Assembly (NCBI GenBank): GCA_049999805.1
Contig: JBNGIO010006010.1
Span: 1-64,000, forward strand
From: Folioceros fuciformis
Lineage: Eukaryota
DNA: 64,000 nucleotides
Direction: 5' to 3'
Shown here: positions 1 to 64,000 of the stretch, in pieces
How positions within the stretch are numbered: position 1 is the stretch's first letter
Layout: each line of letters opens with the position of its first letter
Position numbers and translations under genes: made by a program
Notes under the pieces: model-generated
What the model saw: only the letters and a program-made list of their open reading frames with translations
Told to the model about the DNA's origin: nothing
Databases searched by the model: none

Positions 1-1168
1 CCCTTGAAGATGTCAGAGGGTGCTAGTCGGTCTACGCCCTCCCACATCCTTGAGCACGTTAGTTACCCTTCAATCCACAATTGGAAATAGTTTTAGACGA
101 CTAGGGTTCCCATGAAAACAACAATGGTCAAAATTGCCACAATCTGGGTGGGTTTTTGTTAAGAGAGTCTAAGAGGCATCGTATATTCCCTCTTGCAAGT
201 TTGTGGTGTTTACAGACGAATAGAAAATAGAATCAAGGAAGAAGAAGAATAGAAAAAGAAATAGAGGAAAGAGAGGGGAAGAATGGAAGAATGGAAGAAG
301 GGGTTGGAGAAGAACAAAGGAAGGATTGAAGAAAGAGGTGGACAAAAATGGGAGAATAGAAAAAAAATAAAGAAGAGAATCGAATGAGAATAAAATAAGA
401 ATAAAAAGAATTAAAGGAAACATGGGAGGAAAGAGGAAAATCGACGAAGAAAAGGAGAAAAAAGCTTGGGCATGGGTATGCGGGCGACTGTTCGTCCTAC
501 GTGCTCTCATTCTTTGGGCGCCTAGTCGTCTCTTGTGCGTACGTTCGGGTCTAGTGCTTGACTTTCTCGGTGCTGTGCCCTCACTCACACTCGGCACGTG
601 TAGCATCTTCGCATTTAGAAGCTTGAAACATGTCTTTGTGAAATGCCTGGTGTGGGAAACGCATGTTAGCAGGTATGCATATTATGAAGTTACCCTGCTT
701 GCACACGGTGTCTTTATTTTTCCTGGCTATGGTGATGTCTTTGGCAGATCCTTCCTTTTGTTTTGACTTTTCGAAAATGAAACATACGGCAGAGTTTGCA
801 AGCACCAAAGAAACCTGACTTCGTTCCTGAACATTTGGACCCTGCATTCTCAGACACTCTTGACACAACTAGCAACTGAGTCAAATGCCTTAGTATGACT
901 CAGAGACTTTCGACTTAGAACAAATCAAACCAGCAATTAGATCCGACAAAGCCCGGAGCCATAGTTCAAGGTTTTCTCACAATCCGTCTTGCAGGTGCAG
1001 ACAATTGAAATCTCCAATTCACAGATTGGTGCAGCCAGAGCGGTAGACCATGCAACCATTCTGCCCCTTGGGAAATGTGTTCTAAGGGGGGCACGGAGAT
1101 GCGCTATGCCTCAGCCACAGGCATCGAAGACGATTCCAAGTCTTGGTAACTCCGTGAGCCAGACGAGG

Positions 1169-2351
1169 TCATGTGCTTGTCAAAAGTGCTGCCTCCACTT
1201 GCCTGATCTTGGACGCGATGGACAGATCGATGTGTTTGTCCCGAATATCAACCACAAACCCACCAATGATGCTCCTGTCCACATGTTGCTCAAGGTGAAG
1301 AACTTGACCCGGCTCAAGCCATCCCTTCAACACATCCTTCAGCTCTCCAAGCTCTGCATCCGACATTTCCGAGGCAGCTGTAACAGTAGCTTTGACCTCC
1401 CCTTTGTGTGCAATCAAAAGCTCAGAGTAACTATCCACGGTCTTGTAGATCTCCTTCAGCCGTCCGTATTCTGCTAGAAGATTAAGGAAATTCTTGGTGA
1501 TGTCAGAGAACTCTGACTTGCTGAAGCATTCCTGGATTGCTTTCACTCGTCTTTCTGGAGGGACAGAGGGGTCCTTGATGAACTCTGAAAACGTTGGGCT
1601 GGATTTGGCAGCTTCTACGACCACCTTCAACTCCTTCTCCACGGGCTCCAACATCCGATTTTTGGCAGCGACGACAAACAATGCAGCAGCATACTTTCCG
1701 GCAACTCCATGTACCTGTACCGGTATCTGCCCTAGTAGAAAACGTCGGCTTCAGAGGATGTTTACCTCATACAACAACCCACAAAAACAAGTGCGAAACA
1801 CAGATGAGGACACGCGAGGGCCCGACCGGAATGTGTTGGTCCGCATTGGAAGCAAATGCTCTTGCCGCCTGCATGAATCCAACATGAAAGTGTTCAATTC
1901 CGTGGCAAAGTCCCTCCAAGGGTTCATGATCAACTTGCAAAGCTTTGAGACAGCTACAACAGGCCAGCTCCTATGAGCCCCATCGCCAAAACCAGACCCA
2001 TGCACAACCGCGTCTCAAGTGCTCAACGATCTCACTGCGCAATTAACCCAACACCGCCTCCTGCTGGTAGCTCCGATCTTCATCTAAGAGTCATGACACG
2101 ACAGGTGACTGCTCCCCTAACTTTCCGTTAACAAATACCGGACGCGGATGCTGGTTTCCAGGTTCCAAACATGCATCAACCCACCGCTTTCTCCAGAATC
2201 CTCCATGCTCTGCTCGTGAGGAAGATCCCAACTTGCAAGAAACTAACTTCAGATGAACTGAATTACGTACCTCGAATGACGACGTGTGCCCCGCAGTTTG
2301 GGCCTGCAAGTGACGCCTCACAGCAGGGAAGGCCCGCCGCAGCGACCACAT
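1169..2351 (-). CDS. OSCP: Mitochondrial ATP synthase subunit O (OSCP/delta); 3 exons: 2351-2271, 1868-1827, 1726-1169 (~226 aa)
   Basis: Arg-rich presequence MWSLRRAFPAVRRHL; spliced in frame via GT-AG to IPVQVHGVAGKYAAALF...NFLNLLAEYGRL...HKGEVKATVTAA...VDRSIIGGFVVDIRDKHIDLSIASKI, typical of OSCP. Confidence 0.95.
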
Positions 2352-2515
2352 GGTGCTTCTCCTGAAGCTCGAATGCGCAGTCGGATTCCTGAACCCTTCA
2401 CGCGTTCCTCCGATTATGCTTGCCAGTTTTCACCAAACCCTCCACAGAAAGCACCTTCCCAACTGGCGGGTTGTTCCAGTTCCGTTAACCCTAACCTCGT
2501 TAATAAACTTATGCC
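2352..2515. promoter_or_regulatory. Short divergent (bidirectional) promoter/5'UTR region between OSCP and TAD3
   Basis: Only 164 bp separate the OSCP ATG (2351, -) and the predicted TAD3 ATG (2516, +); contains a telo-box-like TAACCCTAA at ~2486. Confidence 0.55.
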
Positions 2516-4610
2516 ATGGAGCCCGTGCCCGGAGACGACGAGATGCAGTGGCGTGTGATTCACATCACGGGGCAGCTACGAGATCCGTTGGCCACAGGTT
2601 TGTTGTTTTCTGCGCATGTGGACCTTCTGTCGCTGCTAATGTAAGATGATAGCCCTCTGTCCTGTTTGTGGACAGTTGATGTGCTCGCGGCTAAGATTGA
2701 GCCTAAGGTTGCCAGCGTACTTATCAAGTGAGTGTGGGTCTAGCTTCAGTGTCGTGCTGACTATATTCGATGTCTTTCTGGCAGTTCACCGGCTGTTTGT
2801 TTTTTTTGTTGTGGACTGTTTTTTGTAGGGCACTGAATGCTAAAGCTCCGCTGCTCAGCTTGGGTCACGTAAAGCGAGTAAGAAGGAGGTGCGTGGAAGG
2901 TATTCTCTTGAGGTCTTCATGCCTACTTTAAGTGGTGACTTTTGCACTGGACGCTTTAGTTTCCTGGTTTGGCATCAGTGTCATGAAGGCTGGCTTGCAG
3001 GTGGGATGGAGCTGTGCATTATACTCTGTCTTGCAGGGGATCAGAATCTAGGCATGGACTTGCCCGAGGAGGTGTTGAAAGTGGTGAATGGCCTTGGATT
3101 GCAACCCTTTTTGGCTCCTGTAAGCTATTGTAGATTTCCTTAGTGGGTCTGGTTATAAATGTCTTGCCTGTTGTCTTCTCTGAACAAGTTGAGCCCAAAA
3201 CCTTGGAACGCTCTCCATGAAGTGTAGGTTCCAGAGCAGGAAGCCACCACTAAAGAGGAGTGGGAAATGCAAAATGAAATTTGGCCGACATCGTTTCACC
3301 CAAATCCGTGGTTGGTGTACTTCAGCTGCCCCCATCAAATTCAGTGTGTTTGACCAGTGGTTGGACTTTTTTATAGTTGTTGACAAACGCTGGCTGCTCA
3401 GCGCCAGCTTTGGAATAAAGAAAAATGGCGAGCTTCAGGAGATTTATAAGTTTATGAGGCTAGCCATCCAGCAGGCTCGCCTTGCTCAAAGGTATGGCCA
3501 GGTACAGAGTCACAGTAGCTGCCTGCAGGTTTTGAAGTACACTTTCGGTTGTTAAAAAAACATTTGTCTGCGGACTCAGGTCCTCAGTCAAATGGTGTGC
3601 TCGTCTGATTTGCTGCTTCTGCTGGTATAGCCCGCAAATGGTGTTGTGATTGTGGATCCACAGTCTGGTCGGGTAATTGCGGCTGGCCATGATGAGACCA
3701 GGCCCTGCTTAGGGTCCCCCATCAGTGAAAGCTCATGCAGAGATGGAAGCTCTCCAGTCTTAGTGACCAAGGATTCAGGAGCCACCAGCAGTCGATTGTA
3801 CGAGCCTTCAAGCACTCTACAGGGAAAAATATCAGGTGGCGAGGATACGGAGAATGTGAAGGCTGCAAAATTAGTCTCACTTATTCCTCAGTGGCATCCG
3901 TTGCGACATGCGGTCATGGTTGCAATAGCAAGAGCTGCTGAAAGGGATTGCATTCTCTTCCCTGCAGATCAGGTGGTCACAAACCATGTCCACGTAACAC
4001 ACCCAGGTTCTAACGAAGAGGATTGTCAGTGTCAGAACTGTACTGATGGGACGCTATCGAAAAGACGACGAACTGATCCCTCCACTGTAAGCTCGCCCTT
4101 CTGAAACATTGTCTATGTTGCCGGCTGGTTATCCTTCTGATAATTTACAATGGTTCAAACAGTGCTCATCGCAGATAGAGCTGGACTCCTCTGCCGGGAA
4201 GGGCCAGGACCCGTTTACTCTTAGGGAGAGCGACATCCCAAAACCGTATCTCTGCACGGGCTATGATGTTTACGTGACTCGTGAACCTTGTGCAATGTAA
4301 GTCCACTTTGTCGTTGTTTGCCTTCTTCCACCACCTGATCGTCTTTTACGCTCTTGACATCCCACGACCTAATCTTTGCACAGGCGATGATGTTAATGTG
4401 GCTTACGAAATGTTATGCTGCAGGTGTGCCATGGCTCTTGTTCATCAAAGGGTTCGCAGAGTCATCTATGGATTCGCAAATGCAAGATTTGGTGCCTTAG
4501 GAAGCAAGTATCGTCTGCATGGGCAGCAAGGCTTGAATCACCGTTACTCTGTCTATCAGGTTGACATGTCTACTACTGAAGATGTCCTCAGTGGACAAGT
4601 GAAACCCTGA
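2516..4610 (+). CDS. TAD3: tRNA-specific adenosine-34 deaminase non-catalytic subunit TAD3/ADAT3, multi-exon
   Basis: Spliced translation gives QWRVIHI, APLLSLGHVKRVRR, EEWEMQNEIWPTSFHP, WHPLRHAVMVAI (HAV in place of catalytic HAE), YLCTGYDVYVTREPCAM|CAMALVHQRVRRVIYG and LNHRYSVY; stop at 4608-4610. Confidence 0.93.
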
Positions 4611-5545
4611 TTAGGTCAGGATGCCAGGAATTAGAGGGATGCACGCAAAGATTACTCAAAGAACGAATATCAAAATAGTAATGGGAGTAAATTTCTTCTT
4701 AATCATGAATAGTATCGTGCCTTCCCGCTCCTGGTCGAACTGACTGACGGGAGTTGACTTCGAAGAAAGTAGCGGAATTGTGGAAGAGTAAGTTTTCTAG
4801 AGGTAGAGAGTAAGTTTTCTTGTGAAACAATTTGCTTTTGGTGAACGGTTCTGGACTTCACACAAGGAGGACCTCTAGAGCCCTAGTGCAAATCTGGTAA
4901 GAGTTGAGTGCGATGAAAGTTCCGTGAGAGAATCCGAGCCCGTCCATGGCTTTTGCTATTCGCTGCGCAAGGAAAGGAAAGGGGCGTTAATAATAAACTT
5001 GGGGATGGGTTACGGGCCAAGGACATGACGCTTGAGGGAAGATGCACATATCAGTGGCACGAGTTGCCGGAGAACTTCTTTTACTTGTGAGAGATGCATG
5101 AAGACAAGTGCACGCAACAGGGAGATCAATTCTAATTCGATGTCTTGCACTGTAAAAGTTCGATTCACGCTAATAAGTGTAACCTCGCGTTCTGCGATGT
5201 TAGCCTGGTCTTACGATGATGGCATTCGCTGTCAAGGGTTCCGAGACAACAGGAAAATTTTATAGGTGCACCAAACAATACAATACATGGCAGCTGCATC
5301 TTAATAAGAAAGCTTGATATTTACGGAGTTCACTTCCTATCTCTAAGGTGTTTTTCATTTCTCTGTTTCATATATCTGGTTGTAAGAAAAATGTACCAGA
5401 GTGCATCTTATACCAAGTAAGGACCACAGCAAAAGTTCTGCAGTTGCAGATCCGTTATTACTTTATGGGCGGGGACAACGTATAATACTACACAAGAAAT
5501 TTAAATACCAGCACTTCGCACACGGAGCATGTCGCGAATCTGTTT

Positions 5546-8500
5546 TCAACCGGTGTTGCGCATACCAGCAGCAATGCCGTTGATGGTGATGAGTAACGCA
5601 TCTCTCAGCTTTAGATTGGTCTCATCCTGCCTCAAACGGCGCAGAATCTCCACCTGCAGCATGTTCATGGGATTGAGATAAGGCAACCTGCTTTCAATCA
5701 GACGACGCAACGTCTTGTTATTTTCGGATAGCTTGTTGTGACCAGTGATATCCCGCACATGCTTCTCAGTGACATGGAACTCATCGCGCAACTCTTTCCC
5801 GAGCGCTCGCACATTTTGCGAGACTAGCACATCTTCATAATGCTTCGTTATGGGCATATCTGCTTTAGCGAGAACCATCTCAATGAGGTCTACTGTTGAC
5901 TGAAAGAACGGCCACTCCTTGTACATGGCCCTTAGCTCGTCCCTGTGTCCCTTGTCCATAGCCGCCTGCAACCCTTTACCCACACCTAGCCAAGCCGGGA
6001 GCACAGACCTAGTCTGCGTCCAGGCGAAAATCCACGGAATAGCTCGGAGCTGTGTGATACCTCCACTGGTCTTCCTCCGAGTAGGCCGACTTCCTATGTT
6101 CAAATTCCCCAGCTCTGCTTCAGGGGTCGCCTCGTGGAAATACTGCAGAAACTCTTTTGTTTCGAACACAATTTGGCGGTAGTATTTTCGCCCTGCATCC
6201 GAAATTTCATCCATCACAGTTCTCCATGCCGCAGATCGTGGCGGCACCGGGGGGTGCACAGTTGCCAGAAGAACTGCAGTTGTATAGATCTCAAGTTGTC
6301 GGATAGCCGTCTGGTTTAGTCCAAATTTAGCCTGAATCATCTCCCCCTGCTCCGTGACTCGCAATGTTCCCTGTATGTTACGAATTCGAACAGTTAGAAA
6401 TTCCCACCATTCCCGGCACGCAAATTTTCCAGAGTCGCACACACGACAATTAGCAAACGGCATACCATGACAGAGCCCGGTGGCTGAGATTGAATAGCGA
6501 GGTACATAGGCCCACCACCTCGTCCAACACTTCCACCGCGCCCATGGAAGAGGGTGATTTTGATATTGTACTCCTTACACACAGCCACAACATCTTCTTG
6601 AGCTTTGTACAGTTCCCATGCAGCCGTGAATCGTCCAGCATCTTTGCCTGAGTCGGAGTACCCGAGCATGACCTGGAGGAATTCTCAACCGTGAGCATTA
6701 TGCCAAAGAAAACACGATAGGTTTGGGAACCGAAGTCTCTTCAGAAAACAGCACGATTTCGCACCTCTTGATGAGATTGGTGATTGGCGATGACATGCTC
6801 TCTATACCAATCAAGGGACAAGAGCTTGCGGATAACATTTCCTGCGTCTCTCAAGTCGTCCACTGTCTCGAAGAGCGGGACCACACGCAAGCTGTCACCG
6901 CACAATACGCTGTGAGACACACGACCCTGAATTCCCCATACGCATCATAGGCACACAATTGAAACACAAGAACCGATGTCTTGAAGACACTTACGTAGTG
7001 CCAGACAAACTTTTGCCCACATCTCCCGAGAGTGATAGCCGTGCTTCCTTCTGTAGGAGCTCCACAGCTAATACGTCACTGGCCTGCAGACGTGCGTAAC
7101 ATCAAAAGTTAACATCAGCTCCTCCAGCCATTAACCCGACCTGTCCCAGTTAGGGTACGGAAGTTAACCCACCTCATGCGCCATGGAAATAACGTATGCC
7201 CCGAGAGAGCTCGAACCGAGTTCCGCTGCCACGCGGAAAGTTGCAAGGACTTCTCTGACCACCGGTGAGACCTGAAAGATCTCAAGCGAGGCCAACATGA
7301 CGGTGATTAGTGTCATAAGCATGCGTCAATGTGCCCTTCATAATGTCAATCAAGAGGATGGTGCGATTCGAGAAATAATGTAAGTAACAACAAAGAAACG
7401 TACCTCGATTGTCGGGGGGATAAGAGGCCTTCTGCCTTTCAGCTCAGTTGTAAGGAAATCCAGCTTCTTCTCCTCGTCCCATTCACTATACTTGCCGATG
7501 TCCAAGAATGCTGTGATAGCATCCAATGCTTCCGCATGCTTGTCAGACTCCTGACAAACCAAACGGCTCACGGTTAACAATCGACACGGGCTGGGGCACA
7601 AAGGCTGCCCGGCAGGGCTAGGAAACTTAAAGCTTGAATTGTTCACCTGGCGTAAGTCAAGTTTCATCAAGGTCATGCCGAATGTAGTGACATTCCTGAT
7701 GAGATCCGCGAGATGTCCGTCAGCCAACACCTGTGATCCACGTGATTCCTGCATGATGGACAGTAATCCTGTGTAAGACGGTAGTCGTCGTCTAGCAATC
7801 ATACCCAGAGGAGTGATAAGGCTGCAGCACATACCAGAGACTTGTGGCACAGAAGTAAAACTTCCAAGAGTTGCTCTTCATTTTCGTAGTACTCATCCGC
7901 CTCGAAGTCAGATGGGATACCCACCAGAAGACTCTCTGCTCTTCGCCTTGTATTCACAAGCTGTGTAAGCCAGATGCAAGTGTCAATGACACCCCTCACA
8001 GCGCATACAGTTTATTACAGTCAGTCACTCACGCAGCTTGCACATACCTTTGACCTTATATGCCCTAAGACAACCCTGTAGGGAGCAATGTCTGGTCTGC
8101 CGCCTGCACTTGGATTCAGGAGCTTGTCCACACTTGATGTCAGATTCGCATCTGAAGCAGTCTTCTTCTTCAAAACTGAAGTAGAGAAGGACGTTCCAGA
8201 CGGGTGTTTCGGTGAAGGTGCCGCTTCGATTGATGCATCAGCACTCCCGTTTGCACTATTCACATGAGCTACACCATTTCCATTGAACTTCGGCGACGAC
8301 GATGGGGAAATGAGGTCTGGGGTAGGCGTGCCATCTGTGTCATTCTGGCCAGACAAAAGGGCAGGAGGACGGAGTCATAAGTCCGCCAGCTGCCATAATG
8401 AGAAAGAATCCCTCCAACTTCCACCACCACAAGACCATTCATATTTAGAGGACCTACCACGTGTAAAGCTGCAAGATTCGGTATCGCTATAATAGGAGGA

Positions 8501-10890
8501 ACTGATACACCATCCGATGGTCCTGGCATCCCACACAAGAGAGAAAGGCAATGTGAGGTTCATAGCGCGCTCAGTCGTAGCAGTTCGAGCACATTCAGAA
8601 CTACTTATGATATCATCTTACTTGAACATTAAGGACTGTCAGACACTTTACTACCCGAGTATGGAGGTACGTCCGCACCGATGGGAAGTTGAGTTTTACC
8701 TGAACATGGAGGCATGTCCGCACCCGTCGGAAGGTGAGGTGGGACAGTTTCGTACCCTCCCAATTTCCCTTGGTCCCTCAGGGTTCGCTCCTGAAACCAG
8801 TTAACGTGATGATGTTCCTCATGATGCTCATGTTCTGCGAGAAGTCCAAACATTATTCGTGAGAACAAGCGAAGGGACCAGATGAATTTGTAACCAGGGA
8901 AGCAAGCACACTCATTCCGGACTCCCTCCCTGAATCAGAATAATATATTTGAAAAAAAAGATAAATATTGAACGACGAGACACCGGACTTCCGAAGAACG
9001 CATCGCGATTCACATCAGACCAGCGTATCATTGACGATGTATCACTCTCACTAGCCGCAATTAGAGGTAAGGCACTCACCTTTTTTCAGAATATCATATG
9101 CAAGTTGAGCAAGCTCGTCACTGCAATTTGTAACAGACAACTCAAAACGAAGGCTATCAACCTCGCGCAGAAACAAATCAGCTGCGATCCACCTCGCCAG
9201 ATACGACACTTCTCTTGTCACCTGCAGAGTTGGCAGGAAGGTACAGAGAAACATAAATCTAGTGGATAAAATACTAACAAACAATAGAAAAAACCAGAAC
9301 GCTGGAGTAAAACGGTAGACGCACCTTGGCAGTGACGTTGGGATTTCCATCCCTGTCTCCACCAATCCATGAACCGAATTTGATGGGAGTACAAACCAAT
9401 GGAAGTGGCTTGCCGGTATGCTGGAAGACAATGGCAACGGCGCAATGTAAGTGGGCCACGCAAGAGCACTTGATTGGTTTGATCAGAGAAAAGGATTTGG
9501 CGGACATTCAGATACATACTCTCTTGAGTGCAGCGCTGACACGTCGCAAGTACTGGGGCACAGCTCTCCAGAGTGTTTGCTCAACGATATGCAGGCCTGT
9601 CAGACGATAATGTTAGGGCAAACTCAATGCGCGAAACGAGGCTATGCTGGTACTGTTGAGAACTGATGGCAGAAGCTGTACCTCCACGAGCTTCGTCCAA
9701 AGGTGTGGGCTTTCTGCGCCTCAACTCATCGGTCTGCCACAAGGAGGTTATTTCCCTGACCTGCAAGAGCAGGAGCCATACAGACGAGAATGAGATGAAA
9801 GTGTATGCACGGGGAGAGCAAGTTGGGGGGAGGTGAAGTGGCGAGACTTTACCAGGTCTTCAATCAGCAATTCTTTTTCCTCCGGAGTCAGATCCGTCCG
9901 ATCGTTTCTCTCGAGAAGATGCTGCGCAGCAGACGATGAGCAACGAGACAGGTGAATCCCAATTTTCACCAACAACAGACAGAAAGTGGCAACAAAGAGC
10001 GAGAGGGGGAGGTGAAATTACAGCGACGCGCAGGTGCTTGTACTGTAAGGTTCGGCGATTGATCTGAGTCGGGTGGGCAGTAAGCACAATTTCCACTTCC
10101 TGCGGCAATTCGGACGAAACGCCGTGGGCGGGCGCTGAGCTGATGAGCAAGGCAAGAACATCGACAGGGCAAGGGCCAGGGCAGGGTAGGGTGTGCCGTA
10201 CCTGCTTCACAACAGCATTGTAGAGCTGGTCAGGGGACATCCCCTGCTGTATGAGGTTCTTGAAGACATCGTCACAGGACTTGGAGACATGGCCAGGCAT
10301 GCGCGTACGACGTACCCTGCACGCAAATTAGTGCAGTGCAGTGCAAGCACGAGAGTGTAAGCATCGTTGCGCGAAGTCCAAGACGCCAAATCCACAAAGG
10401 CTCCGCGGAGCACAATGACGCAGGCAGGAGGCACGCACCTGTGATGAGTCTCTGCAATTCCCATGAGGTTGAGATAGTGGCTGAAGGCCCGGGCGAGGGG
10501 GACTGCTTCCCCGGTGTCGATACTAGAGAGTTCCTTCTCTAGCTGGTTGGAGAGCCACTCCGCCGCATCAGTCACTCCAGCTGTGCGCATATTGACGGCA
10601 CTCTGCTCAGCCACAAAGCGAGACAATTTAGAAACACTCCTCCTGCTCGCCTCCCCGACCGCCCGGAAGTGTGCGGGAGCATCCGGAACCAAGGCATAAG
10701 CCACATTCCCTCGCATAAAATTAAAAATCCTGACCTGCGCCAGAAGCCGGATTCGATCCACCTTCTCCATGAACTCCTGCCCGACCTCATGAAGCAGCGT
10801 GTCGTTGAGCAGGTTCCCGAGCAGATGACAGTCGTCATCGAAGTCCTGGAACGAGATCTCCTCCGCAATGTCATCCACAGTGTCCGTCAT
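5546..10890 (-). CDS. PPC4: Bacterial-type phosphoenolpyruvate carboxylase (BTPC), about 20 exons
   Basis: N-terminus [21 protein letters not shown] without the plant-type SIDAQ phosphorylation motif; [65 protein letters not shown]-terminal RNTG; Ser/Pro-rich disordered insert at ~8050-8835. Confidence 0.96.
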
Positions 10891-11941
10891 GGTGGCGGCT
10901 GATCACACCTCCAAGCAAGCAGCAGGGCGGGTGAGCTCGCACACAGCCCGAGGCAGGCAGCGCCAATTCCCCGCGGCCGCAACCGGGAACAAGGGACAAA
11001 GGTAATAAATATTTGCCCTGCTTCACACCAAGAAGCAGCCGACTCCGGCAGCGTCACCCGCGCGGGTAAGCAAAGCCTCTCCTCTTCCACCTAATCCAAG
11101 CACTGACTTCCACCTGATTCATGCGCGCACACAGATTACCAGCGGCCGGCATGGGCACCGCAGCGGGCGGGCATCTCCGCAGGCGCAGTCGCAGGCAGGC
11201 AAGCACGAGCAAGCAGACAAGCAGCAGGGACGGACAAGACAGTCCGAAACGCGCAACTCGCGTCTCAAAAACTCTCAATCTGGGTGGTGGGCGGGGGGGG
11301 GTTGGGGGACTCGACTCAGACAGAGAGCAGGCAGGCAAGCAGGCAGGCAGGCAAGCACGAAGGGTGGCTGGCTAGCTGGCTGAGAGCCCGACTCCAAGGC
11401 CCGATCGGTGTTACGAAGAGAAATGGAGGAGCAGCGCGAGCTTTTGAAGCCCCCCGGCGGCTCGGCTCCGTTGTGGTGGCGGGGCCGGGGCCGGGGCCAG
11501 GCCAGGCCAGGCCAATTGCGAACCACAAAAAAGCGAGTGGGGCAGGATGGGAGGTGCGAAGCATATTCGGGTCACATGTCTGAAAGTGTGGCGAAGCAGG
11601 TCGCCTGACGGGCGGCCCATGTGGGTACAGCCACATATGCCAGGCCCGCCGTGTTATCTTCACGTACAAAGGCCAGGATGTTAAAGCCAGCCGTGATTGG
11701 CGACCCCTTCAGTCCTGCTCCGTGACCCTAGACTGCCGGTCTCTCTGACATCCAGTCAGAAGCGACCGCTCCAACACGAACCACCCTCCACCGCTACCTC
11801 TCTCTGACGCCCACCGGATGGATGCGGAGGAGGAGCCGGAGCCGGATGCATACACAAAAGTGTAATTACAGTACAGGACTGTACGCACCACACGCAACCC
11901 CAGCAAGACGGGATTCACGCAATTTCAGACCATACAATTCT

Positions 11942-12060
11942 CAGACTCATCAGACTCAACAGACTGCCCAGACTCTCCAGGGCGCCCAGACTCTCCAGAG
12001 CGCCCAGACTTCCCAGACCCTCCAGACTGCCCAGACTCTCCAGACTGCCTAGACTCTGAG
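11942..12060 (+). repeat. Degenerate 9-bp tandem repeat (CAGACTCTC-like) upstream of BTPC
   Basis: cagactcat cagactcaa cagactgcc cagactctc ... with 9-bp periodicity. Confidence 0.8.
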
Positions 12061-13436
12061 ACCCAGGACGGCCTCTGGGCTCTGCCATAGGCTGCTACGC
12101 CTTGCCCCCATAATCTCCCATCCAACGTAACGTACCTCTAAATTCCTTCCTTGCTTGCTTCCTGACAGCCGTGATACCGTATCACGGATTCCGGAGGATT
12201 CCGGCAACCAAAATAACGGAAGCTGCCGCCTCCGGCCTCAGCGCCAACTGTCTGCTGCTCCCTCCGTCTCGTCCGCTCTGCGTACCCGTAGAAAGCGTTA
12301 CTCCATATTCTTTTATAGACTCCATGCTACTGCACCATTCCTTATGTAGCACTGCTTACAGAATAGTGTTAGATAAGTGTCCTATTACAGTCGATGTCGA
12401 CTTCTTGGGCTGGACTTGGAAGGAAGGAAGGACGAAAGATTATTGTATTCAAGCACACATGGAGTCAACAAAGATATTCTTGTCTGATGCCGACTTCAGA
12501 TACTCTTTATCTCACGCCACTTGTTTTTATGATTATATTCATGGAATGGATTAGCATATATAGTGTGCAAAGTGATAAATGTTAATGTACTTTTCAATTA
12601 TTATTACCATGGTTCAAGGAACTTATGATGTCGGGATTGTTGGGCGAGGCCACTCAGTGCAACTTGTGCAAGGCTATCGATAGCCAAGGAGAGGAAAAAA
12701 AAAGGTGCCTGGCCTTGCATTGCCTTGCCTTGCCTTGGGAAAGGCCGGGCCTCGGCTCGTCACAACGGACAAGAAAGCAAAACAGGCCCAGTCTCGGGAT
12801 GGCGCGTCAAACTTGGGCCGCGACCCAGCAGAGCATAGCAGGACAGGCCAGTCTCCCATGCCTGAGGCGTGTCACAAGGCGTGAATCGACGAAGCCCGTT
12901 CGCGCGCCCGCGCTAGGAAGCTTCCTGCTGGTACGTCTTCCTTCCCCCAGACTTCATGACCAAGGAAGGACAAGAGGAGGAAGAGACGAAGAAGATTGGT
13001 AGATAAAGTTGTGACAGTGACCGTGACCGTGGCCAGCCGGGCTGGACTATCGGTAGGGACAGGACACAAGCACAAGTGATACTACAATACACATAAATGT
13101 ATTTGGGTCAAGGATCCTGATTCCTCCTCCCTCACCGTCGCTGGCCTGGCCCATGCCAATCAGCAGTGGGCACATATACGTGACTACCAGAACCTGCTTA
13201 TTGCTCCCCGTGAAGCGGACAAAAGGTGGACCCTTGCCTTCCACAGTCCACCCACAAGGAAGGCAGGTCACCGACGATACAACACTTGGCGGGTGGCAAA
13301 GCACCTCGGCACTTGGCATGATTGTGGGCTGCGAGGAGTCTGGTGCTCGCATCTACATGTACTTTGCTCGTAAGCCGTGCCCACTACGCTCCTTCCAGCT
13401 TCCAAACCATTTTGTTTGTGGGGCCTGGGAGAGCTG

Positions 13437-13437
<1 letters not shown>

Positions 13438-13480
<43 letters not shown>

Positions 13481-13490
13481 TGAGCCTGAG
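13438..13490 (+). repeat. (GAGCCT)n hexanucleotide microsatellite
   Basis: Directly visible run of gagcct units. Confidence 0.9.
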
Positions 13491-13992
13491 GGAGCCACTG
13501 ATGGGAAAAACGAGGTGCACCTACCCCAACTCCACCTCCCACTTGAACGGATATCCTTCAGCTTGGCCCCTAGGAATCATCTGCTACCCAACAAACGCCA
13601 GGCGCTATTCGTCACTACAAAGTAATTGAAGGCACGAAACCCGAAGCGCCAGGTCGTCATGGTCATGTCTTTGTTTGCATCATGCTAAGCGCAAAGTCAC
13701 CGTGGTGTCCATGATCTGAGCTCTAATAACAGAGTACCTGGCCGTAATACATGCCGTTCTGGATCACTGTAATCTCACTGCAGCGTAACCGTAACTGTTT
13801 GTATACAGCACAAATACCTTGCGCGAGTTACTTGACAACGCCTTATACCTCACAACGCGTATCAAGTTACATTGCATGGTTGCTTGTGTTTTGAGAGGAC
13901 GGCACAGCAGTGCGAACTAGAAGCAAGCTCATAGTGCACGATTTGAGAGGACGGCATAGCAGTGCGAACTAGAAGCAAGCTCATAGTGCACG

Positions 13993-14420
13993 ATGAGGAT
14001 TGATCTTCAAGCGGTGATCACTCAGTTGGAAGAAGATTGAACCCATGCAACTCGGTTATGTGCCGCTGCGCATTGTTGTTGAGGATTATAATGTGAGCCT
14101 ATTTGTATTGAGGGTGTGTTACTTGTTTCACGGCGATCTCCCAAATGGTTGGTGCAAAAAGTGTAAGGAAATTGTAAGTGGCAAGCTGTATTATCGTTTA
14201 CGACTGCTGCTTGCATATTCAAGTTCCAAGACATGGACAACCGCTTTCGCAGCCGGAAGGGATTTTATGAGGTTGACTCCATAGGAGTTCAGTATGAAGG
14301 AAGTGAGAGGAGAAGCCTCAACTTTGCTTAGAAGGTTGTAAGGAAGGCATTTCTTTTGCCTCTTCTTCATTAAGAGAACCATTGCTCACCACCTTGCAAG
14401 CGTTATTATTTTACGAGCTC
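13993..14420 (+). pseudogene. RPA1 C-terminal (DBD-C)-like OB-fold/zinc-ribbon ORF remnant inside the MULE
   Basis: MRIDLQAVITQL...(frameshift)...LRVCYLFHGDLPNGWCKKCKEIVSGKLYYRLRLLLAYSSSKTWTTAFAAGRDFMRLTP*EF resembles the RPA70-C pattern CxxC...RYxLxLxxxDxxGxxWxTxF...xxLxxxxxEL. Confidence 0.55.
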
Positions 14421-14797
14421 ATGTAGTGTATGTGCAGGACTTGTTTCCAACCATTTCAGAGCTAGGGAGCACACAAGCTAGACCACACCTAGGAAAACTA
14501 TGTTGTGCTAACAGTCCAAGAACACCAAGCGTTGAAGGCCTGTCCTTAGGTGTCTTGGACACGGCCATACCCACATCTTCTCATGCAAACATGAATTTAC
14601 AATTAGCAAACAAGACTTTGTCATTGTCTACTACTCTTGTCATTTGCTCCTTCTTATCCATAGTAAGGGCTATAGTGATAATGTCCCTCCCAACTACCAC
14701 CCTTGCCACTATTTCTCTCATACTTTGTCTTGTAGCAGACATTGCACTATGTTGGCTTTTGTAAGACTTCCCTACGTTTTGTATTTGAAAAACAAAA

Positions 14798-15300
14798 ATG
14801 TGGCTTAAAGTGGAAGCGTCTTTTGTCCATTCATGTAATCACAAAAATGTTATATGTACACAAACCCTAAACTAACAAAAGATGTGGCTTAAAGTGGAAG
14901 CGTCTTTTGTCCATTCATATAATCACAAAAATATTATATTATATGTACACAAACCCTAAACCAACAAAAGATGTGGCTTTAAGTGGAAGCGTCTTTTGTC
15001 CATTCATGTAATCACAAAAATGCTATATGTACACAAACCCTAAACCAACAAAAGATGTGTCTTAAAGTGGAAGCATCTTTTGTCCATTCATTAATCACAA
15101 AAATATTATATGTACACACATTCATGATTCCAACAAGCAATAATGAAAACTATGGTTTGATATAGCAATGCCAAATCTATGGCTTAAAGTAGAAGCATCT
15201 TTTTGTCCATCCATATAATCACAAAATAGTATATGTACACATATTCATGATTCTAGCAAGCAATAATGAAAACTACTTAGTACAATATACCAATGCCAAA
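14798..15300 (+). repeat. ~85-bp tandem repeat array (about 5 diverged copies) inside the MULE
   Basis: Recurring atgtggcttaaagtggaagcgtcttttgtccattca...tgtacacaaaccctaaa at ~14798, 14882, 14971, 15054 and 15178. Confidence 0.85.
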
Positions 15301-15461
15301 TCTAACAAAAACTATGCTTCAGTATGTTTGTTCCAGCAACTACATGGTTCATGAATGATTCTGCTTAGAAAGCTTCCAACTACTTTTCGTTTCTCAAAAT
15401 GCAACCTTTTTTTTTAAGCTGTTATCAGAATTGGTAGGATCAACCAAGGTAGAACCAAACC

Positions 15462-17743
15462 CTAGACCCTAACCCCTTTGTTATGATAGAGAAACTTCTT
15501 CCAGAAGTGTGTGCCTGCATCTTCAGTAATCGTAATTGACATGCCAAGTTGCCGACAATGTGTTTGAGCTTGGGCAACCTTGGAGTACTTGGAAAGTAAC
15601 TTGTGAGTGGGGACTACATTGTCCATACCCATCATGACCTTCAATTGGTGCTTGCACATGAAGCCTCTTGTCCCATGCTTGCATATGCAATAACCCCATG
15701 GTGTTCTCGCACCACTCACTATATACATGCACATGCTTCCATGATCTTGAATTTGCACATAAGTAAGGCTAGGAGATAATATGTTTAGTAACAATACATC
15801 ACTGTCTGCAATGCACAAAGCCTTTTGAAAGGCGCTCTTTACTAGTTGCTCCTGCTTTGAGTTCCTAAGCATGCTAGCTCCTTTACTAGTTGCTCCTGCT
15901 TTGACTTCCTAGGCATGCCAGCTCCTTTACTATTTGCTCCTGCTTTGACTTCCTAAGCANNNNNNNNNNTTCCTAAGCATGCCAGCTCCTTTACTATTTG
16001 CTCCTGCTTTGACTTCTTAAGCATGCCAGCTCCTTCACTATTTGCTCCTGCTTTGACTTCCTAAGCATGCCAGCTCCTTCACATTGTGCCACATACCAAA
16101 AATGTCTATTCACTTCCTCAAACAAAATGTGCAAAAGCCAGTCTAAACGCCGACTACGCAGGATTTTTTTGGATAGCAAGCATCTGTACTTCAGATGCTT
16201 GTGGTATGCCTCAATAGATGAGTTGCAATCTTGTCATGCATGTGGCACTGTACACATAGCTTTAATCCACTAATGCATGTTACAACCCCACTGGTCCCTA
16301 AAGTACTTGACAAAGCTAGGACCATGCTCACAAAAGGTGTCATAAAAGTGTGTCAATTTTTCTCTTGCAGGCTTGCTTCACATCGACACTCTCATCAAAG
16401 TCCATATGCATAATGTCACCCAAGCACTTCATAATGGCCTGTCTTATGTGGGGTTCCTTTACCTTTTTCAGCAACTGCCATAACCAGGCTCTCCTAACAT
16501 GCCACAAGCATAAAAGGATTTGCACAAATATTCCAAACACAACTTGGATGACATTGATTTCTGCCATCCAATTATCTACAAGAAAAGAAGTGGGTTGCCA
16601 TGTAGATTGATGTTGTACCATCTTCTTATGCAAGCAATGCAACCACTGTGAAATAACATATGATGTGGCCTTACTTATGACAACCCAAGCCACAAGAATG
16701 CCATTGAAGTGGTCATCAAATACCAAAACTGTGAAGAGATGGAACTTTCATTTGTTGGTGCCAAATGTGGCATCCATATCAATGATCGAGTTGTGAGCCC
16801 AACGGAGCATTGTCAGCATTTGAAAATCACTCTGGATGCCTAGCATGAAGTATGTGGCATGGTCTTCTATTTTTGGTAGTGGATAAAATACTTCAGATCT
16901 ATGGATATCCATCCATAGCTTAACACTCACCTCATCTCGTGCATGGAAACGTCACATCTTGGCATCAAGTTCAGCTTGTAAATTCCTAATGTCACTAGGA
17001 AGGAGAAAATCATCCTTCTAATGCCCTGCTTGTGGATCACCTTGCTTTCGTAAGAAAACATCAGACTCATGATCTTCCATGAACTGAAAGGCTGACGTCT
17101 TGTATAACAACTTGTACTTCAACCATTCCTTTTTGGCCATAGATAAGTAAGGAGCCAGAGTGCAATTTGGACTTGAGTTGATGGTAAGCGCTCCAGGATA
17201 ATACTGCCATGTGGAATCGATGTGGTGTGTTTCATGTAATCGTAATTCAACTACATTAGGGAACATTTCAAGTTAGCTAACAAACACAAAAAATTGGCAT
17301 CCAAGCTTCTTACTCTCCCCACACATCACCTTAGAGCGCCTACTGCTAGCACTTGTCTTTGGTTTGTTAGTGAGATCAGCACAAATGTTTGATTCCATGA
17401 CACTGTATTTTCGGGAACCAAAAGCACAACTAAATTTCATGTAATGGCAAGGAGTGGTTGGATAGATTGCATTTTGCCCGATGCTTGACCGTGTCCACAC
17501 GTTCACCCTTATCAACTTCGTTGGAAACAATTTTGATGCCTCCTCCCCAACGATGAAATCTGCATATCTTCCCCATGGAATGTAACAAGTTTTGACGTGA
17601 CTAACTTTCTTTCGGACTGTGTGCACATCTTGCCATTCCACGGTTTCCTTTGGGAAAGGTCCTGGGCAAGGAGTCTGAACAATGAAAGGGCACGTTTGTG
17701 GCTGAACGAGAACATCTGCATTTCTACACCCAACTTCCATCAT
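15462..17743 (-). pseudogene. Decayed MULE (MuDR-type DDE plus SWIM zinc finger) transposase
   Basis: Fragments IIDMDATFGTNK, VFDDHFNGILVAWVV, SFLVDNWMAEINVIQVVFG, LLCLWHVRRAW and SWIM-like YCICKHGTRGFMCKHQLKV; broken by stops, frameshifts and a 44-bp repeat expansion. Confidence 0.88.
15836..16080 (+). repeat. 44-bp tandem repeat within the transposase pseudogene (spans an N gap)
   Basis: Unit cctaagcatgccagctcctttactatttgctcctgctttgactt starts at 15864, 15908 and 15952, and continues after the gap. Confidence 0.85.
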
Positions 17744-18586
17744 GATCTTTGGAATCTAGAGACAACCTGATTGTTCAAGTTCACTCAATGGAAGCACTCA
17801 ATTGTGTACGCCGCAAGGTGTGTGCACCTTGCTTCACAATAGCAACATGCTTGCTTCATAATAGCAACATACGCGGGATGCCTTGGATTTGTGGCTTGGA
17901 ACATTTGAAAGGTAGTTTCGGTGTCTCTTCCTCAAATTTCCGCGCCGTAGATGTATACAGCTAGAATACAAATAGTTACGGTTACGCCGCAGTGAGATTA
18001 CAATGATCCGGAAAGGCATGCATTACGACCAGGCACTCTGTTATTAGAGCTCAGATTATGGACACGGTGACTTTGCGCTTAGCATGATGCAAACAAAGAC
18101 ATGACCATGTCGACCTGGCGCTTCGGGTTTCGTGCCTTCAATTACTTTGTAGTGACGAATAGCGCCTGGCCCAACAAACAGACACACGGAATCGACTATC
18201 CCTGTTCCGGCAGCATCTCGAAAAGAGCCTTGCTGATAACCGCTGCCTTGGGTTTCAGGGCTTATCAATCACTCTTCCCGGCCCAACTCACCATAAATAG
18301 CCCCCCAGTTAACGCCTCCGCAGGCGCTTCCTTCTCCACAGGTGTCAGAATGGGACGTGACTCGCCACACCGCCACTTCCTGGATTTTATTCACCTTGCG
18401 TCCGGATTGGCCCACCCGCAGGGGAGGGCCTTCCCGACAGGGCCTCCATGCTGAATGCGGTTACCACCGCCCTTCTTGCTACTGTGCTCGTGTCACTGTG
18501 CTCTCCAGTTCTACCTGGCTGGACCGGCAGTTGGAATCCGCCACCTTTCTTTCAGAATCTTTCCCCTTCTGGGAGCCGCAGATGAT

Positions 18587-18665
18587 GTGCCCGTGCCCGT
18601 GCCCGTGCCCGTGCCCATGCCCATGCCCGTGCCCGTGCCCGTGCCCATGCCCATGCCCGTGCCCG
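18587..18665 (+). repeat. (GTGCCC/ATGCCC)n hexanucleotide microsatellite
   Basis: Directly visible. Confidence 0.9.
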
Positions 18666-20246
18666 ACCCCCAGCTTGGAGTGTTGTGTGACGCAACGCAA
18701 CACGGTGCTTACTTGCTTTTAGAAAATGTTGCTACATGTAGATCTCACCTTGGAAGCTGCTGCTGCTGCTACCTGCGCCTGCGAGTGACTGTAGCATTAT
18801 CTTAGTACGTTGCACTGTACACCTAGTGCGCTGTGATGTCATGCAGCATTTTCGAGATGATCTTCCCTGTGGATTTCGGACAGGGCCCACGCATCCAGCC
18901 CTTCCTCGCCTGCTTCAATAACCTGGCAACAAGCGGAATCGCTAGCGCTAGAGGTAGGCTTCATTTGTTGCATTCCTGCCGCCGTCCGTTGGTTCTCGCT
19001 CATCGCCATCGTCCGGTTGACGCTTGCCGAGGGCCCAACCCAAGTCTCTCCTTACTCATCCATATTCCTGGCGTCACACTTCATCGCCCAAAAGTTGTAG
19101 CTTATGCACTCCGCCCTCATCCATGTGTCTTGTGATATGTCCGTAGCGAGAGCTTGGGCAGCTTTCCGGTCATCAGTCCATGCTGATGAACCGTCATGAC
19201 TCTCATCATACATGCAAAAGCTGCCACGCAACTCCTCCACCGTACTATGTCACCAATTCACAAGGAGACGCCCACTGCACGCATTTGAAATCAGGCCACA
19301 TTCAGCCGACCGTGTGTCCACAAAGAAAGGATCGGGGAGGCTTGAGAGAAAAGATCACCGGGATTCGTCAAACCCAAAAGTCGTCCAACTGTGTCGATTC
19401 CAGCCAGGTAGTTAGGACTTGGGCAGTCTTGCAGGAGTTTTGTGTCCAGTCTCGGGAGTTGTGCCATCCTATGACCATGAACCATGTCCACAATCTAAAA
19501 CGGCACATGAAAAGCATACAAGTCACACAGGGTAGGGAACCGTTAGCATGGCCAAGAGACACCATGTGTACCACATGCTCGAGGCGGCACACGACACAGT
19601 CCTCTGTTTCACGAACAGTCGCACGTGCTGAAGGTGTGAGAGCAACATGTCCCTTGTGCTTGGCACGAGCAGTTACTTCATGGACGTGGCCACACAGAAA
19701 CACCTCATTTTGGCCAAACATCACCCTTGTACCCCCGCTGGATGACATGAACAACTCCGCTAGCGGCTTCAAGTAAACACCTGACAAATGCAATGCATCG
19801 TCCTGGGCTACAAAGGCAGCTTCGTCAGCACACACCTTCATGAACTCTGCAGTATTCTTACAAAATTTTTGCTCCCACTGAATTGGGCCTACATCCCAAT
19901 ACACAACCTAAACTTTTAGGCAACCCTGGTGACAACAACACCAGGGTCTGCAGTGCAGCCGCTACACTACAAAGCTGGAGCCTGCAGGCAGATGATCTCA
20001 CAGATCAGAGGCAACATCAACAAGTAAACGCTATGAAACAGTGATACATGATATAGAGGGATCACGACACTTAGGGAACAACTTGTTGGCAATCCTTTGA
20101 GCTGCCTTGACCTTACACTGCCTTCTTTCTTCAATGTACTAATTGCAAAACTTTGATAAACTCCTCATACACAGGAACCCCGTCTGGAGCCGACTGGAAA
20201 CAAGTGTAAAAGTCTACAGATCAAGAAACATCCAAGAAGTCTCCCG

Positions 20247-21744
20247 CTACCGGGAAATGTTGGCCACGATTTGCAAGATCTCGAGAACGGCCTCCGGGTC
20301 CTCACCACTGAAGACTAGTCTACGCATTTCATCTGTGGACGCAACCTCCTTCAAGTTTTTGGCGATACATTCGACACAGGCCTTCTTTACCCAGCTTGAA
20401 TCATACATTCTAGCCTGCTGAAGTGTATCCAGAGCATTGAAGGGTTGAAGCGCTGACGCTACGGCATTTTCACACACTCTTTTCAAACCGGGAATGTCAT
20501 ACTTGTGTGCGGCAGCTAGGAGAGCCATTCCGTGCTCTTCCATGACTTTAGGGTCATAATCACCTGCAAGCATTGAACAGTGCAAAACGGGGTTATCCAC
20601 CGGGACACTTCAGGCCCCCCTGGCTGATTTGCATGAGAAGAGATTAAGATGATTCAGCATGTACCGGTATATAGGTAAAGGAGGAGAGCTCGCATTACAG
20701 GTGTGGGAACATCAGCAACGCGAACCACAGCACAAGTCTTCTCCTTCAATTCATGCTCAAACATGGCCTTGAAAACAGGTGACCGGCTCGCCTTTACGCA
20801 ACACAACACATAGGAAGCTCAGCATCCCAATTACAACCTAGAAGTCCTCTGGTGGACAGCAAAACGTTAGCATGGATGCATGTGTAACACTCTAAACACG
20901 CTTGCAGATGCATGTCGCCAGCATCATCAACACATCCTAAGTCAAGCTCCATAACCTGAAATAACATGCAATTGACGACGGAAACAGCCTCAGACGGTGG
21001 CCTGGAATGATTGGATCGATAACAGGGCCGCTGCAAAGTTTTGCTGCCAGCTTAGGCACAGGAACACAACAAGCTCCACTGATTAACCAAGTCTCACCTT
21101 CAAGCTGACAACACTGACATCCACAAGACGTCAGTGCCGGAATGTCGTGAGAGGGAAAAGCATCACTTGTTCCCGCACTACACACCGGCACGTGCAAAAT
21201 GAACCTGATGAGCTACTGGTGGTAAGCACCCTGACTGGAACGGGTAGAAAACAAACAAGGCAGAAACACGGTCATGAAGCGAGCTGAGCCAACACGCTGA
21301 AAACACAGACCCCTGGTGCAGTTGAAGCATGGCGAAGAAATTGTGCAACGCACAAGAACCAACCATGCACCAACCCTACCAGCTATAACTACGGAGTCCA
21401 CCCATCAAAAAGGAACTTCAGTCTCTCACCAGCACTGCTCGATGAGCAGGAGTTGTTTCCTTCTCGCCGGTCTCAATGGTGACATCGGCATGGAGTCCTC
21501 TATGCAACATTTCCTTGAAGTCTTGTAACACTTGTTCTAGACGCTGGGTCGTTGACCTCTCCTTCTGCAGATGCCCTTCCACCAGCTGAAGGTCGCTCTC
21601 AGAGTGTCGCCACCGCTGCTCGTTCCGGAAATCGCTCTCCGATCTCAGGTCGAAGCAAGCGTGGCAGTAGGTGATGTTGCCTTCACAGACCTGACCACAC
21701 TGGTAGCAGATGTTAAACTCGTTCAAATCGCTGGAAAGCTCCAT
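20247..21744 (-). CDS. BTB/POZ domain protein with N-terminal Cys cluster; exons 21744-21430, 20791-20665, 20563-20247 (~252 aa)
   Basis: CYQC...CHAC, then HADVTIETGEKETTPAHRAVL|ASRSPVFKAMFEHELKEK...MRALLLYLYTG|DYD...LLAAAHKYDIPGLKRVCE; GT-AG junctions in consistent phase. Confidence 0.92.
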
Positions 21745-23379
21745 TCCCTTCTGCCCGGCCAATAGCTTGCTCCCCTGAACGGTTTCATATACATACAAAA
21801 GGCCTTTCTATCCGGACGCATCTGCCACGCATACAAAGCTTCTGTCTTTGTGGCTCCTATCCGAGGCTCGACGCTCGATCTGGAAACGAGGTGATGGCTT
21901 CCCAATGAGAATTGCTAGGGCGATCGTGTGGAACCTCAAACCCTAGCAACTTGCTCCTTCGCGAGTCATCGATCTCCGACGTCCCGGGCCTACACCAGGA
22001 CTGCAAACAGCATCGAAAAGCTTCCAACAAGGGTCAGCATATTTCCAGAAGCAATCTGTATATTATCTGCCGGAACGACAGATTTTTTTTGCATACGACG
22101 GATGATGCAAATCTGGAAAAGCGAAGAAGGATTCTAGTACAGTCCACTGAGGACGGGTTTCCACCATGGGAATATGGTACATACTGTGATTGTATATGGT
22201 ATACCTCATTAAGGGCCACCATCACCCATTTTCTTGGGGCCAAGGGATCTTCTGGTTGTAGCATCTATCTAAAGCTGAAGACTGATAGGCATCCTCTCCT
22301 TTTAGGCACCCCATCTAAGTACTGATTACAAGATTCTGCCCAAGTACTGATGCATCTTCACTTCTAATTTTAATGACCCATCTTAGTCTTTCCTTGGAAA
22401 CCCATCCATCCGAAAAATCCATTGCTACTCAAAATATAAGATGCCAGAGTCTACTCGCGGTCAGGTCTACTCACAATCATGAGCATGTTATCCTCCCTCT
22501 TCGAGTTGGCAGCAAAGGGAGTGCATCGGCCAAGCTTCACAAATACAAGTAGAATGTGTTTTCTATCCTTGACTTTAGGTTGCCTTTTGGGCTTCTTTTC
22601 ATTGTTTAGGGTGTAGCAAATATTTTTTCAGCAGAGGGTTTTATTGCTTTATGGCAAATATTTCTTGAGTTGAGGGTTTCTATTGCTTGATAGCGAATGT
22701 TTTTTTAGTACATGGTTTCTATTATTCTACACCAAATGTTGGCTAATGCCATCTATACATGACAACATTGGCAACAGAGATAGTATAAACAACCTAATAG
22801 TAGATAAACCCTTTCTCCTCCTAAATCATGATGTTTTATATATTATTGGTAGTCATTAGGCTTAGGGGTTAGCCTTGGTATTCTTATCATGATCTATCTC
22901 CATTAACTTAGAATCACAGTACCGATCTGAAGCTTGAGTTGGCTTACGGCCTTATTTGTCGTCAGGTTTTTTCATGCGACGCTTGTCAGACAGGAAAATT
23001 TTGCTTTTCCCGTATTACAGCACAGGAATAGAAAGTTATATTCGCATTCATCCTCGAACACCCTGTTGTGTCGCGTATGCTTGGAGGATAGGGTGGATAT
23101 CACTTCATGCGTTGTCTTGCTTTCGCTCGCGACTGACATGCTGAGGTCGGATCTGTGACGGGTGCTTCTCAGCAGCGGTTGATGTTGGTACGGTCTGTTT
23201 GCCTCGCAACCCGTCGCTGGCGTGTTGTGTGGCACGAATGCATATCGTCGATGACGAGATTGATTACATCAGAAGGATTGATTTGGCCGAGCAAGGCGGG
23301 ATTCTGTGGTTTCGGACGGTTCTGATGATACTCATGTGGCTTCAATCAGGTCTGAACAACGGCTGGTAGGCCCGTTGCA

Positions 23380-25192
23380 ATGGCAGAAGGAGAGGCAACT
23401 GGTAGCAGCAGCCAGGAGGAAGGCTTGTACAAGCCATTCCTCTCCAAGCCCTCTACAACTTGGGATGATCCTGTCGCGATTGCTTCTCCTGATCACGGCT
23501 TCAATTACGGCACAAGGCCGTGGAAGGATATCCCGTTTCTTGTTGTCTTTGTGATTGTTTGCCTTGCCAGCATTGGACTTGGCATTTTTGCTGTTGTGAA
23601 CCACAACCCTGATTTCTTCCAAGACGTACAATTTGATCAAAACCAAACTTGTCAGGTTGTTCACAACTCCCCAGGATTGAGCAGCATTCTGGCCAAGACC
23701 GGATTGAGGGACTGGGATGACGATTTGTTTTTGACAGCTTTGATTTCTTCTGTGGTTGGGACTCTGGTTTTGAGCGTGCCGTTAGTATGGGGACTTCTGT
23801 GGCTGCTCAGGAATTACGCCAAGGAGCTTGTGTATGCAAGCTTGCCTTTCCTTTTTCTTGCCCCCGTCCTACTGAATATAACCTGGTTTGTTTATTGTCT
23901 GAATGAGACGGATTGCCAGGAAGCCTTGCTTCTTTCCTACAGAATAACTGCGTTTCTTCTCGTTTTTGTGTTCTGCGGGTTTCTGCTGTGGGTGATCTGG
24001 GCTGCCCGCAGTAGTATGGAATTGGCGATAATGGTTATTCGAACCGCATCCGAGTCTCTCAACAAGAACTTGAAGCTTTTGTTTGTGTTGCCTGGTCTGT
24101 TCTTGTCTTTTGCGGTCTTCTTCGTCGCTCTGGTGGTCTTTGCCTTTTTTGCCTATGCGAATGGTAAGGTCGTCGTTAGTTCTCCCCATGTGGACATCTC
24201 GGATCCTTGTATCTGGAAAGTGCAAGGTTGGGTGCCTGCCTACCTGGCTTTAGCTGTGTTGGCCCTCTACTGGTCCACCTCAAATATTGAAGAGATTCAA
24301 AGCTATGTGATCGCTGGTACTGTTTCTCAATGGTACTTCGCACCTGCCAACTCTCCTGTCAAGGGAGCAACAGTGAGGTCATTGAGGTAAGTCTGGGTGG
24401 ACAATACCGGTTTATCTGTGTGAGCAACATAATGCAGCTCAACTCGGTTACATGCGCTTATACTTACACACCTGCAGCCTGTTATGTTGGACAGGCATGC
24501 ATTTGGTCCTTCTTCCGGGACAATCTGCTTTGCTGGTTTGATCGTTGCCATAGTGCGGATGGTACGAGCAGCTTCTCGCAATGCACGTGGTGATCGAGGA
24601 CAAGGGCTTTTGTCAACAATTGTCCGCTGCTGTTTGGAGCTCATGTTGAGGATAGTTGAATTTGTTACCAATTTTACCATCACCTTCTCAGCCATCACTG
24701 GAGAAGATTTCTGCAAGTCAGCGCACAGGACCTATGATTTGCTGAAGAGGAACGCCTTGTCTACATTGTATGTGGACTCGGTGGCAGGAAACCTCTTGGG
24801 GTCGATTGTATTTGTGACAACAATTGTTTTCGCTGCTGTGGTGAGAAAACCAAGTGATTATCTTTCTGAACTTTGTTTACACCGAAGTCGTTGCCCATTA
24901 TTGTAATGCTGAATAGCTTCCGTCCTTCTTTCAGGTGTTTGGAGTTCTATACCTCCTGACGGATCTTGAATCAGGAGCTGCAATATCAGCTGCTTTCATA
25001 TGCTGGCTGATTCTTGCCTTTGTTCTCACTCTGTTTGCCAGGGTTCTGACAAAGACAGTGGATACAGTCTACATATGCTATGCTTTGGATAAAGACTCCG
25101 GAAACGTTTCGAAGGAGGAGGTCCATTCCGTGTACTTATTGCTCCCATCAGCGCAAAATGAGCCACCATCTCTTGCAGTGGCCCAACCTTGA
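23380..25192 (+). CDS. Choline transporter-like (CTL/SLC44 family) membrane protein; exons 23380-24386, 24495-24840, 24935-25192
   Basis: RPWKDIPFLVVF, many hydrophobic TM segments, YVIAGTVSQWYF, HAFGPSSGTICFAGLIVA, AITGEDFCKSA, VDTVYICYALDK; canonical splice sites. Confidence 0.92.
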
Positions 25193-26558
25193 ATGAACAG
25201 TGCTATCTCCCATATCCAACTACCTTGAGTTTGCGCATCTCCTGGTATCTTATGTGTGTGGGGTGGCCTGGAGCAGTGGAAGGGTTTTGAAGCGCAGGGC
25301 CGCAGGATCCCCGTTGAAGCTGCAAGAATCTGGCCTTGTGCTTAAAGGCAGCTCCCGCAATTGGCCATCTGCCTGACTATTCGGTATCAGTGTCACTTCA
25401 CCATCTTTACCGTATTGTTTCTTGCGATCTAAATAGTGTGATATGGACAGGGGAAATGGTAGAATAAGACCTGGCCTGCCTGCGGATGGTGGTGGGCTGA
25501 CTTTATTTGGTGTCCCATTTTTCCATAAAGCAGTGCACTGGTATGTGGTTGAACCTATCGAACCCCAATTATTTCAGTTCTGAAAGACAGCATTCTGTCA
25601 GGTTTTGTGGCCTAGAGAGCGCAAGGCTGCTAACTTTGAAGGTCTGGTGTCAGACAACAGCAGATACACCAGGAGTTGGTCAATTGAAAACCTAGGGTCC
25701 TTATTCAGATAAGGCCAACCCGTACGGCAGTTGCGCTACTCCGGACGAGTGTGAACCAATCTTGGAGGCTTTAGAGCGGACGATGCAAGCCAGAATGGAA
25801 GGGGCCTGGAGTCTGCAAAGGAGAAACTTGTTTGCTACTATTGCCCAACTCTGGACCAGTGTGAAGGTAGACAGAATGCATTAGACTAATGACCTTGCGA
25901 TTTGTGATATTCACCGCCTTGGAGAGGCGACTAAGTGACGTAGATAGGAACATACCATAGTGCCATAATGAGATTTGTGGATTGCCGTCATGTTTGTGGA
26001 GAAGAACTTTTCAAATTCCAGTTACAGTGTATGGCATACCTCAGCGGTCACCCGGGCATTTCTCTTCAGTATCTAATGGAATGTGCTCCTGTATTCCCTG
26101 TGCTCCTTAGTGACCAAACCTAAGAAACAGCGCACCTAGTACGACATTGACTAAACCAAAGAAACATTGGAATTTTCCTTAGCTGCGGATATCTGGTCGT
26201 GTTGCATCGGTGGCTCATGAGGATTCCGTTGCCGGCAAGCTGCCGTCGCTAGAATGGACTTTCGAGAGCAGGCCGATTCGAGGACATGTGCTGGAGGATT
26301 TGGCACTTGGCTCGCAGGCAAAGACAGGCGTGACTCGGATTGACTTGCCGAAGCATGTAGATCAAACTCGAGAGGATTTCATGCTTTGCCTGCTGCTGCA
26401 TGTCGGTTGTTGTTTTCGAGGACTCGAACAATTCTAGTCTAGTACGTTGTCAGCTAACAGCGATCTGGCTCTGATTTGTCAGCTTGGCGTGGAGGAGGCT
26501 AGATGGGCTGCAAAGCGACAAACTAAGGAGGATAAGAGTCTTAGCGAGGATAAGTCCC

Positions 26559-27512
26559 ATCAGCATTGATAGCCACCATTTCTCAGTTGACTATTAAGAT
26601 ATGTGGACGCCAGGAGCCCGTGAGGCCGTTGCGGAAGTCCAGCTCGCTTAGCAAGATGTTGATGAAAATCTGGCCTGATCTAGAAACGGCAAGCTTGGTC
26701 AAGTCATGCTCACCAGTCCAAAATCGTAGCAGTACCAGTGCAATCCAGAAAATTGGGAAGGCGGTTCACACTGGTGGTCTACCGGAAGAAGAGCAGCGTG
26801 TCAATCATCCTATTCCAGGTAGCTCTCCCTTTTCTTTCCACTCTTGGTGGAAGGACGTTGCATCCGCATCCGCATCGGCATTTTTTGGTCTTGCAGAAAC
26901 AAACTCGCTTCAATGAACGGTGCTCTGGATTCATCGCAGGAGGCCAAACATTATAACGGCCACACTCAGCTTTGTGAGAGAATCAATCACACAGACCCAA
27001 AATGCACGCAAAATTCTAGGTGATGAGTGTGTCGGTAAGATGCTGCAGTTGAGTACCCACCGCCAATGCGTGACTCTCGGATATGTATTTCAGTTACACA
27101 CTACGGAAACCCCTAATTGATGCTCTGTTATTGCCTGAAGGCAATCATGCACCATGAGAACATGACCGCCTCCACAGAGGCTATGTGCAACAGTATCCTT
27201 GCTGGACAGTGTACGCCCTCTTTGCATCTAGAGTTTGTGGGTTCCCCGGCAAGTTTCCAAAAACACTTACTCCCAGCAACTTATGTACTTTGCTAGGTTC
27301 CTGATATGTGGCTGCCATACTCCTACCCAGCCCTCAAGTCTCTGTCGAGTTGGGTCGACAATCTTTCAAACGGGCCAACTTGGATAGATTTTGGAAAATC
27401 CCAATGTGCGGGAATTCCCAAATCGACCGGTTTTCTGGTCTTTTCTTCCCTCGGCTGATTTCTTGCTCTGCAGCTGTCGTGCATGAAGCATATCTGAATG
27501 TGAAAGTGAACG
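26559..27512 (+). pseudogene. Inverted, internally deleted partial duplicate of the neighbouring dynein heavy chain gene
   Basis: 26559-26732 matches the reverse complement of ~43458-43630 (HFSVDY*DMWTPGAREAVA vs [19 protein letters not shown]); 26742-27512 matches the reverse complement of ~36215-37017 including introns (e.g. gttcctgatatgtggctgccatactcctacccagccctcaagtc vs gttcctgatctatggctgcaatactgctacccgagcctcaaatc); stops and frameshifts. Confidence 0.9.
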
Positions 27513-28173
27513 TCGGAAGGGTGGACAATATTATGGAGTTACAGAGATCAGATTGTAAGGCTTCAGAGTTTTGGGCTATTTTCGGATCTCCCGCACATGA
27601 AGTACCCATCGTGCAGAAGGGTGACCGATGCGACCCGAAACCAAAACGTCTTGCTCGACCGTGCCGAAGCATCCTAGATCTAGCTAGTCATTCTTACATC
27701 TCTCCTGACTGCTGTATCGAAGCCTGGCAGTCCCGACGTCTGCAGTCGCTACAAGCTAACCGCGTAAGGAGTTGTCTGTAGACAAATCATTCCCCGGCTC
27801 CATGCCATCCCACTTTCACCGAACTACAAACTTCAAAACATATGCATATTAATCGTTGCAGGTAAACAGACTTGAACCACCTCCCGCACACGTAATAGAC
27901 TTACCAAAAACAAAACGTTCTGGGCCCTCTGGACATAGCTCTGATCTCTAACATGGTAGACTACCCTAGGGCTCTGCTCAATTCTTCTGAGGCCTGAGAA
28001 AACAGGCCCAGGAAAAGAATAACCTAATGTCAGAACAGTAGAACATCATAAATTATATATCCTCTGAAAAGGAAGAACCCAAAAATGGCAGAAAAGTAAA
28101 ACCTCGTACATAAATAGTAGACTGCCAGACCAGCCGAAAACCTTTTGTGAACACTGAGAACAACCAAACCACG

Positions 28174-28398
28174 TCAACGGGCAAAGACTTCCGCATGAGG
28201 ACGTCGAATCCAAGTCATGGGAGTGAAAGGAATCAGGGAGTCGAAGTTCTCCATGTGGCGGGGATGGTTCAGATAGTTCCAGGTCTTNNNNNNNNNNTTG
28301 CATACAAGCATACAGGCAATGTAATCCTTGGGACCCAATCTCTTCACCACCTCACAAAGCACATTTTGGTTGAGGTCTCTCCACCTGTTCTCCTCCAT
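28174..28398 (-). pseudogene. F-box domain gene fragment
   Basis: MEENRWRDLNQNVLCEVVKRLGPKDYIACMLVC[N gap]KTWNYL fits the F-box pattern W-x-D-L...RL...D...VC-K-x-W; stops shortly after the domain. Confidence 0.6.
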
Positions 28399-28701
28399 CC
28401 TCAATCGAGTATTGTTCTGTATTCCACTGTCACTCTCTGTGCCATTGTTCTGTCTTCCACCAACCTTCCTTTTGGGTGCGTTCATCCATATATAGAGAGT
28501 CTTCCGATGACGCCAATCCTTAGAATGTGACATGATGATGTTCGCTTGTGCCACCAACCCACTCAACTTAAGCTTGTCTGCGCCGCCAACCCAGTGCACT
28601 AGAACTCAGAACCCTCTCCCAAAACCCTCTCCCGTGTACTCAGAACCCTGTATCGTTTCAATCGCCTCATGTGACACTATCATCCCTACTAGGGCAAAAT
28701 A

Positions 28702-28970
28702 TGGGTTAAGAACATGACGTGTATGTATATGTACTGCATCTAGATGCAACAGGGGGCCTGCTCAAATATGCTCTAGGGTTAAGAACATGACGTATATGTA
28801 TATGTACTGCATCTAATTGCAACAGGGGGCATGACACCATTCCTGTTCTCTTGCTTATTGTTTCGACGGCCGCACCCAACACTTTCACCTCCTTAGGGCA
28901 AAACATGTTCTAGGGTTAAGGGCATGATGTGTATGCATATGTACTGTATCTAGATGCAACACGAGGCATG
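28702..28970 (+). repeat. Three diverged ~55-bp direct repeats
   Basis: gggttaagaacatgacgtgtatgtatatgtactgcatctagatgcaac at ~28703, ~28776 and ~28913. Confidence 0.75.
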
Positions 28971-29529
28971 ACACTATTTGAGTTTAATGTGTGTGTCTGT
29001 GCGGTGCCAAGTTGTGCATATCTTGAGTTAGATTTAAGTAAAAAACTAGTTTGTTAGATTTAAGCCATCTACATATAATTTGGGATGCTATCATTCTACT
29101 TTTTTTTAAGGGCTGATATCGTTATGCAAATATAGTCCACCTATGTATGGGTTGTTTATGCAATATATCATTCATAAGTTGAATAAAAGATGGTATATGT
29201 TATTCAAATGAGATGAAAAATGTCGCATCAAATGTGTAAGACATCTAATTATTTGCCTTAAATTGATACCATTTGCAGACATATGATTTGTATATGCTAG
29301 TTAATTATCATGAAACCAAATATGTAAAGATCTAGATAATGAATATTTTATTTAAAGATGAGATGCTAGGTATTTAGGTATTAAGATGCAAAAGAGGAAG
29401 AGAGTATTTTATCTAAAGAGTTGAAAAATCTCATCTACCCTAAATAAGAGAAGGAAAGAACCCCAGACAGCCCCAAAAACCAAGAGGGGGCCTAGCCCTT
29501 ATGGATACCAATACCGCAAATAGCCACAA

Positions 29530-29755
29530 CTCCTAAGACATCATGATTGGAGATAGTGGAGGGCCCACCTAAAAATAAAGCCGATGATGCCTCTGGACGC
29601 AAGTAGGCACTCCTAAGACATCATAATTAGAGATAGTGGAGGGCCTACCTAAAAATAAAGCCGATGATTCCTCTGGACGCAAGTAGGCACTCCTAAGACA
29701 TCATAATTAGAGATAGTGGAGGGCCTGCCTAAAAATAAGCCGATGATGCCTCTGA
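29530..29755 (+). repeat. 80-bp tandem repeat (~2.8 copies) abutting the LINE fragment
   Basis: ctcctaagacatcat...gccgatgatgcctctggacgcaagtaggca starts at 29530, 29610 and 29690. Confidence 0.85.
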
Positions 29756-29960
29756 ATTTGCACACTTTGTAAAGCAATGAAAACGCGCTGCACAAAAGAA
29801 GCCACCATTAAAGAAAGGGGGAGAAACCCATTCTTGTGATTGTGATAAGACTTTGCATAATCCTTGATAAGTCTTGAGAAGTCCTTGCCCATGGCCCCAT
29901 GGGCCTCAAGAGTAAGGGGGATAATAATGTGACTATCCTACATAGGAGCAACAGCAAACG
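29745..29960 (-). mobile_element. C-terminal fragment of an RLE-type (CRE-like) non-LTR retrotransposon ORF
   Basis: IIPLTLEAHGAMGKDFSRLIKDYA...LSLMVASFVQRVFIALQSVQ resembles the restriction-like endonuclease tail F-x-P-x-x-x-E-x-x-G...Q-R-x-S-I-A-L-Q. Confidence 0.5.
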
Positions 29961-32013
29961 AGCTTTTGTTGAAGACCCAACTGACTAGCTGCAACAGCTC
30001 ACACCACTTATCGAATAGACACACCCGACCACCATCCCTGCTCAATCGTTGTACCTCCTCACTCACCTGCACCTACACATGCTCACAAGACTTACCACAC
30101 ACGAGAACAAGAGTAACAATGAGATGAAATTTGATCAATCATGCTCACAAGACTTAGCACACATGAGAACAAGAGTAANNNNNNNNNNTGATCAATCATG
30201 CTCACAAGACTTAGCACACATGAGAACAAGAGTAAAAATGAGATGAAATCTGATCAATCTGTAACAAAGAAAACTACTGTTGTACCTTTGTGCATTTCCT
30301 TAGCTTTGCTCTCAACAGTAATAAACTAGTAAATGCAGATTCCTATCTCCAAAAATGCCTTGAAGGATCACCCTGCCAAGGTTAGACATGTTGACTAATC
30401 ACAACCTCTTCGTGGTCTTATTTTCACATACAAGGGCAGAATCTTACGAGATTAGCCTCAAACTTTCATGATTTTGAGAGATTGACGCAGGAGCTATCTA
30501 TAATCCTCACAGGAGCTATCTATAATCCTCACCTAAGTTGAAGGAGTAGACTCTCTTCTATTAGAAGGCCTCAACTTCAATATTGATGGCAGTTGAGAAA
30601 AGCTTTCTTGCATCCTAATTCACACACGCAAGTTTGGTCAGAGGATGAGGATTCACCTTATCAAGGTGATAAGAACCTACCTTCACTCCATTTCAAAGCA
30701 AACGGAACAAAAGTGTTGTGGATACCCTACTACACTTAGCTCATTGCAAGTAATTTTGAAGTTAATCATAGTGTTGAAGTGATAAAGGATTGCATGGAGA
30801 CTTTGAACTCAGACATTTAAATTATTTATAATGGAGTTGACGCTATTAGCATGTAGCAATACCTTGCACAAAATTTACCTGTACAACCTGTTGCAGCTTT
30901 GTATTTGGATTCCTTGGTGCCCACTCGTGAAAGATTGGTTACTAAACCTCTTTGATCTCTTCAAGATTTGAAGGGTTGTTGTAGCCATACCCATCAATGT
31001 TGCTAAATCCTATGATTCTTTGTGGCGCCTATTGGATGGGTTGTACAGGTGTACAAATTTGTTGTTGATGAGCTAATTAGTTTATCCCTTCAGCACCTTT
31101 TTAGGTCTCATGCATCTTGTTGGTGCTCTAATAAACAATTGTTAGTTAGATTCATGTGACATTTTTTAGGGTTTAATCATTTATAGGAGTTCACCATTCA
31201 TGATTTGGTTTTTGGTTTTTTGTCAATATCTCTACTAGTGCCTTTTCACTTTAAGCACGTTTTGTCTTACTTGTTCACACCACAAGAGTCTAGCATGTTC
31301 TTTGATCCCTCCTTTTGGTTAAACCACGACACTCGTTTATCTCTGTGGTCACAAAAGTAGGTATTGGGAATCAACGGTGACTGAAAGGAAAGGAGACAAC
31401 TTAACTAGGGAGACTAATGGGAAGGGACGATAGTGGAGACAAACCAAGAAAAGGGTACTTCAATCAAGTCGTATCCGGCTCGAGTATGTTTGGACAACGA
31501 CCGGGGTGGGAAGATGGCTTACTTGTTTGAGTATCAATACTTTTCGGGCTAGACGATGTGCAGTGAGGTATAAGAGGGAAAAAGGGGAAGAGAATGGGGC
31601 GTCAAAGGTCACAAGGAGTAAGAGGTAGCGATAGAAGAGCACGAGGGAACTAGGTTGCGGTGTTTTCGGAGGTCTATGGTGAAGGAAGTATCAGGACGGA
31701 TGTCGGGGTGAGGAAGTGTGCAAGGAGATTGCGACATGGGGAGGGGTGCAAGGTGATACACGCCTCTAGCTGGGTGTTGGTCCTGCATCGAGATAGGGTA
31801 TGGTCCGAGGAAGGCACACGAGGGTGGCAAGTGTCGAAGCGGGGGGAGGGGGGGGAGAAGAAAGAAAGGAAGAATTCAAATCCTTGTGGGCCAAGAATGA
31901 GAAGGGGTCATGAAGCACAGGATCAGGGTTACCCAAGTACCTTTTGGAAGTGGTAATCTCACTAGCATGGCCAAGAGCTTTGCAGACGTTGCAGTAGTAC
32001 TCCCAAAGTCCGT

Positions 32014-32173
32014 TCTATACTATTTTAGGCCACTATCATCCACCCACTTGACCGGCGGGAATGAAAGTTGATAAATAAATAAAATTGATTGATATATTAT
32101 GTACGCACAAAATGATAATTGTTGCCATTTGCCGAGTGGTCCTCCACTTGGGTGGAGGGACCACCGATTCTAG
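32014..32173 (+). mobile_element. Small non-autonomous Helitron-like element
   Basis: 5' TCTATACTATTT; 3' GC-rich hairpin GTGGTCCTCCAC-ttgg-GTGGAGGGACCAC (32136-32164) followed by CTAG (32170-32173) and T. The base preceding the 5' TC is T rather than the expected A. Confidence 0.5.
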
Positions 32174-32479
32174 TGGTCGCAGAGCCTTGTGCTTCCGGGC
32201 TGGGGTGGACTTGTTATGAAGCTAAGGGTAGAGTGGGCTCCATTTAATCTATTCTAACGGCTTCTTCTTCATTCGACTATGTTATAGGTAAGGCAATAGG
32301 CTGGGTAGGGAGCTGCNNNNNNNNNNCATTCGACTATGTTATAGGTAAGGCAATAGGCTGGGTAGGGAGCTGCACCTATTGAGTGGTCAGAGGAACCGTC
32401 TTCTTGCGTGCCTATGAGGTAGGGGCTAGATTTTGAGCCAACAAGGTTAAAGATTGCATTCGGCAACTGCAAACTGTTC

Positions 32480-33160
32480 CACCTCCATTAACATGTTTAA
32501 GTGTCCCCAAATGTGATAGAGAAATGGGAACAGTGAGGAATGTGGGGTTTCTCCTGCAGCAACCTCTTAACATTGGATTGAATTTAATGTTCCACTACCT
32601 TGCCCCAATCTACATGGGAGCCCTATGCCAATCTGTAGAGGAGCATAAGAACTTCATGCGTGATGTGGTCCGTCTTTGAAACTAGCAACAAGTTGACGAT
32701 CAACCAAGCTAGTACCCCAATCCTCAAGTCAAGGATATCATAGATTGACCACCCTTTTGTAGTCTTGAAAGCTCCATCCGACAGAAGAGCCTTACCCGAT
32801 TCCTTGACCAACACTTTTCTCTAGTGAGAATTAAGATATAGCTGGCTCTTCTTCATTGCAAGCTGCCGAAAAGACATCCCTCATCTGTATGGTCCATAGA
32901 GGGGGTTGGCCCGCATGGTCCATAGAGGGGGTTGGCCCGCATCTGCGTGGAGTTTTGCCTTCCCTTCTCTCATAGCCAGAGGTTTCCTACAGGCTCACGC
33001 CACCACTATTGATTGAATGTTCTAGGAAAGCTAGAACAACCCCAACTATCATTGTTCCACCCAATCCCTTGCCACCTTTAGCCACGGAGAAAGGTTGGGA
33101 TAGGCGAGATTTGAATGTTGTCTTCATTGATTCTCCGCGGAATCATTCAAGCACCATCTG
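32480..33160 (-). mobile_element. Eroded transposon-associated ORF (plant transposon accessory-protein-like)
   Basis: GWSIYDILDLRIGVLAWLIVNLLLVSKTDHITHEVLMLLYRLA*GSHVDWGKVV resembles accessory ORFs of plant retroelements; many stops. Confidence 0.3.
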
Positions 33161-33799
33161 CACAAGGGAGCAGCAAATAGGAGAGATGAGAGATAACGAA
33201 GGAGCAAAAAGGAGTGGAGAACAAGAGGGAGTCACAAATTTGCCTTCACTTGTGACGTCAAAAGCTGGGAAGCTATAGCGGCAAAGATGTTGGGAGACAT
33301 AGGTGCTCAAAGTTATTAGAGTTGCAAGAGCTGGGCGAGGTGAGGATATGATCCTTGGCATTCTGCAGCGTAAAGCTCCTATGTTGCTGAGCTGTTTGAT
33401 GACTCAACCATCCTGTGGCGCTTTGCTTGCTCGTACTGCCCCTATAAGTACTAACATGGGTTCGATCCTTGCTCGTACTGCCCCTATCAGTACTAACATG
33501 GGTTCGATCGTAAGCCACCTCAGTGACACCTGCAAGTTGGCGGGTTCGGACTAGTCCATCCTACATGTTGTTAGTCCAAAGAATGCGACAAAGTCCAAAA
33601 TCAAAGGTAAGATTGAAATGAAAAACAAAAAAACAAAGTCTTACCTCCCCTTGATTTGCATGTTCAAGCTGGGTGTGGTAATTTGCTATCTCATGCACTT
33701 TCTCTATTATGTGCAGCACTAGTTTATCTTCAAGGTTAATAAAGCCTTTATCGACTTTCGTTGCCATGGGAGAAGATGTGCAAGTGCATCATTAGGTGG

Positions 33800-34492
33800 A
33801 GGTGCGGAGTGGGAAACTATGATCTCTTAGTTATGAAAGTAACTAAAGGCTATGACACAAGCCCCTTGAACACTCAAATGGATGAAGAAATGCTAAGCAA
33901 TATGCTTGCAAGCTTGGAGAAGAACACCATGTGTATTGAGTTTTGATTTGTTGTGATGCATGTGGTGGAGGCTACATTAGTAGAAAGGCTCTACGCAAAT
34001 ACTATAAAGAGAGGGTGTATGGTATCCTTTGTTTGAGACAACTTGCACAATGAGAGAGATGGGTTAGAGACCATGGAAGACATCATTGTGGCTTGTATGT
34101 GCGAAGAGAGTAGTGGTAAAGAACAAATGTCCATGCTCACAAGTGCAAAGTAGGGGTCTTTTAACAATGGGAGGTCCGTGATTGCGCAGGACATTGCAGT
34201 GAAGAAACATGTGTACCTATCATTGGACAAGTGGGTGATATACCCATATCATAGGCNNNNNNNNNNTGTGTACCTATCATTGGACAAGTGGGTGATATAC
34301 CCATATCATAGGCCTTTAGAACTAATGGCCAAGCTTGTATTAGCTTTTAGTAAGTAAGCGGATTGGGTTGTGGATGCATGCTCTAGTAGTGGTACCACTG
34401 TTATGGTAGCTTTGGTTAATAGGAAAAATCATATTGCCATAGAAGTGGATGCTAGATGTGCAGCATACATTCCTCAATGCATCAACATATAG
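33800..34492 (+). pseudogene. Decayed beta-class amino-DNA methyltransferase (N6-adenine/N4-cytosine, N6_N4_Mtase-like)
   Basis: Single frame (three in-frame stops before the N gap, one after): YDLLVMKVTKGY...YPYHRPLELMAKLVLAFSK*ADWVVDACSSSGTTVMVALVNRKNHIAIEVDARCAAYIPQCI. This parallels the family consensus HPTQKPxxLxxxLIxxxSxxGDxVLDPFxGSGTTxxAAxxxxRxxIGIExDxxYxxxxxxR. Confidence 0.65.
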
Positions 34493-35565
34493 GAGGGTTT
34501 AGGGTACCCCCAAATGCAATAGGAGAACCATCTTTTGAGGTTCATTCCAAGGGACCATCGCAATTCTTGGCAAAAGTGGTGAGCATCAACAACATAGATG
34601 GAAGGAGGGCGTAAGTCATGGCATTGGGCAAAATGAAGAGAAGAAGCTTGGTAGGAGCTTAGTCTGAATCAAGCCAACTCACTATCGAGGATGTTTTGAT
34701 GGGTAGAGGGGACGGCTAGGGTGGAGGCTAGGATTTCGCACTAAGAGAAAAGGCAGAAAAGGTGCTTGATAACTTCCAGCATAAGGAGGAGTAGGGGTCT
34801 CCTAACATAAGGAGGAGTAGGGGTTAGGAGACGTTCAAGTTAACTTCTAGCATAAGGAGGAGTAGGGGTTAGGAGACATTTAAGTTAACTTCATTCACCT
34901 TGCACCCTAAACCTTTGAATCTAGGCTTCCTGATGTGCCGTCATTTCGTGGTCATGAGCTTTGTGTTCCATGACAATATGGGTTCTAGATGAGAGAATGG
35001 TATGGTTTGTGACAATGGGGTAAATGGGGAGTTCTTTACTCCCCCACTTGCAACTTTCTCTTGTTACAAGCCTTCCCTTCCTTGTCACTAGCATTTGGTG
35101 GGTGGTCTTCTCATGTCTCTTCTGAGTTGCCTTCACCTTTCTTAGCTGGACCTCCCTCTCGTCCTTCATGCAATATTGAATAGAATTGCTAATTGCACAT
35201 GCATTGGAAATTGAAGCAATAATTGGACAAACTCAGCCTAGGATTGTCTTGATATATATAATATTTTATACATTATTAAAATCAGGTTCAGAAAAATATT
35301 GAACAAAAGTGATCAACATTGACCACCTTTGGTCTAGAGTGGAACAGCAATAGGACAATCTAAATCCTAATATTTTTCTTATATGTATAAATAATATCAT
35401 ATAATATAAAATAATAAGTCTTGCTGTGTGCATCCAAATAGTGTTAAAGAACCATGACATCCTCGTTGTGCGAACGCCCAATTCGCCCGTTCGTAACCCC
35501 CTTCCCATGACCCAGTGTATGTGGGTCCGCGTGTTTTTGTTATCAACTGTTTCGTTCCGGGCTCC

Positions 35566-38500
35566 CTAGTCTCTGCTGCTGCAAATTAGAGCTACGCCCC
35601 TTAGAATCCAGAATTTGGATTCCTTCTCGCCCGCCGGCAAGTCAACCGTGCCCACACAGCTCTCCAGTGCTTGACGCCTCCCTGTGTGTCAATCACAGGC
35701 TATGATTCCTTTAATACTGAACTTTCAATGCTTTGTCGGTTTGTAAGTATGGAGCAATGGGACCGTGCATACCATTTCTTGCCTGGTTCCTGTAAATGGG
35801 GCAGCTGTAGACATCGGGACTGCTAGGCTTTGGTGGGGCAACCTGGGAAGAGGAAGGACGGAGCCAAATGTCGCACATCTTGGTTAGAGGATGCTTGGGC
35901 TCGGTTTCAGTGAGACATTTTCGTTTCGAATCCCATCGTGCACCCTCCAGGAATAAGCCCGTGATGTAGTAGCCTTCCGACGGATACTCCATCTGCGAGA
36001 CCTCCAAATGTTACCTTTGGCTACAGTGCAGGCTCAATTGCAACCACTGCCGCATGGGTAACACAGGAGAATGTGGACCCGCTGGTGTACCTGAGACTCG
36101 TAATCCACCAACCCGATGTGCAAGGAAACAGTATCCAAGGGAGCAGCATGAAGACGGGCATGCTGTTGAACTGTAGCGGCAAAGACTGCCTGTAGTGGCC
36201 ACATTGTAAGCGCCCGATCACGTAACACTTCCACATTCAGATGTGCGTCATGCACGATAGCTGCAGAGCAAGAAAGCACCTGAGGGAAGAAAAGACCAGA
36301 AATCCAGATGACTTTGGGAGTTCCAAAATCTATCCAGCCCTTTATGAAATCCAGACGTTTTGAAAGATCGTCGACCCAACTCGCCAGAGATTTGAGGCTC
36401 GGGTAGCAGTATTGCAGCCATAGATCAGGAACCTGGCAAAGTAACTTGCTGAAAGTAAGTGTACACTTGGCAGGCTTCCCATTAACTCTGGATGCAAGCA
36501 AGTCGTACCTGTCCAGTAAGGATACTGTTGCAGACAGCTTCCATCGAGGCGGTCATCTCCTCAGGGTGCATGATTGCCTTCACGGAGTACCAGAACATCA
36601 ATTAGAGTATACTCACTAGTGTAATTGAAATACTCATCGCAGCGTCAGACATTGCTACTTTCCAGTCGGTGCTCAACTGCAGCATACATCGCAAGACAGA
36701 TATCACCGAAACCTTTGCGTACATTTTGGGTCTGTACGATGGATTCTCTCACAAGCTGAATCAGGCGGTTGTAATGTTTCACCTCCTGTAATGAATCCAA
36801 AGCACCAACCATTCATCGATGGGAGTTTGTTTCATCAAGGTGACAAATGCGGATGCATGGGTCCCATCTGATGCAACGTATCCCCAAAAAAGAGTGGAGA
36901 CACAGCAGCGAGCTACCTGGAGCAGGATCATCAGGAAAGGGTCATTGGAGTTCTTCAGATTTACACGCAGCTCTTCTTCTCGCAGATCCGTGTGAACCGT
37001 CTTCCCAATTTCCTGGAGACAATTCAGCGCCATTCCCTTTTTCTGCCATACCCATAAGTCAAGATGAGGCGAATGAAATATATAACGATCTCATCAAAAG
37101 GATACGCTCAAAGTTGGAATTGCAAGCATATGTGCAGATTAAGTATCTCACATCCTCGAACTCTAACATGCATGTGAAAGGTTCGATAAACGAGTTATGG
37201 TAGCACTCCAGGGATAAGGCTAATGCTAACAGCTCGTTTGCTTCTCTTTGTGCACGCCCAATCACTGCATCCTTGGGAAGCCCCATCACCTGGTTGAGGC
37301 AATTTTCAACTTTTCATCCAGCCCCCTAGGCTGAGACTGCCTGTAAGACTTGCACAAAAAGCCTCGGTGCACACTTCACACGAAAACCACCTCAGGGTCG
37401 TCTGCATCGGGCAAGTGTTGAGTGTGGTGGATGAAGTCTTCCAGAGTGCCTGTATCTTTGGGCAGATAGTTTCTCATCACCGCTTCCCAGTTGTTGTACT
37501 CATCCTCTGGAATCAGGAAAATGAACGATTCATTCTGCTTGCAAAAGATCTGCATCTGTTTGCCCTTGGACATGTAGTCCTGTCAAACATAAGTACTGTA
37601 CATATAGAGGTCCGGCACTTACTTGTAGCAAAACATCGGTCGTACAACTTTGCCAAACACAGCTGGTCCCAGGTGTCAACCACGTGACCACCATAAATGA
37701 TCTCTGTTGTCATTGTTTTCAAAAGGCTTCTATGAGAGAGAGTATCCAATGCTGGAGCACCCGAATTGCTGGGCTGTGTTGTGCAGTCTGCAGCGTCGGC
37801 CTGCTTTGTATCAGGTGAGTTCGTCGGCAGACTCTCGTCGTGTTTAAGTTCCTTTCTCATGTCCGAGATCTCGTCAAGTTGCGCTTTCGCAAGATTGAAG
37901 TCACTCAAGTCGATTGGCAGTGAATTGTTCCATCTACATGGACCACCTGGAAACTGTTAGCATTTACTGCCTGTAAAGTAAACAACGACCAATGATCGAC
38001 AACAAGCCATACCACAGCATCATTTCAACATCCTGAGAAGATGTTAGCTAGGGGAAGCACTTACAAAGGGAGAGACAGAAACGGCAAAAGTCGCAGGACG
38101 ATGAAAGTGGATGATTACCCCAGAGAGCCAAAGCTACCCCGCTCCTGGACCAACGAATGGAACAGGGCAAGTTGAAAAATAGCCCTTGAATGCCGCACAT
38201 TTCGGCCCTCCTTCCTCATCCTCCGTTGGCCCTGTCATGTTGTGATTCGTCGGTAAGATTGTTAAAACCACATACACAATTAGATGGCAGTAAACAGATT
38301 CAGAATACTTGGCAACTGACAGTGTAGTCTTCTTCTGCTTGTTGGGACAGTAGAATCTTTAAAACTTTGGATTTCACTCCCATCGAAGGCTCCAACACGA
38401 TTCTGACACTGCGTTCAAAGCAGCACACGCAAGATAATGAATATGACTGCTACCTACGCGGCCCACATGGTCAAGACCGGTCACTGTTATCAGAGACCTG

Positions 38501-41500
38501 AAAGAAAGAGTGTGCTGTACCAATTTGTAAGAAGGCTGGATGGGCACCCAGTCAACGGTCGGGTTGTGAGCCACAGGCGAAAAGTGCTTTGCACAATGCT
38601 TTGCTTTAACTCTTCGAACACAACTTCCAACTTTTTCATGAAGGCACCATCTATGTGACAATTTTGGAGAAGCACCCACCTGTATCCGAGGTCCTTTACG
38701 TATATGGCTTACATTGCTACTGTGTGACGTGAAAAGAGCTAAAAACATGATAACATGGTTGTTGGGAGCAAAATTATGCATACTCACTTTCCCCACTGAG
38801 CTGCTTCTTTGATAGCCTCCACTACCTTATGCCCCTGCGTGCCCACGACTCAACATTGAAAGGCAAGTGAGCACGGACGTCGCTACCCAGCAATTGGGTA
38901 TCGACAAACTGCAGAATACGAACCTGGCAGTGATCCAGAGAGAACACCCACAGCTTGCGGAGCATGCTCTGGCGCTTGGCGAAATCCAGAATCTGCATCA
39001 CACGATATCACTTAAGTAAATAGAATCTCCACGTTCTTAAAGCCACGATGACTTGTTACCTCTTCCACTGGGGCAGACACATTGTCGTGAATACAAGTGA
39101 TTGGAATATCCATATCTGATTCTTCATACGCATCCTCAACTGTAGTAAGCGCTTCATCTTCAGTGGCAAGATTTAGAATTTCTCTCACCAAATTTTGAAT
39201 AGCCTCAGCCAACTGTTCACATAATTCAGAATCAACATTGGGAGTCCAAGCAACTGGATGTTCACTTGATCGATTTGATTTCATGTTGAAACATCGCCAG
39301 GCTAAGAAACTGCTCACAAGGCTTAGGCAGGCAAAAGTGGAGGACCAGTACCCTATCAGGCCGTAGACAACGTAGTACAAGTAGAGACCTGAATGGTCCA
39401 ATTTTGTTCCTCCAAGCTGCAGGTATTGAGGCAAATGACTTGGACAGATAGAATTCTTTCCAGGGCCTGGTTTCCAGGTCTTCGATCAGGCCTTTATAAC
39501 TGTCAACAAGATCATGCCACGAATCTCTTAGCTCGCAGAAGCTTCCATGCAACGAGGAAGAAAGCTACCACAATCACCTGGGAAGCTTTGATAGATGGCA
39601 AAGCTGTCTCCACTCAGTGGACGTTGATTTCAACCATGAAGGGCATCTCTCATCAGAGCACGAGGGAGGACCCCCCGTGTCCCCTCGGAGCAAAAACATC
39701 CACTCGTCCTGGCACACATCTTGTCTCGTTTGTGCTATCCTGTAGGGTTACAGGTTAACATTCCAAGATTGGGCTCACAAGGAACCTATACTCATTCTGT
39801 GACGCGTCAGGCTATACACCAGACTTAATTTAGGTGTAATGCATCGTAAATTCACCTGAAAGTAATGAGGAGTCCAAATAGGAGACGGTGCCTCTGCAAG
39901 AGACTACTGCTGACTTGTTTGTAAATCGCAGAGGTGACCTTATGTATCAGATACGTTATCCTCGTTTCTAGCTCAACTGGATTCAAGGATGATGTTCGTT
40001 GCATGCTTTTGCTGTACGCAATTTTGAACCAAGGAAGAGTCCACTGGTAAATGGGTTCAAGCTGCAACACAGGCTAAGGAAGTAAGAATGGTGGCCTGTC
40101 ACCTACAACCCTTCTGGCCATGAGGTATTGAAAAAGTCCCATCAGAACATCATCATCCTGATGCAATATGGCTCTTCACAACAAGCCGAAAGTTAACAGA
40201 CTGATTTCACGACGAGTTGAACAAAAACAGACGAATAAAGATGAAGTACTTTGGCCACATCAGCAATGCAGGAGTACAAAATCGTTGCCCTTTCTGCAAT
40301 GGGCTTGTATCGTCGTCTTATGACTTCAATCACGTTCTCAGTTGACGATGCCTTTGTCATCCTCGACTGGAAAAATAGAAGCATCCGAAGAGTAAGCACA
40401 TCAATCATCTACAAACTCGGAACCTCCACTTCATACTTGGCACAGAGCTCAAGTCATCTGTCATTCCTCTTTTGATGTCTGTTACACATTCTGAATGGCC
40501 CACCCACAATCTGGTTCCTTAAACTTTCAATATTTCCATTTAGAGACCCCCTTTCCCCGCCCCGGCAGTCTTGTGTAACATAGCTGGAGTACCTGGATAT
40601 CAGCATATGTAGCTGTTGCCACAGACAGCGCTTGTTCAAGGGCCTCGTTGTCCAGAATAGTCCCCTGTTCAACACGGTTTGGAGCTTAGTGAAATTTCAG
40701 TAGAACTGGACGTCCCTGTAACGCGGGTCACTTGAGCAGGAAGAGATTGTTTGGCCCACCATTACTCCCTGAAGAAGTGTTAGAATATGATTCTCCACTT
40801 CGTGAAGCTTGCAATTCAAGGCTAGCCGTTGATGCAGTAGGCGATTCCTTTCCTCCTCCAGGTCCTGTCTTTCTCTTTCAGCGGCTGAAAGCATAAACTA
40901 TATTGTGAGGGTCTGTTGACGTTCACAGTTACAAAATACTTATGTGACCACGGAAGCACACTCTGAAACCAAAGCTGCATTCTTTGTGCCTTGCCCATTT
41001 TAAACAAAACAGTTTTCTGGCAGAGGTCAACAGCAATTTGAATGGCTCACCAATGGAGAGAAGCTGGCTACATAGTCCGTGGAATGTGATAGAAAAATCC
41101 ACGATGTTCAAGCTGATGCCCGCCTGCAGGCACACCAAACTTGCCAATGAGGATTCCCACACCCTATGTGTTCCGTTGTTAACAAGCTCCTTCTACACAA
41201 GCAGTGTGCTCCAGGACTATGTACCTCATCAGAGCACTTAAATCCTGTCTCAGTTGTCAAGAAAATGCACCGGCAGTCCGATGAAAACTTGCAGTGCTGT
41301 TTTGAAGGTCTCATGTTAAGAAGGTCACTTGATCGGCCTTTCCGCACTGTTGTGATCCGATGTAGGAGACCAGGGGGTGTAAAGCTCCCTACATTCTCGA
41401 CCAGCAGCAGTCCATCTCCTACAATGCAGGACTCAACTTCCTCAAGAAGTTTTTCTGAGTTCGCATCCACAGTTTGGACACCATAGGGGTCTTCCAGTCT

Positions 41501-44500
41501 ACGAATCCAGTTCCTAACTTGCTTTTGGGGATCGAGAACAAGGGCTGGGCGAGAACTGTTACACACAATGATGGCATTTTCCAGAGAATGCGTATCTGGA
41601 GGTAAGCCTGCATCTACCCATGCCTTGATATCCTGAGGAGTACTGCAAAATGTCACCAACGAAAAGTCGTCGGAGTGCTGCAAACCCATCCGTTGAAAGC
41701 TTTGCTGCCATTGTTTAAGTATGCTAGCTCGTACAGAAGCTGGAAAGGCACCAAGATAAGCGACATATCCTGCTGCAAGCAGAGTATCACCCATCAAGTT
41801 TTCTCTACGTTTTTTGAGACTAGAGACCTGCTCTGCCCAGCGACGGCATTCCCCGTCGAGTCTTGTGATAAGACGTACGGCTCGCTGCAATTTCAGTTCT
41901 GAATCCTCCGCCTTTCTAACAAGGCTACCCTTTGTAACACTTGCATTTTCATATCTGCGCAGGAATCGACAACGTACCTCAGTCAGGACGGATCTGGAAA
42001 GACTACTTTGCGCCTTAGTGCCAACTTGGATAACTCTCTTGTACCTGGCTCTTAGGTGGTAAAGACTCTCCTCTATTGCTGCGAGGTTCAGCCTCTTTTG
42101 TTCAAGTTTTTCTTTGCATTTTTCAAGATTCTCGTTGGCGACCTGCTTAAACCGGATTCTACTTAGTCTTCCACATTACAGCTGAGACAACGGAGCCACC
42201 ACATTCACCCTTGTATCTATTTCGGACCACCAGACAGCCTCTCTCTAGGCCAAAGGGAGAGACATCACCCACCTTCAATTTCTCGAGCCTTGGCTCCATT
42301 TTGATGGTCTTCGCAACATGGTATTTATACATGGCTCTTATCCATATGCATATAGAACGGCAAGCAACTGATATCCTTCTTACTTTCTCTGGCTTGAATA
42401 GAGGATTCTCCATGTAAGGCCGTAGTTTTTCCATGGTAGAACTTTCCATCCCATCTTTGTTGAAGTTCAAGAGTAGCTGAACGAAGTTGACCTGCACAAA
42501 ACTCGAGTCCAGTTATGGTCTGAACAGCACCAATTAACGTACATGGTATAACTACAAAATTCAGACCATACATCTTACTTGAGACAGGAGTTCTCGTGCT
42601 ACAGGCCAGTAATCATCTGTCACTTCATATTTAAGAATCTCATGTGGGACAGAGGGTCGCCTACGCCTGGGTTTCTTCCTAAGGATAATGCAGAGCGCTT
42701 CTAGCACAATAAGTAGACGGGGAGGTGGCTGAGTGAATGATTTCAATTCAGACACGTCCTTTTTATTAAGGAGACTAAGCTGTTTGATAGCTGCTGAAAC
42801 CTGTGTGAGAGCAAGCGTTTTAGAAACCGGAGGGGGGACAACGAGAAGAAACTAAGAGCTTTATGCTGTTAATGATCTGTGTTATTAACTATCAACTACA
42901 CCTGTGGAGCAACCTCCTCAACTTGCTCTTGAGCAGCTTGTGCCAACTGCCTACACAATTCAGCCTCCTCTACAGCAAGTTTTTCCTCATCATAGACAGC
43001 TTGTAATGCTTTGTCCATGGCTAACTGCTCATCATATATGGAATTCAGTAGCTGATCCATATCTGAACTGGTGTGTTCCTTGCAGTTCAAAATTTCCTGG
43101 AGATCCTTTTGCATTTGCACAACTAGATTTCGAGTGGATTTTAGCTTCTTCACCCCGATCTCAAGGCGGTCCAGGTAAGTAGCCAATTCACCTCCCTTTT
43201 TGTCCAATATGCTACCAAATACATAAAGCATCTCATGATAGCTAGCCAATCCAATCAGCCTCCAGGACCCTTTCTGCCACACATATCCTTGTCGAATAAA
43301 ATTGGAAGAACTCTTACCCTGCAACGAATTACAGAATCCACGAGCGTAGTCATTGGGCTGTTGTCAAAGTAAGATGCACACGTAGTATATAGCAGCAACG
43401 AGAATAGCTGCGAACCTTACAAGACATACCATGGATAACTCCGAAGCCAGAGCGTTGCTAAGATTGTGCACTGCTGCGCATGACTTGACCAAGCTTTCCA
43501 TGGCTGGATCAGGCCAGGCTTTCACAAGATCATGCTCAGTGAGCTTGACTTTAGCAACTGCCTCTAGGGCTCCTGGCGTCCACCTATCATAATAGTCAAC
43601 TGAGAAGTGGGTGGCTATCAATGATGAGTCGTAGAAACTGCTCTGGATTGCTTCACTTCCAGAAGAGTTCCCTGCACAGATCACCTACACCCGTCGCCCC
43701 ACCATGTTATCTGGCGAAGCATGATGCTGTTACGAGCACACCTCACGGAGAGACTTAGAGCTCCGATGAGTCAGCGGCTCAAGTTCCATTTACCAGATGA
43801 AGCCTGGATCTCAGGCGCTGCAAGAAACGCAGCTTCAAGAACTGCTCCCTGTCACTGCCAGTCTCCAGCTCGAAAGTGGGCAGCACTGACATATCCTCTA
43901 GTCTGTAGAGCTCTTGTTGGATAAAATATTTCTCCTTGTCGCCAAGTAATTCCCAGGCCTGAACAGTGTTTGACCATGCCAGATCATGAAAAACATGATA
44001 ATTTCAAGCAGGGATATTTTCAAAGCAACAGGAAGGAACATCAACCTCTCCACAGTGTATGATTTGCTTAAGGTCTTGCATTATCGTTCTCTGAATATCA
44101 ATGTCAACTTCCATCTTGAGGAGGAGCACGGTTTGTATGTCCCTAAGGCTGCATGACTTCAGCAGCTCTTTGAGAGTCACACTCCAAGTTTGATAATCGT
44201 AGTCACTGTTAACTTGAACCTGTGATGTATTGCTCTGTGAAAGTTCAGTCCTGCCCGGGAGATTGTGAATTCTTAATATAGGAGGTTAGATTGATTACAA
44301 CTAACCTCATAGAGAACGAAGCCAAGTATATGCGTTGCCAGTCTGGTCATGGAACTCCTCCCACTTCCAGAGCAACCCAGAAGTAATGCATGTCCATCTG
44401 GCATTTGAATCATGCGTAGGATCCTAGAGAGGTGTGTCAATGCCTCTGGAAACAATACTAACGCATTTTTATATCCCTCTTCCAAGCTGTAGCTGATCAA

Positions 44501-47500
44501 AAACTTTTTCATATTCTCAGCCCATACAGTACGGTCATGGACTTCATCATACTGTGACCATGCTTGAATCACCCCGTCGGCCTGCATAACGCGGTAGTAT
44601 GACCCATATATTGGTTGTTTCTGCTCGCTTACAAGACATGCTAGAAATGGAAGCTGATCACCAGTCTCAGGAATCAACTTTTCTTTTGCTACTGCCGACA
44701 AAGCCGAGACCACCAAAGCTCTGTCAGCGGGATTCTTCAATCCATCGCAGAATGCTCGGCAGAACTCATTTGCCCAAAGTCGAAATATGCCATCCTTTTC
44801 TGTGAAACTCTCCAAAGAAGCTGAAAGAAGCCGCTTGAGCACGAGAAAAATACTATGTAGGCTAATGGAGAAGCGGTCTGTAAGTGTCTGAAAGGCCAAC
44901 TTGAGCTGTGAATAGAGCTTGACAGATGCTTCACTGATATGACTTAGAAGCAAGCCGGTTACAACATTGCTGTTTAGCTCATGGTATCTTCTACCAAGAG
45001 CTTCAGAGAAAATGGAGGTAAGGGAGCTCTCATTGTGTTCACTCACATGGATCTGAAAGTAATGCCGAAAGAGTCTATCCACAGGGAACTGCGAAGGTGA
45101 TCGATGGGTGGTCATAGCTGCTAAGTGCACAAGTCCATGTACAGCCGTAAATGTAGCATCTGCAGGGAAGCCATACCATCCTTGGTACTCAATGAGAAAC
45201 CTCAGAAATTGTTCAGTCGGCGCCTCGCCCTGTGGAGAAATATTCAAGTCATCTATGAAAACTGCCATTTTTTCATGGATCGCAGGTGAGAGCATCCTCC
45301 TTTTCCTTATGGCCATTTTTGGCCTCAGCACGTCATATAAACCTGACCCACCTGAGGTTTCATGGAGGGTAACTCCAACAATTTGATAGTTCTGTGAGGC
45401 CCTCAGTCTGTGCAAGAGATAAGATGCAATACTGGTTTTCCCACAGCCTGCCACACCTGACAGAAGAACTGGCCTCGAAAGGTCTGACAGGCAAGCTGCA
45501 AGCATCTCATATCGCATTGTTTCATGAGTATGCACGTGCAGCGCTCCATCTACCAGACTCAAGCTTAAGTGAGAGCCATGTTTAACCAAATCATTCGGTT
45601 TTGAGACCAGCTCTATCCCTGCACCAACATGCAAAACTGTATCTGACAAGAGATCCTTCCAGCTCTTCCAAACCATAGTCTCTGCATCAAAATAAAAATC
45701 GTAGATGGATCCATCTGGAAGCATCCCTGAAAATTCTGAATATGTAGACGAGCAATCTCGAATAACTCTGTCAAACCGGTCTCGATTTTCCAAGTCAGCA
45801 AGTATCCCTCCTACCGACCAAACAAGGCTGAAAATGAACAAAGAGCCCACACTTGCTTTCAGCTTTTGCAAAATATCAGTAGAAACTGATGTAGCCTGGA
45901 TGTCCATGTCCCGCTCATGCATCAAAATGTCAGCTTCACCTGCCTGACTATTCTTCTCATCCATGTCTCCAATATCTCGATCCCCACAGACATCCTCGCA
46001 TGAGTACCATGAACTTTCATGGTACAATCTCCGCCAGTTGACAATATCCCGCACTTGTTTCTGGCTTTTGGTAAGAATCTGAAAACTATTTTTTGGGCTC
46101 AGCCCATTGCTGCCTCCATTGTCACCCCGACAGTTGGACTCCATGTAGCCTTTCTGGCTACAGCAAACCTCAAAATAAGACAGTCCACCTTCACCTCCTC
46201 GTCCCACTCGTTTCAAAATCGCTTCCAAAACATTCAGCAAGTTTTGCACTAGGCCCACATAGCAAATTGACCCAGGAGGACATCCTGAGATGACTTTCAG
46301 ACAAGGTGCAAGAAAAGACTCAAAGAGCTCCTCAAAAAAAGTATGAAATGCTGATCCTGCCACATGCTTCTGCACCCAGGATAGGACAAGAGGCCGCCAT
46401 CCTGGTTCTAATGGATCCATCAATACAATCCCACATCTGGAAACCGTTGCTGGAGAGACACCCTTCAAGGTGTCAACTTCAAAAATGACACTGAAACTCT
46501 CTGCAGGAGGCAAGAAAATCCGTTCACCATTCTTCAAGAAAAGGACGCCGGTGTCATCAAGCATAGTGTTAACACTGTCAACCCACTGCCCACTCATTGA
46601 TCCATCCAAAACCATCCAGAGTGCCGTGTCTTTTGCTGAAATAGCCTCACATTTCTGCAGTATGTGCGGTACAATACCTTCCTGCCAGCAATGTGATTTA
46701 GGGTTCACACTTCCAAAGAGATGTCCCGTGGATACTGCGGTTGGATTCACAACCTCCACCATAACATGCTTGGCAAGAGCCCTGTTCTGGTCATCCCTCT
46801 TCACCTGAGATTTGATCAAAAGGCCTGCATCTTGGTAGCTTTGTGCATCTGCCATGATGTTGAAAGCTCTGGCAAGGCTGGAGTAACACTGAGTCTTACC
46901 CGCACCTGATCCTCCAACAATCATCACACCCTGATGCACTCTCATCGTGCCATGGAGTTGCACACACTTCTGCACTAGGGGTTCATGGGGGCATAGTCGT
47001 CGCTGTGCTAAGCCTAGTTTAATGGAAGCTTCCAACCCTCCTTGCTTCATTGGAGGGATCTGCAAGTAAGGAAAAAGGTCGAGCAGGAGACTTGAGAAGA
47101 GACTGAAGCCATCTCCCACTAGGCGGGGTAAGCAATACTGCTGCAAGGTTTTGCACAGAATTAGGTCTCCATTACACACATTAGAGGAAACTGCGAACCA
47201 CTGGTCTGGTGCTGATCGTAAAATTCCCATCCACTTTATCACAGCCTTCAAGGCCCTGAGACCAAAGTCACAGTGGTGATTCTCGAAAAATAGTTGCTTA
47301 CCAGCGATGTGAAAGCACAAAGTCAGTTTCCTAGCCACACCGGCTGAATCCTCAAACCCTTCAGCCACAAGCAGGATCCGTGCAACCATGCTTGTATCAG
47401 GATGAATCATAGAGACTGGCCTAAACAGAGACCGAATATTTTGAGTGCATTCAGGTCGAGAGGAGCACACGGGCTTCATAGTAGTACAGATGGCAAAGGA

Positions 47501-50500
47501 CGGATTCAGAGCAAGACCAATGCCCTCATACGTAAATCTTTGCGCTTTCATGATAACAGCGTGTTGAATGATAAGCAGTTGCTTTGCCAGAACAGAAATG
47601 ATGTCAGGTCGTAGGCACTCGAATTCATCTAGACAAAGCCAGATCCCTCCACTTGCCATACCCTGCAGGTGAAGCCAACCCATATATCACAGACAAAGTC
47701 TCGGATATACCCATGTTACAAACTGCAAACAAGTAGAAAGCAACTAACTCAACCCCTCTCTCCATGCAGATAAGACAGACTTCGAAACTAACCTTCAAAG
47801 CATTTCCAATCGCACTGTGATCTATCTCTTCAGAGCAGCTCATCACTATACAATGTTTACCCAAGGATTTTGCAAGATCCTTCACTGTTTCAGTTTTTCC
47901 TGCCGCAGCAGGCCCGCTAATGGCACCCCCTAGGCCGAGGGAAAAGGCATGCATCAGACCAACAAAGCATCGTTCTGTAAGGGGTGTCATGACCAATCGG
48001 TTCTGATAGTCAACGAGATCAAAGCCGTATTGACGCTCAATTTTCAAAACTTGAGCCTGGCAGGCTCCACTCGAATGGCAGTAATATCGCAAAACCTGCT
48101 GCCATGAAAATGCATCCAGTCCTACAAATGGGTCACATTTTAGTTTTTCAACGGTGTCCCTCAGGTAAACACCAACCAAGACAAGGCTCTTCCAAGTTCC
48201 TTGCTCTTCAACACTTGAACGTGACTTGATGCTCTGCAACAAATCCTGCAGTTGCTCGTCTATAAGGATTAGCTCAGTATTCAGATTTTTGGCTACATCT
48301 TCCGTCAATGACATCATCATTTCCATGCGATGGCAGAATATAACACAAGCAGAAACCACCAATATTTGGCAGTTGACCATGTTCTTTTCTGGCTCCCCCT
48401 CCTGAAGCAGTGGAGCAGGGGTTTCAGTTCTTGCTGTGCATTCTGAAATGTCAATAACTGTCCGGTCCAAAGTGCTGGGCTTAACATCAATACTTGCTCT
48501 TGCAGGGACAGGAGAATGCTGGGCAGCAAGATACGTTTTAGAGCACAGCAGCATCTTGACTCTCGCTAAAAGAGCCTCCTTTACTTTCTCCTTCATTGCA
48601 AGCTCAACAGCAACCATCCAATGCTCAACAGGCTTGTCAGATGTTGTGACTGGTGTTGAAAACAAGAGCTTTTCTGATTTTCTGATCCATAAGCCCGCAA
48701 CATTACTTTGATGTGGATGATCACCTTCGGTTTCTACAAACGCTATGCAGCGCACATCACCAAAGCACTTACAGAGGTAGTACTGCAATTCCTCTGGGTT
48801 GCGTTCGTGTGAGATCACCTAGATAAGTGTGCGTCGTGAGTCTTGGAACTAACCAATCACATAATTTGAATGAAAGAAGACGTACCCACAGTCTGAGAGA
48901 CCAGGGAGCACCTGAAGTAGCTCGTCATTCGAAAGAAAGAAGAACCTTGGGAAAACAGCACGTTTTCTTTCAAGCAGAGCAACTAGGCTGCACATGATTC
49001 CCTCCATAGTTTGTATGGACTGAGGCACATTGTCAGTTATGAGGCTTGACTCGCACAAATGCATAAAGAGACCTCGGGTAGTCACCAATTCCAAAACTTC
49101 CTTCCATCTTAAGTTAACGTCTTCAAACCTACTGGATTCCTCTGTCAGCTGCTGCTGGATATTTGATGACTGGAATATGGGCTGCAGGGTCTGGTCAATG
49201 GCAGCATATATGTGATCAGATATAATGTTAGGCAACTCCATGTGCACCAAGGCAAAAGAGACTTACCTGCATCCACTTCTGACAGTTTAGAAGGCCTTCC
49301 AGAAGCTGAAGCAGAACATATAGTTTTTCTCGCCATGCACGAATGTTGCCCTCCAAGGCTTTTGCATAAGGACTGTGAAGCATTGAGCCAGCTGCCACAA
49401 GCTGATCATCCAATAACTCCAACACATGCTCACTCCCCTGAATGACCTGTCCTTGTCCATGTACAAGAGGGCTCAAGTGAAGATTTGCTCGCCTCATCTC
49501 TTCCTCCATTTTCTCCAAACACACCTAGAACAGTGAAGATCATGATCAGGTCACCTTACTGTGCAAACTGACTTGTGTTCACACAAAGTGTTGAAAGTGT
49601 GCAAGCATAAAACATTCAATGTCTCGATATGTCACTCATCTTACTTCTTGATTGTACTCTTCTGCTGCACGCTCTAAGACGGCCACAATAGCTTGACGAT
49701 TTTCAAGAAGTGGTAATTCGAGCACAAAAGAGAACATACACTCATCATCTGCTTCTTGAAAAGTGTGGTCACCAGTATCTTTGGAAAGCTCAATCCAGTG
49801 CATTCTGCGTACTCCCGGATGATGTAGCCGGACAATCAATGGCATCCTGGCTACCATCCAGTTCACCTGATAATCAGAGTAGTGTTATCACGTAAATCTG
49901 TCAGCGTCATAAAGAAATCTACAAGAAAGCGGAATTAGAAAACAGTCAGACACGTTCTATTCAAGTAGGATTTCGAAATGGAAGAACAAACCTGATCAGA
50001 AAGCGCAAGCAAGGCCTGCTTACTCGAAGAGGAAGCCAAAGGATTTGTAAGGGTATCAACCTTCTCCACAAACGTTTGAATCTGAGTTATTCATTGACAG
50101 CAAGGGTGAGAGCCTTATCCTAACAGTGCAGATTTTCAGAGAATTTCTGTTGTAGATATACTGCATCTATGGGTATAAAAGTGAAAAATCTCCTGCTGTG
50201 GCATAGGGTTCTAGGTCAAATTTGCACAAGCTTTTAGTTGATCACTGACTGTCCTAAACGTTACCAAAGCTGACATGTTATCGATGTTGATCTGCTTGAA
50301 CTGCAGACTCAGCCAATGTTTCCTGGCACGTTCCCAGTCTGCGGCTGTGATCCATAAAGCTGCAAGCCAATCAACCTTGTCAAGGGAAGGCGCGATCAGC
50401 CGTGCACACTCACCTTCCTCAAACATCTCTAACAGCTTTTCCTGTCTCTGTAGCTTCTGAATAGCTGAACTAATTTTCCTTAGGTCTTCTGCTGACATCT

Positions 50501-53500
50501 GAACCCGAAGTTCATACTCCTGCGAGCTAGATAAGTCTTTGAACTGCTCATAGACAGGAATTGCTGCAACAACTTCGGAAGCTCGGATGAGCAATGTTGC
50601 CTACGTGCACGACAATGCAATCAAGGCCTCTGTTGTCAACTCAAATTTGGCAGCTGCAAGGAGGACTAATGGTCAGAGCGTGTATCGGGTGTAACCTGTT
50701 CAGCCCGGACACCTGCAATAACTGACGGCTTTGCTTCTACCAAATGCTGCTCCTTGACATAAGCCTCATTCAGTAGAGTTTGAACTCTCTGATAAACTGA
50801 CCAGTAAGCATGTGCATCAGCATCTGAAAGTTCGATGAATAAAGTCTCACAAGCACAGTAGCTCCCTTGTAAGACATCCAGGTCCGACAACAAATCACAG
50901 CAGTTGCTCTTGTAATCTTGAACAAGCAACTCTAGCTCCGCAAATTTTTCAGGGCTTACATCAAAGAGGGAGGTTGACAACAGGAATACATCCTTGTCCA
51001 ATTGCCCATTGAGCTGGTTGATTTTGCACTGAAGTAGATTACGTAGTGTATCCGAAACTTTCCTTTTACACTCATGACCGACCCTGACCGTTCCACTGAC
51101 AATCTCAGAGCAATTAAAGACAAACAAGGACCCAACTACATTTCCATTTGACGACTCCAAATACGATTCAAGAAGCTTCTGATGTGCTAACAGACAACCC
51201 ATAGATTTCACCAGCCTTTCCAGTATTTTAAGAGCAAATGCTGAAGTTTGCGATCGCATATGCACATCCAGGTCTGCTAATGCCTCCAGGCCCTTATGAT
51301 ACGTAACTGATGCATCATGTCCTTCAGAGAACTCAGACACGACATCCAGCAGCTTTTGCTTTTGAAAATCCTGGTCCTGTAGCCCTACATGTCCATGAAT
51401 CAGAACTGCAGCATCTTTGATGCATGATTCCAAATCGGCTTTCTGAAGGCTAAGGTTTGTCCACAACATGGATATCTCTCTAGCTAGCTGATTCAGCATC
51501 TGCACCCCTGGGGAAAGAGCAGCATCAATCCTCAGACGACATGCTGCAACCCTTTCAACTGCTGCCGCAAACAAACTCACACGATAGGCTTGCGACGATT
51601 CTGCCTGCATCCAGCAATATTCAAGTCATAAAGTAGATTTGTGCCACTGAACCAATGCTTTAACATAAAATGCTGACAGTTCGTCCCGTTGATCAGCTAC
51701 AGCACTCTTGCTTTACAGGGGATAAAGACCTTGGTGTGGATTGCACCCTTTGATTCCATGAAAGGCACCAGCGTGAGAGCCTTTACAGCATCATCGAGCT
51801 GCACACAGTCAACCCATTACAACAACTGAGGCCGCAACGCACATCCAGCTCTGATACAGTATACCACGTTTTCATGCATACACAATCAGATACACAGTTT
51901 GTGCACTGGGCTATGCAAAAGTCCTACTTTCACCACTATTCACACAAGCAGGCAACATGGGAAGCTGACAAGAACAAAAATAAAGGAAACAGGAGTTCAA
52001 AGTGCCTAACCATCTTGCCAGAAAGAGTATCCAGGCATGCCAAAGGAGGTCGGTAGCTCAAATTTTTGTCACTGATCCTTAGATTCACAATGAAGAGAGG
52101 CACCACTCGCTTTTGACTTTGGTCAGCTTGCCCTCCATCAAAAGTTGCAGCGTATGAATCTAGTGAATCCTTGACCGCCTCTCCAAGTGCAGTCTCCATA
52201 ACAAAATCTGCCCACCTGCAGAGCATCATGCAGGTAACGCGGTTGACAGGAGAAGCATCCTTTGTGCTATGTCCATTTAAGAAAGCCAATGCTAGAATCA
52301 ATGACAAACCGAACAATTGAGACACAAGAAATTCTGTGCTAGACTCTGTCAGGTAATATTTGTGATTGGCATGAACCTGCTTCTAACTACTGCAGACACT
52401 CGGTGGGAGAGCGCACGAGTTACTTGTTCATCATGGTGCACACCTTGCAGTTCGAAGATAGAGACCTGAGCCATTCTCCAGGACACTTGGGCCCTATTTA
52501 AACACACAGCCGAAAGTGGGGACCAGTTACACACTAGGCCGCAACAAAGTTGTCCATAAGAATGCACGTCGTGCTCACCTAACAGAAATCCTACCTCATC
52601 TTCAACAAATGCCATGTTGAGAGCATCTCTAGCATCCACAAGTACTCTTTTTCTGAGGTTCTTTGATATTTCCCTGACAGTTTCTGTCTGCACAAAGGTG
52701 CGGAAATTGACTTGAGTGACACTGAAGTTCCAAGTCCACCAGCCTGACAACCAGGCTGTGTCATTCAAGGTACTACATGGAGAACAATCACTTCCGACTA
52801 TCACCTGAACACTTATTGCCCTCTCAATATTTGCACAGGAACATGCCGTTGTAAAAATGCGAGTCTTTCCAACTGCCAGTGAGGTGCCTACGACAGACTG
52901 GATAGCACCCTGCAATCTTGGTCTAAGAAATGCCATTGAAGCTCCTATGGCATACTGTTCCACCAACCTGTGTGCAGGAATCACCACAGGCCTGGGACCC
53001 TTCCCTGTCAAGCCTACAGAGACAGAATTGCCAACATTGCTTCATCTGTAATCTCCCTTGCATGCACACATCACTTTCCTGCATTAGGAAATATCACATG
53101 CATCTAGATTGAGTATTCTAATCCCTTAAAACGGAAGGGGCAGCTATTTTTTAGGATCACCTTCGTCTGCAGTGGAAGTGTCAGTGGCTTCTGCTGCCTG
53201 CTTGAACTCAGCTGCTAATTCAGATAGAAGGGGAAACAAATTGTAAACAATGGGCATTGTAGTCTTGTGTGCTGATATCCTCTCATCCCTCCTTCCGACA
53301 GGGTAACAGGAATCTTTGTCACCATGCTTCACGACATCATTTCCAGCAGCAACAAGGGTGTAGCGGCCTCTAGCTACCGACACAACTTGTCTGGAAAACG
53401 TCTGGGCGTCGTGCGGTCCATCAACAACGGCGATACCTAGCCGAGATTCCACCCCGCAGAAACCTCGACATCCAGAATTGATAGCACAGTTACTAGCATC

Positions 53501-54984
53501 AACTGGCTGACCAGGTTTTCCTGTTCCCTGCCTACTGCTGGGTGTAGCAGTCAAAGGCTTGAATGGAGCGTCGCCACTGCCACCAGACAAAGGTATTGGA
53601 GAGATATCTGGATCTTCGCTAAGCGCCATAGACGACAAAACTGCTGAATTTGGTCTCTCCTGATGCTCACTTGGTGAAGCTGGTCTGTCCTGTTTGACAA
53701 GTCAATCTTAAGCACGCATCTACCAACATCAAAAAACAAAGAGAATGAATGCTAAAAGAAAATCTAAGTCTTGATGGGCCAGAATGATCAGGAATGACAA
53801 ACCTGAATGTGGAAATGCAGATTAAGTCGAGGTACCAAGCGATGGAAAGCAACCTCGCCGCTGCCTTGGATTTTGCCTAGATTGGGGTCCAAGCAGGTGG
53901 CTGCATCATTTGTTGAGTCACCATCACAATGACCTCCTGTTTCCTGCCGGTCTTTCGACCTTGCCAGTGAATCCTGTTCCATACATTTGTTCCAAGCACA
54001 GGACGTTTGACCTCCAGCCTCTTCCCTCTCTCTCCAAAACACAAGGTAAAGTGATGTGTTCACATCAAATCCTAAGACTACACAAGGCCGCCAACAACAA
54101 GAACCATCCGGAGAGCAATATAAACACTCAGCAACTGAAGGTAGCTTCACAGCTTGTGCCTCACATTGTGTACCCATGGTGGCCTCTAATGCACTGTCTA
54201 CATCCCACCTCTTCGGAGGGCAGCTTTTGGGTCCGAGAACGGGAGTTTCCCTTTTTTTCTCTGAAAGGATTCTGTTATGAAACTCCACTTTTCTGCTTCT
54301 CCTTGGACGACAGTCATCACCTATAGCTGTCAGGCTTCCATCACTCTGACGGCGTTTCTTATGGACCGCTCGCTCTTCCTGAAGCAAGATTTCGGGCACT
54401 GGAATTCCAATAGCAGCATACGACTGACGCCTGTCCAGCCTAGCTTTAATAGCTATGTCCGATGGTGTCCAAGCCGCAATCTCCTCTTGTTGAGCCAGAA
54501 AAAATGATACGTTGATGGGATGCAAAGCCGATGCTTTTTGGCTCTTGGTGCCCACAACCGTGTAGGAGTGCTTCCGGGATGTTCCGGTTAGGCCAGCCTG
54601 AGAAAGAGCCAGAGCATTCTCCACAGTCACGTTACCGAGCAGATGTTGAAAGAGGAGCCCAGCAGGGAGGCGGTTCTCCTTCGTTGCGGACCGGGCCCTG
54701 AGACTACTTTCAGTGCCACTGTCTGCCGTAGAGCCATGGAGCCAAGAACTGGGATCCTGAACATCCCTACGTCTGCTGACACGATTTGTCATCCCCCTCG
54801 GTGATGCAGAAAAGGCACGTGCAGCTGGGTGGCCGTCTCTGCTAGTAGGCCGGCAGGCTTGATCTGCAAGATTCTTCGAGCCTGCTTGTCCACCACTAGT
54901 AAAAATGGGTGAGGAACTGGGCCTAGTCTCCTCACAAAAGGAGACACTGCGTTTCACGTGTTTGATAGGTCCCGGGTCAGCCAT
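35566..54984 (-). CDS. Axonemal (inner-arm, DNAH1-like) dynein heavy chain, highly divergent, multi-exon
   Basis: [13 protein letters not shown] linker; [14 protein letters not shown]1 [16 protein letters not shown] and [18 protein letters not shown]2 GGSGAGKT and [12 protein letters not shown]3 GVAGCGKT and FIDDLN; AAA4 [15 protein letters not shown]; stalk [12 protein letters not shown]5 [12 protein letters not shown]6 LLQNCH and FRLWLT; C-terminus [10 protein letters not shown]...[11 protein letters not shown], stop at 35566-35568. N-terminal [10 protein letters not shown]...YLV and VPRLNLHF motifs resemble DNAH1-type tails. Not every junction was verified and the start codon is inferred. 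Confidence 0.92.
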
Positions 54985-56079
54985 CTTCTTGGCCTTGTGA
55001 GGCGACGGTATTACATTACACAGGCTGAGTGGTCATCTTGTCCGGGCACCTGGAACTCCTCAGCGAACCAGTTGCTCCTCCCTGTCCTAGATATAGTTCA
55101 TCCACGCCACTCATCCAGGTCACGGGATTCACCTCGATCAGGACCATTACAGTCCTGCACTCCAGAAACACTTGGGCAGATTAGACGGCAGATTGTCCGT
55201 TAGGAACACGACTTTCACGAGCAGAAACTCCAGGCTGTGTGTCATGAGAAGACTACGCAGAAGGTGTAGGACATGCGAAGGCGAGAAGGAAAGCCCACAG
55301 ACATTGGAAGCACATCCGCCCTGAAAGCTGGCGTGCTCATGTATCGAGTTTCTCGAGTTCCACTGGCCACAGCGCCACATGCGAATGAAATAGCATGACG
55401 TGGCAAATGGGCAGTTAGGTCGAACCGGGTATAAATTTCTCTTCAGAAAGCCTATTCAGAAAGGCTATATTTCCAGTGACAGTGCGTCATTCAGGTGGAA
55501 AACTTTTAGTTGTTGGACCCATCAAATTACAAGCAACCGATGCGCAGGTTCGAAGGAGGTTGGCCAGTGGGTGACTTAGGTGGCACCTTCGCAAATGAAA
55601 AAAGAGAACGTTCCCAAACACTGCCAATTGATTAGATAGGTACAATAGATTCGAGCCACACAGACAACGACCCTGAGAGAGAGGTCCCTAGGTGTTTCCG
55701 AGAGGAGGGATTAACCAGCAGCGGAAAATAATAAAAAAAGGGTGCATGAAATTTCAGGCAAGCACTTCGGTGTCGTCTCTCCGCCTTGCAGCCCCAAGGA
55801 GGTCCTGCAGAGTCTCGAATGGCAGCCATCCACACATCCACAACGTGAGGGGGAACGTTCCTCCGATGCAGCAACCAAACAGCTTCAAGGAGGCGGGGAA
55901 TCGATTCCTCGCTCGTGCTACTGCTGCCCGATGCCTGAAAGCAAACAAAAGAATCATGGTCTGCAGCGTAGAGGGACGTCATCTACCGACATCCAACAGG
56001 TACATGATGCTCACCTCAGCACATTCCCACGAGACCTGCGCGCGCCCTAGTATTTGATACAAGTGCTACAACCCGAAAC

Positions 56080-56679
56080 CTATTTCTTAGAAGTCCCGAA
56101 GCCTCCGAACCCCATCATGGACGACATCTCCGCATCGATCTCATCGGCCGTCTCCTCTTCGGGGGCCTTGTCCTTCTTCTTCTCCTTTTTCTTCTCCCGC
56201 CGCTGCCGCTTCCGCTCCTCCTCCTCTTCCTGCTGCTTCAGCACTCTAGCCTCCAGCTCCTCGGCCGAGAACCCCGGCTGCTCCTTCTTCCTCTTCAGCT
56301 TGCCGAACCGTTCCTGCACCTGCTGCAACGTGGCTCTCTCCACGCGCATGGACATCCCCAGGGCCCTCTGGTGCTTCTTGCCATTGATGTGGTCCAGGTA
56401 ATTGGCCGAGTCCTTGACCACGCACTCGCATACGCTGCAGTAGTAGCCTGCCTGTTGGCTCAGAGGTGCAACCTGCGTCACCACCTGCGTCTTCCCCAAC
56501 CGGGCTGTCAGATCAACTTCATAGTCCCTGTGCTTCAGCGGCTTGCGCTGCACAGGAGGGCCCCTCGCCTTGGGCCTGTGCCTGTCCTCCTCCTCCCGAT
56601 CCCTATCTCGAGCCCGTTCGCTGTACTCATCTCGGTTCCACTTCCTCCGAAATGTGTTGTCCACGCCGCTGGCGGTCAT
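56080..56679 (-). CDS. ZMAT2: Zinc finger matrin-type protein 2 (Snu23, U4/U6.U5 tri-snRNP-associated), intronless, 199 aa
   Basis: MTASGVDNTFRRKW..., GYYCSVCECVVKDSANYLDHINGKKHQRALGMSM, K/E/R-rich tail and terminal MMGFGGFGTSKK. Confidence 0.95.
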   Translation of the reverse strand: MTASGVDNTFRRKWNRDEYSERARDRDREEEDRHRPKARGPPVQRKPLKHRDYEVDLTARLGKTQVVTQVAPLSQQAGYYCSVCECVVKDSANYLDHINGKKHQRALGMSMRVERATLQQVQERFGKLKRKKEQPGFSAEELEARVLKQQEEEEERKRQRREKKKEKKKDKAPEEETADEIDAEMSSMMGFGGFGTSKK

Positions 56680-57599
56680 AATACTGGCACGAAGGGCTCC
56701 TGCTTCCCAAGATCGCACTCCTCCTCTAGCGCGGGAATCCTTCAGTCGCTCCCAGAGGCTAGCCTGCGCCCCTCAAACCCATACATGATTTCACCACCCC
56801 TTCGCCCTAGACGCAAATACATATTTGTAACTAAATTGCACAAAGCCCTTCGTGCGCCACGAATTCCTCGCTTTTACAGTCTTCTCTCACGCAATCCACG
56901 ATCGAGTTCATGTACGACTGTACTGCGTCTCCTCTTTCCTTCACTTTCCGTGGAAATGTCCCACCACCTTGTTGAGTATGAAAAAAAAATGAAAAACGCC
57001 ATTTTTTCGGTTGTTTTGTCTTGGCACAATACAATGCCAGCAATAACCGCACACTTAGTTCACGAAGGAAGAATTATATTTGTGGGCCAGGTCATACCTA
57101 CATACTCCAAGCCAAAAATAATAATAGTTTTATAATTTTACTCAAATATTTATCTATATTATTAGCTTACAAATTAATGTACAATTATTAGCAATCATGT
57201 TGGGTGTCCTTGTGTATGTAGCAAGCAAAGCCGGTCATTGGCATTGGTGTTCAAGATAATTGGGCAGTATATAGACATATGCTAGAAGCTCATCATTCTT
57301 TGACCAACAGCTCATAGCCTTATAGGCTCATGCAATGATGCAATATTTAATTCTTTGACCAACAGCTCATAGGCTTATAGGCTCATGCAGTGATGCAATA
57401 TTTAAGAGAAGAATGCGAATTTAAAAAGACACATGCAATGTTTAAGAGAAGAATGTGTATTTCAAAAGCCAACCATCTGACCATGTGTGCCAAGCTTAGT
57501 CTTGTACTCACAACTCGAGATACTTCGTACATGTGCCACTTCATAAAGTTCCTATGTCCTTACTTATGCTTGGAGGAGATGACAGATTGTGGAGATCTC

Positions 57600-58250
57600 T
57601 TTGGATACAGAACATCTATTATATGTGTATGTATTCTCCAATTTTGTGTAGCCTTGGTGCAAACCTTACATGATATCCATATTTCAAGCCATCTATGGCT
57701 CGTATGCAGAGGTATCCTAACCAATTTGGGGCCGTGGATGGAAGCCACATACTGATCATAGGACCCTTTGTCAACAAGGTGGACTATTACAGCCGCAAGG
57801 GCTTTTACTCTCAGTTGCTACAACTTACGGTCTTTACCCATTGTTATGTATGGGATTACGATTTCAGCTGTGCAAGTAGCCTCCATGATTGGAACTCGTT
57901 CAAGTGTACCACACTTGGGCATATGTGTGATCATGGTAAGCTAGGACAAGATAGTTTGGTGGGTGATGTAGGGTACTGGCCTTATATTTACATGTTCACA
58001 CTATATAGAGGCTCGAGAGATGGATTTTCACAGATACAGCAGAATTGGAACTTTGTCTAGAGTAGTACTTGTAGGGCTATAGAGCTTGTGTTTAGCATGT
58101 TAAAAGCTCATTTTAGGTGCCTTCTCAAACAGCTGGACATAAAACATAAATTTTCCTAAGGTGGTGCAAGTAAGTCTTATCATACATAACATGTGCATAC
58201 AAGAAAAGGATAGTTTTGATAATGCATAGCTTGAAGAGGCAATTCACAAT
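57600..58250 (+). mobile_element. PIF/Harbinger transposase (HARBI1-like DDE) remnant
   Basis: FGAVDGSHILI...YYSRKGFYS...SLHDWNSF...LVGDVGY...WNFV*SSTCRAIELVFSMLKAHFRCL. Confidence 0.88.
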
Positions 58251-58719
58251 TGTGAAAGTAGTGTACTTGGTGATATGGAGACAAAAGCTTGTACTATGGC
58301 AAGGGAATCTTTGTTTGAAATCAGTGGAGTAATAGCTCGCCATGCCATGCCCTCAGTTCATAGTGCTGGTACTTATGACCACGAGGATAAAAACAAGCTT
58401 GAGCTTTCTAACTATGCAGAAGGCGTTCGAAGAACTTCTACCATCGCACATGCCCTGTATAGTGCAAATATGCATGAGAGAATCATGAACACTTTTCCGA
58501 ATGACCGAAAGCATGAGTAAGAATGAATAGAGCGTAAGGGACAGTGAGTGAGAGTGAATAAAGTGTAAGTTAGAGTGAGTGAGAGTAAATAGAGTATAAG
58601 TAAGAGTGAATAGATTTAAGTGAGAGTGATTAAGAGTGCAAGTGAGAGTGATGGAGAGTGAGTAGCATGTAAGTGAGAGTGAGTACAGTATAAGGCTAGG
58701 AAGGTGCTATCATTTCATA

Positions 58720-59260
58720 TTACTTGTTTCCTAGAGCACTTGCCAAGATAGTAATGGCTTGAGTCAAGCTAGGTAATAAAGCAATTTTCTGGCTTTCAAT
58801 ATTTTCTACGTTGCTCGTAAGGCTCTCCAAAAGTTGTATAGCGGACATATGATTATCTATGTCTTCATCATTGTGAGACCTTGACCATTTCTTAGCTTTC
58901 GTGGTTTGCCTATCTTAAGAACTAGGTGTACTTGAATGCCCATCAACACCGCTTGGCTTTTGTGCTTGTGAACAACATGAGGGATTATGTGATGAGCCTC
59001 CATGGTCTTCCTCATGTGAACCACTTGTTCGTGAGCCCGAATGCGAATTCAAATGACTTCTTGGAGAACAAACCACATGAGCTCTTTCTCTCATGTACCT
59101 GTCTACAAGATCAAAACAAAGACACTTATCAGACCTGGCATTCCCCGAAATACCATCCAGGGCCTTACTATGCTTGTAATCGTTGTAGATTATTTTTCAT
59201 TTTTGTTGGCATGTTTCTCCATTCTTGTCAAATTCGGGATAGATACAAGATAACTTGATT
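58720..59260 (-). mobile_element. Myb/SANT-like (trihelix) accessory ORF remnant of the Harbinger element, convergent with the transposase
   Basis: Manual translation: FDKNGETCQQK*KIIYNDYKHSKALDGISGNARSDKCLCFDLVDRYM..., a Ser-rich linker and a coiled-coil-like end; the stop sits where the conserved W of C-x-x-K-W is expected. Confidence 0.65.
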
Positions 59261-60028
59261 ACCAGCTTATTTCATACATCCATGCATGTACAGTGCGAGG
59301 AGACCGGGTGAGAAGGAAGTATGATCAGAAATGAGAAGTAGAGTCACTGTAGGTAATGAGGAATCGTACCTTGTTTGGGAGTTTTGTTAAACTCTCCTTA
59401 TAATCCTCTTCGAACATGAATAAGGTTGACAATATGATGGTCCTTCCTCAATTTCCCTTGAGCGCCCAATTGTTGTTTGCGTAGTAGTAGCATTATCCAA
59501 CTCCTTTGGCACAAGCTTTCACATGGCTTCTTGGTAGCAAGTGGTGGTGGTGTAGCGGATGGTAAGCTTTCAGTAGTGGAAGTAGAAGGAGCTCGATGCA
59601 ACTTGACCTTCTCTTGTTGAAGACCTTAGCTCTCCGCTCTCTGACTATCCTTTAGATGATGTGGAGGAGCTTGATGCTGAACCTGCAGCACCAATCTAAG
59701 ACATTCAACAAGCTAATAAGCTTGATCTTGATAATCCAGTTATTCTAGCTGTAGAAGACGCTGATATACCTGATCCTGAAGATATTAACTTAGAGCCTGG
59801 TCATTTTCCAACTGTTGTAGAGGCTTGAGACCATGACTTTTTACCTACAGATACTAAGCCAACTCCTCTTGGGCTTGTTAAGGCTCTTGCTCCTAAGTCG
59901 GAGCCCGTCCCAAGGCATTTTTCTTGCCACTATCCTTCCCCTTCTGAGTGGAAAGAACTTCCATACACCTTCATTGATTTTCGCACCCATGTGGTTCTAG
60001 GCCTTGCCCCCACCTCAGTTCTCCCTAA

Positions 60029-60880
60029 AGAGCCTACCACTCTTACCCAAGCCCATAGCATTCTAGATAACGTGTAGTGGAAGACTGCAGTAGAGAAGGA
60101 ATACTAATCCTTTGTTAAGAATAAGACCTAGATATTTGCAAACCTTCCACCTAGACACATGACCATCTATTGCAAATGAACTTTCAAGTTGAAACTCAAC
60201 GCCAAGGGTAAGGTTACAAGGTTCAGTGCAAAATTGGTCACCAAAGGCTTCAATCAAGTGGAGGACATTAACTACGAGGAGACTTTCTTACCAGTGGTTT
60301 GCAGCCAATCCAATAGCCTAATCCTGACATATGCAATAAAATTTGACTTTGACTTTGAACACATGGACGTGTGTACCGCATCCTTGTATAGCGCCTTGGA
60401 TGAGAAGCTTTATATACTCCAGCCAGAGGCACATGAAGATCCTGCACATCCACACAAGATGTTAAGACTTCTTAAGTGCATCCATGGGTTGAAGCAAAGT
60501 GGAAGAGTTTGGTATATTACCATGCACCTATATCTCCAAAGTATCAAATTTGGTCAGTATCACTAATACAAATATTTACAAACTTATTCAAAGGCTCCTC
60601 CATAGTTCTTCTGATCTTGTATGTAAATGATCTCATCCTCGCTACGAATGACCAGAAATTACAATCAAAAGTTAAAAAGAAGCTTCACAACAGGTTTGAT
60701 ATGAAGGATATAGGCACACTGAAGTATTGCCTAGGTATCCAATTACTACGTGTATCCAATTCTAGACTCATGTTCATACACCAATATAAGTACATAAATA
60801 AGATATTAAGGAAGTTCAACCCAAACCAGTCTAGGCTCGCCTCTACACTCTATGCAATAAGAACTAAGCTCATACGATAG
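60029..60880 (+). mobile_element. Ty1/Copia reverse transcriptase remnant
   Basis: EPTTLTQA, RFSAKLVTKGFNQVEDINYEETFLPV, HMDVCTASLYS, LKCIHGLKQSGRVWY, LILYVNDLIL, FDMKDIG; frameshifted. Confidence 0.92.
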
Positions 60881-61744
60881 TAGTGTTTGACATGAAGAGA
60901 TATCATGGGATACCGGGTGAAGGCATAAGGCTCTGCAAACATTACAAACACACCCATGGCGTTTTGTAGCTTGGCAATGACAGTGCTACTCATGATCAGT
61001 AACAAACCTAACCTGATGACACAAGATACTCTTTAAATTCATAAAGAACATTAACCACCATTGACCCAATCATTCTAGGGGCTGGCAAGCTCCTCAATCT
61101 TTAGAAAACAGGCCATACGGTAGTAGAGGGCGCCCTTCATTGGTCCCAAAATCATTCTGCAACCGTGACAACGAACACATGTTTTTGTCAATCGGGAGCC
61201 ATCCAAGATTTCTGAATCAAGGTACACTCTTTTCCACCCACGACGTAATTTCCCTTAATCTAGGAGGCACACTCGACCGCTTGGGCGAGAAGACGTGATG
61301 CTTAGGAAGCTGCCCAACTTGTAGAGGGGCAAAGGGCGCCAAAGAGTTGAGCAGCATGGGAGATGAAGGCCTTAACGGTGCAGCTGGAAGAAGCCACTCA
61401 ATTGATGGGAGTCGTGACAAGCATGCTATCAAAGGATTGAGGGTGGATGCGTCGTAGATGGGCAATTGGATCAAATGTTGAGGCTTCGTTCGCCTCCTAT
61501 ACACCTTATTGAATGTTTATGGTTTGTTGTTTGCGCAAACAGGTACCATGTTTCACATGCTAGCTTCATACATATGATGCACATCGCTAAGGTATCACTA
61601 ACTAATTATGCCACGACTTTTTGCCTGTGTGATGTCTGCAAATGTCTAAAACAGATATGTCGAGAGGTTCTGATGAAATAGCGGCCAGGAACGAAGTTCA
61701 AGGCTTGCACAGGCCTGGCCACTACATAAGTCACCAAATGTCCT

Positions 61745-62480
61745 CATGGATCAAAATATGCAAAGAAGTCGCATAAGCATAGCCCGTGCATGTGTAGGTA
61801 GTGAGAGTGCTTAGGTAGTCCCTTAGTCAGAATATCTGCTGTGTTCGATTCTGTACTGATGTATCCCACCTTGATCATACCGCGGGAGACCACATCCCTA
61901 ATAAAGTGATGCTGGATCTCTACGTATTTAGTCCAATAAAGTGATGCTGGATCTCTACGTATTTAGTCCAAGCGTGAAAGGTGGGTTTAGCCACTAACTC
62001 AAGTGCTAATGTGTTATCATAGAGAATCAAGATGGGTTGAGCATGTTCCTAACGAAGGTGTGTTAGGAACTACGCTCCCACTCTGCTTCCTTGGCTACCT
62101 TAATGAGGGATTTATACTTAGCCTCCCTGGAGCTAAGGGCGATTATGGTTTGCTTTTTGCTACTTCAGGTGATAGGTGCTGAAGCAAGCAAGAAGCAGAA
62201 CGTGAATAGGCTTCTCCTTGGATCAGAGTATGATGCCCAATCAGGGTCTACAAATCCAGCTAAGGCGAGTTACTGCAGGCCACTTTGTTTATACATTAGT
62301 TCATAGTGAATTGTGCCTTTAAGATAGCGGAAGATTCGCTCACCTACAGTCTAGTGGGTCATTCTAGAATTTTCCAGAAATTAGGATATAGTATTGATTG
62401 AATATTGGATGTCAGGCCTAGTCCAATTGGCAACAAAGATTAGGCTGCCTACTACACGCTTACAAGGTACACCTTACATA
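61745..62480 (-). mobile_element. Ty1/Copia RT-end/RNase H remnant in opposite orientation
   Basis: Minus-strand translation: VGSLIFVANWTRPDI, RIFRYLKGT, GFVDPDWAS, SSKKQTIIALSSREAKY, TKYVEIQHHFIRD, NTADILTKGL. Confidence 0.88.
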
Positions 62481-63542
62481 TCCTTCCACTCGTCAGGTAT
62501 TTCGGATGCGTTATGAGCTCCTCGTCAGTGCTTGCTCTTCCTTCTCCTCTTCACGATTTTGACACTAGGTGAATGAGAATGAATAGCGCGAGCTTTGTCC
62601 CAGCTTCTGCCATCTCTAAGTGCAGCCCTATGACCCCTCTCGATGTTCGAACAAGCTCAATTGTGCCATTAACTCGAGCATGAAGGGCATCCTCTACAGT
62701 ATGTGGCCCTATTTCTCATTAGCCGCTTCAAGTCTCGTTTAAGAGGGGGTGTTAGGCGCGCTGGCTATGAGTTTACACACAATTTCATACGGTATTCTCG
62801 GGTGAACCGGGCTTTTTGTGCGAAAGGCATGAAATGATCTCGGCCAATAAGAATGTCTGGATTTTTCCACCATCGCCAGCCTTAGTTGGAGAGGCCTCGA
62901 GGACGTTTGCTACAACTTTGACCTTGCATTATCTTGAGAGTGTGTTAGAGCAACCTGCATAAAAACTCTCGCTGAATCAAGGGAACGAGATTTTCCCTAA
63001 GCTCGCATCAACACCGCAACCCAACCAACCAAAGAGATTTTCAGTAAAAAGATCATTCCATTTCCCACTTCCCCGCATATGGGCACTTCAAACGGGTCCC
63101 GTCTCGGAGGATGAGGTTGATTCCAGTTCGACTGCCGAATACACTGTTTGACTCCTCTATCGTAGTAAGCCACTTCTATTACACTCTTCTTATTTTGATT
63201 TAGTTTTACTAGACCACTTCTATCACCACAAAGTTCACGGACTCGTGGCGGAAAAACTACCGACAGTTTGGGCGGGGACCTCTCCAACATATATTACTGT
63301 ATGTTTTGTGCAAGGGAGGCGAGAGCCCGACAACGCCGGCTGCTTGTCCTGATGGCGGCGCCGTTCCTTTCGTTTTGCCTCGGAGATGTATTCCCGCCGG
63401 CGCCTGTCCATCGTCTGCTTGCGAAGCTCTTTGCGAGACGTCTGGGATCTTCCAGGACGATCGGACAACCCGGTGGAAGAAGTCGGATTCGGAGCCGGGA
63501 TCGGGGTCGGCGGGAGAGCCAGTCCCATCCAGCGCAGTGGAA

Positions 63543-64000
63543 ATGGGATACCTGGACACAGCAGCGTTGCTGGAGGCGCCGAGGCTGGCGGTGACGGTGA
63601 AGGGGGGGGTTGGGAGTAGAGCAGCTCAAATTCATGCTCGGAGAGCAGACGAAGTACGTCGACCACTTCTTGGCCAACCTGGACTACAGGCAGGTGGTGG
63701 CCTTCACGCAGCTGTGCCTGGATATCGATGGGACAAATCTTCTTCTCTGGCCTGTGGAAGAGCGGCTTCATCGCGCAGAAAATCTCGCAGACGCTCCTGT
63801 CCACGGGCAGCAGATCAGGGTTCCTGTGTCCCCTGGACGCGCTGCACGGCGACATTGGGATCTTGAGCCCGAAGGACTTTTGATGCTGAGCAAGGGCGGG
63901 AGCACGGAGTAGCTCTGCAGGCTGGTGCCATGCGCCAGGGTCAAGGGCGCGTACGTTGTTGGAATTTCCTCGCTCAAGAATTGCCGCCTCTCGCGGCTGT
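63543..64000 (+). pseudogene. SETH3: Arabinose-5-phosphate isomerase (KpsF/GutQ, SIS domain) pseudogene, truncated by the window end
   Basis: Stitching frames: MGYLD...(fs)[31 protein letters not shown](fs)[47 protein letters not shown](fs)[24 protein letters not shown]; three frameshifts and a TAG at 63910-63912. Confidence 0.88.

Follow-up and report, generated by a model that had tools for sequence, protein, structure and literature searches.

A short stretch of the Folioceros fuciformis window (the whole 64,000 nucleotides of contig JBNGIO010006010.1 analyzed here) is, by its homology to other copies in the genome, a dead and truncated form of the gene that a Sola1-type transposon carries as cargo, represented by the methylase exon only. 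We regard it as practically settled that the window gene is transposon cargo, and as highly probable that the carrier belongs to the Sola1 superfamily, an assignment set by target duplication, termini and published description rather than by comparison with a reference transposase. The family is likely a self-binding pseudo-enzyme, which would bind DNA rather than methylate it because its key catalytic residue has been swapped. A first-pass annotation of this DNA had proposed the dead remnant of a beta-class amino-methyltransferase gene whose family is spread by transposons and has paralogues, and this part of the proposal stands, as seen from a match to the Pfam family PF01555, at least 104 genomic loci and the ends of the element. 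The working 4mC/6mA marking system that it had also envisaged is unsupported, since the family has Arg in place of the catalytic aromatic residue.

The peptides from which the methylase had been recognized do lie in a single plus-strand frame and at the expected places, with YDLLVMKVTKGY starting at 33818 and YPYHRPLELMAKLVLAFSK*ADWVVDACSSSGTTVMVALVNRKNHIAIEVD following about 160 codons on. This stop-broken beta-class amino-methyltransferase frame occupies 33743..34492 (+) and includes four internal stops (TGA at 33944, TGA at 34034, TAG at 34151 and TAA at 34355), one gap of Ns (34258-34266) and a closing TAG at 34490. Based on blastn and tblastx comparison of window positions 27001-37000 with all fetched loci, the whole relic covers 33656..34680 (+, the end being approximate), namely the end of the preceding intron, the methylase exon and the start of the C-terminal tail. 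Three motifs can be located on the plus strand: KVTKG at the position of catalytic motif IV (33836..33850, from the alignment and a census of 44 copies), PYHRP (34301..34315), which corresponds to PYQKP of the paralogues and, in beta-class enzymes of solved structure, to the HPTQKP stretch, and the SAM-binding motif I (34373..34396, from the alignment), which reads DACSSSGT here and DACAGSGS or DACSGSGT in the paralogues. The tail remnant (…GPSQF…) lies in a shifted frame at 34483..34677 (+; E 5.8e-6 in tblastn, the query being the L044 tail).

The assembly gap at 34210..34368 (+) lies over a local tandem array of a 102-bp unit (34 codons, 34267-34368), with TGTG at both junction ends. In two DNA runs of a single sample, which may be the one behind the assembly, contigs derived from the reads join the end of this unit back to its own start, and the depth of the unit is 3.7-5.6 times that of the flank. 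One run presumed to be RNA gave no sequence on the window, and no RNA data set was listed for the cargo gene; neither result bears on expression. Because of this end-to-start junction and the excess of depth, we interpret the N gap as a collapsed tandem array, and the sequence previously described as a 47-bp gap duplication is the edge of this array, not a simple overlap. Tblastn with ParB and transposase queries gave no match to either in the window, and pattern searches found no inverted end and no palindrome there. Since the window copy is devoid of ends, transposase, ParB part and palindrome, the assignment of its origin rests on homology and on the tree described below. Its CpG observed/expected ratio is 0.24, compared with 0.65-0.78 in three better-preserved copies.

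Translated through its stops (33740-34489, with X at stops), the frame matches PF01555 (N6_N4_Mtase) at E 1.2e-8 and 35.6 bits against a cut-off of 26.7; it is the sole Pfam family listed at E<=1, so that the profile comparison recommended earlier gave a significant result above the family cut-off. The methylase of locus L033 scores 41.9 bits against the same cut-off. Sequence comparison of the window frame with solved structures placed beta-class DNA methylases first, with weak scores (E 0.07-0.9), and the family alignment has the permuted order of the beta class, in which motif IV precedes motif I. For a structural model of the methylase domain (pLDDT 61), the best Foldseek matches were M.RsrI, M.MboII and CcrM (E 2e-10 to 4e-10), with M.PvuII and N4CMT (the latter at E 5e-9) also among the matches; these matches fix the class and leave the target base unfixed. 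Phage methylase profiles match the cargo methylase as well.

The relic sits in about 8 kb between the 3' end of an axonemal dynein heavy-chain gene with short introns (36034-55032, -) and an inverted duplicate, the segments 26576-27745 versus 35800-36931 and 43456-43610 being inverted, 73-87% identical copies of dynein heavy-chain parts. The dynein gene suggests a land plant with flagellate sperm as the host. The window also carries a Mutator-like element (13597-18170) with inverted ends of about 200 bp (99% and 91% complementary) and a decayed MULE transposase (PF10551, E 4e-5), as well as an F-box fragment (28174-28605, -), a copia-type reverse transcriptase fragment (60180-60880, +) and a frame with the presumably Harbinger-like motif GAVDGSHI (57674-58060, +), for which no Pfam match was found. 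Decayed repeat-derived coding fragments at 32593-32793 (-) and 29755-29937 (-), likewise with no Pfam match, are common to unrelated parts of the fetched loci.

The search of the 87-Mb assembly yielded 118 matches (141 candidates scored), which merge into at least 104 loci, both counts being lower bounds, and thus other copies in the genome, for which the first-pass annotation had suggested looking, do exist. The closest paralogues share 40-59% identity with the window copy. The intact relatives that had been anticipated did not turn up: only one of 24 near-full methylase domains is free of stops, and that copy has no ParB part, and none of the copies examined proved to be an intact element. 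Nearly all stops in the 24 domains are TAG or TGA (59 of 63).

Outside the genome, 1.84 billion proteins were searched with a profile, and 73 matched at E<=1e-10. The top three proteins have DLPRG at motif IV and are followed by proteins with D-x-P-Y-G, a group that includes ParB fusions of Chara and Adiantum; the Ginkgo fusion has DIPHG. Weaker matches came from Cymbomonas and a sea cucumber. One predicted Chara braunii protein (GBG86584) contains two tandem ParB-methylase units. Word-indexed protein searches with the L033 methylase gave no match at near or longer lengths, and two scans of metagenome contigs (with P0014 and with alignment A2) revealed no relatives. A quick tree was built from 70 rows, 14 from the genome and 56 of 151 outside proteins, with the MpDN4MT1 and N4CMT sequences outside its scope. 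In this tree, the genome copies group with two outside DLPRG proteins in a single clade (support 98), which is nested in a clade with streptophyte proteins (support 92); therefore, the Arg motif is derived and shared beyond this genome. The window copy falls inside the DLPRG clade on a long branch, its exact place having a support of 80. The nearest relatives of the cargo methylase are eukaryotic proteins.

The carrier is an element of 8.6-9 kb, in which a DUF7869 transposase gene is arranged head-to-head with the ParB-methylase gene. The transposase matches DUF7869 at E 1.4e-48 and contains the motifs DGMDQ, QLDN and GHTHD; we take this domain to mark Sola1 transposases, and it was not named in the literature searched. 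The genome has 92 DUF7869 matches at 78 loci, and related transposases occur in Riccia and Ceratopteris. DUF7869 was found within 10 kb of 18 of the 104 methylase loci, versus at most 1.9 expected under uniform placement, which is a naive null as transposons cluster. In all 18 linked loci the transposase is located upstream and on the opposite strand, and these loci include members of the window copy's subfamily (L003/L081, L008/L082 and L043). The other 86 loci have no transposase match within 10 kb, which may be caused by short contigs and decay.

Flank alignment, proposed earlier as a way to the ends and the partner transposase, delivered inverted ends and 4-bp duplications in addition to the DUF7869 gene. 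The aligned copies share end points, which in most copies are inverted repeats of about 30 bp starting with AAC. Six copies retain both ends; the 4-bp target duplication is perfect in five of them (CAAG, ACTT, ATAG, ATAA and TCAT), and in the sixth it matches at three of the four positions. For the window copy's subfamily, no inverted-end pair was found in the loci checked. The fullest copy, L071 (contig C2463), measures 8.9 kb between its 30-bp inverted ends and comprises, in order, an inverted end, a two-exon transposase gene, a small frame, the ParB-methylase gene in the reverse direction and the other inverted end. Both large genes of L071 have premature stops, and the intron of the cargo gene has GT..AG ends. 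The small third frame between the two genes (L071:4055-4618, -; L043:7611-8240, -) is weakly conserved across subfamilies and has no Pfam or PHROG match. A further subfamily is represented by L076:506-9123 (contig C3332), with a differing inner end sequence, the same AACA start and a 4-bp duplication.

The 4-bp duplication and the AAC..GTT inverted ends are features of Sola1, with Sola1-1_Ec32 as the reference for termini. CACTA/Plavaka and Chapaev carriers were considered less fitting, given the length of the duplication (4 bp), termini that begin with AAC and the agreement with Sola1-1_Ec32. The target preference AWWT or AWDT, given for insect Sola1 families in the parts of the literature available, was not found, as none of the five perfect duplications fits AWWT; in the available description, the preference of the Ectocarpus family also differs from insect AWWT.

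A bacterial-type domain matched by phage methylase profiles might also have come from a one-off bacterial insertion, a contaminant or a pseudogene of a host methylase, to which we assign a negligible probability: the family occupies over 100 loci surrounded by plant genes, the element ends are flanked by target duplications, the cargo gene has a GT..AG intron, the sequence is CpG-depleted (observed/expected 0.24) and the nearest relatives are eukaryotic. These origins are ruled out by the number of loci and the duplicated element ends together with the transposase linkage.

Where copies are better preserved, a longer gene can be recognized that has the methylase as its last exon and a GGNH motif in its N-terminal part; the architecture of the cargo gene as a whole is a ParB-fold, a helical and a methylase domain. 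The N-terminal part has no Pfam or PHROG sequence match, and its ParB domain was undetected by sequence search of solved structures but detected by fold search. With the N-terminal model (pLDDT 67), the best ten Foldseek rows were all ParB/Noc (best E 1.5e-4), and the top eight rows of VIA-align were all of the ParB/sulfiredoxin fold, including PadC with Z 10.4 and rmsd 2.7 over 98 residues. The characteristic motif of ParB is GxxR, and GGNH occupies its position.

The census of motif IV in 44 distinct aligned copies from the fetched loci gave D-[LV]-P-R-G as the family motif, with Asp in 40 copies, Pro in 36, Arg in 31 and Gly in 38. No copy has Tyr or Phe at position 4 or Ser at position 1. 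The catalytic (D/N/S)-P-P-(Y/F/W) with its aromatic residue was not found in the 44 copies, and the window copy reads KVTK, which had been taken for an eroded DPPY and which the census identifies as a decayed D-V-P-R, the family's own motif. The only aromatic residue at position 4 is one Trp, derivable from Arg by a CpG change, and most of the residues seen there in place of Arg (Gln, His, Cys, Trp and stop) are the expected CpG-decay products of Arg codons, of which five are used across the subfamilies. PYQKP and motif I are conserved across the paralogues according to the alignment.

We calculated pairwise dN/dS for the 24 near-full domains, a set without the window copy, any duplicates, three rows with frameshifts and rows of less than 200 codons. 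The ratios, from pairs that are non-independent, are 0.16-0.20 in 53 pairs with pS of 0.3-0.74 and 0.42-0.45 in the 13 closest pairs; they are undefined in the 210 of 276 pairs that are saturated. From these values and the stop counts, we infer that the domain was under purifying selection while bearing Arg and has decayed since.

As far as the motif allows a prediction, we lean towards a cargo protein with little or no methyl transfer. In the available text of PMC10406627, the Tyr of SPPY is modelled as stacking on the target base, and replacement of Ser and Tyr abolished the activity of N4CMT according to the accessible part of PMC8885841; this was a double change, so it is indecisive for Tyr alone. 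The conserved Asp and Pro of motif IV, PYQKP and motif I would fit an active enzyme equally well. Along these lines, the same element could carry an active N6-adenine methylase that uses D-x-P-R and is targeted by its ParB part to the palindromes described below, so that 6mA keeps the element transcribed. Beyond the conserved residues, this reading draws on purifying selection in the methylase domain, on N6-adenine enzymes as the closest solved matches and on the role proposed for algal elements in the available text of PMC12477816. However, it has to face 44 copies with no motif IV aromatic save one CpG-explicable Trp, as well as the indecisive N4CMT double replacement (PMC8885841), and we consider it unlikely, though deserving of attention.

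We see very little chance that the family is a relative of Marchantia DN4MT1 or rotifer N4CMT that spread as a mobile 4mC system. The beta-class fold is the same, and Foldseek also matched N4CMT structures (E 5e-9). However, motif IV has Asp in 40 and Ser in none of the 44 copies, the family profile gives E 0.05 for N4CMT versus 6e-6 for M.RsrI, and the proteins most closely related to it are ParB fusions with D-x-P-Y-G. The kinship with the 4mC enzymes of Marchantia sperm and of bdelloids, all of them with (T)SPPY, suggested in the first-pass annotation thus finds no support, the family grouping with Chara, fern and Ginkgo proteins.

The element contains palindromes with the core GCGCCGG-N4-CCGGCGC. 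L071 has 12 of them: the intron of the cargo gene contains four, that of the transposase gene six, and the remaining two lie in other places, the introns being inferred from gaps in protein matches and, for the cargo gene, also from the GT..AG ends. In 356,426 fetched bases, the 4-nt spacer gave 108 matches (<=2 changes) versus 0-2 for each of eight other spacers, and a longer form of the palindrome has 121 exact sites in the genome, whereas its reversed control has none. Even in distant subfamilies, where synonymous sites are saturated, the half-sites are retained, with spacers that differ; they are absent from 7 of 31 stretches. We consider it rather probable that the palindromes are bound by the cargo protein.

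Repeats in subterminal or internal positions that are bound by the transposase are common in cut-and-paste elements. The palindromes might therefore be transposase sites, or passive hairpin insertions, with a cargo protein that has no sequence-specific link to the element; six of the 12 L071 palindromes are inside the transposase gene, and the inferred introns of both genes contain them. We find this doubtful, however, as palindromes with a fixed 4-nt spacer are expected of a dimeric binder, most of them are far from the element ends, and similar arrays lie beside ParB-domain genes in red-algal Plavaka elements of another transposase superfamily, as described in the available part of 10.1101/2025.02.11.637652.

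Our preferred reading, which we hold to be somewhat probable, is that the Sola1 cargo protein binds the palindromes of its own element and shields the element from silencing, probably with no normal methyl transfer involved. Recognition of the palindromes would be the task of the ParB-fold and helical domains, in the way that ParB recognizes parS, a dimeric ParB-fold protein being a plausible palindrome binder. The methylase fold would keep SAM and DNA binding, and with Arg in place of the Tyr that active enzymes stack on the flipped base it may have become mainly a binding or base-flipping module. The purpose would be to protect the element from host 5mC, or to control its transcription against it, CpG-rich palindromes being prime targets of this modification. 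A bolder reading, which we hold to be rather improbable, is that in a land-plant transposon lineage a phage-type ParB-adenine methylase turned into a selected pseudo-enzyme (or acquired a new chemistry) that clamps the CpG-rich palindromes of its own introns and blocks cytosine methylation by the host. If true, this would be a second, bacterially derived sequence-specific anti-silencing system of plants, independent of VANDAL/VANC.

Few cases are known of transposons that bind themselves and alter their own epigenetic state, and for the algal ParB-methylases such a role is a proposal. The present family offers an 18-bp candidate site, diverged subfamilies that keep the half-sites and a natural motif pair, D-x-P-R-G and D-x-P-Y-G. 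It also implies that most PF01555 matches in such plant genomes can be transposon cargo and are no evidence of Marchantia-type 4mC.

Sola elements, moss Sola1 included, were reportedly described by Bao et al. in 2009. Sola1 is listed for Physcomitrella in the available part of PMC9033089, and the accessible portions of PMC6431247 and PMC12730594 make no mention of Sola. A review (PMC4738411, in the part available) reports ParB-methylase fusions in chlorophytes and few such enzymes in land plants. In the literature searched, with the original Sola paper and Repbase outside its scope, there was no description of a land-plant ParB-methylase cargo or of the D-x-P-R motif. The land-plant spread, the defined palindrome and the conserved Tyr-to-Arg swap thus look new, an earlier description in moss Sola1 being possible.

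The ParB-methylase cargo design of Sola1 is already known from Sola1-1_Ec32 of Ectocarpus, which, in the available text of PMC12477816, has a gene with ParB-like and N4C/N6A methylase domains opposite its transposase, the termini AACCG-CGGTT, a 4-bp duplication and moss Sola1-1_PPa as its best protein match. The Folioceros element resembles it in the opposite-strand ParB-methylase gene, the 4-bp duplication and the AAC..GTT termini. By the same description, Sola1-1_Ec32 differs in size (21.5 kb versus 8.6-9 kb) and in its 282-bp imperfect ends (versus about 30 bp), whereas the Folioceros element is set apart by its land-plant host, the D-[LV]-P-R-G motif and the internal palindromes, the available text mentioning neither motif nor palindrome for the algal element.

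The Plavaka accessory genes PAG2/PAG3 of the red alga Bostrychia (10.1101/2025.02.11.637652, available part) are similar in three respects: a PF01555 methylase carried by a transposon, a domain resembling ParB and arrays of inverted repeats that are proposed to be its binding sites. In contrast, their carrier is EnSpm/CACTA, and the domains occur in separate genes as methylase-SET and ParB-2OG oxygenase fusions. The nearest named relatives are proteins of Chara braunii (GBG86584, GBG66685), Adiantum nelumboides (MCO5585897, MCO5553878) and Ginkgo (Gb_37443), which share the ParB, helical and methylase architecture and are annotated as hypothetical or N-4/N-6 domain proteins. The Chara and Adiantum proteins keep D-[FLA]-P-Y-G and the Ginkgo protein has DIPHG, unlike D-[LV]-P-R-G of the Folioceros family. 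MpDN4MT1 and N4CMT also represent a beta-class fold of bacterial origin in a eukaryote; however, they are domesticated host genes with (T)SPPY and proven 4mC activity, and the available accounts describe no ParB fusion or carrier transposon for them. The functional analogue is VANDAL/VANC of Arabidopsis, in which, as far as the accessible descriptions go, a transposon protein binds motifs of its own element and alters the epigenetic state; its carrier is MuDR, its protein is unrelated and its activity has been shown, whereas the Folioceros family would be a counterpart proposed from its sequences.
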